Shown here: positions 1 through 64,000 of the stretch, one piece after another
How positions within the stretch are numbered: the first letter of the stretch is position 1
How the letters are laid out: every line of letters starts with the position of its first letter
Assembly: GCA_965263355.1 (NCBI GenBank)
Contig: CBDHHL010000032.1
Coordinates: 2,720,001-2,784,000, forward strand
From: Leptolyngbyaceae cyanobacterium
Lineage (GTDB): Bacteria; Cyanobacteriota; Cyanobacteriia; Phormidesmidales; Phormidesmidaceae
Reading direction: 5' to 3'
DNA: 64,000 nucleotides
Made by a program: the position numbers and the translations under genes
The notes under the pieces: model-generated
Seen by the model: only the letters and a program-made list of their open reading frames with translations
Databases searched by the model: none
Told to the model about the DNA's origin: nothing

Positions 1-566
1 TACACCGTGGAAGATGGTAACGGCGGTACGTGCGACAGCCACCGTCAATATTACGGTGACTGAATCCACTACGTCGCCTGGAAATCCGCCCCGTGGCTAG
101 TCAATGAGCAGTACGCTGCAGGAAGACTCCCAGCTAATACTCAATGTGTTGATGACAGGTCAGGGGAATACCATGCTTTGATGTGCCCGGTGTAGGCAAT
201 CCATTGAACCTGGCAATCGATAACTTAACGATGTTAGCTGGGGTGAAGGTATTTTAGATATACGGTCTCCCAGCGTGGCCCAGCAGGCGGCCACTAAACT
301 AACTGCAACGGCTCTCGTCAAATATCACTCGCTACCTAGGTCAGGAAGAGCTAACCATTGACAGCCTGGATTACGCACAGATAATCTCACCCAAGTGGTA
401 ACAATGGTGTTAACAAGTTAGCGACCTTGCGAGTGGTCGGATGCCCAGATACAGCGTTAAGCCATAGGGCAGGTTAGGGATGAGTACCAGGTGCGTTTAC
501 GTACTCAGTGGTACAACGTAAGCGGGTACAATCGAGTGGTGATGCCGCAGTACAGCGTTAAGCCAT

Positions 567-2642
567 GTGGTCTACTCTCGTGATGCCAGTGGTCTCGCTA
601 ACCTGTATGTGGATAATCAGCTGGTGGGCACGAATACGATCGATGGTAATTTCTCCAACTGGGATAGTCAGTATGAGTTTGCGCTAGCCAATGAACTCGA
701 CAGCAGTCGTCCCTGGTTGGGAAGCTATGACTTGCTGGCTATTTACAATCAGGCCCTTGATGCCAGTGAGGTAACTCAAAATTATCTAGCTGGAACCCAG
801 ATAACTGAGAATGAGCCCCCCACCAATACTGCCCCTGTGGCTGTCAATGACAGCGGCACGCTGCAGGAAGACTCTCAGCTGACCCTCAATGTGTTGGCCA
901 ATGACAGCGATGTCGATGATGATAGCTTGACCCTTGTGTCAGTGTTGCCTGGTAACAACGGCATCACGTCTATTGAAAGTGGTCAGATTATCTACACACC
1001 AACAGCTAACTTTAGCGGCACTGACAGTTTTGACTATACGGTCTCCGATGGCCAAGGGGGCACTGACACAGCCACTGTGACGATTACGGTGAATGATGTT
1101 AATGATAACCCCATTGCTGGAGATGATACGACCACCACAGACCAAGACTCGAGTCTGTTGGTGCCAGTGTTGGCTAACGACACCGATATCGATGGCGATA
1201 CCCTGACAGTGGTGTCTGCTACAGCGAGTAGTGCTGGCAACACCGCCATTGAGAACAACCAGATTCGCTATACCCCTGACGCTGGGTTTGTCGGTGACGA
1301 CTCGTTTAGCTACACGGTGGAAGATGGTAACGGCGGTAGTGCGACAGCCACCGTCAATATCACGGTGACTGAATCCACTTCGTCGCCTGGAAATACCGCC
1401 CCTGTGGCTGTCAATGACAGCAGTACGCTGCAGGAAGACTCCCAGCTAACACTCAATGTGTTGGCTAATGACAGTGATGCCGATGATGATAGCTTAAGCC
1501 TTGTGTCAGTATTGCCCGGTAACAATGGCACAACCTCTATTGAAGGTGATCAGGTCGTCTACACGCCAACAGCCAACTTTAGCGGCACTGACAGTTTTGA
1601 CTATACGGTCTCCGATGGCCAAGGGGGCACTGACACAGCGACCGTAACAATTACAGTGAATAATGTTAATGATGACCCTGTGGCTGTGGATGATACGGCG
1701 ACCACAGACCAAGACTCTAGTCTGTTGGTGCCGGTGGTAGCTAATGACACCGATGTTGAGGGTGATACGTTAACGATAGTGTCTGCCACTGCAGGTAGTG
1801 CTGGCAGCACCGCCATTGAGAACAACCAGATTCGCTATACCCCTGACGCTGGTTTTGTCGGTGACGACTCGTTTAGCTATACCGTGGAAGATGGTAACGG
1901 CGGTACGGCTACAGCAACTGTCAATGTTACAGTGACTGATACTACGAGTACTGGCCGTGTAAATGAGGGGCTGTTGAGCCTGTATACCTTTGATGAGGGG
2001 CAGGGGAATACCATCTTTGATGTATCCGGTGTAGGCAATCCATTAAATCTTGAAATTGATGACCTCACTGGCATTAACTGGGGTGAGGGTAATTTAGACA
2101 TTACGGCCCCTAACCTAATCGCATCAAATCAAGCGGCGACTAAGCTGATTGATGGCATTACCGCTACCCAAGAGCTGACCATTGAAGCCTGGATTACTCC
2201 AGATAATCTCTCCCAGCGTGGCCCAGCCCGGATTGCGACGCTCTCGTCAAATATTGGTAGTCGCAATGTCACCCTAGGTCAGAATAGAGATGAGTACCAG
2301 GCCCGTTTACGTACTACAACCACCGGTAACAATGGTGTCAACAAGCTAGTGAACTCGAGTGGTGATGCCGTAGATACAGCGTTAAGCCATGTGGTCTACT
2401 CTCGTGATGCCAGTGGTCTCGCTAACCTGTATGTGGATAATCAGCTGGTGGGCACGAATACGATCGATGGTAATTTCTCCAACTGGGATAGTCAGTATGA
2501 GTTTGCGCTAGCCAACGAACTCGATGGCAGTCGCCCCTGGTTGGGAAGCTATGACCTGCTGGCTATTTACAATCAGGCGTTTGATGCTAACGAAGTGGCC
2601 CAGAACTATCTGGCAGGCGCTGATGCAGCCTTTGTTGTTTAG
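567..2642 (+). CDS. Large secreted repeat protein, C-terminal part: LamG-like jellyroll domains flanking four Ig/cadherin-like (tandem-95 type) repeats
   Basis: Repeats 'NTAPVAVND...LNVLAND.D.D.D.L...YTP..NF.G.DSFDYTVSDGQGG'; LamG-like 'ELTIEAWITP...HVVYSRD...LYVDNQLV' present twice; the 5' part runs into scrambled sequence at 1-566. Confidence 0.85.
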   Translation: MVYSRDASGLANLYVDNQLVGTNTIDGNFSNWDSQYEFALANELDSSRPWLGSYDLLAIYNQALDASEVTQNYLAGTQITENEPPTNTAPVAVNDSGTLQEDSQLTLNVLANDSDVDDDSLTLVSVLPGNNGITSIESGQIIYTPTANFSGTDSFDYTVSDGQGGTDTATVTITVNDVNDNPIAGDDTTTTDQDSSLLVPVLANDTDIDGDTLTVVSATASSAGNTAIENNQIRYTPDAGFVGDDSFSYTVEDGNGGSATATVNITVTESTSSPGNTAPVAVNDSSTLQEDSQLTLNVLANDSDADDDSLSLVSVLPGNNGTTSIEGDQVVYTPTANFSGTDSFDYTVSDGQGGTDTATVTITVNNVNDDPVAVDDTATTDQDSSLLVPVVANDTDVEGDTLTIVSATAGSAGSTAIENNQIRYTPDAGFVGDDSFSYTVEDGNGGTATATVNVTVTDTTSTGRVNEGLLSLYTFDEGQGNTIFDVSGVGNPLNLEIDDLTGINWGEGNLDITAPNLIASNQAATKLIDGITATQELTIEAWITPDNLSQRGPARIATLSSNIGSRNVTLGQNRDEYQARLRTTTTGNNGVNKLVNSSGDAVDTALSHVVYSRDASGLANLYVDNQLVGTNTIDGNFSNWDSQYEFALANELDGSRPWLGSYDLLAIYNQAFDANEVAQNYLAGADAAFVV

Positions 2643-2674
2643 TGCAAAGGCTTATGGCTGAAAGCTTTTAAGTG

Positions 2675-2716
2675 TTACCCAGGCTGCAAAATGCCTGATT
2701 TTTGCGGCCTGGGTAA
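2675..2716. terminator. Hairpin between convergent genes
   Basis: TTACCCAGGCTGCAAAA ... TTTTGCGGCCTGGGTAA inverted repeat. Confidence 0.65.
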
Positions 2717-2748
2717 TCAATCTCTTGAAGATTTTGTCGAAGAGTCTA

Positions 2749-4431
2749 TTAATCCCTTCGTGTATCAGCCACCCGATAAAGCTTTTTCTCAAATACAGGC
2801 TCTAGAGTAGCGTTGTAACTAGTTTCCAGAAAGGTGAGAAACTCTTGATTAGGAAAATAAACAAATACATCACTGTAGGTTTTCTTTGCTTCAACCAAGT
2901 TAATCTTGGTATTCCACTGGTCTGGTTCTAAATTCTGAATAAGCTGAAAATTTACGTTGTCATTGACTTCATGACTGAGGGCCAGGGCAAAACTATGGGT
3001 AGCCGCACTTACCACTAACGGATTCTCTGATGCATTAATCAAGGGAGCCAACTCTTGATTCACTACACTAGCAGTACGTCCTTCTTCTAGATAGTCCAGG
3101 TCAGCTGCGCGGATAACGGTGATACTCGATATCAAACCACAAGCAAGTAGAACAACAAATACGCCAGTCCAGGTCATTCTCTCCCACCGGTATCTGGAGC
3201 GCTTGATGGCATTGGCTAAAAAAGAGGCCACCACCAACGTAATAAACAATAGGGCCGTTAACAAATATCGCGATCGCAAAGACCGTTCTCCCCCCAGCAA
3301 CAGATCTGGAGGCACCAGTACACCGTAGTTGATAACAATGGGTAAAACCAAAAAACTCCATATACGACCTGGGGTCCAGCGTAGTAAGCAGTAGAATGCC
3401 AGAATAACTAATAGTAAGAATAAAATATCAGCCAATCTCTCAATAGAATTGGCGTGATTTAAGTTTAAGAATAGATCCCCAATCTTATCCCGAGTAAACC
3501 TAATAATTTCTAGCAGGCTAGAATTACGCCTTTGCACACCTTGGGTATTGTCATCAAGCGTATTCAGACTGGAAAAGATAACCCACAGCCAGGGGCCAAA
3601 TGCTAGTATTCCTGCCCCAGTTACACTGCAAAACGCCACCAGTTGTTTACGCTTAAAGACAATGACATACAGACCATGGGCAAGTAAAAGAAAGCCAAAA
3701 AATAGGTGAGAATAAAGCCCCAGGGCTACCGTAATACCATAGGCCAACCAGTTGAGACTCTTTTGTTCTCTCAACGCCCGTAACACAAAGACGCTAGAAG
3801 CCAGTATTGCCAGGGTTAATAGGCTATATTGACGTGCCCCCTGAGATAATAAAATGTGGTAAGGAGAAAGGCTCAATAATCCCACGGCGATCCAACCAGT
3901 CAAGGCTGACTGAAATAGCTCTAAGCAGAGCCAATAGGCCCAGGGTAACGCAAGCACCCCCAAGCATAGGGCTAATACCCTAGCTGATAGAGGATTTTGC
4001 CAGAGTTTGACCCACAACCATGAAATTGCATAGTAACCAGGGGTATGCTCAGGAGACGTTGCTAAGGCGGTTAGGGTGTCACCAAAGGTTTTATTATCAG
4101 AGGGGATTTGATAAGCCTTTAGATCTTGGGTAGTCAGGATTTGACCACGAAAGGCCTCTTTTTTGACTTCTTCTTCGTAATATCCAGAGAGGCGGTAGAA
4201 TCCTCTCACTTCATCGGCATTATACGGTTTAACCGCTAGATAACTGAGGGATAAAATTAGTCGCAGCACAATCAGTGCGATGACAATTCCCTTCAACCAG
4301 GTAGGGACACCATAGATAACAGTTTGAGGAGGGGTCTGTACCTCTTCACTAGCAAACGTAACGAGGCCATGGTTGCCTAGCCTCCATAATATGACTGCAC
4401 CAATAGCAGCAGCGGCGAGTCCTAATAACAT
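2749..4431 (-). CDS. GT-C fold (family 39 / PMT-like) membrane glycosyltransferase
   Basis: 'YNADE', 'EHTPGYY', 'SPYHILLSQGARQYSL', 'GLYSHLF' motifs; many TM segments. Confidence 0.8.
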   Translation of the reverse strand: MLLGLAAAAIGAVILWRLGNHGLVTFASEEVQTPPQTVIYGVPTWLKGIVIALIVLRLILSLSYLAVKPYNADEVRGFYRLSGYYEEEVKKEAFRGQILTTQDLKAYQIPSDNKTFGDTLTALATSPEHTPGYYAISWLWVKLWQNPLSARVLALCLGVLALPWAYWLCLELFQSALTGWIAVGLLSLSPYHILLSQGARQYSLLTLAILASSVFVLRALREQKSLNWLAYGITVALGLYSHLFFGFLLLAHGLYVIVFKRKQLVAFCSVTGAGILAFGPWLWVIFSSLNTLDDNTQGVQRRNSSLLEIIRFTRDKIGDLFLNLNHANSIERLADILFLLLVILAFYCLLRWTPGRIWSFLVLPIVINYGVLVPPDLLLGGERSLRSRYLLTALLFITLVVASFLANAIKRSRYRWERMTWTGVFVVLLACGLISSITVIRAADLDYLEEGRTASVVNQELAPLINASENPLVVSAATHSFALALSHEVNDNVNFQLIQNLEPDQWNTKINLVEAKKTYSDVFVYFPNQEFLTFLETSYNATLEPVFEKKLYRVADTRRD

Positions 4432-4547
4432 TATCCTTACAGTTGAGCAAACACACCCATCGGTTACTCTTTTTACTGTATCAAAGACTCACCACTCACG
4501 TTAGACTGAGGTTTCAACGGTGAACTCAGCCCTAGTGACGAGATGCA

Positions 4548-7500
4548 TTACGGCCTGTACTTATATAAATGGGTTTTTTCTAGCTTTCCGTAGTTCGAGT
4601 CGGAGGGATTGTCAAAGTAGTTCCAAACCCATCGCTGTACTTCAAAGGCCGTTATTTTGTCCCCTGCCTTAGCCTTTTTGTTGTGGACATCACCAAAGGA
4701 CTGGAGTAGGCTATCGCACTTTTTGACCCTTGCGATCGCATCCTGATGACAGTCCCTAAAGGTCAAACGATAGCGCGTATTCATAGGTGGATAGATAAAT
4801 TTATCAGCGCGCTCATGCACCTTATCCCCCGACTCATAGTGGGCAATCAGTTTGTTGTAGCCCACAATACCTGAGGTGTCAGACCCAGAGAACATCTGCA
4901 GTGATGTTAGCGGATAGTACTCCCGATGCTTCACCCAAATAAATGACATCGTAACAATCAACACCGACACCAAAATCGGATACACAAACATCCGTTGGGG
5001 ACGTAGCGACTCCTCTTTGTAAGCCTTCCGCTGGCCAAACTTAAACCAGCCCCGCTTGTGCAACCAACGGCGAATAGCCGTGTAATCGTAAAAGATGAAC
5101 TGCACCAGGACTAAGTCCAAAAAGACAATATTCTGGAGAAAGATAATCCCCACGTGCATTGCCCCCATGGCCGCTGGCATAATCCACCGAGCCCAGCGGA
5201 AGAAGAGCACCAAACCATAGGCCAGCTCACCATAAATGCCCACAAATCCCAAAAAGCCAAACACAATATCCGGCGCATGGACCAAACTGAGGGAAACACT
5301 CCAGTCAGTTTGCAGCGGCTCCAGGGTAGTCGACAGCAATTTAGACTTCAGGTTCTGGGGGGCCCACCAGTAGAACCCAGAGAAGTAAATCTTACTCAGG
5401 CCTGCCTGGATGTAAGAAACCCCCAAAATTAACCAACAGGCATAGCGAGCCCAACCGTAAATCGGCGCAGGTTCATCGGCCACAGGCACGGGCTCACCCC
5501 GCCGCTGCTTTAACCAGCGATCGACCGATAGACCATCATTACACGGGGCAAAGGAGAGCACTGCCAGCAGGTAAACGGGCAGCAGACCTGTATGGTAGAA
5601 CCAGGTGTACTGTCGTACGATGCCGCCTAAAATCAGGTAGAGAAAAGCACCAATGGGCACCACCCAGCGGGTCTTAAAGCCGATTGTGCCAAGAATTAGC
5701 ACCAGAGCCGTTAACCATTCAAACAGCTGCAGACTTGGTTGATGACGGGAAAACGCTTCAAACCCAGGGATATTGTAGAAATAACTCATCACTCCCATGG
5801 GGGTTCGAATCTCCTCCGGCAGCAAAGCACTGCTGGGCAGATCCTCCATGATCAGGGTCATGATCACGAGCGTACCGCAGCAAATAATCCGAATCGCGCC
5901 CAGGGATTCAGGGGTAGCTTCAGGCACAAACCGTCGAGCAAACCAGGGACTGGTAATCAACCAAGAAACCGCCGCAAAGCCCAAACAAATAAAGAACCCA
6001 TTTTCAGCCGACTGTTGAGGTGCCAGCAAGCGTTCAAAGGCCACCCACCCCAGGGCTGCCACCACCCCAGCAATGCAAATCATTAGACGAATGCGGCGGG
6101 TGGGCAGTTGCTCAAACCGAATCCGTCTGAATACAGCAATGGCTGCCGCTATGAGTCCGGCCAACACGCTGAACCCAAAGAGTTTTTTACGGTTCAGGTT
6201 GAGGAACATGCCGACGGTTTCTAGCGTACTCGGGGGTGGAATATCACCGATCTTGAGTCGAGGGATCGACATGACGTCCCAAGTCTCTCCACCATTAATA
6301 GATTTATAGACAATGGCATCAGCGGCTCCAAACGCAAACAGGGTGTTGTCTTCTGCATAATTTGGCGAAAACTGCAGCGCCCGACCGGCACAGGGCACAT
6401 GGGTATACCGAGAAATCGCCAGGTCCGCCGTACCGATGGCCTTAAACGTGTTACCCCCATCCTCACTTTTGAAGACTCCCCGTCCCCGCACACTGGCAAT
6501 AACAGTATTATCGTTCGCGTAGTTAGGGGACACATCAATGGCTTCGATATAGGGAGCATCGCCATAGGCTTTACCCTGTAGCGCTTCCCATGTGTTACCC
6601 CCATCCTCGGTGCGATATAGACCTTTAGCTGAGCCCACAAACAGGGTTTGATCGGCGTCAAAGTTGGGAGAAATGGCAATTTGCCCTGCAGGCAAGTCTT
6701 CTAACTCGGTATTCTCCGTTAACAATGACCACTTTTGGCCCCCATTTTCGCTTTTGTAAACGCCGCGCTCACCCGTATTAAAGAGGGTTTTATCGTTGGC
6801 ATAGTTAGGCGAAATCACCAACGATGGAGAATCATTACCGTGCTGCTTAGCCAACTGGCCGATCTTTTCATATCGCTTACCGCCATCCTGGGAGCGGAAA
6901 ACAATTCCCTTCTGGTTAGTACTAAAAACGGTCTTGTCAGCTTTAAAGTTTGGCGACACCGCCAGACTCACACCACGCACTTCCTGGCTTAGCGGATGGA
7001 CAGACCACTTTTGACCACCATTGGTTGAGCGCAGAACCTTGGTGTAGAGAATCGATGAAAAGAGGGTTTCATCGTTGGCATAGTTGCTAGATAGAGCAAT
7101 ATCAAAGAAGCGGCGAGGATCCTGCTCACTTCTCTCCACATCTAGCGGTTTGAAATCATTGGTAAACAGGGGTAAATGGAGTCCCTGATGGATGCTTTTC
7201 CAGGTACTACCGGCATCGTTACTGATGTAAAGTTCTCCAACATAGGTGGCAACCGCCAGGGTTTGATCCTCGGCAAATGTTGGTGAAACCGCCATGCTGA
7301 TAACAGTCCCCCAGGAGAGCACCTCTAACTCTTCCCACTGTTGCCCTCGATCCTGACTGCGAAACAGGCCATTAAAGCCCCCTAAAAACAACGTCTGATC
7401 CGTTGCATAGGCCGGTGAAACCGCCAGCTCCTCAAAATGAGGCACCTCCATATCATCGGCTTGATTGTCTCGGGTTAAGCCTGTGGCCATCTCTAGCCAA

Positions 7501-8399
7501 GACTTTTCGGCAGGCTCCCACTGCCAGGTCCCCGTTTCCCAGGTCGACAGCAGCAGAGTACCGTCGGGGGTAAAGGCCAAATCTTGACTGTGTAGATCGG
7601 TCAGACCTTCATTGTTGGGAGAGAAGGTTTTTCCATTATCGGTAGATTGATAAACGCCATCTAGCTCGGTGCCGACATAGATCGATGCATCTGGTGCTAT
7701 GGCAATGGTTTCAACAATGCCTGTATCCTTTAGCTGGGCAAGGGATTGCCACGAAACACCATTGTCCTGAGAACGCCAGAGGTTGCCCTGCTCATCCCCA
7801 AGCAGCATAAATTTATTATTGGGGTCAAAGGCCAAATCAGTAGCTGAGACATTTTCCAAAACCGCTGACCATTGATCGCCGCCATCTTCCGTACGATACA
7901 AACGGCCATCACTGGCTTGAGTAAAGGCTATCTGGGCATTACCAGGGGACACCTCAACCCATTGCAGGTCTAGATTCCCTAATCCTGTACTGTATGCCTG
8001 CCAGGTATTACCCCCATCTTTAGAGCCGTAGATACCACCTCCGGTAGTGGCCACATAAAGCACCGACGAATCCGTCGGCGCAATTGCCAGGGCAATCAAC
8101 TCGTCACGGCTGTCCAGACCATTATTCAAACGAAACCAGGTTTCACCCTGGTCCTTAGACCTGAGCAGGTTTTTACGCACTAGCGCATAAACAGTCCCAT
8201 CTTGCTCATATTGGGGCGAGACGACGACTTGTGGTACGACATCATGGGGACGATGGGCATAGGCTGGTGGCATGCCGACATTCCAGGCAAATAGAACCAC
8301 TAATAGAGCTAATACCCAGGAAAATAGTGTTTTCGAAATAGCAAACGACCGGCAATTAACCATCTCTCTAGTAAAAAACTCGTTGTAGATAAATCCCAT
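4548..8399 (-). CDS. BNR/YCF48-like beta-propeller protein fused to a C-terminal HTTM-like multi-TM domain
   Basis: Many S.D.G.TW Asp-box repeats over about 700 aa, then a TM region with 'SYIQAGLSK', 'MHVGIIFL', 'YPLTSLQMFS'. Confidence 0.7.
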   Translation of the reverse strand: MGFIYNEFFTREMVNCRSFAISKTLFSWVLALLVVLFAWNVGMPPAYAHRPHDVVPQVVVSPQYEQDGTVYALVRKNLLRSKDQGETWFRLNNGLDSRDELIALAIAPTDSSVLYVATTGGGIYGSKDGGNTWQAYSTGLGNLDLQWVEVSPGNAQIAFTQASDGRLYRTEDGGDQWSAVLENVSATDLAFDPNNKFMLLGDEQGNLWRSQDNGVSWQSLAQLKDTGIVETIAIAPDASIYVGTELDGVYQSTDNGKTFSPNNEGLTDLHSQDLAFTPDGTLLLSTWETGTWQWEPAEKSWLEMATGLTRDNQADDMEVPHFEELAVSPAYATDQTLFLGGFNGLFRSQDRGQQWEELEVLSWGTVISMAVSPTFAEDQTLAVATYVGELYISNDAGSTWKSIHQGLHLPLFTNDFKPLDVERSEQDPRRFFDIALSSNYANDETLFSSILYTKVLRSTNGGQKWSVHPLSQEVRGVSLAVSPNFKADKTVFSTNQKGIVFRSQDGGKRYEKIGQLAKQHGNDSPSLVISPNYANDKTLFNTGERGVYKSENGGQKWSLLTENTELEDLPAGQIAISPNFDADQTLFVGSAKGLYRTEDGGNTWEALQGKAYGDAPYIEAIDVSPNYANDNTVIASVRGRGVFKSEDGGNTFKAIGTADLAISRYTHVPCAGRALQFSPNYAEDNTLFAFGAADAIVYKSINGGETWDVMSIPRLKIGDIPPPSTLETVGMFLNLNRKKLFGFSVLAGLIAAAIAVFRRIRFEQLPTRRIRLMICIAGVVAALGWVAFERLLAPQQSAENGFFICLGFAAVSWLITSPWFARRFVPEATPESLGAIRIICCGTLVIMTLIMEDLPSSALLPEEIRTPMGVMSYFYNIPGFEAFSRHQPSLQLFEWLTALVLILGTIGFKTRWVVPIGAFLYLILGGIVRQYTWFYHTGLLPVYLLAVLSFAPCNDGLSVDRWLKQRRGEPVPVADEPAPIYGWARYACWLILGVSYIQAGLSKIYFSGFYWWAPQNLKSKLLSTTLEPLQTDWSVSLSLVHAPDIVFGFLGFVGIYGELAYGLVLFFRWARWIMPAAMGAMHVGIIFLQNIVFLDLVLVQFIFYDYTAIRRWLHKRGWFKFGQRKAYKEESLRPQRMFVYPILVSVLIVTMSFIWVKHREYYPLTSLQMFSGSDTSGIVGYNKLIAHYESGDKVHERADKFIYPPMNTRYRLTFRDCHQDAIARVKKCDSLLQSFGDVHNKKAKAGDKITAFEVQRWVWNYFDNPSDSNYGKLEKTHLYKYRP

Positions 8400-8997
8400 A
8401 ACATCTCAGACGGAACCTCTGGCGACCCCAGCTACCGACGCCTATGTTTCTCTATACCAAACATAAATAAGAATTCATCGTAAGAACATCAGGAAAAAAT
8501 CCATCAGATATCTGACCATAGGTATTGTTTACCCCACAACCATCTGTGAATTACATCTAGTTCAGTTGAAACTTCACAAAGATGTAGAAGTACTTACATA
8601 CCTGAAGCATACTGCTTCCAGCAGTAACGGGGTCTTACTTACAAATGGATTCACATAAAATTTATATTACCCATAGGATATGAAGCTATTCATTGTGAGA
8701 GCGACATTCCTACTTTTAGGGGGTATCAAGTTATGCCGGGAAATCTCGACTAGGACTGAATTCGGAAGTCAGAATAAGTCCTCTGGACGACTTAACGGTA
8801 CGAAAGTCATAAGGGGAGGGCGTTCCGAACTCCGAATTCCGAATTTCGTAGGGCTTTGCCCTTCTCGCAGAGTACTCTAGATCCCTGGGGAAATCGTCCC
8901 GCTTTATGTTGGTAATCCTTTAAGCATTGCGTCAAGTTCAAAATTTTGGGAAGACGGTGATGGGTAAATCAATATTGATGGTCGTTTTCAGTCGTCT

Positions 8998-9025
8998 GCG
9001 TCTGTAGCGGAAATACTACAGACGC
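8998..9025. terminator. Hairpin downstream of the 9040-9495 gene
   Basis: GCGTCTGTAG-8 nt-CTACAGACGC perfect 10-bp stem. Confidence 0.55.
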
Positions 9026-9039
9026 TTAATCTCTATTAA

Positions 9040-9495
9040 TTAGCTCCATGAGACCGTAAAGTAAATTATATTTTCTTTAGGATCAAGGTCTACGGTTCCA
9101 AAAACAGCTTGGTTGCTGGGGCTGATGGTATAGCGAATTTCGCCGGACTCTAATCGGGTGCCTTGGTCAAAGTTAAGCCCTGGGGAGTCTTGGATCCATG
9201 CTTCTAGAATTGAATGCTCAGCTGTAAATGAACCGCTAAAGGTTCTAGAAAATGAACTGCCAGAGGTCATAATCCGAAAATCTTTAGCGCTTGGCGGGAT
9301 AGGTGCAAAATTTCCCCATTGCCAGGCAACGTCGATCATAGTTTGCTGCATAAACGGGTTATGGTTATCCAGCCAATTAGGGGCGATTAGCCACAGGCTA
9401 CCTACCCCAATCACCATGGCAAGGGTGCCAGCACAGCCTACGCATCCAAGTTTGAGCCCCCGGTTATTTGCTTTTAATTTATTCAGAGCAGTCAT
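9040..9495 (-). CDS. Hypothetical membrane-anchored protein
   Basis: 151 aa ORF with N-terminal hydrophobic segment. Confidence 0.6.
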   Translation of the reverse strand: MTALNKLKANNRGLKLGCVGCAGTLAMVIGVGSLWLIAPNWLDNHNPFMQQTMIDVAWQWGNFAPIPPSAKDFRIMTSGSSFSRTFSGSFTAEHSILEAWIQDSPGLNFDQGTRLESGEIRYTISPSNQAVFGTVDLDPKENIIYFTVSWS

Positions 9496-9804
9496 GTCCC
9501 TACTGACTAGAGTATCTATTGCTTTTGACGCTATGGTTTATGCTTTGATTCATTTGCGCAACTATTGCAGGGGGCAACTGTATTCTTGGGATGGGCTCTG
9601 GTGGGTTTCGATCACTAGCGCTAACGGTTAACCTGACTTTCAGTCACCCTGCCCAGAAGGGGATTTGCCTTAGATATCATTTGATCCTTGTTATTTAGGG
9701 GCTTTTTAGAGGGGTTATGGCGACAAGTTTTAACTTTAAGCAGTTTATGCTCATTATTCTGATTACGAGCTTATGGATCAATAAAATCGTATGGGATGGA
9801 TTTG

Positions 9805-9885
9805 TTAGGAGATTTTTTTTAGACAGTGTTGATGTTTTTGAATGGGTTTATTAGGAGATTTTTTTAGACAGTGTTGATGTTTTTG
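9805..9885. repeat. Two-copy direct repeat (period about 46 bp)
   Basis: TTAGGAGAT(n)AGACAGTGTTGATGTTTTTG at 9805 and 9851. Confidence 0.85.
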
Positions 9886-10069
9886 GGTGGGTTGGATATT
9901 GGATATGAAGCCAAAAGTGTTGCTTGGGGTCCCTCTGAGTTCCCCAAACCCCCTTGGCCAGGGCCGGAACGCCGCTCTAGGATCCACCGTATCAGGGTAT
10001 CCCAAATTGCATCAGATAGGGGGGTAAGGGTGGTGCCTTGTGCCCATTCTGAAGTTGAGGTTGAAAAAT

Positions 10070-10154
10070 ACCTTTTATCAGGCTGCACCTTTTATAAGGC
10101 TGTACCTTTTATCAGGCTGCACTTTTTATCAGGCTGCACCTTTTATCAGGCTGC
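10070..10154. repeat. Five tandem 17-bp repeats
   Basis: Consensus ACCTTTTATCAGGCTGC at 10070, 10087, 10104, 10121, 10138. Confidence 0.95.
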
Positions 10155-10185
10155 AGCCTTCAATTAATATCGGGACATTCTAGAT

Positions 10186-10869
10186 TTGATATGTCCCATG
10201 AGTCGTCTGATTAAACACCATCATCAAAAGTATCGTCAGTTACTGATTGTTTTGGCTGTTACTTTTTTGGTGTCGCCTTTTTTAAGGGCGGGTATTGGTA
10301 ATATTCTGTCTATTTCGCTACTGCTATACACCATTATTGTGGTGATCAATAGCTTTGCGTTGCCGAGACGGTTGATGGCGGTGTATGGTGCGATCGCAAT
10401 CACTGCTGTCTGTTTAGAAATTATCGCTAACGTCAGCGAAGTCTCTTATCTAAACCAGCCATTCACCCTGATATCTCAATTTATTTTTGCCATCTTCCTG
10501 GCAGGAGCTGCCTACTGGATTGGACGAGATATTTTCACCACCCCTAATGTAACGATAGATACTGTCCGAGGGGGGATCAGTGTTTATCTTCTAATTGGGT
10601 TTGTTTGGGCGTTACTCTATGGCATTGTTAATACCCTGGATGCCAATGCTTTTTCACAACCCCTGCTTCAAAAAGATTCCTATCTAAGATCAATTCATTT
10701 TAGCTTTACCACCCTGACTACCTTAGGTTATGGCGACATTGTTCCCCTGAGTGAAGTGGCTCAAGTATTAACAAACCTGGAGGCCATTGTTGGTCAAATG
10801 TACTCTTCGATACTAATTGCCATTTTAATCGGCAGCTATCTTGCCCAGCGGTCTAGACAACATCATTAA
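10186..10869 (+). CDS. Potassium channel family protein (Ion_trans_2)
   Basis: Selectivity filter 'FSFTTLTTLGYGDI'. Confidence 0.9.
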   Translation: MICPMSRLIKHHHQKYRQLLIVLAVTFLVSPFLRAGIGNILSISLLLYTIIVVINSFALPRRLMAVYGAIAITAVCLEIIANVSEVSYLNQPFTLISQFIFAIFLAGAAYWIGRDIFTTPNVTIDTVRGGISVYLLIGFVWALLYGIVNTLDANAFSQPLLQKDSYLRSIHFSFTTLTTLGYGDIVPLSEVAQVLTNLEAIVGQMYSSILIAILIGSYLAQRSRQHH

Positions 10870-11059
10870 CCCTAAAGGTAACCCTGCTACAGGGAAAACT
10901 GTGCAACCATTTTCCTCAAAGGCAATAAAGCTTAGATGTTAGACTTTAGCTGTTTGTGCTTTACCTACTTGAATTCAAAAAGTTTATTTGGCAACATTGG
11001 GTAATCTCATTGGGTAACTTCACCCAAGCCTTTCAATTTAACCCCTTACCGTTATCCTT

Positions 11060-12553
11060 ATGACCTCTGACGGTATCAGCCCCCAACCGCCCATTGATCA
11101 GCCATTGAATACCTCTGTAGAGGTGGCTGTGGAAACTCCACCCTCATCTGCCACACCTCCGGCTCAATCCAGTACCTTTCCAGGCTGGAGAAAAAAGGCC
11201 AACAAACCCCTCTGGCCAGCGGTTGCTTTGGCCATGCTCGTGGTCGCTGGATTTGTTGGTGTAAAAGTCTATAAATCGTTGACAGCGGCTCCACCCTCTG
11301 ACGATATCGAGGAGACAGCCGCTGAAGCCCGTTTACCCGTACGGGTGCTCAGGGCACAGAAAGGGCCGATTCAAGGCTGGGTATTTGATGAAGGGTCGGT
11401 CTGGCCAGTCCGACGACGACTGCTTAACTTTCAGGCCAGTGGCGACATTACCTATGTGGCTAAAGTCGATGGCATAGAACTGCGGGAAGGAGATTTTGTT
11501 TCTCGGGGGCAGCTACTGGCAACCATTGATGCTCGTAGACAGGAATCGAGCATTGCTACGGCTGAAGCCGATATCCAGGTGTCGGAAACTCAACTGGGTC
11601 AATCGAGGGCTAGTATGCTGCAGGCCCAGGCTAGCCTGGAACGGGCAAAGTCAGACCTGGCCCTGGCGCAGACTGAGTTAAGGCGCTATGAAAATTTATT
11701 TGAGCAGGGGGCGGTATCGGAAAGCGATCGCGATTCCTACGTCAATCGAGTAGACCAGGCCGCCGCCGCTCTAAAAACCGCTGAACAGGATGTTCGCTCT
11801 GCGGCTGAGGGCATTCGGTCCTCTGAAGCATCGGTGGATGCCTCATTTGCTCGCCTAAACGAAAGTGCTGTGGACTTAGAAGATACCCAACTGGTGTCTC
11901 CCATTGATGGGGTGGTGGCCTATATCAATATTCGAGAGGGTGAATATTGGAGCACCCAGTATCTCAATACCAGTAGCCCCCAAAATTTGATTGAATCCGC
12001 CCCCATCGTCGTCGTTGATCCCACATCCTTTGAGGTGGAAATCGAGCTGCAAGCAGGAGAAGCGGGCGAGATTCAGCCAGGGCAGCGGGCCTACGTCGTG
12101 TTAGAAGAGGACGTCAGTGCCGCCCAGGCCGCTGGGGCCAACTCCCAGGGCTTGCTGGACATTGCCAGACAGCGGGGCAGTGGTGGTAAAGTATTTGCCG
12201 TCAGTCCGTCCCAAACCCCCGGCAGTCGTGGCACAGAAATCAGTATTCGCGATCTAGACCGAGTCCGCAGTCTAAAAGTAGGGGGTCGAGTATATGTCTG
12301 GATTGAAGTAGCGAGTGACAATGACGCTGTTGTCTTGCCCGTTGGTGCTGTGGTTTCCAGAAATCAACAATATTATGCCTTTGTGGTCAATGAAGTGGAC
12401 GGTACCGTGCAGCAGCGACGGGTGACTGGTGGCATTGAAGGATTATCTGGCGTAGAAATTCTCTCCGGTGTTGAACCAGGGGAGCTGGTGGTGGTTGAAG
12501 GACAAAACCGTCTAGTAGATGGCACCCCCATCGAGATTGTGGACCGGAAGTAA
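11060..12553 (+). CDS. RND efflux periplasmic adaptor (MFP/HlyD)
   Basis: N-terminal TM, lipoyl-like halves 'REGDFVSRGQLLATID' and 'LVSPIDGVV', coiled coil. Confidence 0.9.
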   Translation: MTSDGISPQPPIDQPLNTSVEVAVETPPSSATPPAQSSTFPGWRKKANKPLWPAVALAMLVVAGFVGVKVYKSLTAAPPSDDIEETAAEARLPVRVLRAQKGPIQGWVFDEGSVWPVRRRLLNFQASGDITYVAKVDGIELREGDFVSRGQLLATIDARRQESSIATAEADIQVSETQLGQSRASMLQAQASLERAKSDLALAQTELRRYENLFEQGAVSESDRDSYVNRVDQAAAALKTAEQDVRSAAEGIRSSEASVDASFARLNESAVDLEDTQLVSPIDGVVAYINIREGEYWSTQYLNTSSPQNLIESAPIVVVDPTSFEVEIELQAGEAGEIQPGQRAYVVLEEDVSAAQAAGANSQGLLDIARQRGSGGKVFAVSPSQTPGSRGTEISIRDLDRVRSLKVGGRVYVWIEVASDNDAVVLPVGAVVSRNQQYYAFVVNEVDGTVQQRRVTGGIEGLSGVEILSGVEPGELVVVEGQNRLVDGTPIEIVDRK

Positions 12554-12560
12554 CAAAGCT

Positions 12561-15500
12561 ATGCAAATCGACGAGCGCGCTATTGCTGCCCCCGTAACTA
12601 AAAAGGGTGCCGATACTTCCTCAACACCTGGTTGGATGGAGTTCTTCTTTACCCGTCAGATTTTTGCAATTCTGCTCTGTTTTATGCTCCTGATGGGGGG
12701 CTTAATGGGGTACTTCTCCATGGTCAAAGAGGGGGACCCAGAAATTAAAATTGCCCGTGCCATGATCACCACCACCTGGGGTGGTACTGATGCAGAAACT
12801 ATCGAAAACCAGGTCACAGACAAGCTAGAAGAAGAAATCAAAAGTCTCCAGGGGCTGGATGACTTTACCAGTGCCACCTTTAATTCGTTTTCCATTATCA
12901 ATGTTGCCTTTAAGGCAGAAGCCCCCGTGGCCGAATCGATTCAAGAGCTGCGGGGTAAAGTGGACGATGCCGAGTCAGAACTTCCCGAAGAGTCAACCGG
13001 GCGAGAGAAACCAAATTTTGAGCAGTTATCTCAGCAGGATTCACCGGTTCTCACCCTGGCCCTGACGGGAGAGGGGTTGGATATTGGTTTGCTGAGTCAG
13101 GCTTCCGAAGACATACAAGAACGACTGGAGTCTGTAAAAAACGTACGGGAAGTAAATCTGGGTGGTCAGCGTGATGAAGTGATTCACGTGCAGATGATCC
13201 CTAGTCGGTTAACCACCTTAGGGATTTCCGCCACTCAGGTGCGCAATGCGATCCAGGGGGGCAATATCGACCGCTCCTGGGACCTGGTGCGGGATGATGA
13301 AATTGGTGCCCAGGTGAGACTCTACGGTCGTTTTCGTACCCTGGACGATTTAAAGAATCTCCCCGTCACCCGATTAGATGAGAATCGGGTAGTGGTACTG
13401 TCGGAGGTGGCGGATGTTTACCAAGGTCTAGAAAGAGAAACCCAGCGGGCCTTTATTAGCTGGGAAGGGAGTGAGTTTAGCCCCACCATTAACCTGGAGG
13501 TGGTTAAAGTTGCCGGCAGTGACACCATTCAGGTGATTGAAGATGTCCTGGCGGAAATGGAGCTGATAAAAAATGATCCCAGTATCTGGCTCTATGGCAT
13601 GGACTATCGAGTACTCACCAATGATGCGGGGACAATTCGTAGCGATTTAGCCAATCTGGGCAGTAATGTGCTGCAGGCATCGCTATTAGTGTTTGCGATT
13701 TTGTTTGTTGCCCTTACCTGGAGAGAAGCACTGATTGCCGGGTTAGCCATTCCCATGACCTTTGCCGGGGTGCTGTTTATCCTCTGGATGCTAGGGTATA
13801 CCCTCAACACTATGGTCACGGTGGGGATGATCCTGGCCCTGGGACTCTTAGTGGATGTGTTTATCCTGATGTTAGAAGGGTTGCACGATGGTATTTTTGT
13901 CCAGGGGTTGAGCTGGTCTAAAGCGGCCATAAAAACGATTCAGACCTATGCATCCCCTGCGTTTACAGGACAACTAACTACCATTTTAGCCATGGCTCCG
14001 CTGATGGCCATCTCGGGTACCTTGGGCAAATATATTCGTTTGATTCCCATTAGTGCCATTACCTGTCTGGTCATGAGCTATGCCCTGGCGCTGTTGGCCG
14101 TGGTGCCCCTGTCTAAGTTTCTCCTGGGAAATCAAGGCGGCAGCGGTGAGTCTAAAACCTATGTGGATCGCTTAACAGAAGCGGCTTCAGAAAGATTTTC
14201 CCACTGGAGTTTACGGATCACGGTGCCCAATCGTCATGTGGCGCGTCTGTGGACAGCGGGGGCCATTGCCCTGTTTGTTTGTGCGGTTATTTTATTTAGC
14301 CAGCTGCCCAGTTCTTTGTTTGCCGTGGCTGATGATAACAAACTGAGCCTAAATGTAGAACTGCCGCCAGCCGCTACCCTAGAAACCTCTCAAGAAGTAG
14401 CGGACCTGATGGGTGAGGTGGTGCGCAACTACAGTGACCCCAATGGGGAAAAGGTATTTGAAAGTGTGGTAAAGCTGGTGGGGCAGCGGAGCAATCTGGT
14501 AGCTTCTAGCGAAATTAAACCGGGGAATGCCGATTATTTTGTTGGTCTGTCGGCAGTATTTGTAGATCGTAACCAACGGGCCCAGGATTCGTTTGACTAT
14601 GCTTACGATCTTAAAGTCCAGATGGAAAGAGACATTATCCGGAACTATCCAGGGGCTGTATTGAGTACCGGTTTTCCCCTGTCTGGTGGTGGCGCTGATC
14701 CAATTGCCATCGAGATTTTTGGTGATGACTTAGAACAACTACGAGAAATTTCTAGCGAGGTGCAACAGGCGCTGCGAGAGATCCCAGGCACCATGGATGT
14801 GCGGGATGACCTGGGGAATCTGCGGGAAGATTATAAGCTAGTACCAAAGCGAGAGTCGCTTAATTTCTATGGCATTAGCCAGGATGAGGTGGGTCTGCAG
14901 GGTCGCTACATGATGATCGACAATGATGTGGGAGACTATGCCCTGGGTAGCGGCGAAGAAGATCTTGAGATTCGTTTGAGTACGCGTTGGCCGTCCCAGC
15001 AGGGGAAGATTGGTGGTCCTTCTCGATTGGATGAATTTGCTACCATGCGGTTTATTAACTCCGATGGTGAGGCGATATCGCCCAATGCGTTGTTGGAGGA
15101 GGTGCCGGGGGCGGTACCATTGGCAATTACACACCGAGATACTCAGCGGAGTGTGACGGTGCTGGCTAAGGTGATTCCGGGGCAAGATTTTTATGACTCT
15201 CAAATTTTGGCTGAGCTAACGCCGAAGCTGGATGCGATGCAGTATGACCCGACGGATGAGGGAAATCCTGACCGTTGGCCAAGGGGATATAGCTATCGGT
15301 TTGGTGGGGATGCGGATACCAGCAGTGAGACCTTTGGGTCGGCGGGGCAGATGCTGGTGGTGGCGATCTTCTTGGTGTTTGCGGTGCTAGTGTTGCAGTT
15401 TGGGTCTTATACGCAGCCTGTGATTATTATTCTCACCATTCCGTTTGCGTTGATTGGGACGTTGTTTGGGTTCTTTGCTCTTAGTCTGTCGTTTTCGTTT

Positions 15501-15827
15501 CCGGCGATGATTGGGGTGATTGCGCTGGTGGGGATTGTGGTAAATGATGCGATCGTAATGGTAGAGACGATGAATGAGCGGCGCAAGGAGGGGTTGGATG
15601 TACGCCATGCGGCGGCGGCAGGGGCAAGTGATCGATTAAGGCCGATTTTGACAACGTCGATTACAACGATTATTGGTCTGTTGCCATTGGCGTTTAGTGA
15701 TGCGCAGTGGTTTCCATTGTGTATGGCGATTATTTTTGGGTTGTTGTCGGCGACGTTGATTGCGTTGCTGGTGGTGCCGGGACTGTATTTGCAGCTGACG
15801 CCCAATACCTCCAAGGTCACTTCCTAG
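12561..15827 (+). CDS. RND efflux permease (AcrB/AcrD/AcrF family)
   Basis: 'GLLVDVFILMLE', 'GIVVNDAIVMVE', 'RLRPILTTSITTIIGLLPL'; the ATG at 12561 after the MFP stop is the likely start. Confidence 0.92.
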   Translation: MQIDERAIAAPVTKKGADTSSTPGWMEFFFTRQIFAILLCFMLLMGGLMGYFSMVKEGDPEIKIARAMITTTWGGTDAETIENQVTDKLEEEIKSLQGLDDFTSATFNSFSIINVAFKAEAPVAESIQELRGKVDDAESELPEESTGREKPNFEQLSQQDSPVLTLALTGEGLDIGLLSQASEDIQERLESVKNVREVNLGGQRDEVIHVQMIPSRLTTLGISATQVRNAIQGGNIDRSWDLVRDDEIGAQVRLYGRFRTLDDLKNLPVTRLDENRVVVLSEVADVYQGLERETQRAFISWEGSEFSPTINLEVVKVAGSDTIQVIEDVLAEMELIKNDPSIWLYGMDYRVLTNDAGTIRSDLANLGSNVLQASLLVFAILFVALTWREALIAGLAIPMTFAGVLFILWMLGYTLNTMVTVGMILALGLLVDVFILMLEGLHDGIFVQGLSWSKAAIKTIQTYASPAFTGQLTTILAMAPLMAISGTLGKYIRLIPISAITCLVMSYALALLAVVPLSKFLLGNQGGSGESKTYVDRLTEAASERFSHWSLRITVPNRHVARLWTAGAIALFVCAVILFSQLPSSLFAVADDNKLSLNVELPPAATLETSQEVADLMGEVVRNYSDPNGEKVFESVVKLVGQRSNLVASSEIKPGNADYFVGLSAVFVDRNQRAQDSFDYAYDLKVQMERDIIRNYPGAVLSTGFPLSGGGADPIAIEIFGDDLEQLREISSEVQQALREIPGTMDVRDDLGNLREDYKLVPKRESLNFYGISQDEVGLQGRYMMIDNDVGDYALGSGEEDLEIRLSTRWPSQQGKIGGPSRLDEFATMRFINSDGEAISPNALLEEVPGAVPLAITHRDTQRSVTVLAKVIPGQDFYDSQILAELTPKLDAMQYDPTDEGNPDRWPRGYSYRFGGDADTSSETFGSAGQMLVVAIFLVFAVLVLQFGSYTQPVIIILTIPFALIGTLFGFFALSLSFSFPAMIGVIALVGIVVNDAIVMVETMNERRKEGLDVRHAAAAGASDRLRPILTTSITTIIGLLPLAFSDAQWFPLCMAIIFGLLSATLIALLVVPGLYLQLTPNTSKVTS

Positions 15828-15837
15828 GTCAGAAAAC

Positions 15838-16413
15838 TTACCAGATGTAGGAAAGCTTTAGGGTAAAACCAGGCAATACATCTTCGCCCGATAGTTGAGT
15901 CGGATTCTCCAATTTTTCAACGGGCTGATTGGGGCGGTAAATTTCAACAAATCGTCCTTTACGATTGATTAACCAGCCAAGTCGAACGCCATTGTCTAAA
16001 TACTCGGTCATTTTCTCTTGAGCTTTGCTGAGGGCATCGCTGGGCGACATTAACTCCACTACAAAGTCAGGACATAGGGGCACGAACTGTTCTTGTTGTT
16101 CGGGGGTGAGGGCTTGCCATCGTTCTAAAGCGACCCAGGCGGCATCGGGTGAGCGGTCGGCTCCATTGGGTAGTTTGAAACCAGTGGATGAGTCAAAGAC
16201 AATGCCTCGTTCGTTATTGTCGGACCAGTTAAATAGCTGCTGGGTTAAACGGCCATTACGATTTCCTGTTTCTCCGCCTGTCGGCGAGATAATGACTAAA
16301 TTTCCTTCGGCAGTACGTTCAAACTTCAAGTCGGGGTTCTGACGACATAGCTGATAAAACTGCTGGTCAGTTATGATAATGGCTGATTCAAGCTTAAGGG
16401 TAAAAGCAGTCAT
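15838..16413 (-). CDS. Uma2 family (DUF820) endonuclease-like protein
   Basis: 'FDSSTGFKLPNGADRSPDAAW', 'CPDFVVELMSPSD'. Confidence 0.92.
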   Translation of the reverse strand: MTAFTLKLESAIIITDQQFYQLCRQNPDLKFERTAEGNLVIISPTGGETGNRNGRLTQQLFNWSDNNERGIVFDSSTGFKLPNGADRSPDAAWVALERWQALTPEQQEQFVPLCPDFVVELMSPSDALSKAQEKMTEYLDNGVRLGWLINRKGRFVEIYRPNQPVEKLENPTQLSGEDVLPGFTLKLSYIW

Positions 16414-16520
16414 CAGATGTACTGGTTAATCTACTGGATGCTCCATTGTAGCAGCTGTAAAAATGGGCATAAAGGCTGCAGATGAGGCTTGGGGGATAGA
16501 ATGGAGCATAGTGTCTGAGT

Positions 16521-16874
16521 ACGTTTGGTGGGCGTTCGACGGTGCCGGATATTGCGGTGTTTGTTTGGGACCGGATTCCCCGTGATGAGAATGGGGAGGT
16601 TGACAATACGTTTCCGGCTGCACCGGATTGGACGATTGAAATTTTGTCGCCTGACCAAAGTCAAACTAAGGTAACAAAGAATATTTTGCACTGTTTGCGG
16701 CATGGGACTAAGGTGGGCTGGTTGATTGATCCGGGTGAGCAAACTGTGTTTGTTTATCGTCCAAAGCAAGAATTTGAGGTGTTGGATGAGCCAGATGAGA
16801 TTGTTTCTGTACCATCGTTTGCCAGTGAGTTACAGCTGACGATTAAAGGGTTGTTTGGTTGGCTACTGGTGTAA
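16521..16874 (+). pseudogene. 5'-truncated Uma2 family gene
   Basis: Reads 'TFGGRSTVPDIAVF...APDWTIEILSPDQS...GWLIDP'; N-terminus missing. Confidence 0.75.
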
Positions 16875-16962
16875 GACATGTATAGTTACCAGTAAGCTAC
16901 ATAATTTTCGGATCTTAAAAGAGCGATCGCACCCTCTTTGGACAGGATGCGATCGCATCGCC

Positions 16963-17229
16963 CTAACTAATCTTCACTTTTTTAGTCAAAATCGCCATCA
17001 CCTCATTGGGTCGCCCGGTGGGTAGTGGACGACTCCAGTCGTTGGGCTCAGTGTAGTTGAGCTTATGCAACAGCTTGATGGTGGTCTGCACAAAGGTCAA
17101 ACTGCCCAGCAGCAGATGTCGTCCCATTTCGTAGGAGGATTCTGGTAGCGGGTCAGGCTGACGGGTGAGCGCTGATGCGCCCTGGGTTGGGTCTTGAAAC
17201 ATGGTTCTGGTTCTCCAGAGATACGACAA
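16963..17229 (-). CDS. Small hypothetical protein of a type common in cyanobacteria
   Basis: 'RHLLLGS...TIKLLHKLNY.EPNDWSRPLPTGRPNEVMAIL'; followed by a HIP1-bounded hairpin at about 16923-16956. Confidence 0.6.
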   Translation of the reverse strand: MSYLWRTRTMFQDPTQGASALTRQPDPLPESSYEMGRHLLLGSLTFVQTTIKLLHKLNYTEPNDWSRPLPTGRPNEVMAILTKKVKIS

Positions 17230-17660
17230 GGAAAGCCAGAACCCAACAGCTCAGCCCCCGCGATGTATGGCAAATCGCAGGGGCTGAGGCATAATAAGCC
17301 CATCCCAAGGATTGCTCTGGAATCCGCGGGTCAGCCATCGGTTAGGTGTTGCGAGCACCTGCCGATGGTGCCAAGTTATTAGGTTCTAGTAGAACAGCTG
17401 CACTTGCAGCATTGGGTTACTTTAGACCGGGGGTTAGGCTTTCGTCAAGCTAGCGTAATGGGCTGTATCACGCTGTTATCAAGGCACTGAGGAGATGCTT
17501 CTGGCCGGAAAAATGCTCATTTCACTGGTTTAACCGTCAAAAACGGTAGATATTGACCCCATCGAACAAGGATAGTCTTAGCGACCCCCTAAAACATCAC
17601 ACTCACGATAAGTCTTGGTAGATGGCTCAATAGTTTATTTGAACTATTAAAGCGAGGTTA

Positions 17661-17807
17661 AAGCTTTCTGGATAACTCCGACTCTGGGGGTATTATCCAG
17701 AAAGTTTCTGGGTTAATTGCTTATAAGGTGTTTATCCAGAAAGTTTCTGGATAACTCCGGCTGGAAGGTATTTATCCAGACTTAGTCTGGATAACTCATA
17801 GTTAGGC
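17661..17807 (+). other. attI-like integron site with upstream palindromic direct repeats
   Basis: GGATAAC-5 bp-GTTAGGC (17789-17807); TTATCCAGA..TCTGGATAAC units at about 40-bp period; first cassette follows. Confidence 0.6.
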
Positions 17808-18530
17808 GCGCGACTCGAAGTCGTTCGGGGGAGTTGGAGAGACTCCCAAATGACTCTCCCCGCCAGTGTTCAGGCGGATGTCCGCCTCGGAATGTTCGAC
17901 CAGTAATGGGAGGGCAGCATCAGCAGACGAGGTTAAATGTCGCAGTATCTTCTGAGCCAACAAGAGGGTGCAGGCTAGGGCAAGATTGCTAAGGATAACG
18001 CAAGTGAATCCTTGATGAGGCTTCGTTAATGTGAGTTCTCGAAATGGCTGATACGAGAATTTTGGAGCATATGGGGGTTGGTAGCGTCTAAATACCAATC
18101 AAGAACACCCCGCTCTCGGAGTAAAGAGGAATCCTAAAGCAATCATATCTCCACCCCGTGCGGAACGAGGAAACCCCGATAGAGTCCTGAAAATACTTTA
18201 TTTTCCAGGTAAGCGGAGGGCAACCAAAGCTGAACTCTCTAGCGGGCACAGGATATCCCAAGAAGCGAAAGCTGCCAGCCGAAAAACCGGAATTCATCAG
18301 ATAGGGCATTTGCCAACCTGAAACTCGTGGGATAGGTGATGGACGATGAAACTTAACTGATTGGGAAAAGTTAGGTGCAAGCTTCGGCTTGTAAACGTAA
18401 CCATCAGGACAATCTGAAAAGGTTGTTAAGAATCGGAAAAACTGAATTTCAAGACATTGCTTGATATACAGTGAAAGTTGTACGTACGGTTCTGAACGGG
18501 ATATATTTAAAACCTGCTTCCTTACCCGAC
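17808..18530 (+). mobile_element. ORF-less group II intron, copy 1 (deletions in the 3' part including DV/DVI)
   Basis: Near-identical to 18531-19298; starts GCGCGAC, ends CCTTACCCGAC. Confidence 0.8.
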
Positions 18531-19298
18531 GCGCGACTCGAAGTCGTTCGGGGGAGTTGGAGAGACTCCCAAATGACTCTCCCCGCCAGTGTTCAGGCGG
18601 ATGTCCGCCTCGGAATGTTCGACCAGTAATGGGAGGGCAGCATCAGCAGACGAGGTTAAATGTCGCAGTATCTTCTGAGCCAACAAGAGGGTGCAGGCTA
18701 GGGCAAGATTGCTAAGGATAACGCAAGTGAATCCTTGATGAGGCTTCGTTAATGTGAGTTCTCGAAATGGCTGATACGAGAATTTTGGAGCATATGGGGG
18801 TTGGTAGCGTCTAAATGCCAATCAAGAACATCCCGCTCTCGGAGTAAAGAGGAATCCTAAAGCAATCATATCTCCACCCCGTGCGGAACGAGGAAACCCC
18901 GATAGAGTCCTGAAAATACTTTATTTTCCAGGTAAGCGGAGGGCAACCAAAGCTGAACTCTCTAGCGGGCACAGGATATCCCAAGAAGCGAAAGCTGCCA
19001 GCCGAAAGGCAACCGGAATTCATAACGGGGCAGATAGGGCATTTGCCCAACCTGAAAGGGGGCTGACGTGGGATAGGTGATGGACTTGAATGAAGGTGAG
19101 ATGAAACTTAACTGATTGGGAAAAGTTAGGTGCAAGCTTCGGCTTGTAAACGTAACCATCAGGACAATCTGAAAAGGTTGTTAAGAATCGGAAAAACTGA
19201 ATTTCAAGACATTGCTTGAGCCGTATACAGTGAAAGTTGTACGTACGGTTCTGAGGGGAGGAAGCGGGATATATTTAAAACCTGCTTCCTTACCCGAC
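18531..19298 (+). mobile_element. ORF-less group II intron, copy 2 (intact DV/DVI)
   Basis: Domain V GAGCCGTATACAGTGAAAGTTGTACGTACGGTTC (19218-19251, AGC triad, GAAA loop); DVI and 3' end ACCCGAC; no RT ORF. Confidence 0.9.
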
Positions 19299-19323
19299 AA
19301 TTGCGCAATATTCTTGTGGTAGA

Positions 19324-20190
19324 GTGAGAACCAATCATCCAACCCGACATCAGGTGAAAAGAATTGTACGAAAAGCAGCCCAGAAGATCCTAGGCTTTGA
19401 GCCAGCATTGCCGGCGTTAGAAGCCAAAGTAGCAACCAGCATCTCCGATAATCAACGATACCCCCAAGCCTGTCTTCGAGCTGCAAATGACTATCGACTC
19501 TTTAATTCATTTAGGCAGAGTCATGATTACACACAGATTCTTGAGCATGTCTCCCATGATCAAGGGGCTGCATATCTGGATGAGATAAAGAGATGGCCTG
19601 ACGTGTTTAGCGCACTTCCTGATATAGCCCATAACGATGATTACGGCGGGCCTGTTCTTCATTCTTATCCTGGAATCGCTCCGATATCTCCCAGCACACT
19701 TAGATATGCCAAAGTCTTGTGTGACTTATATAGCTTGTTTGGCTCTCTGGATAACTTTCATATTGCTGAGATTGGCGTTGGCTACGGAGGGCAATGCCGT
19801 GCCATAAATTCAACATCATCGCCAAGTAGTTACACACTTATTGACTTGCAGCCAGTTCTTCAGCTTTCACAGAGATACTTGGACTACTACATCTTGAATT
19901 CACAGCTAGTTTATTCAACCATGAACCAGCTGGCAACCCATGAATATGACTTACTGATTAGCAATTATGCCTTCACCGAGCTTCCAAGGGCAGTTCAGGA
20001 TGTTTATCTCTCTAGGGTCGTTCTGCCTTCGATTCGTGGGTATATTACATATAACCAGATATCTCCAGACTCGTTTATGTCCTATACATCAGATGAGCTG
20101 CTTGAGATGATTCCAGGCTCGGCCAGAGTCGACGAGGTTCCTCTCACTCATCCCATGAACTGTATAATTGTCTGGGGCCAGAATGGCTAA
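19324..20190 (+). CDS. Putative sugar O-methyltransferase, gene cassette
   Basis: SAM motif 'IAEIGVGYGG', 'YTLIDL', 'DLLISNYAFTEL'; stop TAA lies inside the attC R'' GGCTAAC. Confidence 0.8.
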   Translation: MRTNHPTRHQVKRIVRKAAQKILGFEPALPALEAKVATSISDNQRYPQACLRAANDYRLFNSFRQSHDYTQILEHVSHDQGAAYLDEIKRWPDVFSALPDIAHNDDYGGPVLHSYPGIAPISPSTLRYAKVLCDLYSLFGSLDNFHIAEIGVGYGGQCRAINSTSSPSSYTLIDLQPVLQLSQRYLDYYILNSQLVYSTMNQLATHEYDLLISNYAFTELPRAVQDVYLSRVVLPSIRGYITYNQISPDSFMSYTSDELLEMIPGSARVDEVPLTHPMNCIIVWGQNG

Positions 20191-20468
20191 CATAGGCCCT
20201 GAGGCGGACGAGGTCAATAGCAAATGCTAAAATTCTTTTTCTGCTTTAGCTTTAGCGCGGATTCAGACGTTCAAAATTGACCTAATAGTCAGGTGTTCAG
20301 GGAGACTGAACCTGCGCTATTAGATGGGGCTGCGTTGCTGAATGATCATTGATACGGGTTAGCTGTTCATAAGATATTTCTCCAAGTGACTGCATAGAGT
20401 GCTCGATCTTGTTTTGGTTGTTACTGTTTTTATTGCTTGTTTTCAAGTGCAATTTGTTCTTCTTGCAC

Positions 20469-21752
20469 TTATTGTTTAGGTTGTTGTTGAACGCCTAATA
20501 GCTTTACTAGTGGTGATTTTTTACGTCTCAGTGCAGCCAGATATTTCTCCTCGTCATAGGGTACACCATCTTGCCAACAACGCCAGAGAATTCTCCCCCA
20601 CTTATAGGCCAAGGCTCGAATCGCTTTTTGATGTGACTTACCCTTTAGTCGTTGTTGTTGATAAAACGCTTGTGACCAAACCGAGCGAGGCCTGGCATGA
20701 GCAACCCACTCGACAAAGGTTTGTCTTAGAAAGATGGGGCAAGACCAACGCCAATGAACCCATCGCTTTTTGCCACTCTCTTCTTTGACTGGCGCGATGC
20801 CAATGTAACTCAAAAAAGACTGAGCGCAATTAAAGCGAGTTCGGTCTTCACCAAAGGCCGCTAACAATCGTGGCGCTAAATGAGGCCCAGCCCCTGGCAA
20901 TGCCTTAAAAAGTTCTGCATCCGGCAGCGATTCAAATAACGAGGCAATTTGACGCTCAAACACAATCAATTGCGACAAGACTACTTTCAATAAAGCGACT
21001 AAGCCTTGCATTAACGCTTGGGCTGGAATGGTGATAGCGTCGTCTCGCGTCAAGGGTGGCCCAGCGTCTTGAATTTGCTGAGTTCGCCGTTGAATCGTGG
21101 TTTTGCGAATGATGTGATGGCTACGAAAGAAGTCTCTCAAGACATCAGCTGTAGCAGCTTGAGCCTCTTGTAAATTGGGAAACTGTTCAAGGAATTCACA
21201 AAACGCAATGGTGTCTTTATCTTCAAACCAGTCGAGCACTTGAGGAAAATAGGATTTGAGTGCGGCGGTGATCCGATTCGTCAGCCGGACCTTCTCACCC
21301 ACTAACATGCGACGGGACTCAACCCATTGTCTCAATGCACGATGCTTCGGACAACCTGATGTCCAGATATCAAGTTTTTCACCATGTTTTTGCATCAATT
21401 CGACGATCAGTTTGGCATCGATGGGATCCGATTTGGCCCGCGAGGGCTGAAACGCTTTGCGATAGTTCGCGACCGTTCGAGGATTAACGGGCACCAGCAC
21501 CAAATTCTCGTATTGACATAGGCCATAAAGGAGGGGGCCGCGTTTCTGCTCCAACCCAACCAGCAACTTGGACTCTCCATAGGTTTTTCGTAAGCGATTG
21601 ACCCAATCTGCAATGGATTGGGGCTTGGATTGAATCGTGCAATGCTCCCAGGTTTCGTTCTGGCAGTCATAGAGCGCAATATCATGTTTACGATCTGCCC
21701 AGTCAATCCCGATATAAGCCGCATATGCTGTTGGACTTTGATTGAGTTTCAT
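20469..21752 (-). CDS. IS110 family transposase/recombinase
   Basis: DEDD: 'IGIDW', 'GLEQ', 'AKSDPIDA'; 'LPGAGPHLAPRLL'; catalytic Ser motif 'EESGK'. Confidence 0.95.
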   Translation of the reverse strand: MKLNQSPTAYAAYIGIDWADRKHDIALYDCQNETWEHCTIQSKPQSIADWVNRLRKTYGESKLLVGLEQKRGPLLYGLCQYENLVLVPVNPRTVANYRKAFQPSRAKSDPIDAKLIVELMQKHGEKLDIWTSGCPKHRALRQWVESRRMLVGEKVRLTNRITAALKSYFPQVLDWFEDKDTIAFCEFLEQFPNLQEAQAATADVLRDFFRSHHIIRKTTIQRRTQQIQDAGPPLTRDDAITIPAQALMQGLVALLKVVLSQLIVFERQIASLFESLPDAELFKALPGAGPHLAPRLLAAFGEDRTRFNCAQSFLSYIGIAPVKEESGKKRWVHWRWSCPIFLRQTFVEWVAHARPRSVWSQAFYQQQRLKGKSHQKAIRALAYKWGRILWRCWQDGVPYDEEKYLAALRRKKSPLVKLLGVQQQPKQ

Positions 21753-21789
21753 TGTGCTAAATTGAGGGTGTTTTTGTTTGACGGAGAGT

Positions 21790-22080
21790 CTGCCACCAGT
21801 CGCCTTGCGAAGTGATTATGGAAAGGGTTATTTCCCTGCTCCCTGAGGATTCGTTGGGCAGCGATTGGACTGGCTTGAAGGGCGATTCGATATGTTAGTA
21901 GTCATCTTCTGACTGGCGCTGCATAGTCGTCCCCCCAAGCTAGCAGATTCTCTCCTTTCTTGACTCTATGCTTTTTTCCAGATTTAGAACATCTAAAGGG
22001 AGGAGCGATACGATATGTTAGTAGACATCTATACTGTCGTCCAATGCATAGTCGTCTCCTCCCATTTTTCTATGCTCGTC
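21790..22080 (-). ncRNA. Predicted bridge RNA with two target loops and one donor loop
   Basis: Stem-internal loop-stem units at about 21998-22063, 21872-21941 and 21807-21854; loop 7-mers match attC and the element junction. Confidence 0.75.
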
Positions 22081-22260
22081 CCCCCATAATCCAGATGCAG
22101 AAGACGGGAGTATGGGCTGGCTTCACTGCCGAGATTCTGGCCCGCTTCTGATCTGGAGCGTTAGGCTGCATCCCATACAGAATCCAGTTCCCTACTGACT
22201 CCTCACTTCTGACTTCTCGCATCGAGAAACCGTCTCGCTTTATATTAATACCCTTGAAGC

Positions 22261-25200
22261 TTATTCCTCAGGGCAAGCTTCACGAATTGCCGCACGTACA
22301 GCATTCGCAAGTAGCTGAACTTGAGGAGATTTCATTATCCTATAGTGATTACCTGGAATATGAACAATACCAAACTCTCCTGTAAGCACTGTGTCCCAGC
22401 CCCGATCATCGGTTTCCTCCTCTGCAGAGCAGAGTATCACTCGACCACCATAGGGTTGCACCTGATATCGTGCTAATGCCGTCTGATTAGCTTTGAAGAT
22501 GCGGAATAGATAGGCCATTTGCGTAGGCGTCATTTCCGGTGGTAGTAAGTTCATCCCCTGGGCAACGGCAAAGAGGTGTTCCAGCTGAGCATTAGGTGCG
22601 AGTTTTGCCAGTTTCAATCGATCTAACGACAGCTCACTATCAAACAAACCATTTAAATCAGTGATTAAAGACTGTAAATCTGCCGTGCCAATTTCCTCTG
22701 ATGTCGCCGATTTTGATGCCTCTATAGGGCTGGCTATTACCTGTGGCGTATAGCTATCAATCAGTACAACAAGCGCTACAGCTTCTCCGATAGATTGAAG
22801 CTGTTGAGCCATTTCTATGGCAATAACACCGCCCATTGACCATCCTGCTAAGTAATAAGGGCCATGGGGTTGAACGCTTTTTAAGGCCTTAATATAAGTC
22901 ATGGCCATCGTTTTAATTGAGTCTAAAGGCGTAACGTTATGATATGGTTCTGGTGATTGAAGACCGTACAGCGGTTGGTCTCGACCCAAATGATGGGCTA
23001 ATTCGGCGTAGCAGAAAACATTTCCACCCACTGGATGAATACAAAAGAGTAAGGGCAAAGTTCCATGGGGCTGGATCGGAACGAGGGGAGAGTGGTCTAC
23101 AATCGCATTTTGGCTGTTCAGTAGTCGAGCTTGGGCTTCAATGGTGGGATCAGTAAAGAGCACTGGCAATGGTAAATTAACTCCCAACTCTTGTTCTACT
23201 TGAGCCATTAGTCGCACCGCTAACAGGGAATGTCCCCCTAGCTCAAAGAAATCATCGTGTACTCCGACACTATCAAGGTTGAGGACTGCCGACCAAATTT
23301 GGGATAGTTGAAATTCTAAAGTGGTACGGGGTGGGGTAAAACTTACAGGAAAAGAGAGATCGACTTTAGGCCGGGGAAGAGTGCGACGATCAACTTTACC
23401 ATTGGGCGTCAAAGGTATTGCCTCCAAACGGATAAATGCACTGGGCACCATATAAAGGGGTAACTTAGTTTTAACGAATTCGCGCAACTGACCAATTGTC
23501 GATTCTCTCTTAGTGACAACATAGGCAATCAGGCGTTTATCTTCTGGGATATCTTCTCGAACAGTAACAACTGTTGAACTGACGTCTGGGTGTGTAGCTA
23601 AAACTGTTTCTATTTCTCCAAGCTCTATACGAAAACCCCGGATTTTAACTTGATTGTCAATTCGGCCCAGAAACTCAATGTTCCCATCTTGAAGATAACG
23701 TGCTTTATCTCCAGTATCATAAAGAATAGCATCTGGGTGAACACTAAAGGGATTTTGAACAAACTTCTGGGCAGTTTTTATCGGATCGTCATACCCCACA
23801 GCCAAACATTCTCCTCCAATATATAAAAAGCCAGGCACCCCTATCGGGCAGGGGGTCAGGCAAGAATCTAAGATATAATACTGTGCATTTTGGATGGGTC
23901 TGCCATAGGGAATGCTGGTTAAATTCTGATTGATAGATTCGATCCGATAATAATTCGACCAAATAGTTGCTTCGGTTGCTCCACCCAGACTGACAAGAAG
24001 AATGCTGGGAAATACTTTCTTCACCTGCTCAGGCAAGGCTACTGGAATCCAGTCACCACTCAAGAAGCCTAACCGGAGGGAACTGTTTGCTATGGATTTA
24101 GATGGCAAGAACGAAATCAATTGTTGAAGGGTTGCTGGGGTAGAATCCCAAAAGGTAATTGACTCCTCACAGAGAATATCAGCCACCTTCCGAGGATCTT
24201 GTAATTCTAAATCTGAAGCTACTCGAATTGACCCACCAGCCGCTAGCAAGCCAAAGATATCGTAAACAGATAAGTCAAAACACAAAGAGGTAACAAACAG
24301 TAGGCGATCGTCAACACTCACATTAAAAGTCTGGTTGACCCAATCAATTAAGTTGACAGCAGATCTATGACGTACGATGACGCCTTTGGGTACACCAGTA
24401 GACCCCGACGTATAGATAACATAAGCCGTATTATTCGGCATTACTGATGTTTCGGGATTTCGAGTGGACATTTGTGATAAATGCCAGTTTGTTGCCCAGT
24501 GTTTCTGTAGTACAGTCAAAGCAACTTGCTGTCTATCATTGCTTTCAGTGTTATGTTTTTTAATGATCACATCGTATCGATAGCGAAGTTCATTTTCAAA
24601 TCCCTGCTCTCGCTTAAGAACCGAAATCTCAGCAATAGGCTCTAATTGAACAGCTAAATCCCAGAAAAATTTCTCATCTACATATAGCTCACTACCCAGA
24701 TTAGTTTTCGCCTGGATAGGGTGTTCACCATCCTGATTAGACCTAAAGGCTATCAATGATTGTTCAAACTCGTCTTTGCGGCGAGCGTCCATGATATCTG
24801 ATAGCAAGATCGCTCCTCCTGGAGCTAAGCGTCTTACAGCAAGATCAAGAACGTGCTGTAAATAAAAAGCTCCTGGGAAAAACTGAACCGTACTCGCGAA
24901 GATAATAAGGTCAAAGGGGCCATCTTCAATGGAACCAATCTCATCCGCAAAAGCCGTCACGAGCTTAATAAAATTCCAATTATTCTCCCGAAGAATCTCA
25001 GCGTTACGTGCTTGAGTGATTTCTGAAGGATCAACACCAACATAGAGATCAACCTCAGGAGCAATTGCGAACATAATTTCTCCTGAACCACAGCCAATCT
25101 CTAGCACTCGTTTCCCGCTTCCAAAATATGGTTTCGCTAATCCAACAACGTGACATTTATACTCATCAACTTCGGACTCGGAAAAAGGCTGACTGGTATA

Positions 25201-28200
25201 GCTGCTAATAAATCCACCTGCCGTGACGCGATCGCTAGCCTGCTGGGCTACCCAATCCCATAACGATCGCACAGCCTTACGATCAATTTTTTCAGGATGG
25301 GGGGTGGGATCATCTATATCCAGGCAGATGACATGGGTTAGTTGTGAGTATTTCCATAGCAACTCTTGTGCAGTTCGCAGGTATTTTTGTTGGGTGATAA
25401 GACAGCTTACTGCTTGGGATGTAATAATCTTTTCTACTCGCGCAATTGGCCATTGAGGATCAAAAGGAATGTAAGCTCCACCGGCTTTTATTGCACCCAT
25501 CACGGCAGTTGGAATATTCGCAGAACGGTTCAAATAGATACCAATCTTCACTTCTGGGCCAACTCCGAGTGTTTGTAAGTAGTGTGCGAGTTGATTGGCG
25601 CGAACGTTTAGCTCCTGATAAGTCAGTTGTCTCTGATTAAACAGAATTGCCACTGCATCTGGACGCTGTTTCACTTGGGCTTCAAATAACTGATGAATGC
25701 ATTTATCCTTAGGGTAAGGGGCTTCAGTTTGATTCCATTCAACCAACAATTGGTGCCGTTCTATAGCCGTGAGCAAGGGTAGTTCTGTCACTGATTGTTG
25801 AGGGTTAGCGACAATCGCCCTCAATAGGGTCTCAAAATGCCCCACCGCTCGCTGAATCGTTGCTGTATCAAACAGGTCTTGATTATATTCCCAATAACCA
25901 ATTAGCCTATTATCCCGTTCCTCCAAGGAGAGAAACAGGTCAAACTTGGCGCGACCACTTTCCATTTGCAGCCACTCAAATCTAATTCCTGGCAGATTTA
26001 AGGGTTCCATGGGTGCATTTTGCAGGGCGAACATGACCTGAAAAAGAGGCGTATGACTGAGACTGCGTTCCGGTTGTAGTGCTTCTATTAACTGTTCAAA
26101 GGGCAAGTCTTGGTGGGCATGGGCATCTAACGCGGTTTGCCGGACTTGGGCCAAGAGTTGAGGAAAGGTCAGATTGTCGTCGAAGCGCGATCGTAACACC
26201 AACGTATTCACAAAGAAGCCAATTAATCCTTCAATTTCACTACGATTGCGGTTGGCAATGGGGGTGCCCACCAAAATATCGGTTTGACCGCTGTAGCGGT
26301 AGAGTAGGCTACTAAAAGCCGCAAACAACGTCATAAAAAGGGTTACCCCTGATTGTTGACTCAGATGTTTAAGCTGTTCCGTAAGGGTATGATCCAGTTG
26401 AAAAAAGATGCGATCGCCTTGATTAGACTGCACCGTCGGTCGAGGATAATCCGTAGGCAAGTCCAATAATGGGGGCGCATCGGCTAACTGTTGCCGCCAA
26501 TACTCCAATTGTGGCGCAAGAGATTGAGCGGTGGCAGGTTGTCGCTGCCAAGCGGCAAAGTCGGCATATTGAATGGCCAGTTCAGGTAAGGGTGAGGAGT
26601 CCCCTTCGATGAATGCTCCGTAGAGCACCTCCAATTCATGGACCAATACTCCCGTAGACCAACCATCGGTAATAATATGATGCATAGTGAGAAGCAACAT
26701 ATAGTCATCCTTCGCCAATTGCATCAACATGACCCGTAACAAGGTATCGTGAGCCAGATCAAAGGGTTGTTGTACCGCATCTTGACCCAGCTGTTGGACC
26801 TCAGCCATTTGTTGTTTTGGCTCAACATGCTGTAAATCTACTATCGGCAGTGGTAAATCTCTATGTGGCGATATTACCCGGAGCGGTTTCCCCTCAACAG
26901 ATTTGAAATTTGTTCGTAAGCTATCGTGTCGTCGGACAATTTCTAGTAGAGCTTGATGGAGTGCCTCCACATGCAGCGTCCCTGACAAACGTAAGCCCTC
27001 CTGCTCATTGTAGGCGACACTCTGGTCTTGTAATTGATCTAAAAACCAGAGACGTTGCTCAGCGAAGGATAGGGGTAAGTCTCCTTGACGGGACATCTGT
27101 TGAATCAGTGTTCGCTCTGAGGGCGTAGGTTTGGATTCGGTGTCCAGAATATCTTGGCTCAGTTGGGCGATGGTAGGAGATTCAAATAACCGATGCAGCG
27201 ACAGTTCCCGTTGGAAAACATCCCGCACTCGTGAAATTAGCTGGGTGGCTTGAATTGAATCTCCGCCCAGCATAAAAAAATTATCCAAAACCCCAATTTC
27301 GTTCAGCCCCAACACGTCGGCCCAAATATTAGCTAATAGCTCCTCCATAGGGGTCCGGGGATTCACCAGCTTGACATCTAGAACAGGACGGGAGCGATCG
27401 GGGGCTGGCAAATGCTGACGATCGACCTTACCGCTGGGGGTAAGGGGCAATTGATCGAGGACCACAAATGCCGAGGGAACCATGTAATTGGGCAGGGTTT
27501 CCGTCAGAAACTGACGCACCTGAGGAATCAGCTGATTTGTTTTCTGGCCACTGTATGGTTGGTTCGCATAGGCGTGCCAAGGTTTGGCCTTATTAGGAAT
27601 CTCACCGGGGGGCTGATCAACGGCTCCATGAGCCCTATCACCCAGGATAACGTTTGTGCCCTGCCGTACAAAGATGACATCGTAGTAGCCCTCATTGCCT
27701 TTACTATCCCAAGTGAGATGAACTTGGTACGGAATTTGATCTTGCAACGTCCACCAGACTTCCGGTTCAATGGCCTTGCTCTTGGCATCGTGTAAGGTAA
27801 TCTCTTGGCGAAGTTCCTTTACCGTTGGGGGACAATGATCCACATTTGACAATAGCGACAGGGCGATAACGTCAGACCCAATTCGGGCATTCGGCACATG
27901 GTTGACCACTAATAGGTCAGGGGTCATGTCCACTAGTTTTTGGCGGATGGCATGGATTGCCTCCTCGCCATCTTCTTCACACCAGTCCAGAAAAACAGGT
28001 GCGGTAGGTGTGGCAAATTCTTTATCGATGTGCAACACCACATCGTAACGAAATCGGGTCAGCTCATTTTGATGATATCCCCGCTTTAGGTGAATGTCTA
28101 CATGGCTAATGCGGGGCAGATAGGCCTTTAATGCTGTGAAAAACTCAGGATCAACCATCAATCGTTGTTCACGGGTGCGACGATCGCGAATACGTCTGCG

Positions 28201-30243
28201 TAGGTCTGCTACCGGGAGAGAATCTGGCGATTGATAGAGCTGCACTGAGGTATGGAACATTTCCAACAACGGTAAACTCAAAATATCTCCCAGGAAAATT
28301 TGTCCGCCTGGTTGAATTCTATCCACTGCGGTTTCAATAACTGACACCAAATAATCAATACTGGGGAAGAATTGAATCACTGAATTAGAGATAGCTGTAT
28401 CAAAGGATGTCGTCACAATCTCTCCCAGGGTATGGGCAGCAGCCTGTTGCAGAACTACAGATGCTGCAACTGAAGGTTCAAGGATTTGACCGGCCTTAAG
28501 TTGTCGCTCTAGATAGCGAATGGCCTCACCGGATAAATCTGTAGCATAGTAGTGTTGACACTTAGGTGCCATGCGAAAAAGCAGTAGCCCTGTGCCACAG
28601 CCAATTTCTAAAAGGCGCTGGGGTTGCAATGATAAGATTCGCTCTACCGTATAGTCCACCCATTCCTGTACATGATTTGGGTCCAGATCTGTGCCTGTGT
28701 AGGAGTCGTTCCAGCCGCCAATGTGAAAATCAGCATCCTGCTCCTGATCAGGTTGAATATAGGCTTCATCCCAAATTTGCCGCCATTGTTCCGTTTGTTC
28801 AACGACATCCTGAGTTGCCTTGACCTTAACCTCAGAGCCGGAAACAACATAGGCTACTAAGCGCTTTTGACCGCTGGGTTCTGCTCGCGCTGTTACAACA
28901 GCTTGGGCAATATCAGGATGTTGTAACAGGGTTGCTTCGATTTCTTCCAACTCAATGCGATAGCCCCGTATCTTAACTTGGTGATCAATACGGCCTAAAC
29001 ATTCAATGGTGCCATCGGTATGGTACCGGGCTAAATCTCCAGTTTTATAAAGGCGATCACCCTCCTCTAAATCAGCGTCCTGGGCAAAGGGACTGGGAAT
29101 AAATTTTTTAGCGGTCAACTCCGGACGATTGAGATATCCTCGAGCGACCCCTATGCCCCCAATGTGCAATTCTCCAACTTCACCAACAGCGACAGGGGTT
29201 TGATTCTCATCTAGAATGTAAGCCTGGGTATTACTAATCGTCCGCCCAATAGGGATGGTCGCATCCGCCGATTGCACCCGATGTATCGTGGCCCATACCG
29301 TAATTTCAGTAGGACCATATAAATTCCACAACGATCCCCCCTTAGGTAATAACTGGGCCGCTAGCTCTGGTGATAAGCGGTCCCCAGTAGAAATGATTTT
29401 CAAGTCACGACACCCTGACCATTTAGCATTCATGAGCATTTGCCAGGTCGCAGGGGTAGCTGACATCACTGTCACACGGTGTTGATGAATCAACTGAATT
29501 AACTGATCAGGATCTTGGGTTGCTGTTTGACTGGCCACGACCACCTTACCGCCAACGGTCAATGGACCAAGCAATTCTGGAACTGAAACGTCGAAAGAAA
29601 TGGTTGTAACTGCAATAGACGTATCCGTGTCCCTTAACCCTGGGCAAATGGCAATCGCCAATAGTAGATTCACCACGGAACGATGAGCGATCTGTACCCC
29701 CTTAGGTTTTCCGGTCGAACCAGAGGTGTAGATAATGTAGGCTAAGTTACTAGGTACAGCAGTAGAAATGGGATTAATGGGAGAATGTTGGCCGATGTGT
29801 TGTTTAGTGCTACCAAGGCAGATTAGTGTAATGTTCTTGGCAAGGTGTATCTGGACATTAGTGGCTGGCGATTGAGTTACAATAATTTTTAGACCCGCAT
29901 CTTGCACCATAAAAGCAAGGCGATCACTAGGATAGGCTGGATCTAAAGGAACATAAGTGCCACCAGCTTTCATGATGCCGAGCATCGCAACGACCATTTC
30001 TAAGGAGCGTTCAATGCAAAGTCCCACCAGTACCTCTGGACCTACCCCCAAGGATTGCAGATAATGGGCAAGTTGATTGGCCTGTTGATTTAATTCCTGA
30101 TAGGTAAGTTGCTGCTCCTCAAAAACCAGTGCCACAGCATCCGGAGCCTGCATCACTTGGGCTTCAAACATTTCATGAATGCATCGATTCCAAGATGTGC
30201 TGGTATCAGTATTGCGCATTTCTGAGGCGTTAGCTTCTTGCAT
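22261..30243 (-). CDS. Bimodular NRPS: A(MT)-T-C-A(MT)-T-TE
   Basis: YTSGSTG x2, LEIGCG x2, LGGDSI, HHIITDG, LGGHSL, GWSMGG. Confidence 0.95.
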   Translation of the reverse strand: MQEANASEMRNTDTSTSWNRCIHEMFEAQVMQAPDAVALVFEEQQLTYQELNQQANQLAHYLQSLGVGPEVLVGLCIERSLEMVVAMLGIMKAGGTYVPLDPAYPSDRLAFMVQDAGLKIIVTQSPATNVQIHLAKNITLICLGSTKQHIGQHSPINPISTAVPSNLAYIIYTSGSTGKPKGVQIAHRSVVNLLLAIAICPGLRDTDTSIAVTTISFDVSVPELLGPLTVGGKVVVASQTATQDPDQLIQLIHQHRVTVMSATPATWQMLMNAKWSGCRDLKIISTGDRLSPELAAQLLPKGGSLWNLYGPTEITVWATIHRVQSADATIPIGRTISNTQAYILDENQTPVAVGEVGELHIGGIGVARGYLNRPELTAKKFIPSPFAQDADLEEGDRLYKTGDLARYHTDGTIECLGRIDHQVKIRGYRIELEEIEATLLQHPDIAQAVVTARAEPSGQKRLVAYVVSGSEVKVKATQDVVEQTEQWRQIWDEAYIQPDQEQDADFHIGGWNDSYTGTDLDPNHVQEWVDYTVERILSLQPQRLLEIGCGTGLLLFRMAPKCQHYYATDLSGEAIRYLERQLKAGQILEPSVAASVVLQQAAAHTLGEIVTTSFDTAISNSVIQFFPSIDYLVSVIETAVDRIQPGGQIFLGDILSLPLLEMFHTSVQLYQSPDSLPVADLRRRIRDRRTREQRLMVDPEFFTALKAYLPRISHVDIHLKRGYHQNELTRFRYDVVLHIDKEFATPTAPVFLDWCEEDGEEAIHAIRQKLVDMTPDLLVVNHVPNARIGSDVIALSLLSNVDHCPPTVKELRQEITLHDAKSKAIEPEVWWTLQDQIPYQVHLTWDSKGNEGYYDVIFVRQGTNVILGDRAHGAVDQPPGEIPNKAKPWHAYANQPYSGQKTNQLIPQVRQFLTETLPNYMVPSAFVVLDQLPLTPSGKVDRQHLPAPDRSRPVLDVKLVNPRTPMEELLANIWADVLGLNEIGVLDNFFMLGGDSIQATQLISRVRDVFQRELSLHRLFESPTIAQLSQDILDTESKPTPSERTLIQQMSRQGDLPLSFAEQRLWFLDQLQDQSVAYNEQEGLRLSGTLHVEALHQALLEIVRRHDSLRTNFKSVEGKPLRVISPHRDLPLPIVDLQHVEPKQQMAEVQQLGQDAVQQPFDLAHDTLLRVMLMQLAKDDYMLLLTMHHIITDGWSTGVLVHELEVLYGAFIEGDSSPLPELAIQYADFAAWQRQPATAQSLAPQLEYWRQQLADAPPLLDLPTDYPRPTVQSNQGDRIFFQLDHTLTEQLKHLSQQSGVTLFMTLFAAFSSLLYRYSGQTDILVGTPIANRNRSEIEGLIGFFVNTLVLRSRFDDNLTFPQLLAQVRQTALDAHAHQDLPFEQLIEALQPERSLSHTPLFQVMFALQNAPMEPLNLPGIRFEWLQMESGRAKFDLFLSLEERDNRLIGYWEYNQDLFDTATIQRAVGHFETLLRAIVANPQQSVTELPLLTAIERHQLLVEWNQTEAPYPKDKCIHQLFEAQVKQRPDAVAILFNQRQLTYQELNVRANQLAHYLQTLGVGPEVKIGIYLNRSANIPTAVMGAIKAGGAYIPFDPQWPIARVEKIITSQAVSCLITQQKYLRTAQELLWKYSQLTHVICLDIDDPTPHPEKIDRKAVRSLWDWVAQQASDRVTAGGFISSYTSQPFSESEVDEYKCHVVGLAKPYFGSGKRVLEIGCGSGEIMFAIAPEVDLYVGVDPSEITQARNAEILRENNWNFIKLVTAFADEIGSIEDGPFDLIIFASTVQFFPGAFYLQHVLDLAVRRLAPGGAILLSDIMDARRKDEFEQSLIAFRSNQDGEHPIQAKTNLGSELYVDEKFFWDLAVQLEPIAEISVLKREQGFENELRYRYDVIIKKHNTESNDRQQVALTVLQKHWATNWHLSQMSTRNPETSVMPNNTAYVIYTSGSTGVPKGVIVRHRSAVNLIDWVNQTFNVSVDDRLLFVTSLCFDLSVYDIFGLLAAGGSIRVASDLELQDPRKVADILCEESITFWDSTPATLQQLISFLPSKSIANSSLRLGFLSGDWIPVALPEQVKKVFPSILLVSLGGATEATIWSNYYRIESINQNLTSIPYGRPIQNAQYYILDSCLTPCPIGVPGFLYIGGECLAVGYDDPIKTAQKFVQNPFSVHPDAILYDTGDKARYLQDGNIEFLGRIDNQVKIRGFRIELGEIETVLATHPDVSSTVVTVREDIPEDKRLIAYVVTKRESTIGQLREFVKTKLPLYMVPSAFIRLEAIPLTPNGKVDRRTLPRPKVDLSFPVSFTPPRTTLEFQLSQIWSAVLNLDSVGVHDDFFELGGHSLLAVRLMAQVEQELGVNLPLPVLFTDPTIEAQARLLNSQNAIVDHSPLVPIQPHGTLPLLFCIHPVGGNVFCYAELAHHLGRDQPLYGLQSPEPYHNVTPLDSIKTMAMTYIKALKSVQPHGPYYLAGWSMGGVIAIEMAQQLQSIGEAVALVVLIDSYTPQVIASPIEASKSATSEEIGTADLQSLITDLNGLFDSELSLDRLKLAKLAPNAQLEHLFAVAQGMNLLPPEMTPTQMAYLFRIFKANQTALARYQVQPYGGRVILCSAEEETDDRGWDTVLTGEFGIVHIPGNHYRIMKSPQVQLLANAVRAAIREACPEE

Positions 30244-30644
30244 ATCCTGTACATCTAGTTACTGCAGTATCCTATACTAGGGGATTAGGAGTATGAAGAG
30301 TGTTTTTCATCACTGCATAAAAAAAGGATACAAGACGTCGCCAAAGCACCGTCAAAGACAGGCGGAGATGCCTAACATAGTCCCTGAGGCGGACGAGGTC
30401 AATAGCAAAGGCTAAACTTCTTTTTCTAGTTAAGCTTGAGTCTGTATTCAGACATGCAGGATTAACCTGATACTCAGTTGTTCAGGGAGGAGATTGTTCT
30501 CTCTCAGAGAGGGCTGCTTTGCTGTATGACCGTGAATACGGGTTAGCTGTTCATCGGATATTGCTCCAAGTGATTACATCGAGTGCTCGATCTTGTTGTT
30601 GTAGTTGTAGTAGTTGTTGTTATCTGCCTTTAAAGTATTACTTG

Positions 30645-31988
30645 TTATTTTTGTGATTGTTGTTTAGGTTGTTGTTGAACGCCCAATAACTTTGCTAGTG
30701 GGGACTTTTTGCGTCTCAGTACAGCTATGTATTTTTCTTCATCATAAGGGACACCATCTTGCCAACAGCGCCAGAGAATTCTTCCCCACTTATAGGCCAA
30801 GGCACGAATCGCTTTAGGATGACTTTTACCTGATTGCTTCTGCTGTAGATAAAAGGCTTGGGACCAAGTCGAATGTCGACGCGCTTGATCGACCCATTCA
30901 ACAAAGGTTTGTCTGAGGAAAATTGGACATGACCAACGCCAATGAACCCAGCACTTTTTGCCGCTTTCCTCCTTGACAGGGGCAATACCGATATAGCTCA
31001 TAAAGGCCTGAGCCGACGTAAAGCGCGTGCGGTCTTCGCCAAAGGCGACTAACAGTCGTGGCGCTAGATGCGGTCCGGCTCCCGGTAAGGCCTGAAATAA
31101 CTCGGCATCTGGCAATGACTCAAACAGGTTAGCAATCTGTTGGTTAAATTCAGTTAATTGTTGTAAAACAACCTTAAGCAGAGTGATTAGACTTAAAGTC
31201 AGTGTTTTAGCCGGTATCACAATGGCGTCATCCTCAGTCAGCGGTGGGCCTGCGTCTTTGATTTGCTGAATCCTACGCTGAATCGTCGTCCGTCGAACAA
31301 CATGATGGCGATGGAAAAACTGAGTGATTGTTTCAGGGGTCGCTGCTTGGGCCGCTTTGACATCGTCGAACTGCTCAATAAACTCACAAAAGACCTGCGT
31401 ATCTTTATCTCTAAACCAATCAAGAACTTGAGGAAAATAGGATTTGAGTGATGCGGTGATACGGTTAGTCAAACGCACCTTTTCGCCCACTAACATCCGA
31501 CGCGATTCTACCCATTGTCTGAGGGCACGATGTTCAGGGCACCCTGCCACCCAAGCCTTTAGTTTATTGCCATGCTTACGCATTAACTCCACCAGAATAC
31601 GGGCATCTACGGGGTCGGATTTGGCTCGTGATGGCTGAAACGCTTTTCGATAGTTGGCCACCGTTCTGGGATTAATGGGAAACAGCACTAAATTGTCATA
31701 CTGACACAGCGCATAGAGTAGAGGCCCTCGCTGTTGTTCAAGAGCAACCGCAATTTTGCCAGGACCATACCGTTCTCGGAGTTGTGTGACCCAATCCAGA
31801 ATAGCTTGAGGATGGTTTTGAATAATACTATTTTTCCAGGTGTCTGTTGCACAGTCATATACCGCAATGTCATTTTTTCGGTCAGCCCAGTCAATGCCCA
31901 CATAGGCCACATAGTCAATCGACTCGATGGCCTTAGGCATAGGTGTTTCTGAAGCTGAGTCTGTAGTTATGGTTGGGGCTATTGTCAT
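30645..31988 (-). CDS. IS110 family transposase/recombinase (diverged paralog of 20469-21752)
   Basis: 'VGIDW', 'ALEQ', 'AKSDPVDA', 'EESGK'. Confidence 0.95.
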   Translation of the reverse strand: MTIAPTITTDSASETPMPKAIESIDYVAYVGIDWADRKNDIAVYDCATDTWKNSIIQNHPQAILDWVTQLRERYGPGKIAVALEQQRGPLLYALCQYDNLVLFPINPRTVANYRKAFQPSRAKSDPVDARILVELMRKHGNKLKAWVAGCPEHRALRQWVESRRMLVGEKVRLTNRITASLKSYFPQVLDWFRDKDTQVFCEFIEQFDDVKAAQAATPETITQFFHRHHVVRRTTIQRRIQQIKDAGPPLTEDDAIVIPAKTLTLSLITLLKVVLQQLTEFNQQIANLFESLPDAELFQALPGAGPHLAPRLLVAFGEDRTRFTSAQAFMSYIGIAPVKEESGKKCWVHWRWSCPIFLRQTFVEWVDQARRHSTWSQAFYLQQKQSGKSHPKAIRALAYKWGRILWRCWQDGVPYDEEKYIAVLRRKKSPLAKLLGVQQQPKQQSQK

Positions 31989-32029
31989 TGTGTTAGATTA
32001 GAAGCCAATTTGTTTAACAGGGGTACGTC

Positions 32030-32310
32030 TGCTACCTACTTGAAGAGCGAAAAGATTATGGAAGCGATTGAATCCCCTTCCCTGAGAGTTCGTTTAAGAC
32101 AAGTAGGACAAAGACCAGAGGCGAGGCGATATGTTAGTAGTCATTGACTGACGTGCGTTGGATAGTCGTCCTCTAGTCCTAGCAGACAAGCCCCATTTTT
32201 TGACTTTACGCTTTTCTTGACAGTTGGGATGAGTGAAGATGAGGAGCGATGCGATATGTTAGTAGACATGCAGGCTGTCGCTCGTTGCATAGTCGTCTCC
32301 TCGGTTCGTC
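32030..32310 (-). ncRNA. Predicted bridge RNA with two target loops and one donor loop
   Basis: Units at about 32241-32302, 32118-32173 and 32047-32093 with the same scaffold as element 1 but different variable guides. Confidence 0.75.
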
Positions 32311-32440
32311 CCCCATAACTGCGTCGGTGCGGACGGAACCAAAGTTATTGCTGAGGATTTAAGGTTATCTGCCGCCGCACAACTTCATCGTTAGCCCAAT
32401 AACCTGAAAAGCAGCTTCACCAGGGAAAAAAGACGCATTA

Positions 32441-34015
32441 ATGGCGAAGAAAACGAAATCAACAAAACAGCAAAAATCCTTTGAGCAAAATCTTTGGGAC
32501 ACCGCCGATAAGCTGCGCGGCACGGTGGAATCTTCTGAGTACAAGCATGTGGTCCTCAGTCTGATCTTCCTGAAATTCGTCAGCGATAAATTCGAGACCC
32601 AGCGCCAGAAGCTCAAGGACGAGGGCATGGGCGACCACCTAGACATGGTCGAGTTCTACGCCAAGGATAATGTCTTCTACCTACCCGAGGCGGCCCGCTG
32701 GTCTACGATCCAAGCGCAATCGAAGCAGGATGATATCGCCCTGCGCATTGATACTGCCCTACATACGGTGGAAAAGACGAATAAGGCGCTGCGCGGTGCG
32801 TTGCCGGATAACTATTTCTCCCGTTTGGGCCTGGATACGGCGAAGCTGGCTTCGTTGATCGATTCCATCAGCGATATCGACACGGTGGCGGACAAAGAAG
32901 AAGACGTGGTGGGCCGGGTCTACGAATATTTTCTCGGCAAGTTCGCGGCGACGGAGGGCAAGGGCGGCGGCGAGTTTTATACCCCTAAGTGTGTGGTTAA
33001 TCTGAACGCGGAGATGATTGAACCTTACCGGGGCAAGATCTACGACCCCTGTTGTGGTTCGGGCGGTATGTTTGTGCAGTCGGTTAAGTTTGTGCAGAGC
33101 CATCATGGCAACCAGAAGGATATTTCGATTTACGGTCAGGAACAGACGGGTACGACCTACAAGCTGGCCAAGATGAACCTGGCAATTCGGGGGATTGCGG
33201 GCAATTTGGGCGAGGTGCCTGCGGATACGTTCTTCAAGGATCAGCATCCGGATCTAAAGGCGGACTTCATCATGGCGAATCCGCCGTTTAACCTGAAGCA
33301 ATGGCGGGCGGATGATGAACTTACGGATGATCCGCGCTGGGCAGGTTATGAGACGCCGCCCACGGGCAATGCCAACTATGCCTGGATTTTGCACATGGTC
33401 AGCAAGCTTTCGGAGAACGGTGTTGCTGGCTTTGTGCTGGCCAATGGTTCGATGAGTACGAACACAAAGGGGGAGGGTGAGATCCGCCAGAAGCTGATCG
33501 AGAACGATCGCGTTGATTGCATGATCGCGCTGCCGGGCCAGCTTTTTTACACGACTCAGATTCCGGTTTGCCTTTGGTTTTTGACGAAGAATAAGCGGGC
33601 GCAGACGGTCACCAGCCACAGCGAAAGTAACTATCGCGATCGCCAGGGCGAAACCCTATTCATTGATGCTCGCAATATGGGCAGCATGGTCGATCGCACC
33701 CACAAGGAACTAACGGCGGCGGATATTGCCACCATCGCCCGTACTTACCATGCTTGGCGGGGGGAGGCGAAGGATGGAGCCTATGAAGACCAGCCGGGGT
33801 TCTGCAAGGCGGCGACGTTGGCGGATATTAAGGCGAATGACTATGTGCTGACGCCGGGGCGGTATGTGGGGGCGGCGGCGCTGGAGGATGATGGGGTGCC
33901 GTTTGAGGTGAAGATGGGGGAGCTGACGCAGCGGTTGTATGGGCAGATGCGGGAAGCGGAGAAGTTGGATGGGGTGATTCGGAAGAATTTGGAGGCGTTG
34001 GGCTATGGGGAGTAG
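32441..34015 (+). CDS. hsdM: Type I R-M methyltransferase subunit
   Basis: 'GEFYTP', 'YDPCCGSGGM', 'ANPPFN'. Confidence 0.95.
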   Translation: MAKKTKSTKQQKSFEQNLWDTADKLRGTVESSEYKHVVLSLIFLKFVSDKFETQRQKLKDEGMGDHLDMVEFYAKDNVFYLPEAARWSTIQAQSKQDDIALRIDTALHTVEKTNKALRGALPDNYFSRLGLDTAKLASLIDSISDIDTVADKEEDVVGRVYEYFLGKFAATEGKGGGEFYTPKCVVNLNAEMIEPYRGKIYDPCCGSGGMFVQSVKFVQSHHGNQKDISIYGQEQTGTTYKLAKMNLAIRGIAGNLGEVPADTFFKDQHPDLKADFIMANPPFNLKQWRADDELTDDPRWAGYETPPTGNANYAWILHMVSKLSENGVAGFVLANGSMSTNTKGEGEIRQKLIENDRVDCMIALPGQLFYTTQIPVCLWFLTKNKRAQTVTSHSESNYRDRQGETLFIDARNMGSMVDRTHKELTAADIATIARTYHAWRGEAKDGAYEDQPGFCKAATLADIKANDYVLTPGRYVGAAALEDDGVPFEVKMGELTQRLYGQMREAEKLDGVIRKNLEALGYGE

Positions 34016-35087
34016 GAAAAGCTCAAAGCTCCAAAAGGGTCAAGGCGCAGACTTACCTGAAACCTCACAACTGGTGCAGGATATCAGACAACTCATTGAT
34101 GGAACCCGTGCGGGGGTAGCAGCTACAGTGAATGCGGGCTTGACCCTGCTGTATTGGCGTGTTGGCGAACGGATTCGCTGTGAAGTGCTCTTGGAAGAAC
34201 GCGCTGAATACGGCCAGAAGATTTTGCCGACACTGTCTGCAAAATTAACGAAGGATTACGGAAGAGGATGGAGTGAGCGTAATCTGGCCTATATGGTTCG
34301 TTTTGTTGAAGTATTTCCACAGATTGAGATTTTGCAGACGCTATGTGCAAATTTGAGCTGGAGCCATTTCAAAGACATTATCTACATTGATGACCCACTG
34401 AAGCGTGAGTTCTATGCGGAGATGTGCCGGGTCGAAGGTTGGAGTGTCCGAACGTTACGGCAAAAAATTGATGGGATGCTCTATGAGCGCACGGCGATCT
34501 CAAAGCAACCTGATGAGGTGATTCAGCATGAGCTAAAGGAACTGAAGGAGGCTGACAAGCTTTCTCCGAATCTGGTCTTTCGTGATCCTTACTTTCTGGA
34601 TTTTCTGGGGCTGAAGGATCGCTACCTAGAGAAGGATTTGGAAGATGCGATTTTGCGAGAGCTGGAAAGCTTTCTGCTGGAGCTGGGCAGTGGGTTTGCG
34701 TTTCTGGCGCGGCAACGGCGTATTCAACTGGATAATGATGACTACTATATCGACCTGCTGTTTTATCATCGCCGCTTAAATCGGCTGATTGCCATCGATC
34801 TGAAGCTGGGGGATTTTAAGGCGGAATATAAGGGGCAGATGGAGCTGTATCTGCGTTGGCTGAGTAAGTATGAAAAGCAAGCGGGGGAGAATGAACCGCT
34901 GGGGCTGATTCTCTGTGCGGGTAAAAAGCAGGAGCTGGTGGAACTGCTGGAGCTAGACCAAGCGGGTATTCATGTGGCGGAGTATTTCACGGAGTTGCCG
35001 CCGAGAAAGTTGCTGGAGGATAAGCTGCATCAAGCCATTGAGAATGCTAGGGAGCGGATTGAAAATAGGGGGAGTGAAGATGAATAA
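34005..35087 (+). CDS. YhcG/DUF1016 PD-(D/E)xK nuclease-domain protein
   Basis: 'LSWSHF', 'RDPYFLDFL', 'LELGSGFAF', 'YIDLLFYHR', 'GQMELYL'. Confidence 0.9.
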   Translation: MGSRKSSKLQKGQGADLPETSQLVQDIRQLIDGTRAGVAATVNAGLTLLYWRVGERIRCEVLLEERAEYGQKILPTLSAKLTKDYGRGWSERNLAYMVRFVEVFPQIEILQTLCANLSWSHFKDIIYIDDPLKREFYAEMCRVEGWSVRTLRQKIDGMLYERTAISKQPDEVIQHELKELKEADKLSPNLVFRDPYFLDFLGLKDRYLEKDLEDAILRELESFLLELGSGFAFLARQRRIQLDNDDYYIDLLFYHRRLNRLIAIDLKLGDFKAEYKGQMELYLRWLSKYEKQAGENEPLGLILCAGKKQELVELLELDQAGIHVAEYFTELPPRKLLEDKLHQAIENARERIENRGSEDE

Positions 35088-35179
35088 GCGGTTAGAACTG
35101 ACCCAGACGCTGTATCGGCAGAGGTTGGAGTCGGAGCGGTTGGATGGGGTGATTAAGGAGAGTTTGGAGGGGTTGGGTT

Positions 35180-36094
35180 ATGGAAGGTAATTGGCACCAA
35201 AGCACTCTCGGAAACATCGCCAGCCGAGAAGGTAATGGCCTGGTTGATGGTCCTTTCGGCTCAAATCTTCCTGCATCTTCCTACACAGAAACTGGAGTGC
35301 CAGTTATCAGGGGCAGCAACCTGACTCTAGGGTTAGGTCGTTTCAATGCAGAGTCATTTGTTTTCGTCTCAGAAGAAACCTCTCAAAGACTATCTCGAAG
35401 TTTGTGCAAACCACAGGACATTGTTTTCACTAAAAAGGGAACTCTTGGGCAAACTGGATTGATTCCTGAGAATGGCTATGCGCAGTACTTGATTTCTTCA
35501 AATCAAATGAAATTGAGAGTAGACAAGGCCTTAGCCGATCCTCTTTATGTCTATTATTATGTTTCTTCTCCTCAAAGCGTTCAAAAAATATTACGTGACT
35601 CAGAAGCTACTGGTGTTCCTAAAACGAACCTCGCCTACCTGAAAGACTTTCCAATTCAACTACCATCCCTTTCTAAACAAAAAGCGATCGCCCACATCCT
35701 CGGCTCCCTAGACGACAAAATCGAACTCAACCGCCAGATGAACGAAACCCTAGAGGCCATGGCCCAGGCATTGTTCAAGAGTTGGTTTGTGGACTTTGAC
35801 CCGGTGATTGACAACGCCCTGGCCGCAGGCAACCCCATCCCCGAAGCGCTCCAGGCTAAGGCAGCAGCACGGCAGGCCCTGGGCGACAAGCGCAAGCCCC
35901 TGCCCGAGGCGATTCAGCAGCAGTTTCCCAGTGCGTTTGAGTATAGCGATGAGCTGAGCTGGATTCCAAAGGGTTGGAAAGTTTTACCTTTCGCTAGCCT
36001 TGCGCACTTAAACCCAGAATCATGGACAAAAAAGAATGCTCCAGATAAGGTCTTTTATGTTGATTTATCCAACACTAAGAATGGAAAAAAATAA
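35180..36094 (+). pseudogene. hsdS: Type I R-M specificity subunit truncated by ISL3
   Basis: One TRD plus 'QKAIAHILGSLDDKIELNRQMNETLEAMAQALFKSWFVDF'; second TRD cut at the IS end. Confidence 0.85.
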
Positions 36095-37379
36095 GGCTCT
36101 ACCGGATTAATTATGCAGCCACAGTAGGAAAATGCCAACAAATCAGACAACGTAGTCTGAACCGCTCGAAATTTCTGAAGCCATAGCCAGAGCGTTTTAT
36201 CAGCTTCAGGCGATTGTTGATGCCTTCGACGACCCCACTGGTGGTTCTATTCTCAAAGTATTGAATGATCTCGCCAAACCACCGGCTCATGGTTGCAACT
36301 GCTGCCGGGAAAAGGGCCTGAGCATCTGCCATCCAGTCCAAAAAACCGAGCGTTGCTTGGGCACAATTGCCATTGCTAAACAAGGCTCTGAACGCCTCCT
36401 TGTGTTGATGCATCAGCGCCAGTTTAGGCGAAACCGCTTTTACCTCGGCCAGTTTATCTATCTGGAGCTCACTGAGGTTTTCCTCTGGCTTGAGCAAAGC
36501 ATACTTGCTGTTCTTAAGAGCGGCTTTGGCATCCTCAGGAGTGACCCCTTCCGGCAGCCCCTCGGGGGCTCGAATGAAGGCATTACGAGCCTGGTTGAGT
36601 TCTTGATTGACCAACTTCATCACATGAAATCTATCGGCCACAATCTCAGCTTGAGGCATCAGCCGACGCACCAAGCCTCGGTAATTGCCAGACAGGTCAA
36701 TGCTGACCTCCACGATGTTCGATAAGACCTCCTCTCCCCAGGGCTCTAGCACCGCTTTGATGTCGCGATGAGTGCGTGAAGGCGCCATGCCAATCAGTTG
36801 GTGGCTATCGAGGTCACTTAGAACCACCGCAAAGTCCTTGTGACCTTTTCGCACAGCGATTTCGTCGATGCCCAAACGCCGCAGGCCGCTCAGGTCGATG
36901 CGGACTTTTTTTCGCTCATATACTCCACCATTGACCACACCAAGTCTTCACTGAGTCCATGATGACGGGCTACATTGGCTATGTCACTATGAATCACTTG
37001 CCCGACAATCACCTGCGCATATCGGTCAGTGTAACGACGACGCGCACCGACAAAATCAAGCACCTCACTGAAGGGTTTACCGCAGGTCGCACATTTGAAC
37101 TGACGGCGGTTGACTCGCAGCCAAGTCTTGCGATAGTGGCTGATCGGCAGGTCTCTCACCAAATACCCATGATTCTGATGCAGATGGTGGCTCACGCTCC
37201 CACAGCGAGGGCACATGGCAGACTCCTCGTGGGCTTCCACACTCAGAATCAGACCTTCCTCGGTTTCTTCATAGGACTCGACATCAATGTCCGCTAAGCC
37301 CAATAACTCAGTCAGTAGGGGAACCATTGCTGAAACGGTATAGTAATGACTACATCAGCATACTAATTCCTGAAGAGCC
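36095..37379 (-). mobile_element. ISL3-family insertion sequence (transposase in two ORFs, 36890-37327 and 36111-36938)
   Basis: IRs GGCTCTACCGGATTAATTATG / CATACTAATTCCTGAAGAGCC; zinc finger CPRC..CATC, 'GIDE', 'DRFHV', 'EGINNRLKLIKR..YGFRN'. Confidence 0.9.
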
Positions 37380-37587
37380 GAACGTATTCAAATAAGAATG
37401 TCTTTTATGCTGGCTGCTTGACACAAGTGCCTCAAACGTAGAATATCTGTAATGAAAATTCGAGATTTTCAGGCGATGTGTCAAGCAATCAGCGTCTTTT
37501 ATGACCTGTAATCTATTGCCTAGTGTGTGTGTTCTGGAAAAATCATCTGAGATATCTAGAATGTTGTATGGTAACTGGGTGTAGGGG

Positions 37588-39305
37588 ATGACGAACAAAG
37601 ATTTATTAGATATACAATCTATTTTGGGAAAGGGGGGTGGTGTGGTTGCTGCACAAGCTATTGCTTCGAATACCGTAATTGAAATTGCTCCTGTTGCTCC
37701 TTTTCCAGCGACAGAGCGTGTGAGTATTGATGCAACCCATCTTGGCAAGTATTATTTTGTTCAGCCAGAAGCTTATCAATATGGAAAAAACGTTGACGGA
37801 TATTTGGTTTTTGAGCAGCCCAAGGAAAAAAGCATCCAATGGTTACCTGATAGCTATGTTGTTGCGGTGACGGGAATTTCAACGAACCATTTTTCTAATC
37901 CTGGCAGTCGTTGCCACTGTTTTTCCAGCTCATCCATAGCACTCGCCGACAAGCTAACCCCGGTCTCGTATATCTGAGTGATCAATTTCACCACCGGGTG
38001 ATTGCCCTTAAAAGTTAACGTGGCCGCAAAGTTCAGTACCGTCTCAACGCTGTCTAGCAGATCCCCATTCCAATGTTGTTCTAACCAACCAAAGGTGCGC
38101 TCAACGGGATTGTATTTACTGTGATAGGGGGGATAATAGGCTAACTGCAAGGGAATGTGTTCTCGATTCACCCACTGCACCAATCGAAACATAAATTGAG
38201 TGCGTCGTGACTGGTTTTCGGGACCGTTGTCGAGATTAATCACCCACTTTTGAATCTGGGGAAACTCAACTTTAATGTCGTTCCACCACTGTTCAAGTAG
38301 GTCAACGAGGCAGTCTGCGGTGACCTTGGAGGTCACAAAGAACAAAGATAAACGGTCGTATTGAGGCAAATAAATCCCCACAGGTGTCAGCGTCTGAGTG
38401 GGCTTAAAATCATGGTCTGCTGCCAGGGTGGGAACCCGATTTTTTTCCCCCTCGGTCATAGTCGCCGATATTAATGGTCGCCTTAGCATCGATGGAAATG
38501 CGCAAGGTCGATTCATCGGCATCCGCCTCCGCATTGACCCGACCCACTTGGTCAAAAATGGCGTCAGTTTCGGGAATTTTCTTTTGGGGTTTGGCTTTGA
38601 TCACTCGTCTTAAACAATAGTTCATCTCATTGAGCCGTTGACGAATCACTTCTGAGGTCGGTAACTCGTCGTCACGATACCCCGTTTGCTCGATCAATTG
38701 ACGACGTACCTCGGGGGCACTGATACGGGTATACAACCGCTCACTGCGTAAACTCGGATCTGCTTGGGTGAAGGGATCGACTATTGCACGAATATCGTCT
38801 TGTAACTTGGGCAACCTCGACTCAACTCGTTTACGTCCTCGACGGCCAAAGGCATCTTCAATCGGAGTCCCACTGGTTAACTCCTGCATCCCTTTACGAA
38901 TCGTGCCACGGTTCCATCCCAACGTCTGTTCGGCACGGGTTTGGCCTCCTATCCCCAACTCCTTGACCACCTTGGCCATAAACTGACGACGATGGGTGCC
39001 CTTTAGCTGGTTGGCGGTTTCTATAAATAGGGCTTTGAGAGAATCAGTTAATTCAAGAGACGTGGATGCCACAGAGCTGATTTAGAAATAGTCGACTGCT
39101 CTGACTATTATAGGATGATTTATTTATTTGGTAGCTCTTTGGCCTTGCTTCGCTATGCAATCATGCCAGCATACCGAATGCAAAAGTTGATTGGGTAACC
39201 AATGAAATTGGCTTGTGGGCCCATCTGACCAGCATTAAAGATATTGCAGCAGGTGAAGAGGTAACTCTCTATTACACCAATATCGATGAGTACCAATTCT
39301 CGTAA
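37588..39305 (+). pseudogene. SET-domain protein gene interrupted by ISAzo13
   Basis: 'GKGGGVVA..I..NTVIE' before the IS; after it, in frame, 'FGLASLCNHASIPNA...DIAAGEEVTLYY' ending at TAA 39303-39305. Confidence 0.85.
37813..39137 (-). mobile_element. ISAzo13-family IS (transposase frameshifted: 38410-39072 and 37854-38555)
   Basis: About 25-bp imperfect IRs GAGCAGCC../..GGTAGCTC; TTT target duplication; 'ISIDAKA', 'DNGPE', 'YYPPYHSKYNPVER'. Confidence 0.9.
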
Positions 39306-39344
39306 AAGTACTGTGTAAGTAACTCAAAGTTCAGGGCAGTGTAG

Positions 39345-40244
39345 ATGCAGAAAACAGATTTTTATTTGCTCACTGATGCAAGTATTTTGTGCAGTTACCT
39401 AACCAACCGTTGGTTGGCAAGATTGGGGGAGCATCCTGGATTTTGCGGTGTTGTGGTAAGAGAAAAACGTCCAGATGAATCTGTCTTACAACACCGTCAT
39501 GCATTCCATGCTCAGTACGCAGGAAAACATGAACTATCTGTAGACCAATGGAAGGAACTGATAGCACTGTATCCAACAATTAGTGAGGCAGAGCAAGCCA
39601 CCATAGAGGCTATGGTAAACGCCTATGGGCTTTGTCCGTATGCAGTCAGCGATCACCCAAATACGATCTTCCTTGATCACGATGTAAATAGTGAAGCTGC
39701 TCAAAAATGGCTGCAGTCAATTACTCAAACCACTTCATTGCCTTGGCTATTTAGTTGTATCGGACAAATTTTCAAACCACTTTGGATAGAAACACTGCCT
39801 GGGCGTTTGGTCAATAGCCACACTGCTGTATTGCCTTACGCAAGAGGAATTTACACTATTGAAAATATAGCTGCTACACAAGATATCTCAGCATTGCGAC
39901 AATCTACAGGTTTTACCATTCATTACATAGATGCACAAGTTGATACGGGAGCAATTATTCGCACCGAACGTGTTGTTGATCCCTTTAGATTTGATACTTT
40001 ATGGGATTTGAAAGCGTACATTTACATGAGCAGTTTCGATTGTTACATTAGTACAGCTGAAGCAATAGTTAACTGCTCTGAAACTGTTCCTGCTGGTATT
40101 ATTGCTGACCCGGCTTTGCAAGGGCGCAATTTCAAGAGCAAAGATTTTTCTGTAGCTAAGAAGATTGCTGCAGAAACAGGTTATGCAGCAATGAAGAGAC
40201 TGATTAAATCTAGTGCAACTAGGTTACCTAGTGCATCGAATTAG
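39345..40244 (+). CDS. Formyltransferase-domain protein
   Basis: 'VNSHTAVLPYARG', 'TGFTIHYIDAQVDTGAII'. Confidence 0.8.
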   Translation: MQKTDFYLLTDASILCSYLTNRWLARLGEHPGFCGVVVREKRPDESVLQHRHAFHAQYAGKHELSVDQWKELIALYPTISEAEQATIEAMVNAYGLCPYAVSDHPNTIFLDHDVNSEAAQKWLQSITQTTSLPWLFSCIGQIFKPLWIETLPGRLVNSHTAVLPYARGIYTIENIAATQDISALRQSTGFTIHYIDAQVDTGAIIRTERVVDPFRFDTLWDLKAYIYMSSFDCYISTAEAIVNCSETVPAGIIADPALQGRNFKSKDFSVAKKIAAETGYAAMKRLIKSSATRLPSASN

Positions 40245-40543
40245 AACCTTGAGACTCGATAGTAATAAGTCTTCTTGAGACTCAAGTTATCAGAAGTTTT
40301 ATAGTAAACTACATTCGTTTCGAAGGTTGTGGTAGGTTTGAGCGATTGTTCTTTACTCTCTTCCCAGCCTAAGATTGCGTATAGTGCCTAGCCAGTAATC
40401 CCTTCAAGCAGTAAGTTTTGCTAGTTTGTCTCTATGCATTCTTGCGGCGGGACGGGAGTAGGTGTTCAGATTGGTTAACAACTCTGCAGGAGCAGACGGA
40501 TTGCAAGAATCAGGCATTTTTCACAAAATACTGACCGCCACCC

Positions 40544-40627
40544 AGCTAACATTGCGTTGCAACGGCGGAGCATAAGCAGTTGATCAAAGGCTAAAGTTAC
40601 TACCGCCGTTGAACTTCGCCGTTAGCC
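40544..40627 (+). other. Intact attC site
   Basis: AGCTAAC-attgc-GTTGCAAC-GGCGG...CCGCC-GTTGAAC-ttcgcc-GTTAGCC. Confidence 0.85.
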
Positions 40628-40979
40628 ACTTAACAAATACAAGCAAAGGAGATGATGCAGGTAACACAAAATATAAGGAAGATTAAAGAATAATTATTAT
40701 TACCAAACTTAACAGGAACCTCATGGGAAGCGCTACGTCATTGTACTTATGAAACATAAGGTAATCCAGAATGAGAGGACGTGTACGTTTAGACTAACTG
40801 TGTTGCCAATGCTGAATAAATCAGTCGGAAAATAAAATTTATAAACACTTCAAAACTTTAAGATTGTTTAGATCTTAGCTAATTAAGAGATTTGAACGAT
40901 TTCATCAGAAAGCTCGGGTGCACATTTTTATCCGGATCTACTAATCCACTTCAGAATGTTTGCTCAATAAGCATTTCGT

Positions 40980-41981
40980 GTGGAACTTTGCTTCTGTATA
41001 AGTGTAAATAATGTGGTTGACAACATGTTTTATAGGTTACCATCAGTACTCTTATTGACCGGTAGTGTTTTCTTTCTCGGTAGTTGTGGGATCAATCAGC
41101 CCACCGCCGACTCTAGCAGCAATACATCAACAGGTGATGCCATTGTTCTAACAGATGTCAGTTTTGATCCAGACTCATTGATTCCTGAGACCCAGCCTGT
41201 TGCTGATTATCTGGCCAATAATCTTAAAAAAGCAGGAATTACAAAAGGTGAAGTCCAAATTGCTCCAGATGTGGATACCGTAGCTGAGTGGATGGCATCG
41301 GGCGAAGTGAATGTCTACTTTGACAGCGTTTTCCCTGCTATGTTGGTGATGGAAAAGGCTGGAGCTACACCCATTTTACGTCGTTGGAAAGACGGTGTCC
41401 CCGAATACAATACTCTCTTTGTTGCTCGTAAAGATAGTAATATAGCTGATTTGACATCTCTGCAAGGAAAGATGATTGCTATGCAGGCTCCCAGCTCTAG
41501 CTCTGGGTTTATGTTTCCCTTGATTGAGCTGATGGATGCTGACTTTAAGCCAGTAGCCAAGACAGAAGCCAATCATCAGGTCGAGGACGATGAGATTGGC
41601 TATGTTTTCTCAGGTGAGGATGAGACAACGGTAGAATGGATTCTCAATGGTAAGGTCCAAGCTGGAGCCTTGGATAGTGAGACTTGGGCAGAAGTCTCTG
41701 ATGCCGATCGAGAAGAGTTAATGGTCATTACTGAAACGGCTAAATATCCTCGACACATGGTAGTGGTTGGTCCCAGCCTGAGCGATGAACAAATTGAGGT
41801 TGTTAAAAATGTTCTGCTGGATATGGAAGATTCAAAACAAGGTCGTGAAGCTCTTGTAGAATTTAGCGAGACCGCTGAGTTTGATGAATTCCCTGAAGGG
41901 GCGGACGAAGCTGTGCTCAAACTTCAAGATGCCTACAACCGTGTCAAAGAGCATTTAGCAGCACAGGAGATTCTCAGCTAA
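40980..41981 (+). CDS. PhnD-like phosphate/phosphonate substrate-binding lipoprotein (start probably near 41025)
   Basis: Lipobox 'FLGSC'; 'YNTLFVARKDS', 'SSSSGFMFP', 'GKVQAGA'. Confidence 0.8.
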   Translation: MELCFCISVNNVVDNMFYRLPSVLLLTGSVFFLGSCGINQPTADSSSNTSTGDAIVLTDVSFDPDSLIPETQPVADYLANNLKKAGITKGEVQIAPDVDTVAEWMASGEVNVYFDSVFPAMLVMEKAGATPILRRWKDGVPEYNTLFVARKDSNIADLTSLQGKMIAMQAPSSSSGFMFPLIELMDADFKPVAKTEANHQVEDDEIGYVFSGEDETTVEWILNGKVQAGALDSETWAEVSDADREELMVITETAKYPRHMVVVGPSLSDEQIEVVKNVLLDMEDSKQGREALVEFSETAEFDEFPEGADEAVLKLQDAYNRVKEHLAAQEILS

Positions 41982-41996
41982 AGGCTTTGATTGCCC

Positions 41997-42138
41997 TAGA
42001 CCTGTTGCGATATAAGAACCTAATAGCCTTGAAACCCTTGCTAGTCATAGGCTTCCAGTGACTTCTCGTTGCAAAGCCTGAACCTATTGGCATCAAAGGA
42101 TTTCAGCTATTCTGTTCATCTATTTCGCAACACCTCTA
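41997..42138. mobile_element. MITE-like element
   Basis: Terminal IR TAGACCTGTTGCGATATA / TATTTCGCAACACCTCTA; non-coding. Confidence 0.55.
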
Positions 42139-42349
42139 CTGTTTAGTCAATAATTAGTTGGCGTAATTGAACCTCTAATCCCCATGATTGAAATCATGGG
42201 GTAGGTCTCTCTAAAAGTTTGAATGATTAGATCCAGCTTTTTACCATTACTGCTGATTCAAACGATGACTTGGTCTGTTGGTTTTGATTGAATCCAAAGT
42301 ATCCGGTTCAAACTTTCATCGAGAATCAGCAGCATCCGTTCTTTAAAGA

Positions 42350-45064
42350 GTGCTGTTAGCCATGACCCAAGTTAATACAAGACCACATCAGTTAAAAGAT
42401 AACACAGTGTTACAAACAATGATAGGTTGGCTCACAAAACGGCTAACGCCTCAGGGTAAGAGCTTGCGTGCTCAACTGCTAGTCACTATTTTACCCGTAG
42501 TTGTAGGGCCACTGCTCATTGCAAGTGCGGTGGGCTATCGAGTGGTGCAACAGCGGACAGAGGAGCGTTTACAGACTCAGTTAGCTAACCAAGCCTTATT
42601 AGCAAGCGGTGGCACCCGTGCAGTTGTGGATGAATTACTTGCTCTACCACGGGCCATTGCCAGCAGTCCTCTAGTTGTCAATGAAGCCTTAGCCGGTAGT
42701 AATGAGACGGTAAAAGCAGGCTTGGATAAGCTACCGATCGAAGCGCTGGAATCCCAATTTGCCGATAAAAAATTGGTTCGGTTTCACAGAGCGTTGAATG
42801 ATTATCTTCAAGAAACTGTTGAAACGGCTGATATTTCTGAAATCTTAGTCACTAATCGATACGGCTTTAATGTAGCTTACAGTCGTCCCACCACTGACTT
42901 TGTGCAAAGTGATGAGGAATGGTGGCAGCGAGGCAAGGAAGATGGAGTATGGATTAGTCCCCCTGACTTTGACTTTGCAGCTAAAGCTCGGACAGTAGAA
43001 TTAGTGCAGTCTATTATTAATCCTCAGGATGAAAACTTTGTAGGGGTCATTCGTGCAGTTCTGCCTGCTCGGAAGTTTAGCCTGGTAGCAGATTATCTGA
43101 AACGGACAGAAATCAGCGGCAGTCAACGAGTGCAGTTGATCGATGGTGAGACCCTGGGGATCATTGACACATTTTCTCCTCAGGGCTTTCGTAAAGAGGA
43201 GAAGGTCATTGGTGGTGAGACTCTCGAATCTGTGATCATAGCAATTGGTGATATCAAATTTTCATCAGATGCCTTATCTTCAAGTATAGACACCTATGTG
43301 AGTCAAATTGCTGATGCTTTAAGGAATACAAAACAGATTAAGCAATTATCGGTCACGCCATCAGAAAACGATACTGTTCTACTATCTTTTGTCCATGGAG
43401 ACCGATTATATAAAATTGCAACTGTTCCTAACACTCGGTGGTTTGCGATCGCTTCCATGGAAAGTCGAGAAATTGCTACGGCAGGTCAGCAGCTGTTGTT
43501 GTTATTTGTGGCCACAGCTCTCTTGCTAGGTGGGCTAACCTCAGGGTTGATTATATTTCTTGCACGGCAACTGTCGCTGCCGCTGGCCCATCTCTCAGAC
43601 TATAGCAAGCAGGTAGCTGAGGGGAATTTGGCGGTACAGGCAATTCCAGAAGGAACCCGCGAAACCCACGTATTAGCCCATACCTTTAATCAGCTGGTAG
43701 CGAGCACTGCTTCACTGCTCACCGCCCAGGAAGCCGAGACTAAGAAAGCAAACCTTTTTGCTCATATTGCCAGTGCTCCTGCTACCAGTTTAGGTTATAT
43801 TCGAACCATTATTGAAGAGACATTGCCTGATGCACAAGAGATTTTACAGGCAAACCGAATGCTCTTCTATCGCCTAAATCTGAATGGTAGTGGAAATGTT
43901 GAGGCAGAGGTAACCACCGGTACCTATCAGCGGGCAACTAACTATCCTGATCCTAAAGCCATTGTGCCTCCTCGCCTATTGGAGGAAGATACAAAAACAG
44001 CCGTGATTAACGATGTAGCCAAGGTGAATGAACATTCAACCGCCTATCACCAGTGTATGGAGCTGTTGGACGTAAAGTCCAGTTTGATTGTTCCTATGGA
44101 GGTTAATGGCGCATTATATGGTTTTTGGATTGTCCATCATTGTAAGACTATGCATCTATGGCAGCCTGTTGAAATTGCATTTGTAGAGCAATTAGCTGTA
44201 CAGTTTCAGCTTGTATTTGAGCGTTTGCATTCTCTCAATGAAGCCCGGGATGCTCGTCAGGTGAGTGAGGCACTGTCTAACAAATTGAAACAACAGCGCT
44301 CAAGTCTTCAGAAACAGGTGGCTGAGCTGACACAGCTACTTCAGACCCAAACTCCCTCAACAGATTCAGCACCCACACTATCCGAAGACGTATCCATTGA
44401 ACATATTTCTGATCTCTTTCAAGATACGTTTACTCGTCTGCTGCAGCTTGCGGCTAATGTGGAGCACATTAACAGTCAGATGAAAACATCCCTGGCCCAA
44501 ACAGAAGAAACCGCTACCCAGGTGGTTGAGCCGATGAATTGTCAAACCCAGGCGGCATTAGCAATGTTGGAAACGCTGCAACCCATTATTCATACTGTCC
44601 CTGAACTGATTGGTATGGCCAAGCAAGCACTGCAGCGCTGTCGTAGCTTTTCAGGCATTAGTAGCAATCTAGCAAAGCTACATCCCCTGGACTCAAACCA
44701 CATACCGTCTGATGGAGAAACCACTGCCGAAAATCCACAAAAACCGGTTGTATTTCTCGAGCTAGTGCAACGGGAAATGGATAAAATTAACGATACTTTG
44801 GCTAAGATTGAGCAGCAGATCGATAGTAGTTCTAACCAGGTCAAGGATGCTCAGATGCATATGGCAGCCGCATTTAAGGGAGGGCAACAGCTGGATCAGC
44901 TGCTCCAAAGCCTGGCGTTTATCAATGTTAACCAGCTACAAATGACCCAGGCGGTAGATGATTTGATTAAGCTGATGACGCTGTCTGCTGAACGTACTTC
45001 GAGTTTGACTGAGGAAATTGATAGTACCCTTGAGCAGAATACCAATATTAATGTGGTTTCTTAA
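42350..45064 (+). CDS. Membrane sensor: Cache-HAMP-GAF plus a degenerate MCP-like coiled coil
   Basis: 'TDFVQSDEEWWQ' Cache-like, two TMs, HAMP 'PLAHL..VAEGNL..E...LAHTFN', GAF 'KSSLIVPM..G.LYG..IVHHC...W'. Confidence 0.75.
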   Translation: MLLAMTQVNTRPHQLKDNTVLQTMIGWLTKRLTPQGKSLRAQLLVTILPVVVGPLLIASAVGYRVVQQRTEERLQTQLANQALLASGGTRAVVDELLALPRAIASSPLVVNEALAGSNETVKAGLDKLPIEALESQFADKKLVRFHRALNDYLQETVETADISEILVTNRYGFNVAYSRPTTDFVQSDEEWWQRGKEDGVWISPPDFDFAAKARTVELVQSIINPQDENFVGVIRAVLPARKFSLVADYLKRTEISGSQRVQLIDGETLGIIDTFSPQGFRKEEKVIGGETLESVIIAIGDIKFSSDALSSSIDTYVSQIADALRNTKQIKQLSVTPSENDTVLLSFVHGDRLYKIATVPNTRWFAIASMESREIATAGQQLLLLFVATALLLGGLTSGLIIFLARQLSLPLAHLSDYSKQVAEGNLAVQAIPEGTRETHVLAHTFNQLVASTASLLTAQEAETKKANLFAHIASAPATSLGYIRTIIEETLPDAQEILQANRMLFYRLNLNGSGNVEAEVTTGTYQRATNYPDPKAIVPPRLLEEDTKTAVINDVAKVNEHSTAYHQCMELLDVKSSLIVPMEVNGALYGFWIVHHCKTMHLWQPVEIAFVEQLAVQFQLVFERLHSLNEARDARQVSEALSNKLKQQRSSLQKQVAELTQLLQTQTPSTDSAPTLSEDVSIEHISDLFQDTFTRLLQLAANVEHINSQMKTSLAQTEETATQVVEPMNCQTQAALAMLETLQPIIHTVPELIGMAKQALQRCRSFSGISSNLAKLHPLDSNHIPSDGETTAENPQKPVVFLELVQREMDKINDTLAKIEQQIDSSSNQVKDAQMHMAAAFKGGQQLDQLLQSLAFINVNQLQMTQAVDDLIKLMTLSAERTSSLTEEIDSTLEQNTNINVVS

Positions 45065-45277
45065 CCGATTTTCGGTGTATCCACTTCATACGCTTGCAGT
45101 TTTTGACTGAAGGCGTTAAGCCGTTTGTGATGGTCCTCTGGACCGACTTCGCCATCGCTCGATAAATCAATCCGAAATTCAGCCACTTGTTATTTATGAC
45201 CTTAATTCACTTCGCCCGATGACATTCGTAAACAGTTAGTTAGCACAGAAGCTAAAGCTCCTGTTTCAGATGAAGAT

Positions 45278-45835
45278 ATGCAGCAAGCGGTTCGCACGCT
45301 ACTGCTAGGCTTGGGAGAAGACCCTGACCGTGAAGGGTTACGCGACACCCCAAAACGTGTGGTCAAATCCCTAAAGTTTTTAACCTCTGGGTATCATCAG
45401 TCTCTGGATGACCTGCTCAACGGAGCTGTTTTCCATGAGGACACCAATGAAATGGTGCTGGTGCGCGATATTGATTTGTTCAGTGCTTGTGAGCACCATA
45501 TCTTACCGATTTTAGGCCGTATCCATGTTGCCTATATCCCCAATGGCAAGGTAATTGGCCTATCAAAAATTGCCCGCATTTGTGAAATGTATGCGCGACG
45601 GCTACAGTCGCAAGAACGGCTGGCTCGGCAAATTGGTAACGCTCTGCAAGGACTGTTACAGCCCCAGGGGGTGGCAGTTGTTGTTGAAGCATCCCACACG
45701 TGTATAGTGATGCGCGGTGTGCAAAAGCCAGGGGCTTGGACTGTCACCAGTTCGATGCAAGGGTTGTTTGCTGAAGATTCCCGTACGCGTCAGGAATTTA
45801 TGGACCTAATTCGCCTCAACCCATCATTCCATTAA
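45278..45835 (+). CDS. folE: GTP cyclohydrolase I
   Basis: '[16 protein letters not shown]', 'CEHHILP', 'GLSKIAR', 'QERL', 'H.C..MRG'. Confidence 0.95.
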
Positions 45836-46413
45836 GGCCTGATTGAAGCGAAGCGTCGAATTACTGTCGTGCAATCTCGGCACAAGTTGCTGAGTCTTGA
45901 CCACCATTGAGAATCGCTAACGGTTTGAATATTGGGTACCTCGTAAATAGTTGTACGGTTTGGTGTTTCCGAAATCTCAACTTGCTGAATCACTGCCAAG
46001 GGGTCTAAAACCTCAAATCTGTTAGCAACAAAGACTGCCATTTCTTCCGTTGTCCCTAACGGACAATCAGGCCAATCATTGACCAGTTTCGGTAACGTCT
46101 TTAACCACTGAATCAGATTATTTTCAGTTTCCACCATGTCGCATCCATACATATCAGTGGCTGACTTTGGCGATTCGCAACAGATCGTAAATATAAAATC
46201 ATGCGGGTGAGGTGTTGCCCATATCGGTGGATTGTGATGCTCAAACCGGGCAACGGTTGTCACTCGATACCGAAAAACTATCTGACGTTGATCAGTTTGT
46301 GGACCTGTAAGAATAACCTTGCGGTAGGGTGGGGTTTGAGCATATCTAAAATTGACAGGATAATGCGATCTTGCTCGTTCCACTCGGACTTCAGGATTAT
46401 TTGACAGTTGCAT
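45832..46413 (-). CDS. QueD/PTPS-like T-fold protein
   Basis: 'HPHDF' metal motif and '[15 protein letters not shown]'; next to folE. Confidence 0.55.
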
Positions 46414-46547
46414 GATTTTTGACGGGTATTCTCTGTAGAAATCTAATTCTGTCCCATCGTAGACAATAATTTGGATCCCATTTACTCTAATAAATTAAAT
46501 TGCCCAATCACCTGAAGGTAGTGCAAGTGGATCTTAGGTTTATCCGT

Positions 46548-47063
46548 CTACCGCTCCAGCAGGCGGGGCATCAACTCCACCAGGTTGCAGGGCCGGTGGC
46601 GAGCATCTAGCTGGTCGTTAATCAGAGCATTCCAGCCGGTGCGGCAAGCCCCCGATGACCCAGGCAAGCAAAAAATATAGGTACCGTTGGCCACCCCTGC
46701 CAGGGCGCGGGACTGCACCGTGGAGGTTTTAATCTCCTGGTAAGACACCATCCGAAAGATTTCGCCAAAGCCGGGGAGTTGTTTATCCAGCAGGGGGGCA
46801 ATGGCTTCAGGAGTGCCGTCCCGCCCGGTCACCCCCGTGCCCCCAGTGGTGATGATGGCCTGCACCCCAGCATCGGCAATCCAGCGGGAGACCACCGCCC
46901 ATATTTGGTAAATATCGTCAGGCACGATCATTTTTTCGGCCAGGGTGTGGCCTGCGGTTTGCAGATGCTCCACCAGCAGTTGGCCAGATTTATCCGTGGC
47001 TTCGGTGCGGCTGTCGGAGACGGTGAGAATGGCGATGGGGACGGGGATAAAGGCGGTGGTCAT
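46548..47063 (-). CDS. moaB: Molybdenum cofactor biosynthesis protein B
   Basis: 'LTVSDSR', '[16 protein letters not shown]', 'LPGS', 'PCNLV'. Confidence 0.95.
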
Positions 47064-47272
47064 AGGGCTTTTCTCTAATCAGGGCATGAGAAATTTATAC
47101 TACAAAGTTCCACATAAAGGGGCTTTTCTGGCCAAATTAACAAATACAACCAAAGGAGGTGATGCAGACAAAAAAAAGCATAAAGAAGATTAAAGAATAA
47201 AACAAAGGCAATCATGCAAAGGTTTAAGTCGGCATGATTAAATGTTAATCATTTTGAAAAGCAAAGGAGAAA

Positions 47273-47974
47273 TTGAGTATGCAAGTTAATTCAATTGAGT
47301 TACCAACACATTCTGAACTTCAGACAGTTCTTAAAGACGTTGTGAAAGAAAAAAATGGCGGATTTAGTTTAAATATGTGGGCAACGGTAGTTGATAGAGA
47401 CGGTGTCGTAAAAGCAGTTGTATTCTCAGGTGACGATAGAGGTGACCAATGGCCTGGGAGCCGTGTTATTTCAGCGCAAAAAGCAAATACAGCAAATGCG
47501 TTCAGTCTTCCAGGTTTATCATTGTCAACGGCAAATCTGTTTTCAGCAGTTCAGCCCGGTGGCAATTTATATGGTTTGCAGCACAGTAATCCGGTTGATA
47601 CTAATGTCGCTTATGGTGGGTCATCACATGAATTCGGTACAGAAAACGACCCGATGGTTGGTAAGAAAATCGGAGGAGTGAATGTTTTTGGGGGTGGTTT
47701 AGCTTTGTATCGTGAAGATGGTACGCTGCTTGGCGCAATTGGGGTTAGTGGTGATAGCTCATGTGCGGATCATAATGTCGCATGGAAAGTTCGTCATCAA
47801 CTCAAACTGGACTACGTACCTGCGGGGGTTAGCCCAAACCAGGATGACAATATTATTAATGACATTGTTGATGGTATTAGCTCCGGTGGTTGGGGACATC
47901 CTGCATGTTCGCCCGAAGCAACTGATATAGCTGAAAGTTTTTCCAAAACATATCCAGTGCGATCTAAAAAGTAA
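47273..47974 (+). CDS. GlcG/HbpS-family heme-binding protein, probable cassette
   Basis: 'ATVVDRDG', 'SAQKANTA', 'FGGGLAL', 'GAIGVSG'; attC-like site 19 bp downstream. Confidence 0.85.
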   Translation: MSMQVNSIELPTHSELQTVLKDVVKEKNGGFSLNMWATVVDRDGVVKAVVFSGDDRGDQWPGSRVISAQKANTANAFSLPGLSLSTANLFSAVQPGGNLYGLQHSNPVDTNVAYGGSSHEFGTENDPMVGKKIGGVNVFGGGLALYREDGTLLGAIGVSGDSSCADHNVAWKVRHQLKLDYVPAGVSPNQDDNIINDIVDGISSGGWGHPACSPEATDIAESFSKTYPVRSKK

Positions 47975-47992
47975 ATTATTTTCGACAACAGT

Positions 47993-48064
47993 GGCTAGCA
48001 AGGTGCTGCACCTGATCGCTGTTCCGCTGCACTCCCTAACGGCAGGTGAGCTTCATCGCTAGAG
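47993..48064 (+). other. attC-like site with GCTAG cores
   Basis: GGCTAGC-aaggt-GCTGCACC...GGTGAGC-ttcatc-GCTAGAG. Confidence 0.65.
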
Positions 48065-48282
48065 GACAGAAACAATACTCAGAATGCTAGCGCTTGGTTT
48101 GCCCCTATGCCATATCCTATCAATGCCACTGTTGTCAGACCGAGGCCAATACAGACTGTTGCCAGAGCGCTGACCACTGACAGCCGCTGCATCACTCCAG
48201 TTCCCAAGAGAGATTTTCAAGCCAATGTTGTCCACAAACCGCAGCTAACCCCAGGCCAGTCAACACAGTGGTAATTTTCTCA

Positions 48283-48687
48283 TCACTCGACCTCCCAGTC
48301 CTCAATCTGTAACCCCTCAACGCGATCAAACTCTCGCGTATTGTGAGTCACCAAAATCAGATTATTAGCCAAAGAGATCGCAGCAATCTGCAAATCATAA
48401 GACCCAATCGGATTCCCCGCACTCGCCAGCTTCGCCCGAATCTGTCCAGCTAACAAAGCCGATTCATCCTCAAACGGTAGTGAAACAAATCGAGATAAAA
48501 ATGCCTGCTGTCGCTCTAATGTCCGCTTTGGGTTGTTACTCCGAAAAGCACCATAAAATAATTCAGCCTTCACCACAGAGCAGACGGCTATTTCCTCGGC
48601 GGGCGTCGCCAACAAACGATCACGCACCGACGCAGAACGACCATTCAGATACACCACACAAACATTAGTATCCAGCAGATAACGCAT
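48283..48687 (-). CDS. vapC: VapC PIN-domain toxin
   Basis: 'YLLDTN', 'AELFYGA', 'IGSYDLQIAA', 'LVTHNTREF'. Confidence 0.92.
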   Translation of the reverse strand: MRYLLDTNVCVVYLNGRSASVRDRLLATPAEEIAVCSVVKAELFYGAFRSNNPKRTLERQQAFLSRFVSLPFEDESALLAGQIRAKLASAGNPIGSYDLQIAAISLANNLILVTHNTREFDRVEGLQIEDWEVE

Positions 48688-48689
48688 CC

Positions 48690-48935
48690 CTACTCAAACG
48701 CTCCCGCCAAATCTTCATCTAGCACCTCTGAAATCCCCTCATCATCAATGTTGATAGGATCATCCGTGCAGATTCCATAGAGATCTTCTAAAGACAAGCC
48801 AACAGTTGTAACCACTGGAACAGGCTGATAGATCACCATTACCTCAATATCTAGATCCTTCAGGCCAACCGGAATTTCAAGATACAAAATACCATCTTGC
48901 CCCACCCGCTGACGTACCTTAATGCTTTCCATCAT
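48690..48935 (-). CDS. Probable cognate antitoxin
   Basis: 81 aa acidic ORF ending 2 bp before vapC. Confidence 0.7.
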   Translation of the reverse strand: MMESIKVRQRVGQDGILYLEIPVGLKDLDIEVMVIYQPVPVVTTVGLSLEDLYGICTDDPINIDDEGISEVLDEDLAGAFE

Positions 48936-48947
48936 GGTTGCTTCCTC

Positions 48948-50467
48948 CTAATCAACATCCTCACCCAATTCCTTCAAAATACCCCGCAACTGAGTTAAAG
49001 CAGCCTCCAACTCAGTTATAGCCTCTCGGGCCAGGGTAGCCGGTTCAGGTAAATCCCCCTGCTCCTCCTCGCGATCCCCATTCAGCCAGCTGATATCTAA
49101 ATTATCGCCACGTTCAGCAATCCAATCACGGGAAAAACATCGAAATTCTCCTTCTTCCCCCATATCTTTTCGTTTAGCAAGGCTAGTGGCACTCCCTAAC
49201 GGGTCGGTGCCAAAAGCTACTTCAAACGCCTTAAAGTAATCACGGGTCAAAGCCGTCCGCTTCCCAAACTGAGGTGCATTTGCCCGTAAATCATAGACCC
49301 AGACTGCTTTCGTATTGGCCTTTGCTTTCTTACCACGAGTAAAAAACATTACATTTGTCTTTACACCCTGAGCATAGAAAATACCCGATGGTAAACGCAA
49401 AATCGTGTGTAGATTGCATTTATCCATCAAATCGGTACGAATCTGCCGCCCTACATTGCTCTCAAACAGCACATTATCGGGAAAAATTGCCGCTGTCCGT
49501 CCCCCAGGCTTCAGTCCCAGGTAGATATGCTGCAAAAAGCAAAGCTACTTATTGCTAGTAGGAAATTCAAAATCTGGACGCTCAGGCACTCCTCCACCCT
49601 TTTTGCTACCAAAGGGTGGATTAGTTACGATAAGAGACGCCTGCGGTAAGGCTTGCCCCTCAGGAGATAGCGTATCCCCATAGCGCATACCAGCCTTTTC
49701 AGGATCAGACTCTACACCATGCAGCATCAGGTTCATGCAGCCCATCCGAAATGTGTCTGGCACAAACTCCATGCCGTAGAAGGTATTGGTTTCGTACTTC
49801 TTCTTTTGGGCTGACGTCCAATTCTTAGGATTTTCATGCTCCCGGATATAGCGATTTGCCGAGATCAGAAATCCTCCGGTTCCAGCCGCTGGATCTTGAA
49901 TCACATCCTTCAGCGTTGGGCGCATCACATGCACTATGCTGTCAATCAACGCTCGTGGTGTGAAGTACTGGCCAGCTCCAGCCTTTGCCTCCTTGGAATT
50001 TCTGTCTAACAGCCCTTCATAAATCTCACCCATGCCCTCTTGCTTGGCGTTGTACCAGTCGAGCTTGTCAATCTCAGTGACCAGGGTGTTGAGAGTGGTG
50101 TCTAACAGCCCTTCATAAATCTCACCCATTTGGCGTTTACCAGTATCAATCTCAGTGACCAGTGTTGAGATGGCATTTTTTATATCGCATCAGTAAAAAT
50201 ATTTTGGACCGTCATAGAGCCTTCGTCACATAGATGCTCTAGAAGCCTCTTATAAAACTCAAGCTGTTCGGTTCCCTCTAGAGCCTCTAAATCATCCCAC
50301 CGATATCCTTCTGGCAACTTCAGCTCAATATCAGTCTCCTTTGCCATCTTCAAGAAAAGGAGATAGGTTAGCTCAGTTACATACTGGTGATAAACGATAG
50401 CCCCATCCTTAAGGATGTTGCAAAGATTCCAGAGTTTAGCAACGATGTCATGGGTTGTATTGCTCAT
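48948..50467 (-). pseudogene. hsdM: Second type I hsdM, disrupted
   Basis: 'GAGQYFTPR', 'QDPAAGTGGF', 'NPPFG'; TAG replaces Q in 'TSNK*LCFLQH'; scrambled segment at about 50005-50180. Confidence 0.85.
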
Positions 50468-50639
50468 AGCTCCGGTATTTTACCGTTGCTTGGCTTTAGT
50501 TTCAGCCACTTCATGAGTATTAGCTATAGGATGCCGCTCGTTAGGATATCCAGGTCTCTCAACTCCGTCAACTCAATTGCCTTCGATTCCCTGTCAGACC
50601 CCGGATACGATCTCCCGTCAACGACTGCCTTGAACCCCC

Positions 50640-50726
50640 AGCTAACCAGTCGCTGCACCGGAACGCTCAAACATGGTTACTTCAGTCGCGAAGGTTATCT
50701 ATGTCCGGTGAGCTTAGTCGCTAGGT
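50640..50726 (+). other. attC site with a GCTAG right core
   Basis: AGCTAAC-cagtc-GCTGCACC-GGA...TCC-GGTGAGC-ttagtc-GCTAGGT. Confidence 0.75.
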
Positions 50727-50774
50727 GACGGGTGACAAGAGTCAGGATGGCTAGCGACTGGTTTATCCCTATCC

Positions 50775-51160
50775 TTATCCCATCACCGCCACTGTGGTCA
50801 AACCAAGGCCAATGCAGACTGTTGCCAGAGCGCTGACCACTGACAAACGCTGTATAATTCCAGTTCCCAAGGGAGATTTTTCAAGCCACTGTTGTCCATA
50901 AACGGCGGCTAACCCCAGGCTAGTGAGCACGGATGCCAGTCCAAGGCTAAAGCCGCCTATAAGCACTAACCCATAGGCGATTTGGTGTAATGCGATCGCA
51001 CTCAACAACAAGACCAACGCCGATGGACAGGGCACCAACCCACCCGAAATGCCAATGGTCCCTAGGTTGATCATCATGGTGGTGATGCGTCCCCAAAATC
51101 GATGACCATGGTGATGATCGGGGTGATGGTGATGGTGATGCCCATCCCTCAAGCGCATTG
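50775..51160 (-). pseudogene. C-terminal remnant of an RcnA/NiCoT-type Ni/Co transporter
   Basis: His-rich stretch then 'GISGGLVPCPSALVLLL', 'FSLGLA'; N-terminus absent. Confidence 0.75.
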
Positions 51161-51391
51161 TCAGCACATAAGTGTGGTCTTTTGGGGAGAGGCGAGGGCG
51201 ATCGCGCAAAACCGATTGCAGGCGCTGAGGCACTCCACGGGTTGCACCCTGACGGTTGGCGGCAGCTGCCCTTGTTGCTGACATTTCAACAAACTCTGCC
51301 ACAGCAGATATCCTCCCCGCTGGCCCAGGTGCTCCCGTTGACCAGCAGCAAAGGCGCAGGAGGTGCAAACAAACAAACTGTGCTGAGACAT
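51161..51391 (-). pseudogene. DUF1636-like metal-binding protein, 3'-truncated
   Basis: 'FVCTSC', 'VECLSACNRFC.IAL'. Confidence 0.7.
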
Positions 51392-51396
51392 AGGAT

Positions 51397-51654
51397 TTAC
51401 TCAGTTTGAAATAGACGACTTAAATCATCCAACTCAATGTCATCCAACGCTTTGTGGATTTTGTACTGCTGGGCTGGCTGGCTCAAAATGTTAATGACGG
51501 TTTCAATTGGCGGGCAATCGGGTTCTTTACACTGAAGTTGGCTAACCGAGATGCCAATATCCGGGTCGAGCTTCAAAAGGTCGTAAACCCAGGTTTTGAT
51601 CTGTTGCAAAGCAGCTGGATTAGGTTTAGGTCGAGACTGAGAAAAGAGATTCAT
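51397..51654 (-). CDS. Small hypothetical protein with a CxxPxCPP motif
   Basis: 'QCKEPDCPPIETVI...KIHK'. Confidence 0.7.
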   Translation of the reverse strand: MNLFSQSRPKPNPAALQQIKTWVYDLLKLDPDIGISVSQLQCKEPDCPPIETVINILSQPAQQYKIHKALDDIELDDLSRLFQTE

Positions 51655-51722
51655 AATAGTACATAAAGTTAGCTGTATTGATAAGACAATATACCTGGTT
51701 GAAGCAGGAGAGAAGATGACAG

Positions 51723-53588
51723 TTAGATAGTGCTCTTTTGTGCGATCGCATCTTGTAATTTCTCGATCACGTCTGACACCGTCAGGGCTCCCAAATCACC
51801 ACTCTGACGAGTACGAACGCCTAAGGTCTGAGAATCCATTTCTCGCTGACCGATCACAGAAATAACCGGAATCTTCTCCAATTCTGCGGTGCGAATTTGC
51901 TTACCCAGACGCTCACCGCTGGTATCTACCTCTACTCGGAAACCTTCTTGTTGCAATGTCTGAGCCACCTGATTGGCATAGTCCCGCTGAGCATCGCTGA
52001 CAGGCAACAGTCGCACCTGCACCGGAGCCAGCCACAGGGGGAAAATCCCCGCATAGTTTTCCACCAGGATGCCGAAGAATCGTTCCAGGGAGCCAAAAAT
52101 GGCCCGGTGAATCATAATCGGACGCTGTCGAGAGCCATCCGCCGCAACGTAGTCCAAATCAAATCGCTCCGGCAGGTTAAAGTCCACCTGTAGTGTGGAA
52201 CACTGCCACAGCCGACCGATGGCATCCTGAATCTTAATATCGATTTTGGGACCGTAGAAAGCACCGCCCCCATCATCAATCACGTAGGCCCAGCCCTTAA
52301 GATCAAGCGCCTTTTGCAACGCCGATGTGGCCAGTTCCCAAATGTCGTCGCTGCCCACAGACTTGGCTGGACGGGTGGACAGATTCACCTCATAGTCGGT
52401 AAAGCCAAAGTCCGACAGAATCTGTTCTGTCAGGTTTAGTACTCCTAAAATCTCCTCTGTCACCTGTTCTGGCAAACAGAAAATGTGAGCATCATCCTGG
52501 GTAAAGCCCCGCACGCGCATCAGCCCATGGAGTACCCCAGATCGCTCATAGCGGTACACTGTACCCAGTTCGGCCCAGCGAATCGGCAACTCTCGGTAAG
52601 AATGGAGCTGATGCTGATAGGTAAGTACGTGGAAGGGACAGTTCATGGGTTTAAGCTGGTACTGCTGCGCTTCCACAGCCATTTGCTCAAACATGTTCTC
52701 CTGGTAAAAGTCGAGGTGCCCGGAAGTCTGCCAGAGGTCGCGATTGGCAATGTGAGGAGTGTAAAGCAGCTCATATCCCCCCTGCAGATGGGCCTGACGC
52801 CAGTAGTCTTCGATCAACAGGCGCATGCGGGCTCCTTTGGGATGCCAGAATACCAGTCCGCCCCCAGCAGCTTCTTGAATGCTAAACAGATTCAAGGTCT
52901 GCCCCAGTTTGCGATGGTCGCGGCGTTTGGCTTCCTCTTTCTGGGTCAGGTAGGCCTTTAACTGTTCTGGCGTTTCCCATGCAGTGCCGTAAATGCGCTG
53001 GAGCTGTGGTTGAGATTCGTCACGCCGCCAGTAGGCTCCGGCCACACTTTCTAAAGCAAAGGCTTTAGGATGCAGTTCGCCAGTGCGGCTCAGATGGGGA
53101 CCTGCGCACAAATCCCACCAGCAATCCGTCTTATCAGAGGGTTTAGCTGATGGCGAGTTGAAAAGCGACGGATCGGCATCGGCTGGCAACGGGTCAGGAC
53201 AGCCGATGTAGTAGCGGGTAATCGGTTCATCGACAGGAATGCCATCGAGAATTTCTAGCTTATAGGGCTCATTCAGTTGCTCAATCTCAGCGCGAATGTC
53301 ATCCCGTTCCACCGTTTCGCGAATGATCGGTAGATTTTGCCCAATGATGCGCCGCATCTTTGATGTGATCTGCTTGAGATCCTCAGGCGTAAATGGGTCA
53401 GCCCGGTCAAAGTCGTAGTAAAACCCCGTATCTATGCAGGGGCCAATGGTGACTTTCGTCTCTGGGAACAGGGTTTGCACCGCCATGGCTAATACATGGG
53501 CACAGGTATGGCGAAGCCGTGCTAGCTGCTCTACATCACCAGCTAATGGGCTGGCTTCGGCCTGCGGACGGGAGACTTGACTGACCAT
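51723..53588 (-). CDS. thrS: Threonine--tRNA ligase (probable low-zinc paralog)
   Basis: 'RHTCAH', 'DLCAGPH', 'RDHRKLG', 'KPMNCP', 'RVRGFTQDDAH', 'HRAIFGSLERF'. Confidence 0.97.
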   Translation of the reverse strand: MVSQVSRPQAEASPLAGDVEQLARLRHTCAHVLAMAVQTLFPETKVTIGPCIDTGFYYDFDRADPFTPEDLKQITSKMRRIIGQNLPIIRETVERDDIRAEIEQLNEPYKLEILDGIPVDEPITRYYIGCPDPLPADADPSLFNSPSAKPSDKTDCWWDLCAGPHLSRTGELHPKAFALESVAGAYWRRDESQPQLQRIYGTAWETPEQLKAYLTQKEEAKRRDHRKLGQTLNLFSIQEAAGGGLVFWHPKGARMRLLIEDYWRQAHLQGGYELLYTPHIANRDLWQTSGHLDFYQENMFEQMAVEAQQYQLKPMNCPFHVLTYQHQLHSYRELPIRWAELGTVYRYERSGVLHGLMRVRGFTQDDAHIFCLPEQVTEEILGVLNLTEQILSDFGFTDYEVNLSTRPAKSVGSDDIWELATSALQKALDLKGWAYVIDDGGGAFYGPKIDIKIQDAIGRLWQCSTLQVDFNLPERFDLDYVAADGSRQRPIMIHRAIFGSLERFFGILVENYAGIFPLWLAPVQVRLLPVSDAQRDYANQVAQTLQQEGFRVEVDTSGERLGKQIRTAELEKIPVISVIGQREMDSQTLGVRTRQSGDLGALTVSDVIEKLQDAIAQKSTI

Positions 53589-53602
53589 GAAAAATCAAAA
53601 CT

Positions 53603-53621
53603 AGAATGATTATCATTCTCA
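53603..53621. promoter_or_regulatory. Zur/Fur-type operator
   Basis: Palindrome AGAATGAT-T-ATCATTCT about 15 bp upstream of the thrS ATG; minus strand TGAGAATGATAATCA resembles TGATAATnATTATCA. Confidence 0.75.
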
Positions 53622-53753
53622 ATCTATCACAGCGATTAAGCATTGACTGCTTTCGCAATGGGTCTGGTTTCTCACCTTTCACCTACGGCTAGAGCAGTTT
53701 CCCATCCAGGGGATTCTCTGGTTTCGAAATCGATTTGAAATAGTCATCCCCAG

Positions 53754-54046
53754 GGCGAAAGCACACCTCATCGGATTTCTAGATAGAATTCCCCGTGATG
53801 AGAATGGGGAGGTGGCTGGCGAAAGCACACCTCATCGGATTTCTAGATAGAATTCCCCGTGATGAGAATGGGGAGGTGGCTAACGTGTTTCCTGCTGCGC
53901 CAGATTGGACAATTGAAATTTTGTCTCTGGATCAAAGTCAAACAAAGGTAACGAAGAATAGTTTGCACTGTCTGCGGCATTGGACTGCAGTGGGTTGGTT
54001 AATTGATTCAGGTGCGCAAACAGTGTTTGTTTATCGTTCTAAGTAG
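53754..54046 (+). pseudogene. Uma2 gene fragment with a 64-bp tandem duplication
   Basis: 'DRIPRDENGEV..FPAAPDWTIEILS' similar to 16542-16874; 53754-53817 repeated at 53818-53881. Confidence 0.75.
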
Positions 54047-54200
54047 GTAGGCAAAATAACTTAAACAAGAACTTTTCAAGGATGACACTTTTGAAAAGGC
54101 CCCCAACCCCCAATTCTGGGGGCTTCGGAACTCTAAATCCCCCAATTCTGGGGGATTTAGGGGGCTTCCAGGATTTTGAAATAATTGTGCTCATCTACTT
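54041..54200. mobile_element. Cyanobacterial MITE
   Basis: IR AAGTAGGTAGGCAAAATAA / ATAATTGTGCTCATCTACTT; internal CCCCAATTCTGGGG palindromes; truncates the Uma2 fragment. Confidence 0.7.
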
Positions 54201-54549
54201 AGCGTTGATCGGGGAGTGATTGTCTAGGATAAATGAGGAAGACAATCATACGACCACGTCGTTCCCAGTGTTTGCGATTGATCGGCATGCTGCGGATAGC
54301 CTCAGCTTCTGATTCTAAGAGGAACTGAATTTCACCGGCTTCGGGTTCGAGGATACAATCGATAGCCTTAAAAGAGCGATTAATGCCAGCGGCCTGCTCG
54401 GCGGCAAATTTAGTTAATCCTTGGGCGCAGACAATTTTACCGCGATGTTCTAGGCAAGCACGTTGCCAAGTGCCTGAGTATTTTTGGCCTTGAGCTATTG
54501 GTACCAAAACAGGTGGTTTGGAAAAACTTGGGTTTCTGGGAATTGCCAT
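54199..54549 (-). CDS. Hypothetical protein
   Basis: 116 aa ORF. Confidence 0.5.
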   Translation of the reverse strand: MAIPRNPSFSKPPVLVPIAQGQKYSGTWQRACLEHRGKIVCAQGLTKFAAEQAAGINRSFKAIDCILEPEAGEIQFLLESEAEAIRSMPINRKHWERRGRMIVFLIYPRQSLPDQR

Positions 54550-54809
54550 GATTGAAGCCGAGGAAGACGGTCATAACTCAGAATTGGCCAATGATATCTT
54601 GGGCGATGAGAACATTTTTCTCATGTCTCATAAACTCTCGCCAGACAGCATTATCCTGACAAGGAACAGGCACTTGATTTTCTAGAATGTATCGTTGAGC
54701 CTGCATGAGATCTACGATAAATAGCTTTGGAGATGACTTGGAGATTCTGTAAGCAGTGCGTTCGCAACGCACCCTACCCTAGCTTGCTTATAAGTAGGGT
54801 ACATTTCTA

Positions 54810-55761
54810 GAAGTAATCATCCTGATTCTCCTCAACTTCCTCTGATTACTGAAGAAGCCTCAGGTATTATTCCTGAATCTGACAGAATTCCTAACGGACT
54901 TTATGTTGGTTATGATTCTATCCAACAAACTTGGCAGACAATTTGGCATAACCCTAGCTCGACTAGATTAGATGTCTTCTTAGAAACTGCTACCACATTA
55001 GGAGAATTAACACCCATTGGCTTTACACCCCCTGATCTTTCCACAGTTAATGGTGTTTCACCTACTTTACTAACTTACGATCAGGACTTAGAAAATATAT
55101 TGATTCAACTCAAATCGAAGGAATTGAAGAGTCCCTGCCTGTCCAGTCAGTTATTGCCGGTGACTTTGATAATGATATGGATCTAGATCTTTATCTGATC
55201 TCTACCTTTGATCATTCGGCGCTAAAGGCTGTCTTATTGGAAAATCAGGGGGATGGTACTTTTATATCCGTAGCTGATGCAGCAGGTGCTCAAATCACGG
55301 CTTCCGGCCCCTGTGTTACGTTTGACCGGATGGGCTTGCAAGGTGCCAGTGCTGACTATGATTTAGATGGAGATATTGATATCTTTATTGGTAATTCTGG
55401 TTTAGTCAGCATGGACGAAACCTACCTGGGGACACCTTATTATCTGTTTCAAAATCAGGGTAATAGCTATCACTGGCTTGAACTTGATCTACAAGGGGTT
55501 GAATCTACGAGAAATCCTATTGGAGCGAAGGTTTTCATTACCGCAGGCGGTAAGACGCAAGTTCAAGAACAATCCAGTGGTCAACATTATTATGGGCAAA
55601 ATTTCTCAAGATTACATTTTGGCTTAAAAGATAATAATGTTATAGATTCTTTGAGGATTGAATGGCCCGCAGGCAGCGTTCAAAATTTTTATGATATTGA
55701 GGCTAATCAAATCCTCAAGGTAGTCGAACTTGAGGAAGAATATCAAATTATTCAAAACTAA
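54810..55761 (+). pseudogene. FG-GAP/ASPIC-UnbV (CRTAC1-like) C-terminal fragment
   Basis: 'GDFDNDMDLDL', 'ADYDLDGDIDI', 'NPIGAKV', 'RLHFGL', 'IEWP.G'; frame break near 55090; no start. Confidence 0.75.
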
Positions 55762-55806
55762 AAAATCTTGCCAGCAGTTCTTGATCGGTGCGTTAATAAC
55801 AGCACC

Positions 55807-56631
55807 CTACGAGGGGCGGGGATTGCGGGCAATGATGCTGTCAAAGTAGCGATTTAATAATGGTGCAATGACGCTATGCAATCGGGTTAAGACACTGATT
55901 TCAGTACCGGGTGACAATTCAAATTTACCCTGCTCAATGCCTTCCAAAATTACCTTGGCCACATCATCGGCTGTCCATAGCTTGGCGGTGGCGTTAATCT
56001 CTTTTGTGGCGGGTGGTTTTGTTTTATTCTCTTCTTCTAGCTGGGGGGTATCCGTATCCGGTGGATAGGAAATAGAGACTTTAATACCGACGGGCTTGAG
56101 TTCAGCTCGTAGCGTTTCTGCCAGACCACGTACGGCAAACTTGCTGGGACCATAGGCGCTGTAGCCATAGATGCCGACGAGCGCGGCACCAGACGAGATC
56201 AGATGAATATTGCCTACCTGTTGTTGTTCCATAGCGGGTAGGGCAGCCTGAATGCAATAGAGGGTACCAAAGTAATTCACCCGCATGGTTTCTTCAAAAA
56301 TTTCTGGGGGCAGTTCCTGGAAATAACCTGGAATGGCGATGCCTGCCGAGGTAATTAGCCAGTGGGGGGGACCGAGGGATGCGATCGCATCCCCAACCGC
56401 ACCCATTGCTTGCTCTCGTTCTCCCACATCCGCCACAAGCGTCAGCACCTGCTGGTCAGGATGAGAGCGAACCTGCTCAATCTCCGTTTTAGCCAATTGC
56501 AACCGTTCCTGACCACGGGCAATGAGCGACACATTCGCCCCCTGGCGTGCCAACCTGAGGGCAATGGCCTTACCAATACCGCTCGAACCGCCTGTGATAA
56601 TCGCATGGGGAATAGTAGTATCTTGATGCAT
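55807..56631 (-). CDS. SDR oxidoreductase, 3-ketodihydrosphingosine reductase-like
   Basis: 'ITGGSSGIG', 'VNYFGT', 'YSAYGPSKFAVRGLAE', 'YPPDTDTP'. Confidence 0.8.
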   Translation of the reverse strand: MHQDTTIPHAIITGGSSGIGKAIALRLARQGANVSLIARGQERLQLAKTEIEQVRSHPDQQVLTLVADVGEREQAMGAVGDAIASLGPPHWLITSAGIAIPGYFQELPPEIFEETMRVNYFGTLYCIQAALPAMEQQQVGNIHLISSGAALVGIYGYSAYGPSKFAVRGLAETLRAELKPVGIKVSISYPPDTDTPQLEEENKTKPPATKEINATAKLWTADDVAKVILEGIEQGKFELSPGTEISVLTRLHSVIAPLLNRYFDSIIARNPRPS

Positions 56632-56723
56632 TGCCCTTTCATATCTTACAAACGTCAGAGAGTATAACGCTTACTCTCAAAATTCTTCTCCCTGAGGGAG
56701 AAGAATTTTAGATGAGGGATCCT

Positions 56724-57389
56724 TTATCTACCTGCCCGCCGTTCAGCTTCTGCTTTAGTAGCACTGAGGGAGTTGGTCAAAATATTGCGATAGGTGTTAA
56801 AAAATATCCCTCGGGTTGAGCTTTGACCAGGGTCAACATACACCTGATGGGTTAGCAACACATGCTCTCGCCCTGCATAATATACCGAATCAAAATACCA
56901 AACACCCTGGAGTGCTTGGAGATCACCCTCCACTAAGGCAAAGTCAATTTGCTGTGGATAACTTTCCAGCGATTCGATCACAATGCGGCTGCGGTTGGTA
57001 ACCAGCGGCAATACCTGTACAACATTGACCTGTTCAAACACATTACGATTACCCGCACTTTCCAACCAACGACTGTTTTCAATATTGGGTAAAAACTGCT
57101 CAAAATTGTCATAGTCGGTCAACACCTGCCAGGTTTCAGCCATAGATGCATCGATCAATACTCGACCAGTAAACTGACCATTGGCTCCCGACATCATCAC
57201 TTGACCATTTTTAAGCGCCGTACGTTCTTGACTGGGCAACGAATTAAGCACATTTTTAGCCTCTGGACTGGGTAGCGCTAGGGCTGTGCCAAAGGGCAAG
57301 ATTAACAACGCAGCCAGGGCTACTTTTTTGCCCCAGGACTGAGCATATTTGGAAAAATAATAGGAAAACATAAGCGTTATTAACCTCAT
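56724..57389 (-). CDS. SRPBCC/polyketide cyclase family protein
   Basis: 'WQVLTDYDNFEQFLPN', 'EGDL..LQGVW'. Confidence 0.8.
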   Translation of the reverse strand: MRLITLMFSYYFSKYAQSWGKKVALAALLILPFGTALALPSPEAKNVLNSLPSQERTALKNGQVMMSGANGQFTGRVLIDASMAETWQVLTDYDNFEQFLPNIENSRWLESAGNRNVFEQVNVVQVLPLVTNRSRIVIESLESYPQQIDFALVEGDLQALQGVWYFDSVYYAGREHVLLTHQVYVDPGQSSTRGIFFNTYRNILTNSLSATKAEAERRAGR

Positions 57390-57469
57390 ACTAATTTCTA
57401 TTAGTATTTATATTTCTGAACGACTATAGGTTGAACGTCAATAGTCGATGGGCGTCGATGGGCTCAACT

Positions 57470-59332
57470 CTATGGCTTGAGTCCGTAATATTCCCGCTGA
57501 AAGGGATACATTGGCAACACCTGTTTGCGATGGGCATTAGCAGCATAGATTGATTGCCAGTCAACTGTTTCACCCTGAATATATTGTTGTGCCTGAGATC
57601 TTAGCGAGTCAGACACTGTATCGTTTTTTACCTCTGAATTGGTATCTGAGACGCCATGACTTTGCCAGTAGTTGGGATGGGGACGGCCCGCTAAAAAAGC
57701 GATCAAAATTTGCCGCAGTTCAGTAATGGAATTAGCCACAATCGCCAACCGATGGGCAAAATGGTTTCGTCCAATGCTGGCAGTAAAACACACATCGGCT
57801 AAGGCCAGGGTAGGGTGGGCGGCCAGGTGCTGCGCATAGCGGGCAGCCAGCTGATTGAGGGTCGGTCCTGTGCGGGCAGATAGGGGCAACAGGGCGGGTT
57901 CAGAATTTGAGGGACTGGGAGCCTGATGAGGCATAGACGGTGGTTCCTGCACAATCACATGGGCATTGGTACCGTTAAAGCCAAAGGCACTGATACCGGC
58001 AATGCGGGGGCTTTCGAGCCAGGGCATCGCTGCTGTCGGTAATGTGAAGGGTAGGTTTTGCCAGTCGATATGTGGGTTCGGGCTATTGAGGTGTAAATTA
58101 GCCGGAATTTGCTGGTGTTCCAGGGCTAAAACTGCCTTGATCAACCCAGCAATGCCTGCGGCGGCTTCGCCATGGCCAATATTGGTTTTGACCGCTCCTA
58201 ACACCAGCGGTTGCTGTCGCGGTTCGGGGTTGTTGCCAAAGATATCTCCAAGGGCTCCCACTTCGATGGGATCGCCCAATGCAGTACCTGTGCCATGGGT
58301 TTCCACATAGCTAATCTGATCAGCCGTAATCCGACTTGCTTTGAGAGCCTGACGAATGACGGCCTGCTGGGCGGTTTTGCTGGGAGCCGTCAATCCGTTG
58401 GTGCGACCATTGTGGTTGGTGGCCGACCCCAGGATGATGGCGTGGATGCGATCGCACCCCAATTCCGCATCACTCAGTCGCTTGAGCACGACCATGCCGC
58501 CCCCTTCAGCCCGGCCAAACCCAGTCGCCGCTGCGTCAAACGTACGGCAACGACCATCGGCAGACAGCATCTGCGCCTTAGAGAAATTGATGCTGGCAGC
58601 TGGGGTAATAATGCGATTCACCCCTCCGACTAAAGCCATATCACATTCCCGCTGCCGTAGGCTTTGGCAGGCTAAATGTACAGCCACTAGAGAAGATGAA
58701 CAGGCCGTATCCACCGCCATACTTGGGCCGGTCAACCCCAACAAAAACGATAGCCGCCCTGCGGCCACACTGTGGGTATTCCCCGTGGCCAGGTAGGCAT
58801 CAATAGTGTCAGGAGAGCGAGCTAACATCTGTTGCCAGTGGTCAATACTACTCAGCCCTAGAAACACACCCACCTGCTGGTCAGCCAGCGCCTCAGGCGC
58901 AATCCCCCCCTGTTCTAACGCTTCCCATCCCAGTTCTAACGCCAGCCGCTGTTGCGGATCAAGGGTAAGGGCTTCACGGGGTGCGACCCGAAAAAACGAA
59001 GCGTCAAAGTCGTAAAGATGAGGCACAAATCCACCATAACGAGACACCATTTTTCCAGGTGTTTCTGCCTCGGCATCATAGTAAGCGTCAATCGACCAGC
59101 GGTCATCCGGCACCTCAGAAATTGCATCAGTTTTACCTTGTAACAATTTCCAAAACGTTTCCGGTGTATTGACTCCCCCCGGCAGCCGACAACTCATACC
59201 CACAATGGCAATGGGCTCAAATTTTTCCCGTTCCATATCGGCGATCTGGGCCTGCAGCCGTTCGATCACCCGCAAGGCTCGCTTAGTGGCCGACAATTTA
59301 GCATCAGCATTAGAGACATTAGGGTTAGTCAT
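57470..59332 (-). CDS. Type I PKS ketosynthase-only protein
   Basis: 'EPIAIVGM', 'DTACSSS', 'HGTGT', 'NIGH'; AT and ACP absent. Confidence 0.9.
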   Translation of the reverse strand: MTNPNVSNADAKLSATKRALRVIERLQAQIADMEREKFEPIAIVGMSCRLPGGVNTPETFWKLLQGKTDAISEVPDDRWSIDAYYDAEAETPGKMVSRYGGFVPHLYDFDASFFRVAPREALTLDPQQRLALELGWEALEQGGIAPEALADQQVGVFLGLSSIDHWQQMLARSPDTIDAYLATGNTHSVAAGRLSFLLGLTGPSMAVDTACSSSLVAVHLACQSLRQRECDMALVGGVNRIITPAASINFSKAQMLSADGRCRTFDAAATGFGRAEGGGMVVLKRLSDAELGCDRIHAIILGSATNHNGRTNGLTAPSKTAQQAVIRQALKASRITADQISYVETHGTGTALGDPIEVGALGDIFGNNPEPRQQPLVLGAVKTNIGHGEAAAGIAGLIKAVLALEHQQIPANLHLNSPNPHIDWQNLPFTLPTAAMPWLESPRIAGISAFGFNGTNAHVIVQEPPSMPHQAPSPSNSEPALLPLSARTGPTLNQLAARYAQHLAAHPTLALADVCFTASIGRNHFAHRLAIVANSITELRQILIAFLAGRPHPNYWQSHGVSDTNSEVKNDTVSDSLRSQAQQYIQGETVDWQSIYAANAHRKQVLPMYPFQREYYGLKP

Positions 59333-59402
59333 AAGTCTGCGCTGTTGATGGGGCTATATTCTCCAATCCCTTTAATCTCCAGATGATATCTCTTCATCTC
59401 CC

Positions 59403-62400
59403 TCACCCCTCCAATTGCTCTAGCTTTTCTAATAACAAAGCTTCAGCTTCAGCTTCTGAGATTGCCTCCCAGTCTTGAGGTAGAGAATCCATTGATTGAG
59501 AAGAGTCTGTTAATTCCCTAGTCCTCTCATTTTCAGCAGAGTCTTTATCATAAACCAACATCTGCATTAGATAATCTTGCAACTTACCCAGCGTAGGATA
59601 GTCATAAATTAACGTCACAGGCAAGGGACAGTTCAGCCCCGTTTGCAATCGATTACGTAACTCTACAGCCGTCAAAGAATCTAAACCAAGTTCAGTAAAA
59701 CTGGCACTGACATCCTGCAATGAGTTGCTATCCAGCCCCAGAATAATAGAGACTTGCGCACGTAGATAGCGAGATAACAGAATAAGTCTCTCATTGGCTG
59801 CTGCTGCCTGAATTTGCCTTTGAATGCTGATAGACGAAGGGGAAATGCTTGAGGCTGTCACCACGTCTGGGTCGATGCCTGTCCACTGTTTTAGCGTTCC
59901 AGGTAACACGGCTATTTGAGGTGTGTTTTGGGCATTAGGAGAGGTGATAATTTGTCGTAAAACTTTGAGACCTACATCTGGGGCGATCATCGGTATGCCA
60001 GACCGATTTAACTTTTGTTGGACGGTAGCATTCACAGCTAACCCACTACCGGACCAGGCCCCCCAGTTGATGCTAATGGCAGGCAGATTTAGCTGGTGAC
60101 GGAACTGTGCGATCGCATCCAAAAATCCATTGGCAGCGGCATAATTGGCCTGTCCCGCCGATCCGACCAAAGACGCTGCTGACGAAAACATCACAAAATG
60201 GTCTAAGGCCAACTCATGAGTTAATTCATGTAAATGCCAGGTGCCATCGACCTTAGCAGCCATTACACGCTCAAAATCAGCCCAGGTTTGTTGTTGTAGG
60301 GTGGCATCCTGAATGCATCCTGCCAGGTGAAACACCCCCTTGAGGGGGACATCAGCAGAGGGTTGCAACATCGACTGCAGAGCGATAGTTAAGCTGGATA
60401 AATCAGCCACATCAACTGGAATAGTGTTGACCTTAACGCCCGCTTTGGATAGCGCTGTTATCACCTGTTGAGCCTCGTCGGATGGGGAATGTCGCCCTAA
60501 CAATGTCAGATGTTGTGCGCCCTGATTAGCTAATTCCTGGACTACCTGCAGACCCAAAGCCCCTAGTCCTCCAGTCATTAAATAGGTGGCATCCGGTCGA
60601 ATACCTGATACCTGTTTAGACCCAGGGGCAGTCACCACAACTTTGCCTATATGTTTAGCCTGCTGCATAAAGCGAAATGCATCGATGGCTTTCTGAGGGT
60701 CAAACGCTTTGACCGGCAGAGAATGGAGAACTTTTTGCTGCAGCCAGTCAGTCAGCGTCTGCAGCATGGTCTGAATTAGCTGCGGCTGTTTAACGGTGAT
60801 ATCTACCAAATCAATGATCTGATAATCCACATCAGGGCGCTGTTGGGACATCTGTTCTAGAGACCAAATGCCAGCTTTACCAATTTCTAAAAAACGTCCG
60901 CCTGCAGTTAACACCGCTAGACTGCTAGGAATCATATCGCCGGAGAGAGAATTCAGCACCAGATTGACCCCTTCTCCCTGGGTTTGTTGTAAAATCTCAT
61001 CGGCAAACGCTAGGGTGCGAGAATTAAAAATATGCTGAATCCCCTGGCGACGGAGAAAGCCCCATTTACCAGGGGAGGCGGTGGCAAAAATCTCTGCGCC
61101 CAGGTGTTGGGCAATTTGTACAGCGGCTTGCCCGACACCGCCTGCTGCTGAGTGGATCAGTACCCGTTGAACTGTGTCGCTTTGCTGCAGCTGCCCCATC
61201 TGGCAAAGGGCGTAATAGGCGGTGAGAAATGCGGTTGGAATCGTGGCCGCCTCTACTGCACTGAGATGGTCGGGTTTAAGGCTAACTAAATTAGCCGATA
61301 CGGTGACAAACTGACTAAAACTGGCTGGCGCGATCGCAATCACCCCATCACCCAGCTGCAATGTTGTCACCCCCTCGCCCACAGCCACAATCTCGCCCAC
61401 ACATTCCAGACCTAACGCGCCTGCATCCCCTGGATACATGTTCAGAGCATTGAGCACATCACGGAAATTTAACCCCGTTGCCTGTATCTGAATCTCTACC
61501 TCACCCGCCTGAGGTTGTTGTCGGTGGATCGTTTGCCACTGCAGCTGTTCTAACGAGCCCCGGTTCTGAATCGTCAGGGTAAGATTGTCGCCCAATCTCT
61601 CTTTGACCAAGTGAGCACCATAGCGAACGCCTTGGCGATAGGCAATGTGTGATTCGCTGGTCTGGCCGGTCTGAACTTTCTTCTGAGAAAGACGCTGCTG
61701 GAGAGTGAGTTCAGCTATTAAATCATCGAGTCTTGTCTGACTATCGCCATCGAGATCGACACAGACGCAGCCCCATTCAGGATGTTCTAAAGCAATGGTT
61801 TTGGCCATACTCCACAGGGGAGCCTGGGCAATGTCTAGAGATTCACAGTCTAGAACGGATTGAGTGGCACAGGTGACGATCCAGAGGTTGGGGGGTCTAG
61901 TGTGGGTAACTGGAGAATTAGCCAATGCCTGCGCTAGATGTAGTGCTCTCTGACATGTTTTTTGAATGGTGTCCTTAAGGCTCGCCCGATCTGCAGGTAG
62001 TTTATGGCATGTGCCAGGGACACTCACCAGGGGACTCGCGGCATAAATGACACCTTGCCAGCCGCTGGGTTCTGGGGGCGTATCCAATAATTGGGTCAAT
62101 GCCTGAGCCTCTGACCGTAATGTTTTGACGCAGATCTGGTGTTGAGTTGTGAGCCGATCTGCGATCGCATCTAAACTCGCCCCATCATGCCCCACAATCA
62201 GCCAAGCTCCCGAGGAACTTAGGGAAGATGTCTCCTGTACCGGTGGTAGGGGCTGCCAGGTCGGCTGATACAACCAATTCCGCCATGATTCAGTGGGCGG
62301 AGTGTAGCGTTTTGCGGCCAGCCCTGAGACTAAAGCGATCAGCTGCCCGGTAGAGTCAAAGATGCGGACATCTGCGATCGCAACCGTGTTCTCTCTATCC

Positions 62401-64000
62401 GGACGACGTTGCAGCGTTACCTCACTCCAAAGAGGTTGCTCAGTGGCCCCGGTGCGATAGTAACTAAAAGACTCTATACCAATTGGCACATAGGCTATCG
62501 AAAGTGATTCTTGCGGCAGTGCGGCCAAGACACATTGAAAACAAGCATCCAACACTGCAGGATGCAAATGATAGGTAGACTGATCTATTGTGCTCGGATC
62601 AGCCAGGTGAATCTGCCCTACGGCCCTACCATCGGTGCGCCAAAGGGCCTGAATACTACAAAAGAGCCCCCCATAGTTCAGACCTAATTGCTCACAAATT
62701 GCATAATGCTCGGCGGGCGATTGGACTTTATCTAGGCCCTGCTTTAATGAATGGATGGCTATGGGATCTTCTAGAGCTGATGTCGCTGGAGTGATTGTTC
62801 CTTCACAGTGCAATACCCAGTGGGATGCTTCAGATTCTGTTGACGCTGTCGACAGGGGCTGACTATACACTGCGAAGTGATAGGACTGAGGGTTTGTTCC
62901 TTGAGATACAGGGTTAAGAATCGTTTGGAGAGTTAAGGGTTCCTCTGATAAGACACACGCTTGAGGAATTGCTACTGAACTAAGCTGCAATGACGATGTT
63001 TTCAAAGCTTGGGAACCAGCGGCTAAACCCAGTTCTAAATAAGCAGCACCGGGCAAGATTACCTGGCTATGAACCTGATGGTCTTGCAAAAAAGCAGGCT
63101 GATTAACCGTTAGCGTTTGCTGAAAGAGTGTCTGTTTAAGTGGTGTGGAAATGAGTTGCCCCAGGAGAGGATGGCTTTCGGTTGGCTTGAGGTGATTGGG
63201 GGGTAGATTGTTGTGATGTGATACAGGCGAACGTTTCGATGGCCCATGGTCCATCCAGTGACGCTGACGTTGAAATGGGTAGGTAGGCAACGGTATCCGA
63301 CGGCCACAGCTATGTTGATAAAACTGTTGCCAGTCAATGGTGTGCCCCTGTCTATAGAGGGTGGCCAAACTGGATAACAGTTGCCAGCGATCAGAGTGTT
63401 TAGGATGTAGGCTAGGTAGCCATTGATGGGCCTGGTCCGTTAACACTGTCTGCCCTAACGTCAATAAGACAGGGCGGGGACCACATTCTAGAAATGTATC
63501 GTATCCCTGGTTTTGCAAAGTATTGAACCCGTCGGCAAATCGTACAGGCTGACGCACATGATTGACCCAATAATCAGGGGTGGTAATATCCTCGACCTGG
63601 GCAATTTCTCCCGTCAGATTAGACACGATATCGATGATGGGTGCTTGATAGGAAATTGACTCGGCCACTTTACGAAAGTCTGCCAGAATTGTCTCCATCA
63701 GCGGTGAATGGAAGCCATGGGAGACTTTTAACGACTTATATTGAACTCCTTGTTGTTCGAGCGTTTTGATAATAGTTTGTAATGTTTTTACTGGACCAGA
63801 GAGAACTGTATTTTGGGGCGTGTTGATGGCTGCGATCGCAACCCCCTCATGGGGTTTCAAGAGAGTTTTGCACTCTGCCATACTCGCCATTACCGAGACC
63901 ATCGCTCCATTGGCAGGTAACTCCTGCATCAGCCGACCGCGTTCAGCCACAAGCGTTAGCCCATCCTCCAGGCTAAACACATCGGCTATGCATGCGGCGA
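59403..64000 (-). CDS. Type I PKS module (AT-DH-ER-KR-ACP), 5' end outside the window
   Basis: 'HGFHS' AT, 'HQVHSQVILPG' DH, 'LIHSAAGGVG' ER, 'TGGLGALG' KR, 'GLDSL' ACP. Confidence 0.93.
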   Translation of the reverse strand, partial: AACIADVFSLEDGLTLVAERGRLMQELPANGAMVSVMASMAECKTLLKPHEGVAIAAINTPQNTVLSGPVKTLQTIIKTLEQQGVQYKSLKVSHGFHSPLMETILADFRKVAESISYQAPIIDIVSNLTGEIAQVEDITTPDYWVNHVRQPVRFADGFNTLQNQGYDTFLECGPRPVLLTLGQTVLTDQAHQWLPSLHPKHSDRWQLLSSLATLYRQGHTIDWQQFYQHSCGRRIPLPTYPFQRQRHWMDHGPSKRSPVSHHNNLPPNHLKPTESHPLLGQLISTPLKQTLFQQTLTVNQPAFLQDHQVHSQVILPGAAYLELGLAAGSQALKTSSLQLSSVAIPQACVLSEEPLTLQTILNPVSQGTNPQSYHFAVYSQPLSTASTESEASHWVLHCEGTITPATSALEDPIAIHSLKQGLDKVQSPAEHYAICEQLGLNYGGLFCSIQALWRTDGRAVGQIHLADPSTIDQSTYHLHPAVLDACFQCVLAALPQESLSIAYVPIGIESFSYYRTGATEQPLWSEVTLQRRPDRENTVAIADVRIFDSTGQLIALVSGLAAKRYTPPTESWRNWLYQPTWQPLPPVQETSSLSSSGAWLIVGHDGASLDAIADRLTTQHQICVKTLRSEAQALTQLLDTPPEPSGWQGVIYAASPLVSVPGTCHKLPADRASLKDTIQKTCQRALHLAQALANSPVTHTRPPNLWIVTCATQSVLDCESLDIAQAPLWSMAKTIALEHPEWGCVCVDLDGDSQTRLDDLIAELTLQQRLSQKKVQTGQTSESHIAYRQGVRYGAHLVKERLGDNLTLTIQNRGSLEQLQWQTIHRQQPQAGEVEIQIQATGLNFRDVLNALNMYPGDAGALGLECVGEIVAVGEGVTTLQLGDGVIAIAPASFSQFVTVSANLVSLKPDHLSAVEAATIPTAFLTAYYALCQMGQLQQSDTVQRVLIHSAAGGVGQAAVQIAQHLGAEIFATASPGKWGFLRRQGIQHIFNSRTLAFADEILQQTQGEGVNLVLNSLSGDMIPSSLAVLTAGGRFLEIGKAGIWSLEQMSQQRPDVDYQIIDLVDITVKQPQLIQTMLQTLTDWLQQKVLHSLPVKAFDPQKAIDAFRFMQQAKHIGKVVVTAPGSKQVSGIRPDATYLMTGGLGALGLQVVQELANQGAQHLTLLGRHSPSDEAQQVITALSKAGVKVNTIPVDVADLSSLTIALQSMLQPSADVPLKGVFHLAGCIQDATLQQQTWADFERVMAAKVDGTWHLHELTHELALDHFVMFSSAASLVGSAGQANYAAANGFLDAIAQFRHQLNLPAISINWGAWSGSGLAVNATVQQKLNRSGIPMIAPDVGLKVLRQIITSPNAQNTPQIAVLPGTLKQWTGIDPDVVTASSISPSSISIQRQIQAAAANERLILLSRYLRAQVSIILGLDSNSLQDVSASFTELGLDSLTAVELRNRLQTGLNCPLPVTLIYDYPTLGKLQDYLMQMLVYDKDSAENERTRELTDSSQSMDSLPQDWEAISEAEAEALLLEKLEQLEG

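Follow-up and report, generated by a model that had tools for sequence, protein, structure and literature searches.

Two target-binding loops per leader in a cyanobacterial IS110-group lineage that probably reached attC sites independently of the IS1111-attC elements

Two IS110-group elements occupy two attC sites of the window (the whole stretch of 64,000 nucleotides that was analysed) at the same nucleotide, directly 3' of TAAC, and the leader upstream of each recombinase contains two tandem target-binding loops and one donor-binding loop. We consider it probable (about 0.7), judging from sequence, that an IS110-group guide RNA of the ISEsa2-like branch was reprogrammed to attC independently of the IS1111-attC elements, and that both target loops serve insertion. 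While the RNA-guided IS110 type itself is known, the cyanobacterial attC-targeting lineage and the two target loops per leader are newly seen, and a literature search found no paper describing either of them.

Element 1 (20192-22088, 1897 bp) and element 2 (30377-32317, 1941 bp), with their left ends at 22088 and 32317, respectively, both carry the transposase on the minus strand, antisense to the cassettes; the original prediction had placed them at the identical attC nucleotide and in the same orientation, and its coordinates were exact. The cassette gene upstream of element 1, a putative sugar O-methyltransferase (TIGR04371; 19324..20190, plus strand), has its stop codon within the R'' box of attC1 (GGCTAAC, 20185..20191, plus strand), and the remainder of the site, from the spacer and L'' through the variable stem and L' to R', lies at 22089..22166 on the same strand (R' GTTAGGC, 22160-66). 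Similarly, attC2 is split into the R'' box GCCTAAC (30370..30376) and the part from the spacer through R' (32318..32396; R' GTTAGCC, 32390-96), both on the plus strand. With the elements removed in silico, the emptied sites are attC-like hairpins of 85 and 86 bp comprising TAAC, a 5-nt spacer, an L box with one extrahelical base, a 6-nt spacer and GTTAG, so that R and L boxes, spacers, extrahelical base and bottom-strand hairpin are all present. A scan detected both hairpins in the emptied window and neither of them in the occupied one. The emptied sites also score against a profile derived from the insertion sites of 31 other copies (attC2, E 1.8e-15; attC1, E 0.004).

In each of two public runs from one sample (X1 and X2), one contig at single-copy depth joins 20191 to 22089, skipping the 1897 nt. 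The joint is exact, thus the empty attC1 exists as DNA, and the predicted restoration of canonical attC sites upon removal of the elements is borne out by the scan at both sites and by these contigs at attC1, with no differing empty site seen. For element 2, the same contig search yielded no joint of this kind, and its boundary is based on homology and on the donor guide. The boundaries are ambiguous by 1 nt in general and by 2 nt at site 1. No circle joint was seen in the contigs of four runs, where rare forms get lost.

The leader of element 1, read on the minus strand, comprises target-binding loop 1 (22000..22062; left guide TGCATTGGA, 22040-48; right guide with handshake bases, 22014-21), target-binding loop 2 (21880..21936; left guide TGCAGCGCC, 21915-23; right guide with handshake bases CTAACATA, 21891-98) and the donor-binding loop (21808..21854), in which the left guide CTCAGGGA (21840-47) corresponds to the right end and the right guide CCATAAT (21815-21) to the circle junction. 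The arrangement is repeated on the minus strand of element 2, with loop 1 at 32242..32302 (left guide TGCAACGAG, 32281-89; right guide, 32255-62), loop 2 at 32119..32175 (left guide TCCAACGCA, 32154-62; right guide, 32130-37) and the donor loop at 32048..32093 (CTCAGGGA, 32079-86; CCATAAT, 32055-61); the outer limits of all four target loops are approximate. Both target loops retain their stems, with distinct compensated pairs, and the right guide, corresponding to the attC core, is kept in both, whereas the left guides differ. As the minimum free energy fold of the whole leader does not cleanly open the guide loops, the loop structure rests on stems and homology.

Judging from sequence, the donor loop reads the element's own junction, and the right guide CUAAC of the target loops reads the invariant R'' box, placing the cut directly after TAAC. 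The left guide, T[G/C]CA plus 3-5 nt, reads the L'' box around the extrahelical base together with the variable spacer. Three bases 3' of the right guide pair with the element end only after strand exchange, an arrangement that, by the IS621 rules, would favour insertion over excision. A 4-nt CATA core was also considered and rejected: the junction would lose its -10 box, the donor guide would be mismatched and the spacers would be non-canonical.

The lineage was sampled as 90 distinct insertions, related by descent. GTTA forms the right flank in 51 of the 55 insertions having one; the attC hairpin score is at least 7 at 48 of 87 sites, compared with 4.7% of shuffles, and below 7 at the other 39, some of which are clearly non-attC (L208, L212, L041). 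T is found beside the cut in 86/87 sites, but most listed intact attC sites share it, and it is not claimable as a selected core. Two target loops, as opposed to the usual single one, are present in 49 of the 68 events with a complete leader, and on the tree there is one gain of the duplication (SH-aLRT 96) and one loss. The clade with the duplicated target loop is derived and comprises both window elements; its two loop copies carry different left guides. Every named genome of the lineage with readable flanks is cyanobacterial, in agreement with the predicted host group; a gammaproteobacterial sister (L030) has the same right guide and lacks flanks. Neither viral contigs nor 150 genomes sampled from the class to which the sister's genome belongs contained a match to the loop pattern. 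The integron integrase IntI is not enriched in carriers (12/19 vs 35/71, p 0.31). Of 10 other carrier genomes, 9 have IntI scoring above the cut-off; no integrase was among the 45 ORFs scanned of the 88 listed for the window.

The register of the left guide was checked on 38 non-attC relatives, where the same nine guide positions match the own flank at 7.13 vs 5.23. An earlier reading, with identical loops aimed at the element-attC junction, was dropped once this register was fixed. For the attC clade, the match between the best loop and the element's own site is 5.21 vs 4.71 of 7 positions (n = 84, p 5e-5); the 7-nt window, like a register shift of 1 nt, was picked post hoc, with the data already seen.

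An alternative is that an independent attC-targeting IS110 is guided by one loop, the second being a duplicate kept for a different role (as a decoy, to assist folding, or as a processed target-only RNA like that of CazIS110-1 or the seekRNAs), its guide drifting within attC-like motifs. Target-only RNAs are indeed the main species for CazIS110-1 and ISEc21, and the second loop is not needed for the choice of target, as single-loop members of the lineage likewise target attC and L025, which lost one loop, still sits in attC. Moreover, loop 2 taken alone is not significant at 9 nt (p 0.21), nor was it in the first, smaller parse. On the other hand, among the 49 dual-loop events each loop gives the better match in 21, with 7 ties, and each adds fit given the other: when one loop was permuted and the other fixed, p was 0.0004 (loop 2) and <0.0001 (loop 1) at 7 nt, and 0.011 and 0.001, respectively, at 9 nt. 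With one event retained per guide pair (n = 16), the median p was 0.026 for loop 2 and 0.002 for loop 1, loop 2 falling below 0.05 in only 70% of draws. Rare guide variants also follow rare targets, in loop 1 (L060) as well as in loop 2 (L236, L037, L011), the left guides differ within the first 7 nt in 25/25 counted pairs, and both loops keep stems and right guides. A single guiding loop appears unlikely to us, and both target loops probably function in guiding. Element 1 fits its own site equally and only moderately with both loops (5/7 each). Left guides are loose overall, the five parsed copies of the single-loop element in G442 fitting their guide poorly. The choice of loop is not significantly associated with the 5- or 6-nt spacer class (p 0.21).

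It is considerably less likely still that specificity comes mostly from a six-base TGTTAG match and from the attC hairpin being read by the protein, with the left guides minor and their fit a trace of the history that elements share with the attC pools of their hosts. Consistent with this, left guides fit only modestly (about 5 of 7 on average), the cut lies at one of two distances from the L box that differ by one base (22 and 14 of the 36 high-scoring sites), and ISPpu10 combines a permissive left guide and a strict right guide with a stem-loop gate at the target. However, the fit to the own guide exceeds the permuted one at the variable positions 5-7, too, and persists after thinning, non-attC insertions show that the hairpin is not required, and relatives use the left guide strictly. 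Reading of the hairpin can, moreover, hold together with guidance by both loops.

The recombinases (element 1, 427 aa, 20469..21752, minus strand; element 2, 447 aa as called, 30645..31988, minus strand) are 75% identical and contain PF01548 and PF02371, with NF033542 scores of 176.6 and 174.9 bits (cut-off 140). The RuvC-like DEDD residues and the catalytic serine (D17, E68, D109, D112 and S326 in element 1) are aligned in both. The guide region lies upstream of the recombinase, with the bottom-strand guide preceding the top-strand guide, which is the IS110-group layout, as predicted, and the predicted short subterminal GGACGA/TCGTCC is present at 20206/22076 and 30391/32306. Long subterminal inverted repeats are absent, these being 6 bp; among 54 elements, the longest complement between the ends is 4-10 nt, at variable positions. 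A 270-nt 3' non-coding region is also present; neither it nor the second target loop of the leader figured in the original prediction. In quick trees, with long branches flagged, the recombinases group with ISEsa2 and Streptomyces IS110-type rows. No named IS was among the best 120 protein hits listed. By sequence, both are intact IS110-group bridge recombinases of the ISEsa2-like branch.

The IS1111-attC elements are RNA-guided as well and insert in attC close to R'', in antisense orientation relative to the cassettes (ISPa21, ISKpn4, ISPpu24 and ISPa25 were fetched; ISPst6 was taken from papers). However, they cut at TAAC+6, inside L'' (4/4 fetched members; tabulated data agree), compared with +0 or +1 here, have a guide region downstream of a recombinase of about 347 aa, and carry subterminal repeats of 11-13 bp that are flanked by extensions of 7 and 3 bp. 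Identity is 43% to ISEsa2 vs 24-25% to ISPa21, ISKpn4 and ISPa25, and a joint clade with the latter three was rejected (AU test, 10 rows vs 10, p 8.46e-05); the identity, the offset of the cut and the rejected clade suggest that attC targeting is convergent, and the separate lineage proposed at the outset did not nest inside the IS1111-attC clade. Thus, divergent IS1111-attC members with a relocated non-coding region, an idea favoured by the shared target class and antisense orientation and by the few IS1111 members having that region upstream, are contradicted by these differences and already refuted by the trees, unless long branches mislead both.

The ISEsa2/ISCfr13/ISCps4-5 branch shares with the window elements the upstream leader, the donor left guide CTCAGGG, the loop base motif and an internal TAnnnT box, but has other targets and one target loop, and is found in Proteobacteria and metagenomes. 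IS621/ISCro4 (Durrant 2024; Hiraizumi 2026), a weak sequence match (E 1e-11), shares the junction promoter, the target loop preceding the donor loop, left and right guides, and handshake bases favouring insertion; it differs in having one target loop, 328-341 aa and a 2-nt CT core, as opposed to at most one shared T here. ISPpu10 (bioRxiv 10.64898/2026.03.19.712850) shares the hairpin target with a loose left and a strict right guide, but targets REP of constant sequence and, as described, has one target loop. Group IIC-attC introns are a third mobile class that inserts close to this end of attC, in its bottom strand, but they are retroelements with unrelated chemistry.

The promoters allow for a more specific, tentative version of guidance by both loops. 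At the right ends, the -35 boxes lie at 20212..20217 (TTGACC, element 1) and 30397..30402 (element 2), on the minus strand; in element 1 the joined ends give TTGACC-17-TATTAT, which would form a sigma70-type promoter, and such a junction promoter (-35, 17-18 nt, -10) is seen in silico in 54/54 elements with both ends. In addition, conserved TAnnnT boxes on the minus strand (in element 1, TAGAGT, 21963..21968, within the linker that precedes loop 2; in element 2, TAAAGT, 32203..32208) are candidate internal -10 boxes. The spacing between this box and loop 2 is constant in 38/44 linkers (shuffles: mean 2.3, max 8), and the box occurs in 10/15 single-loop leaders and 4/4 ISEsa2-type leaders, although scanning the leader for promoters revealed no complete sigma70 site. 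Each loop may provide the target half of the synaptic complex; one element would then cover two spacer classes of a target conserved in shape and variable in sequence. With somewhat less than even odds, we suggest a multiplexed bridge RNA with two active target loops, where the extra loop 1 would be made only from the circle-only junction promoter, and the ancestral loop 2 with the donor loop could start from the internal one; given this two-promoter layout, the circle would have a wider target range than the integrated copy.

An independently reprogrammed lineage would join IS1111-attC and IIC-attC introns as a third attC parasite of separate origin, reaching attC from the family's other branch by reprogramming of the bridge RNA and cutting at another base. 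The doubled loop would be a natural case of one bridge recombinase with two target programs, allowing for a direct test of target and donor loop pairing in the synaptic complex and possibly providing a template for multiplex targeting, while the hairpin target offers a test of the hairpin's contribution beyond guide pairing. For integron biology, it would be a route by which cyanobacterial cassettes get fixed in place: insertion would move R'' 1.9 kb away from L'', and an occupied attC is presumably locked against IntI, probably for good. The original expectation of a block that ends with excision of the IS is probably too hopeful, as the ISEc11, CazIS110-1 and IS621 papers report circles with little or no target restoration.

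As for the surroundings, the methyltransferase cassette had no match in 61 related genomes with the query used, and none of 8 IntI loci contained the 40-bp repeat seen at 17660-17780. Two further attC sites on the plus strand are empty. attC4 (50640..50726) has a degenerate R' (GCTAGGT) and lacks T beside the cut. attC3 (40544..40627) is intact; its left target matches loop 1 of element 2 at 7/7 and loop 2 at 8/9 positions, making it a predicted free target for this element.

The two elements, situated directly after the R'' boxes of attC1 (element 1, window 20192-22088) and attC2 (element 2, 30377-32317), each contain one minus-strand ORF, of 427 and 447 aa, respectively, with the PF01548 and PF02371 domains and above the NCBIfam NF033542 cut-off. 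As the proteins are only 75% identical, these are two different elements, not copies. Deletion of the elements in silico reconstitutes two sites resembling attC, 85 and 86 bp long (for the anatomy of attC, see the consulted part of PMC4889954). In two public sequencing runs from one sample, X1 and X2, position 20191 is joined to 22089 on a single contig, skipping 1897 nt, and the depth of this contig is that of the single-copy flank (15.5 and 3.4, respectively); the X1 depth of elements 1 and 2 is approximately 3.5 and 6.7 times that of the single-copy flank, respectively. Thus, the empty attC1 is real and identical to the reconstructed site, and each of the elements is present there in multiple copies, although the sample is possibly close to the source of the window and hence lends no independent support beyond the empty site. 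The original prediction of paired insertions in attC sites, restored upon removal of the elements, is thereby confirmed as an observation, and the boundary selected there is fixed by the predicted promoter (-35, a 17-18 nt spacer, -10) formed across the joined ends in all 54 elements with both ends. No empty joint for element 2 was found among the run contigs examined. Additional copies abut other TAAC boxes at loose contig ends in the run assemblies; for one copy in a third run, X3, the left target of the site matches loop 1, the first target-binding loop of element 1, at 7/7 positions by our reading. In the contigs of X1-X3, the run at the left end of element 2 (window 32309) is longer by one C, either copy variation or an assembly slip.

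We compared these elements with the known attC-targeting group, IS1111-attC, represented by ISPa21, ISKpn4, ISPpu24 and ISPa25 (ISPa21 was named via the cassette order in the consulted part of PMC6739498 and a 97.7% match annotated as ISPa21). All four members differ from our elements in having the insertion point 6 bp from TAAC, an offset with which the target table in the consulted part of PMC13604230 agrees; their subterminal repeats are long, and their non-coding region is located downstream. The element 1 protein is 24-25% identical to the three IS1111-attC proteins compared, whereas its identity to the IS110-group relative ISEsa2 is 43%. In a quick tree of 63 rows, from which broken and partial ORFs were excluded and in which long branches were flagged, the attC elements form a single clade (SH-aLRT 99), which is nested among ISEsa2-like proteins (99) and distant from IS1111-attC, and joining of the two attC-targeting groups is rejected by the AU test on 20 rows (p = 8.46e-05). 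The separate lineage proposed originally is therefore borne out, its transposases falling outside the IS1111-attC clade, and we estimate the probability that this IS110-group lineage targets attC independently of IS1111-attC at about 0.95. No IS110-group attC lineage was found in the parts of the literature covered; a catalogue of 32,190 RNAs may contain the clade unremarked.

Relatives were collected from genome contigs (59 loci), metagenomes (the best 80 of 356) and plasmids, and pattern searches of genome samples gave matches in 3 of 401, 19 of 90 and 8 of 130 genomes; the 286 records parsed contained 176 element starts, representing 90 distinct insertions. For the 87 insertions with enough left flank, the attC hairpin score was at least 7 in 48 and at least 8 in 36, compared to 4.7% and 0.7% of shuffled flanks. 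The right flank opens with GTTA in 51 and with GTTAG in 40 of 55 insertions, and an ORF ends at most 40 nt from R'' in 17/49 insertions vs 9/294 control positions. Targeting of attC by the lineage is strong, not exclusive: 39 of the 87 sites score below 7, many of them resembling truncated or degenerate attC and a few being non-attC. Three copies in one genome (L208, L182, L189) apparently target a repeated transposase gene instead of attC, yet still lie before GTTAG. At L053 (about 2689), two members are stacked in tandem, one having inserted where the right end of the other meets an attC R'' box, as expected if the junction of the end and attC itself serves as a target. A 75-bp remnant (L177/L183, G043:C1 about 1920900) occupying an attC consists of the left end and loop 1, with a 9/9 match of the left target to loop 1, and ends at the TAT of the right guide; it is a deletion in which guide DNA was used as a false right end.

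Every named host is a cyanobacterium; the right guide of a gammaproteobacterial sister (L030, a record without flanks) is identical to that of the attC lineage. Of 10 carrier genomes checked, 9 encode an integron integrase, IntI, scoring above the cut-off, and within one order its enrichment in carriers was not significant (12/19 vs 35/71, p = 0.31, hand count). In the order of genome G004, the integrase exceeds the family cut-off in 47 of 90 genomes, and integrons thus seem to be widespread among these filamentous cyanobacteria.

The leader closes with a donor loop, within which the right end is matched by CTCAGGGA and the joined element ends by their complement, CCATAAT; two near-identical hairpins are located upstream of this loop. 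We set the register of the guide, the 9 nt following a shared loop-base motif, using 38 relatives that do not target attC; in these it matches the own left flank at 7.13 positions on average, compared to 5.23 for permuted pairs. In attC-targeting members, these 9 nt begin with T[G/C]CA, which corresponds to the part of the L'' box surrounding the extrahelical base, and continue into the spacer, while the right guide CUAAC pairs with GTTAG. The three bases after the right guide pair with the last three bases of the element post-exchange, and co-vary with the element end where this differs, in the three such members of a single subclade, corresponding to one evolutionary event. Under the handshake rules given in the consulted part of PMC13626964, such pairing favours insertion.

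Among the 68 insertions with complete leaders (16 incomplete ones were set aside), the target loop is duplicated in 49 and single in 19. Single-loop forms are basal in the tree, the duplication having been gained once (support 96) and lost once (L025). The stems are retained in both loops, and the left guides differ, being mostly TGCATTG in loop 1 and TGCAGCG or TCCAACG in loop 2. After removal of L001 (odd register), L053 (tandem insertion) and one duplicate, the best loop matched the own site at 5.21 of 7 positions over 84 insertions of shared ancestry, compared to 4.71 for permuted sites (p = 5e-5), the 7-nt window with a 1-nt shift having been selected after inspection of the data; at 9 nt, the values were 6.04 and 5.48 (p = 5e-5). 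In dual-loop elements, loops 1 and 2 are the better match in 21 cases each, with 7 ties. With one loop fixed and the other permuted, p was <0.0001 for loop 1 and 0.0004 for loop 2 at 7 nt, and 0.001 and 0.011 at 9 nt; thinning such that no two insertions shared a guide pair (n = 16; 200 draws were made) gave median p of 0.002 and 0.026, loop 2 being below 0.05 in 70% of draws. Loop 2 alone did not fit its own sites significantly at 9 nt (p = 0.21), nor gave a signal in the first parse, which missed some second loops. The own site of element 2 fits loop 2 at 7/9 positions vs 4 for loop 1, that of element 1 moderately fits both, and the empty attC3 is a good fit to element 2. From these sequence comparisons, both loops are probably active, with different specificity. 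Two leaders combine features of the loops: in L263, the closing stem of loop 2 is of the loop-1 type, and in L072, the inner stem of loop 1 is of the loop-2 type. Here, exchange between the loops is possible. In the portions of the bridge-RNA papers covered, we found no description of a bridge RNA that has two target loops; 10.64898/2026.08.14.744561 reports tandem non-coding repeats beside IS110 genes, which its consulted part does not describe as target loops.

Of 44 linkers, 38 have a TAnnnT box, a consensus match among relatives, at a fixed distance upstream of loop 2 (compared to a mean of 2.3 and a maximum of 8 in shuffles); the box also occurs in 10/15 single-loop and 4/4 ISEsa2-type leaders. 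For loop 1, in 39 of 43 cases, the junction -10 lies 34-37 nt upstream, with no internal box there. This arrangement suggests that loop 2, with its own internal promoter, may be ancestral, and that loop 1 may be a copy of it controlled by the circle promoter. No full site for the candidate internal box was detected in the promoter scan, and a two-promoter layer is proposed tentatively.

Insertion pushes R'' and L'' 1.9 kb apart. Since IntI requires a folded attC, the cassette should be locked, and to this extent the originally proposed block of excision is plausible; its release upon excision of the element is doubtful. In the consulted parts of the published studies, ISEc11 and CazIS110-1 form circles with no detectable rejoined target, and IS621 mainly releases a single-strand circle in one study, while in another (PMC13626964) its excision restored sites, approximately 2,000-fold more weakly than insertion in vitro. 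As restoration of attC would thus be doubtful, the unoccupied attC1 in X1 and X2 more probably represents the state before insertion than one left by excision. The window contains four attC sites, 8-10 kb apart; no integron integrase was found among the 45 of 88 window ORFs scanned.

Two tandem ORF-less group II intron copies (window 17801-19298, plus strand; 17808-18530 and 18531-19298, with an Rfam domain 5/6 match at 19216-19298) directly follow a GTTAGGC core site and end 25 nt before a methyltransferase gene; given this placement, cassette 1 seems to begin at the core site. Unlike IIC-attC introns, they are sense-oriented. Just upstream of the core site (17660-17780), a 40-bp repeat containing a palindrome occurs three times and may be bound by a recombinase; a similar pair is present in L009, and the repeat was not found at the 8 IntI loci searched. 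Between attC1 R' and attC2 R'' (22160-30376) lies an inverted 8-kb NRPS gene (22261-30243, 2660 aa). The R' GTTAGGC and R'' GCCTAAC are perfectly complementary, as would be the case for a genuine cassette, and a giant NRPS cassette is possible, although with few free bases the match could be due to chance. Type I restriction-modification pieces adjoin attC2-attC4 (32441-40244 and 48948-50467), comprising hsdM (55% GC), a YhcG-like nuclease and a second, split N6 methylase, with hsdS interrupted by ISL3- and ISAzo13-type elements.

Follow-up and report, generated by a model that had tools for sequence, protein, structure and literature searches.

The window analyzed here, by which we mean the whole 64-kb stretch of DNA, carries on its minus strand an IS110-family insertion sequence, E1, at positions 20192 to 22088. 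We set its limits from a contig joint and from its end motifs, which are common to a second element in the window (E2) and to 40 or more relatives. In public contigs from one sample (runs X1 and X3), position 20191 runs straight into 22089 with 1897 bases left out, and two letters at this joint (AT) fit either side; because the same AT is found at both junctions, the end positions are ambiguous by 2 nt. Read depth over E1 in X1 was about 3.5 times that of the flank. Together, the empty-site joint and the raised depth identify E1 as a mobile, multicopy insertion of 1897 bp. The element encodes a transposase of 427 aa (20469 to 21752, minus strand) with both domains of the family, DEDD_Tnp_IS110 (PF01548, E 4.4e-27) and Transposase_20 (PF02371, E 2.6e-15), and the E2 transposase has both as well. 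Homologues of the E1 protein number in the thousands, those that are named among the matches listed being cyanobacterial, and its similarity to the IS621 transposase is distant (E 1.1e-11).

Read on the transposase strand, E1 and E2 have common ends: the left begins TATGGGGGGACGAG and the right closes CTCGTCCGCCTCAGGG(C/A)CTAT. These ends contain a subterminal inverted repeat, with GGGGACGAG set in by 5 nt from the left end and its complement CTCGTCCGC by 12 nt from the right. In E1, the left end (22068 to 22090, minus strand) consists of AT plus TATGGGGGGACGAGCATAG and the subterminal repeat, and the right end (20194 to 20225, minus strand) holds the donor left arm CCTCAGGGCCTAT, the inverted repeat CTCGTCCGCC and a -35-like TTGACC 17 nt from the junction. 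When right ends were aligned, TTGAC and CCTCAGGG were unchanged in 14 of 14. A promoter scan paired TTGACC, across a 17-nt spacer, with TATGTT spanning the junction, a -10 box that would combine the TAT of each end. Junction promoters formed where the two ends abut are described for these families in the available sections of one report (PMC11187229), and transcription of E1 would probably start from a promoter assembled in this way at the circle junction. No circle junction of E1 was seen in the public contigs.

An integron attC site is an imperfect palindrome between an inverse core (RYYYAAC) and a core (GTTRRRY), with unpaired bases. The left half of the site interrupted by E1 (20185 to 20193, plus strand) reads GCTAAC plus AT, the stop codon of an ORF at 19324-20190 falling within its CTAAC box, and the right part (22089 to 22167, plus strand) terminates in GTTAGGC. 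When rejoined, these parts make a site of about 80 nt that folds as an imperfect hairpin with a bulged 23-pair stem (-20.9 kcal/mol, z -3.06), in which CTAAC at 20187-20191 pairs with GTTAG at 22160-22164. As judged from this predicted fold and from the core boxes, the rejoined site has the anatomy of an integron attC site. Relatives are inserted at the same position of attC-like sites, and their flanks show a like palindrome pattern by eye. A sequence-only reading of this DNA had named attC sites as the targets. The palindrome at E1 agrees with that description, but there is no visible cassette array in the window and no integron integrase among all 40 of its ORFs of at least 100 aa, and we therefore refer to these sites as attC-like and place them outside any visible cassette array. 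Among the host genomes of relatives, three of five hold an integron integrase above the family cutoff (TIGR02249), and a broken integron integrase lies within 1-2 kb of one related element (L015).

All three predicted RNA loops of E1 lie upstream of the transposase gene and on the same strand. In the direction of transcription these are target-binding loop A (21994 to 22067, minus strand; 5' guide UGCAUUGGAC, hairpin GACA..UGUC, 3' guide CUAACAU), target-binding loop B (21871 to 21942, minus strand; 5' guide UGCAGCGCCA, hairpin AGUCA..UGACU, 3' guide CUAACAU) and a donor-binding loop (21805 to 21857, minus strand; 5' guide CCUCAGGGA, 3' guide CCAUAAU). Loops A and B have the same plan, consisting of a basal stem, GACGAC-YA, a 10-nt variable segment that starts from UGCA, a 4-bp hairpin, UA-CUAACAU-AUCG and a closing stem, and they are separated by a poorly structured linker of about 50 nt. 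They form a tandem repeat spaced by about 123 to 125 nt, with 87% identity between 21877-21907 and 22000-22030 and 93% identity between 21920-21934 and 22045-22059. In the window there are four copies of the 14-mer CGATATGTTAGTAG, at 21888 and 22011 and, inside E2, at 32127 and 32252; shuffled sequences held it 0.26 times on average, and none of 100 reached four. The left ends of E1 and E2 each hold three stem/internal-loop/hairpin modules, with fold z-scores of -3.20 and -2.27, respectively.

The guides of these loops correspond to the two sides of the recombining sites. In both target loops, the 3' guide CUAACAU is complementary to AT plus GTTAG, the junction and right flank, and at E1 the variable 5' guide of each resembles the top strand of the left flank. 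The sequence-only reading had proposed exactly such a pair of guides, directed to opposite strands, in each target loop. In the donor loop, the 3' guide CCAUAAU is complementary to AT plus TATGG at the left end, and the 5' guide segment CCUCAGGG is identical to the right end's top strand. In IS621-type bridge RNAs, as described in the available text of a preprint (10.1101/2025.10.25.684509), pairing is between the left guide and the bottom strand and between the right guide and the top. By comparison of letters, the guides of the E1 target loops follow this LTG/RTG logic.

The earlier reading had also described a scaffold occurring twice upstream of the transposase gene, with a third, homologous loop beside it. 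We recovered both copies, as the 123- to 125-nt repeat and as matches to the covariance model described below, and located the 7-mers that it had picked out: CAATGCA inside loop A (22042-22048), CGCTGCA inside loop B (21917-21923), and ATTATGG (21815-21821) and TCCCTGA (21840-21846) in the third loop. That third loop is of donor type, its guides matching the element ends and its 5' guide switching together with the right end. This switch is seen in a sister clade, in three relatives (L046, L057 and L118), where the 5' guide becomes CUCAGAGG and the right end reads CTCAGAGG, the latter confirmed by L119, which is the same element as L118. L030 shows only part of this correspondence, its loop reading CCUCGAGAGG and its end CTCAGAGC. 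The AT core that had been taken as common to donor and target holds at E1, where two letters fit both sides, but in most relatives the left junction has TT or GT before TATGG and the right junction AT before GTTAG, and only the T is generally shared.

We assessed the predicted structure in an alignment of 54 target modules. We set the module structure by hand; on a MAFFT alignment, in which a length difference of 1 nt puts the 3' stem out of register, RNAalifold recovered the hairpin alone. Under this structure, 81.4% of cells were paired, compared with 36 to 50% when the partners were slid, and the covariation score was 0.304, compared with at most 0.162 when slid and reached by none of 500 shuffles. 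Compensatory changes were also in excess, with 106 cells changed on both sides compared with 51 in shuffles (again, 0 of 500 reached the observed value). At hairpin pair 33-45, for example, 29 sequences (loop A types) have AU and 24 (loop B types) have UA. A covariance model built from the 54 modules, R1, found exactly four matches in the window, scoring 84.9 bits for loop A and 79.7 bits for loop B of E1. An Rfam scan of 20000-22600 with E up to 10 returned only a chance match to Xist, and of the public runs listed as containing this DNA, none is recorded as RNA. The donor loop is present in all relatives; its stem CGAA/UUCG is kept in 37 to 39 of 39 rows per pair, and its hairpin shows compensatory changes at all four pairs across the 39 sequences.

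E2 is a diverged second copy on the minus strand at about 30379 to 32317, with stretches 72 to 84% identical to E1 and the same three loops. Its transposase gene lies at 30645-31988, its donor loop at 32045-32097, its loop B at 32110-32181 and its loop A at 32235-32308 (all minus strand), and its insertion site is a weaker palindrome (z -0.69). The window also contains two unoccupied candidate targets, both read on the minus strand. One, TGCAGCGACTG+GTTAG at 50642 to 50657, has as its first 7 nt the start of the E1 loop B guide, and its palindrome is only partial by eye; it is the site at which the sequence-only reading had pointed out an exact loop B 7-mer, and CGCTGCA does stand at 50651-50657, adjoining CTAAC. 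The other, TGCAACGCAAT+GTTAG at 40546 to 40561, has as its first 7 nt the E2 loop A guide. The two elements flank an 8-kb NRPS gene, which lies between two attC-like sites.

To place the two-loop arrangement in its family, we compared 80 genome loci and 80 metagenome loci, among them the nearly identical L002 (95% protein identity). Applied to 81 related elements, R1 found two target modules in 49, one in 32 and three in none; the IS621-type rule of one target loop and one donor loop is therefore broken in E1, E2 and 47 others, and the comparison of homologues that the sequence-only reading had suggested supported the module helices as well. An R1 search of five host genomes found no further copies beyond the loci already in the set. 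A maximum-likelihood tree was built from 53 transposases, with 24 of 75 loci left out for in-frame stops; many copies of the element are pseudogenes. Twenty two-loop rows group in one clade, supported at 100/100, in which a single-loop row (L003) is nested, and single-loop clades are sister to and deeper than this group. In a quick tree, L019, a two-loop element whose transposase is 65% identical to that of E1, falls at the base of the two-loop clade. The simplest history of the second target loop, as these trees suggest, is one duplication and one loss. Given their position on sister and deeper branches, the single-loop relatives would show the state before the duplication. Four of these cyanobacterial relatives (L041, L061, L118 and L030) have the same module, 3' guide, attC-like targets and donor loop as E1, but only one target loop.

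We then compared each variable guide with the flank of its own element. The guide was taken as the 10 nt after GACGAC-YA and the target as 10 nt of left flank, stopping 0, 1 or 2 nt short of TATGG. Three registers were allowed in scoring because the TGCA of the flank lies 9 to 12 nt away from the element end, a variation that a strict base-pair ruler would not predict. After setting aside 12 of the 81 elements that had no left boundary or guide and 12 with a duplicate flank, we retained 57 insertions, 38 of two-loop and 19 of one-loop elements. In permutation tests, which make no correction for the kinship of related elements in related hosts, the best loop of all 57 had on average 7.12 matches to its own flank compared with 6.13 when permuted (reached by 0 of 10000 permutations), loop A alone had 6.11 compared with 5.53 (2 of 10000), loop B alone had 5.95 compared with 5.54 (49 of 10000) and one-loop elements had 7.0 compared with 6.07 (2 of 10000). 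Covariation of loop sequence with insertion site, expected from the earlier reading, is thus present for each loop taken separately. The effects are modest, at about 0.4 to 1.0 extra matches per 10, since TGCA is common to nearly all guides and sites, and the 3' guide, being invariant, yields no covariation. The gain over permutation sits at guide positions 2 and 5-8, and positions 9-10 contribute nothing, which suggests that about 8 nt are read, close to the 7-mer proposed previously.

Both loops contribute to this signal. In the 38 two-loop insertions, loop A fits better in 18, loop B in 17 and the two tie in 3; when a score of at least 8 out of 10 and a lead of at least 2 are demanded, loop A accounts for 11 and loop B for 6. 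Elements with an identical guide pair can stand at sites that favor different loops: L104 fits loop A (A 9/10, B 5/10) and L105 fits loop B (A 6/10, B 9/10), and the same is seen in L018 (A 9, B 5) and L004 (A 5, B 7) and in L019 (A 4, B 8) and L077 (A 7, B 4). Unusual guides can also accompany unusual flanks, as in L031, with loop B CGCAACCAGC and flank CGCAACCAG, and in L124, with loop A TGCCATGAGC and flank TGCCATG. Among elements with a TGCAT-class loop A and a TGCA(A/G)-class loop B, loop A fits the T-class flanks in 11 of 11 cases and loop B the R-class flanks in 11 of 13. As read from these correspondences, loops A and B appear to divide two target classes between them, and a duplicated, separately programmed target module, as the sequence-only reading had it, is supported both by this covariation and by the conservation of the two loops in the clade.

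Not every insertion follows this pattern. At the E1 site itself, which that reading had assigned to loop A, the 5/7 score given for A is correct, but loop B also scores 5/7, and the two tie again on the 10-mer (6/10), so the E1 flank does not discriminate between them. Another copy of E1, seen as a loose contig end at 22089 (X2), has flank TGCATTGGGA, which matches loop A at 8/10. Several insertions fit neither loop well in the allowed registers (A/B scores of 5/4 in L010, 4/5 in L063, 6/6 in L050 and 3/2 in L001). Of the empty attC-like sites in the flanks, 18 passed our filter, some of them being element junctions, and the flanks of one locus (L060) hold both classes, an empty TGCATGGGCGTT site and an occupied ACCAACGCAGT site. 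We also considered whether the second loop might read the opposite arm of the same palindrome and found no match in the one element inspected by eye (L053).

Several other explanations could account for a second target-type loop. The poorly structured linker of about 50 nt between A and B would suit two separate RNAs, loop A being a target-loop-only RNA beside a bridge RNA made of B and the donor loop and serving a second, circle-independent transfer pathway. We consider this improbable, as the promoter scan found no promoter-like site on the minus strand between A and B, and the better-fitting loop is B in 17 insertions and A in 18, so that both are apparently ordinary target guides. Less probable again is a reading in which the loop pair synapses an A-class with a B-class attC-like site and the recombinase deletes, inverts or moves the DNA between them, instead of or besides insertion. 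Bridge recombinases can recombine any two loop-specified sites by insertion, excision or inversion (PMC11208160, available sections), A and B have the same 3' guide and junction base, the flanks of the L060 locus contain both site classes, and in the window the NRPS gene between two attC-like sites is flanked by two elements. However, insertion alone accounts for the covariation, and the contigs hold no rearrangement product, their sole joint being a plain empty site.

It is also conceivable, at slightly longer odds, that a single target loop does the work, the other being a tandem copy that is tolerated but plays no part in choosing the target. The equally poor fit of A and B to the site of E1 would agree with this, as would L003, which has lost a loop and whose transposase frame is still open over the matched region. 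Yet L003, which retains only a B-type loop, occupies a TGCATGGG site that fits A-type guides, as if it had inserted before the loop was lost. Moreover, the stems are intact and the model scores are high for both loops in 49 elements, the two-loop state persists across the 100/100 clade with L019 at its base, and, taken singly, A and B each covary with the flank of their own element (2 and 49 of 10000 permutations, respectively). Finally, the repeats might act as DNA, as reiterated transposase-binding sites near the left end like those of transposons with several end-proximal sites; there is a likeness between the 5' stem of each module, GGAGACGAC, and the subterminal repeat GGGGACGAG, and TCGTCCCCCCA is present at 21927-21937 and again at 22076-22086. 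This is the most improbable of the four explanations and very hard to credit, given that the helices are kept by compensatory changes (106 cells versus 51 in shuffles, 0 of 500), that the variable segment follows the flanking target as a protein-binding repeat would not, and that the modules share their anatomy with the donor loop, which has guides corresponding to the ends of the element.

We therefore favor, as the probable explanation, a predicted bridge RNA with a duplicated, separately programmed target loop in an RNA-guided IS110-family element. Under this model, the left noncoding end would be transcribed toward the transposase gene to give a bridge RNA in which there are three binding loops. 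Of these, the donor loop would pair with the abutted ends of the excised circle, its 3' guide with the top strand of AT+TATGG, and either of the tandem target loops would pair with an attC-like site. The shared 3' guide CUAACAU would read the conserved GTTAG box, and the distinct 5' guides, with about 8 specific nt (UGCAnnnn), would read the variable arm adjoining that box. Loop A would usually be set to 'TGCAT..' sites and loop B to 'T(G/C)CA(A/G)C..' sites, and a single RNA with these different settings could address two classes of a target that is repeated and variable. The recombinase, as a tetramer, would use the donor loop together with whichever target loop has found its site. We infer both that this RNA binds the transposase and that the reaction draws on one target loop or the other. 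A further-reaching version, in which one transcript with two programmable target loops and a shared donor loop was fixed in the clade by selection and may also synapse two attC sites, shuffling cassettes, strikes us as unlikely, though less so than any of the alternatives above; if each target loop is able to seat a recombinase dimer, the same RNA may bring two different attC sites together and could then rearrange the stretch of DNA that separates them, in addition to acting in insertion.

Like the IS621 and ISCro4 elements (Durrant et al. 2024, PMC11208160; Hiraizumi et al. 2024, PMC11208158), E1 has its predicted RNA in the left noncoding end, upstream of a DEDD recombinase, with stem-flanked internal loops, a central hairpin and separate donor and target loops. 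It differs from these elements in having two tandem target loops where the IS621 type has one, in its long subterminal inverted repeat and palindromic attC-like target, and in the general shared junction base of its family, which is a single T and not a fixed dinucleotide. The closest named relatives, 42 to 44% identical in protein and of the same transposase lineage, belong to the ISEsa2 family of enterobacterial plasmids. These have a homologous donor loop (ACGAAU-ACUCAGGGC ... UUUCG) after one target-type loop (L184, by eye), but they differ in that single target loop, in their guides and target, and in a very short right noncoding end; R1 does not recognize their target loop (best score, 8.7 bits).

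E1 also resembles the IS1111-attC group, reportedly the subject of work by Tetu & Holmes in 2008 and Post & Hall in 2009, in its insertion at one end of an integron attC-type site in one orientation. Elements of the IS1111 group have subterminal inverted repeats of 7-17 bp. In two of these elements, ISKpn4 and ISPst6, subterminal inverted repeats are likewise accompanied by an RNA from a noncoding region that selects the target, the seekRNA (PMC11187229, available sections). According to the same sections, however, the seekRNA is encoded downstream of the transposase gene with the top-strand complement first, and each element is described with a single seekRNA of one target specificity, whereas the modules of E1 lie upstream in the IS110-type order. 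We considered a downstream, IS1111-style guide RNA in E1 and rejected it, because all guide modules lie upstream and the region downstream of the transposase gene (about 280 nt) is unconserved, 14 relatives aligning only in its last ~30 nt with no consensus structure. The guide RNA is thus not of the downstream IS1111 type, despite the IS1111-like repeats and attC-like target.

To our knowledge, every bridge or seek RNA that has been described has a single target specificity. The sequence-only reading had likewise known of no such architecture, and our full-text searches of the literature, supplementary figures aside, turned up no account of two target loops in one bridge or seek RNA. The available portions of a 2026 preprint modeling 32,190 bridge RNAs (supplementary figures aside), and those of a 2026 review, the CazIS110 preprint (10.1101/2025.10.25.684509), Durrant 2024 and Siddiquee 2024, make no mention of it. 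Durrant 2024 (PMC11208160) does describe, in its available sections, diverse bridge RNA structures and multiloop donor binding in IS1111.

If the proposed explanation is correct, a natural three-loop RNA would mean that the bridge RNA scaffold can accommodate a second target module, and it would illustrate how an element that is site-specific deals with a variable family of targets, by using a fixed guide for the conserved box and two alternative guides for the variable arm. The model predicts that loop A reads TGCAT-class sites and loop B reads T(G/C)CA(A/G)C-class sites, with about 8 nt of specificity each. For engineering, this arrangement would offer a ready-made design in which two genomic sites are addressed by one RNA and one donor, and a test case for target-to-target rearrangements driven by two target loops. 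For integron biology, it would add a family of RNA-guided elements, widespread in cyanobacteria, with attC-like sites as their homing targets.

The two IS110-family elements in the window, E1 and its diverged copy E2, share the same orientation, and each occupies an attC-like site, the palindromic integron-type target with CTAAC/GTTAG ends. Between them (20192-32317, elements included) lies an 8-kb NRPS gene on the minus strand (22261-30243), and one contig from the public sequencing run X1 spans the right end of E2, the NRPS gene and an empty E1 site. Where E1 is inserted, TTGACC in its right end and TATGTT in the flank together form an outward-facing promoter-like site (20189-20217, minus strand), which points at the 3' end of the ORF at 19324-20190.

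Directly after the attC-like site of E2 begins a type I restriction-modification operon (32441-36094), in which a YhcG/DUF1016 nuclease gene sits between hsdM and hsdS. At 36111-39072 other mobile elements form a cluster: an ISL3-family transposase is spread over two ORFs, and an ISAZ013-type DDE transposase is split. Two candidate attC-like sites lie nearby, one at 39399 and one at 40546. Split N6_Mtase fragments are found at 48948-50129. We also recorded three sets of repeats in the window: four overlapping copies of a 17-nt unit in tandem (10070-10160), perfect 300-nt direct repeats 723 nt apart (17807-18829) and a perfect 64-nt tandem duplication (53754-53881).

Among the related elements, one complete genome carries five copies (L019, L053, L060, L063 and L077) with identical guide modules. 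The transposase frame is intact in only one of these five, where it encodes 434 aa; in the other four, open frames span only 155-231 aa. Within the transposase clade whose predicted bridge RNAs carry tandem target-binding loops A and B, element L003 is the sole member with a single loop, and the guide it retains is of the B type. Yet the site that L003 occupies, TGCATGGG, is one that suits A-type guides, which is what one would see if loop A had been lost after the element inserted.

We compared the donor loop, which matches the element's own ends, with the left junction in five members of the deeper single-loop clade (L022, L023, L027, L040 and L041). In all five, the 3' guide of the donor loop (CCAUAAC or CCAUAAU) ends in a base that matches the one lying two positions ahead of TATGG at the left end; this base would belong to the flank if the left boundary or crossover point is placed as usual.

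At the right end of E1 (20194-20215), the order is CGTCCGCC, the guide-matched segment and T. In the left flanks of L012, L039, L053, L061 and further elements, the attC arm beside the insertion reads CGTCCGC or GGTCGGTG, the guide-matched segment and T. This end of the element resembles the attC arm that adjoins its insertion point, and the protein may meet a similar subterminal motif on donor and target.

What the first reader, a model, noticed from the sequence alone, without database searches (positions are those of the whole stretch)
32030..32317. Second IS110 keeps the three-loop scaffold but has different variable guides
Seen: constant guides are identical to element 1 (ATGTTAG at 32131 and 32256; donor ATTATGG at 32055 and TCCCTGA at 32079), while stems differ yet still pair. 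The variable segments are TGCGTTGG (32154-32161), a 7/8 match to its own insertion site TGCGTCGG (32320-32327), and CGTTGCA (32283-32289). Across the two elements, four L''-type guides occur (aatgca, gctgca, gttgga, gttgca), mirroring the L'' variants of the attC sites in this window (GATGCA, GCTGCA, GTCGGT, GTTGCA). Inference: the guides diversify to cover a polymorphic target family. This is internal comparative support for the multi-loop model.
Basis: partly seen in the sequence, partly recalled or inferred. Interest (0 to 1): 0.88.

Follow-up and report, generated by a model that had tools for sequence, protein, structure and literature searches.

The report
Bridge RNA with two target loops
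This jumping gene of cyanobacteria carries a guide RNA with two different target-reading loops instead of the usual one, and across many relatives either loop appears to choose the landing site among the variable recombination sites of integron gene cassettes.

Summary
All seven quoted motifs are at the stated coordinates. The stretch is the minus-strand bridge RNA of a 1,941-bp IS110-group element inserted in an attC site. Its order is target loop 1, target loop 2, donor loop, transposase. The layout marks a cyanobacterial clade whose closest outside relatives have one target loop. Right guides are constant. The 7-nt left guides differ between the two loops in 17 of 17 distinct pairs. Over 52 insertion sites the better loop matches 5.94/7 against 5.29 when guides are permuted. 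Each loop adds information given the other (p about 1e-4), and loop 1 fits better at 25 sites, loop 2 at 23, with 4 ties. Another copy of this element sits in an attC matching loop 1 at 7/7, while the window copy fits loop 2. Specificity is loose: 3 of 52 sites match at 4/7 or worse, and some are not attC. Nothing was tested at the bench. Seven literature searches found no two-target-loop bridge RNA; this scan noted one earlier in another genome (e1-7963192). Verdict: new variant of a known kind.

The parts
30377..32317 (-). Element 2, IS110-group insertion sequence, 1,941 bp (ends ambiguous by 1 nt)
   Evidence: ends placed by homology to element 1, whose empty site was seen
30645..31988 (-). 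DEDD recombinase, 447 aa; motifs GIDW, LEQ, KSDPVD, ESGK present
   Evidence: Pfam PF01548 + PF02371; NF033542 above cut-off; hits IS621 and ISCro4 chains; motif positions
32241..32302 (-). Target-binding loop 1 (5', next to the left end)
32283..32289 (-). Left target guide of loop 1 (RNA sense TGCAACG)
   Evidence: 7/7 to the empty attC at 40544 and to another copy's site in run X5; 4/7 to this copy's site
32256..32262 (-). Right target guide of loop 1 (CTAACAT), complementary to core plus GTTAG of attC R''
   Evidence: unchanged in 35 of 38 distinct loop sets
32103..32183 (-). Target-binding loop 2 with long outer stem
   Evidence: 9 of 11 outer-stem pairs show changes on both sides
32156..32162 (-). 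Left target guide of loop 2 (TCCAACG)
   Evidence: 5/7 to this copy's site, 7/8 over positions 2-9
32131..32137 (-). Right target guide of loop 2 (CTAACAT)
   Evidence: unchanged in 36 of 38
32048..32092 (-). Donor-binding loop: left guide 32079-32085, right guide 32055-32061
   Evidence: matches the element's own ends; in a single-loop relative, guide and end change together (L169/L198)
30397..30402 (-). -35 hexamer TTGACC; a -10 hexamer forms 17 nt away only when the ends are joined
   Evidence: spacing 17 in 8 of 8 elements checked; activity inferred
30370..30376 (+). R'' box of the interrupted attC
32318..32396 (+). Rest of the interrupted attC: spacer 32318-32322, L'' 32323-32330, L' 32377-32383, R' 32390-32396
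20192..22088 (-). Element 1, 1,897 bp; transposase 20469-21752 (76% identical); left guides 22042-22048 and 21917-21923
   Evidence: empty site in run X1, joint 20191 to 22089
40544..40627 (+). Empty attC, perfect match to element 2 loop 1 (left guide 7/7, right guide 7/7)
50640..50726 (+). Empty, partly degenerate attC; 7/7 to element 1 loop 2, but lacks the T that the right guide reads next to R''

Best explanation
The element is an IS110-group bridge recombinase whose RNA has two alternative target-binding loops and one donor loop. Shown from sequence: the layout, the guide-to-end and guide-to-site complementarity, the insertion point at the edge of the attC R'' box, and the association of both left guides with insertion sites. 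Inferred from IS621-type work: the element forms a circle, the joined ends make a promoter, and the transcript carries loop 1, loop 2 and the donor loop. One recombinase dimer binds the donor loop and pairs with a dimer bound to either target loop. Both loops share the right guide for the invariant R'' box. Their 7-nt left guides read the last six bases of the variable L'' box plus one spacer base and differ at 1-4 positions (mostly 2, 5, 6), so one element covers two classes of attC. About two unpaired bases beside the core let the guide fit 4-, 5- or 6-nt spacers. Pairing is tolerant, so the loops bias site choice rather than fix it.
For: 52 distinct site/guide cases: loop 1 alone 5.04 vs 4.55 permuted, loop 2 alone 5.08 vs 4.66, best 5.94 vs 5.29; permuting only loop 2 p=1e-4, only loop 1 p=5e-5; 25 vs 23 sites, 4 ties. 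With one site per guide pair (17 pairs, 100 draws) the median p is 0.001 and 0.0045. Same element, different loops: in G625 three copies fit loop 2 at 6/7 (3/7 for loop 1), one fits loop 1 at 6/7 (4/7 for loop 2), one fits neither. Element 2 in run X5 sits at a 7/7 loop-1 site; an element 1 copy in run X3 sits at an 8/8 loop-1 site. Both right guides are conserved across a clade with proteins down to about 70% identity. L082 has a broken loop-1 right guide and sits at a 7/7 loop-2 site. Split loops work in IS622 (10.1101/2025.05.14.653916, passages).
Against: No expression, processing or activity data; no circle junction was seen in contigs. The 7-nt, three-register score was chosen after seeing the first loci. 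In the 10 cases added later only loop 2 was significant (p=0.015; loop 1 p=0.18). Cases are related and share hosts, so p-values are optimistic. Single-loop relatives score 5.48/7 (n=33), not clearly different from best-of-two (p=0.089) or from loop 1 alone (p=0.073; loop 2 alone p=0.023). 12 of 52 sites match at 5/7 or less. The window RNA alone does not fold better than shuffles (z=-0.66), and loop-1 helices are mostly invariant (1 of 8 and 1 of 4 pairs change on both sides).
Confidence: 0.72

Rival explanations
1. Only one loop (the one next to the donor loop) acts in cis; the other is a spare copy, and its apparent matches come from RNAs of related elements acting in trans or from host attC make-up.
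For: The donor guides are shared across the family, so trans action is plausible. In the 10 later cases loop 1 was not significant. One lineage lost a loop (L142).
Against: Loop 1 adds information given loop 2 over all 52 cases and in 100 of 100 one-per-pair draws. Its right guide is kept in 35 of 38. Non-attC sites fit loop 1 at 7/7 (L015) and 6/7 (L197).
Confidence: 0.12
2. Site choice rests mainly on the constant right guide and the attC hairpin; the left guides are a minor filter, and the duplication raises target-loop dosage rather than range.
For: The gain over permuted guides is only about 0.65 of 7 bases. A target stem-loop adds specificity in ISPpu10 (10.64898/2026.03.19.712850, abstract). 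Perfectly matched attC sites stay empty in the window.
Against: The two left guides are never identical (0 of 17 pairs), which pure dosage does not predict. Insertions occur at sites with no attC partner arm.
Confidence: 0.1
3. The second loop has another job, such as damping excision through unproductive loop-loop complexes or controlling transposase expression, and keeps an attC-like guide only to bind the element's own flanks.
For: Two target-loop dimers bind IS621 junctions without recombining (PMC13626964, passages). Target-loop-only RNA is the main species in CazIS110-1 (10.1101/2025.10.25.684509, passages).
Against: It does not explain why the better-fitting loop is split 25 to 23, or why the same guide appears in loop 1 of some elements and loop 2 of others.
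Confidence: 0.06

Closest known systems
IS621 bridge RNA and recombinase (IS110 group; Durrant et al. 2024, PMC11208160; passages and section 12 read)
   Same: DEDD plus Tnp domains; RNA upstream of the gene; left guide before right guide; donor loop matching joined ends; junction promoter.
   Different: Two target loops instead of one; the left guides stop about 2 nt short of the core; only one base (T) is shared at all junctions; protein about 430-450 aa against 326.
IS1111-attC elements ISKpn4, ISPst6, ISPa25 (Siddiquee et al. 2024, PMC11187229; passages and section 13 read)
   Same: RNA-guided insertion at one end of attC sites.
   Different: Those have a downstream non-coding region, 11-13 bp subterminal repeats and reversed guide order, and one target guide pair; they target 'certain' attC sites.
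IS110 locus with several predicted donor loops (10.64898/2026.08.14.744561, passages read; its Fig. S9 not seen)
   Same: More than one guide loop of one kind in an element.
   Different: Donor loops in a single locus, not a conserved pair of target loops across a clade.
Single-loop cyanobacterial relatives found here (L025, L093, L094, L106, L198, L215 and others)
   Same: Same loop scaffold, same right guide, attC targets; mean match 5.48/7.
   Different: About 62 nt with a plain hairpin in place of loop 1; they branch outside the two-loop group.

Membership tests
IS110 family bridge recombinase | DEDD RuvC-like domain plus Tnp domain with catalytic serine | tested here: met
   motifs located (their catalytic role is recalled, not tested)
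IS110 family bridge recombinase | Non-coding RNA region with target loop complementary to both target strands | tested here: met
IS110 family bridge recombinase | Donor loop complementary to the joined element ends | tested here: met
   joint change of guide and end in L169/L198
IS110 family bridge recombinase | Circular intermediate with active junction promoter; RNA expressed and bound | tested here: inconclusive
   promoter spacing 17 in 8 of 8; no circle joint in contigs of 4 runs, which drop rare forms; no RNA run laid
IS110 family bridge recombinase | Precise insertion with a recoverable empty site | tested here: met
   element 1 empty site in run X1; not seen for element 2
IS110 group (not IS1111) | Bridge RNA upstream of the gene; bottom-strand guide 5' of top-strand guide | tested here: met
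   definitions
Canonical two-loop bridge RNA | One target loop and one donor loop | tested here: not met
   two target loops
IS1111-attC group | Guide RNA downstream of the gene | tested here: not met
   guides are upstream; the 270-nt downstream region is shared by only 5 other loci
IS1111-attC group | 11-13 bp near-perfect subterminal inverted repeats | tested here: not met
   only a short imperfect repeat around GACG
IS1111-attC group | Insertion at a fixed position in attC | tested here: met
   always directly before the R'' box on the bottom strand; right flank GTTAG in 27 of 39 distinct flanks, GTTAT in 6

The most novel reading that the evidence does not exclude
A natural multiplexed bridge RNA: a two-guide array whose loops are released or used as separate modules with one shared donor loop, are kept different by selection to track the host's attC variants, and exchange guides between positions (the same 7-mers occur in loop 1 of some elements and loop 2 of others). 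It would be a ready scaffold for one recombinase aimed at several sites.
Probability: 0.4. Interest if true: 0.8.

Novelty: new variant of a known kind. Interest (0 to 1): 0.62.

Why it matters
Bridge RNAs are described as having one target loop and one donor loop. A clade that has kept two different target loops shows that multiplexing evolved naturally and suggests why: integron attC sites share one box and vary in the next. It makes testable how an RNA-guided element copes with a polymorphic target, whether loops act in cis or as separate pieces, and whether multi-target bridge RNAs can be engineered. It also adds an IS110-group lineage to the elements that target attC, known from the IS1111 group.

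Tried and rejected
Rfam has no family for the RNA. No match in viral contigs; only 44-nt matches in 4 plasmids. Idea that loop 1 serves 6-nt-spacer and loop 2 serves 5-nt-spacer attC sites: rejected, both loops fit all registers (loop 1: 1, 12, 9 at 4, 5, 6 nt; loop 2: 4, 8, 5). Pattern counts of intact attC in five genomes did not exceed their reversed controls and were used only to see that 5- and 6-nt spacers both occur. Loop 2 of the four G441 copies could not be read because contigs end. No third target loop was called in any locus parsed. No long internal repeat upstream of 23 more distant relatives. The careful tree did not finish (quick tree only), and single origin was not tested with test_one_clade. 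No integron integrase among the 35 of 88 window ORFs scanned. No structure prediction was run.

Full report
Observation. All seven quoted motifs are exact. The scaffold that holds them occurs four times in the window, twice in each of two IS110 elements, and never in 100 shuffles. Both transposase genes are on the minus strand (20469-21752 and 30645-31988; 76% identical) and carry PF01548 and PF02371. They pass the NCBIfam IS110 RNA-guided transposase cut-off; element 2's protein hits IS621 and ISCro4 structures weakly. The flagged stretch is therefore the upstream non-coding region and reads as RNA on the minus strand.

Anatomy. Element 2 spans 30377-32317. It interrupts an attC site directly after the R'' box (30370-30376); spacer, L'', L' and R' continue at 32318-32396. 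Element 1 (20192-22088) sits at the same position of another attC, and a contig of run X1 has that site empty, joining 20191 to 22089 with 2 nt of ambiguity. X1 may be the source organism and is not independent of the window. In X1 the two elements have depths 53.9 and 103.9 against 15.5 for the flank, which suggests several copies each, although the tool warns that depth is not copy number. The RNA runs: loop 1 (32302-32241), linker, loop 2 (32183-32103), donor loop (32092-32048), gene. Each target loop has a 10-nt variable 5' strand, a 4-bp hairpin and a constant 3' strand complementary to the core and GTTAG. The donor loop matches the two element ends. Joining the ends puts a -35 and a -10 hexamer 17 nt apart in 8 of 8 elements checked.

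Structure. The window RNA alone folds no better than shuffles (z -0.66). On 33 aligned regions (33 of the 40 available; near-duplicates left out), the three-hairpin model pairs 95.5% of cells, with 14 of 34 pairs changed on both sides; no shuffle of 500 reached this and slid controls pair 41-50%. The structure was drawn from these sequences, so that test leans in its favour. Compensation is concentrated in the outer stem of loop 2 (9 of 11 pairs); loop 1 is mostly invariant.

Family. Protein and pattern searches gave many cyanobacterial relatives. A FastTree tree of 53 proteins puts the two-loop elements in one group of 33 rows (local support 87; inner group of 31 rows, 100), with two single-loop cyanobacterial groups and single-loop proteobacterial elements outside it. 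One nested element (L142) has lost a loop. The quick IQ-TREE run left the G022 elements unresolved, and single origin was not formally tested. The searches need conserved motifs, so decayed copies are under-sampled. Right guides are intact in 35 of 38 loop-1 and 36 of 38 loop-2 sets. Left guides vary mainly at positions 2, 5 and 6, and differ between the loops in 17 of 17 distinct pairs.

Test of the two-guide model. For each two-loop element with a readable left junction I scored the first 7 guide bases against the flank in the best of three registers. Left out were duplicates, elements without a readable junction (L004, L006, L017), elements with one loop not called (L020, L082) and contig-end fragments. 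The first 42 cases gave best-of-two 5.93 against 5.30 permuted. With 10 cases found later, 52 cases gave: loop 1 5.04 vs 4.55, loop 2 5.08 vs 4.66, best 5.94 vs 5.29; permuting loop 2 alone p=1e-4, loop 1 alone p=5e-5; loop 1 better at 25, loop 2 at 23, 4 ties. One site per guide pair gave median p 0.001 and 0.0045 over 100 draws. Against this: the 10 later cases support loop 2 (p=0.015) but not loop 1 (p=0.18); the score was chosen after seeing data; cases are related; and 33 single-loop cases average 5.48, between one loop and best-of-two without clear separation. Among the better loops, identity is 29-37 of 39 at positions 1-7, 21 at position 8 and 6-9 at positions 9-10 (partly circular).

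Same element, different sites. In G625 five copies share one guide pair: three fit loop 2 at 6/7, one fits loop 1 at 6/7, one fits neither (4/7). In G022 (8 copies, 6 distinct left flanks) two fit loop 2 at 6/7, one at 5/7, one ties at 5/7, one non-attC site fits loop 1 at 5/7, and three copies share a flank inside a DDE transposase gene with a good right match and 3/7 on the left. In run X5 a contig of element 2 with unchanged loops continues into an attC that matches loop 1 at 7/7, whereas the window copy fits loop 2; in run X3 an element 1 copy continues into an attC matching loop 1 at 8/8 (single low-depth or short contig ends, 43 further loose ends not shown). In the window, two empty attC sites match element 2 loop 1 and element 1 loop 2 at 7/7. 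Only 31 of 49 sites passed a strict attC partner-arm test; several failures look like diverged attC, others (L015, L118, L120, L185, L197) do not. So the loops bias site choice; they do not fix it. Half-match insertion is reported for IS621 (10.64898/2026.08.31.748434, abstract only).

Mechanism. Shown: layout, complementarity, insertion point, empty site, statistical link of both guides to sites. Inferred from IS621 and IS622 work: circle, junction promoter, one dimer per loop, and a productive complex of the donor-loop dimer with either target-loop dimer; split loops are active in IS622 (10.1101/2025.05.14.653916, passages). The right guide pairs better with the joined product than with most targets, because the base before the shared T is A in the donor but T, G or A in targets (28, 11, 3 of 42). 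This resembles the handshake effect described in PMC13626964 (passages); that reading is inference.

Known and new. Durrant et al. (PMC11208160; passages and section 12) describe diverse two-function RNAs and multi-branched donor loops, not repeated target loops. Siddiquee et al. (PMC11187229; passages and section 13) cover attC targeting by IS1111 members. A 2026 survey of 32,190 bridge RNAs (10.64898/2026.10.21.760802; passages and section 2.4) mentions deviant structures in Fig. S12, which I could not see. One preprint reports several donor loops in one locus (10.64898/2026.08.14.744561, passages). Searches found no report of two target loops. Supplements were not read, bioRxiv supplements are closed, and patents and most subscription papers are not in the library, so prior description cannot be excluded. 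Post and Hall 2009 was seen only as a reference entry. This scan noted a two-target-loop bridge RNA in another genome (e1-7963192); I did not check it, and sequence look-ups found no look-alike of this element.

Verdict. A real feature and a member of the IS110 group, differing from the canonical bridge RNA by a second, differently programmed target loop kept across a clade. New variant of a known kind; interest 0.62.

Noticed in passing
window 17808-19298: Two tandem ORF-less group II intron copies (Rfam hit 19216-19298; the first has deletions) inserted right after a GTTAGGC box at 17801-17807 and before a methyltransferase cassette (19324-20190, TIGR04371). The upstream repeats may be an attI-like site; no integrase was found nearby.
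   Followed up: partly
G022 loci L128, L130, L132: The element sits in a DDE transposase gene at the codons just before the ADRG motif; L131 and one L132 copy appear to have exchanged right flanks, suggesting recombination between copies.
   Followed up: partly
L169/L198, L204, L215 and relatives: Single-loop subfamily with an altered left donor guide; in L169/L198 the element end carries the matching change.
   Followed up: partly
window 30403-30644 and 20218-20468: A conserved downstream non-coding region of about 270 nt shared by both elements and only L001, L017, L156, L157 and L160; role unknown.
   Followed up: partly
L026-L048: Proteobacterial relatives (41-50% identity) have one target loop and insert into a different repeated site; their left guide reaches the core as in IS621.
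   Followed up: no
window 32441-36094 and 48948-50129: Type I restriction-modification genes follow the attC of element 2; a second, split methyltransferase lies before the degenerate attC at 50640.
   Followed up: no
window 22261-30243 and 57470-63980: An NRPS gene lies between the two elements, and a PKS cluster at the window's end.
   Followed up: no
window 10070-10160: Array of 17-nt direct repeats upstream of an ion-channel gene.
   Followed up: no
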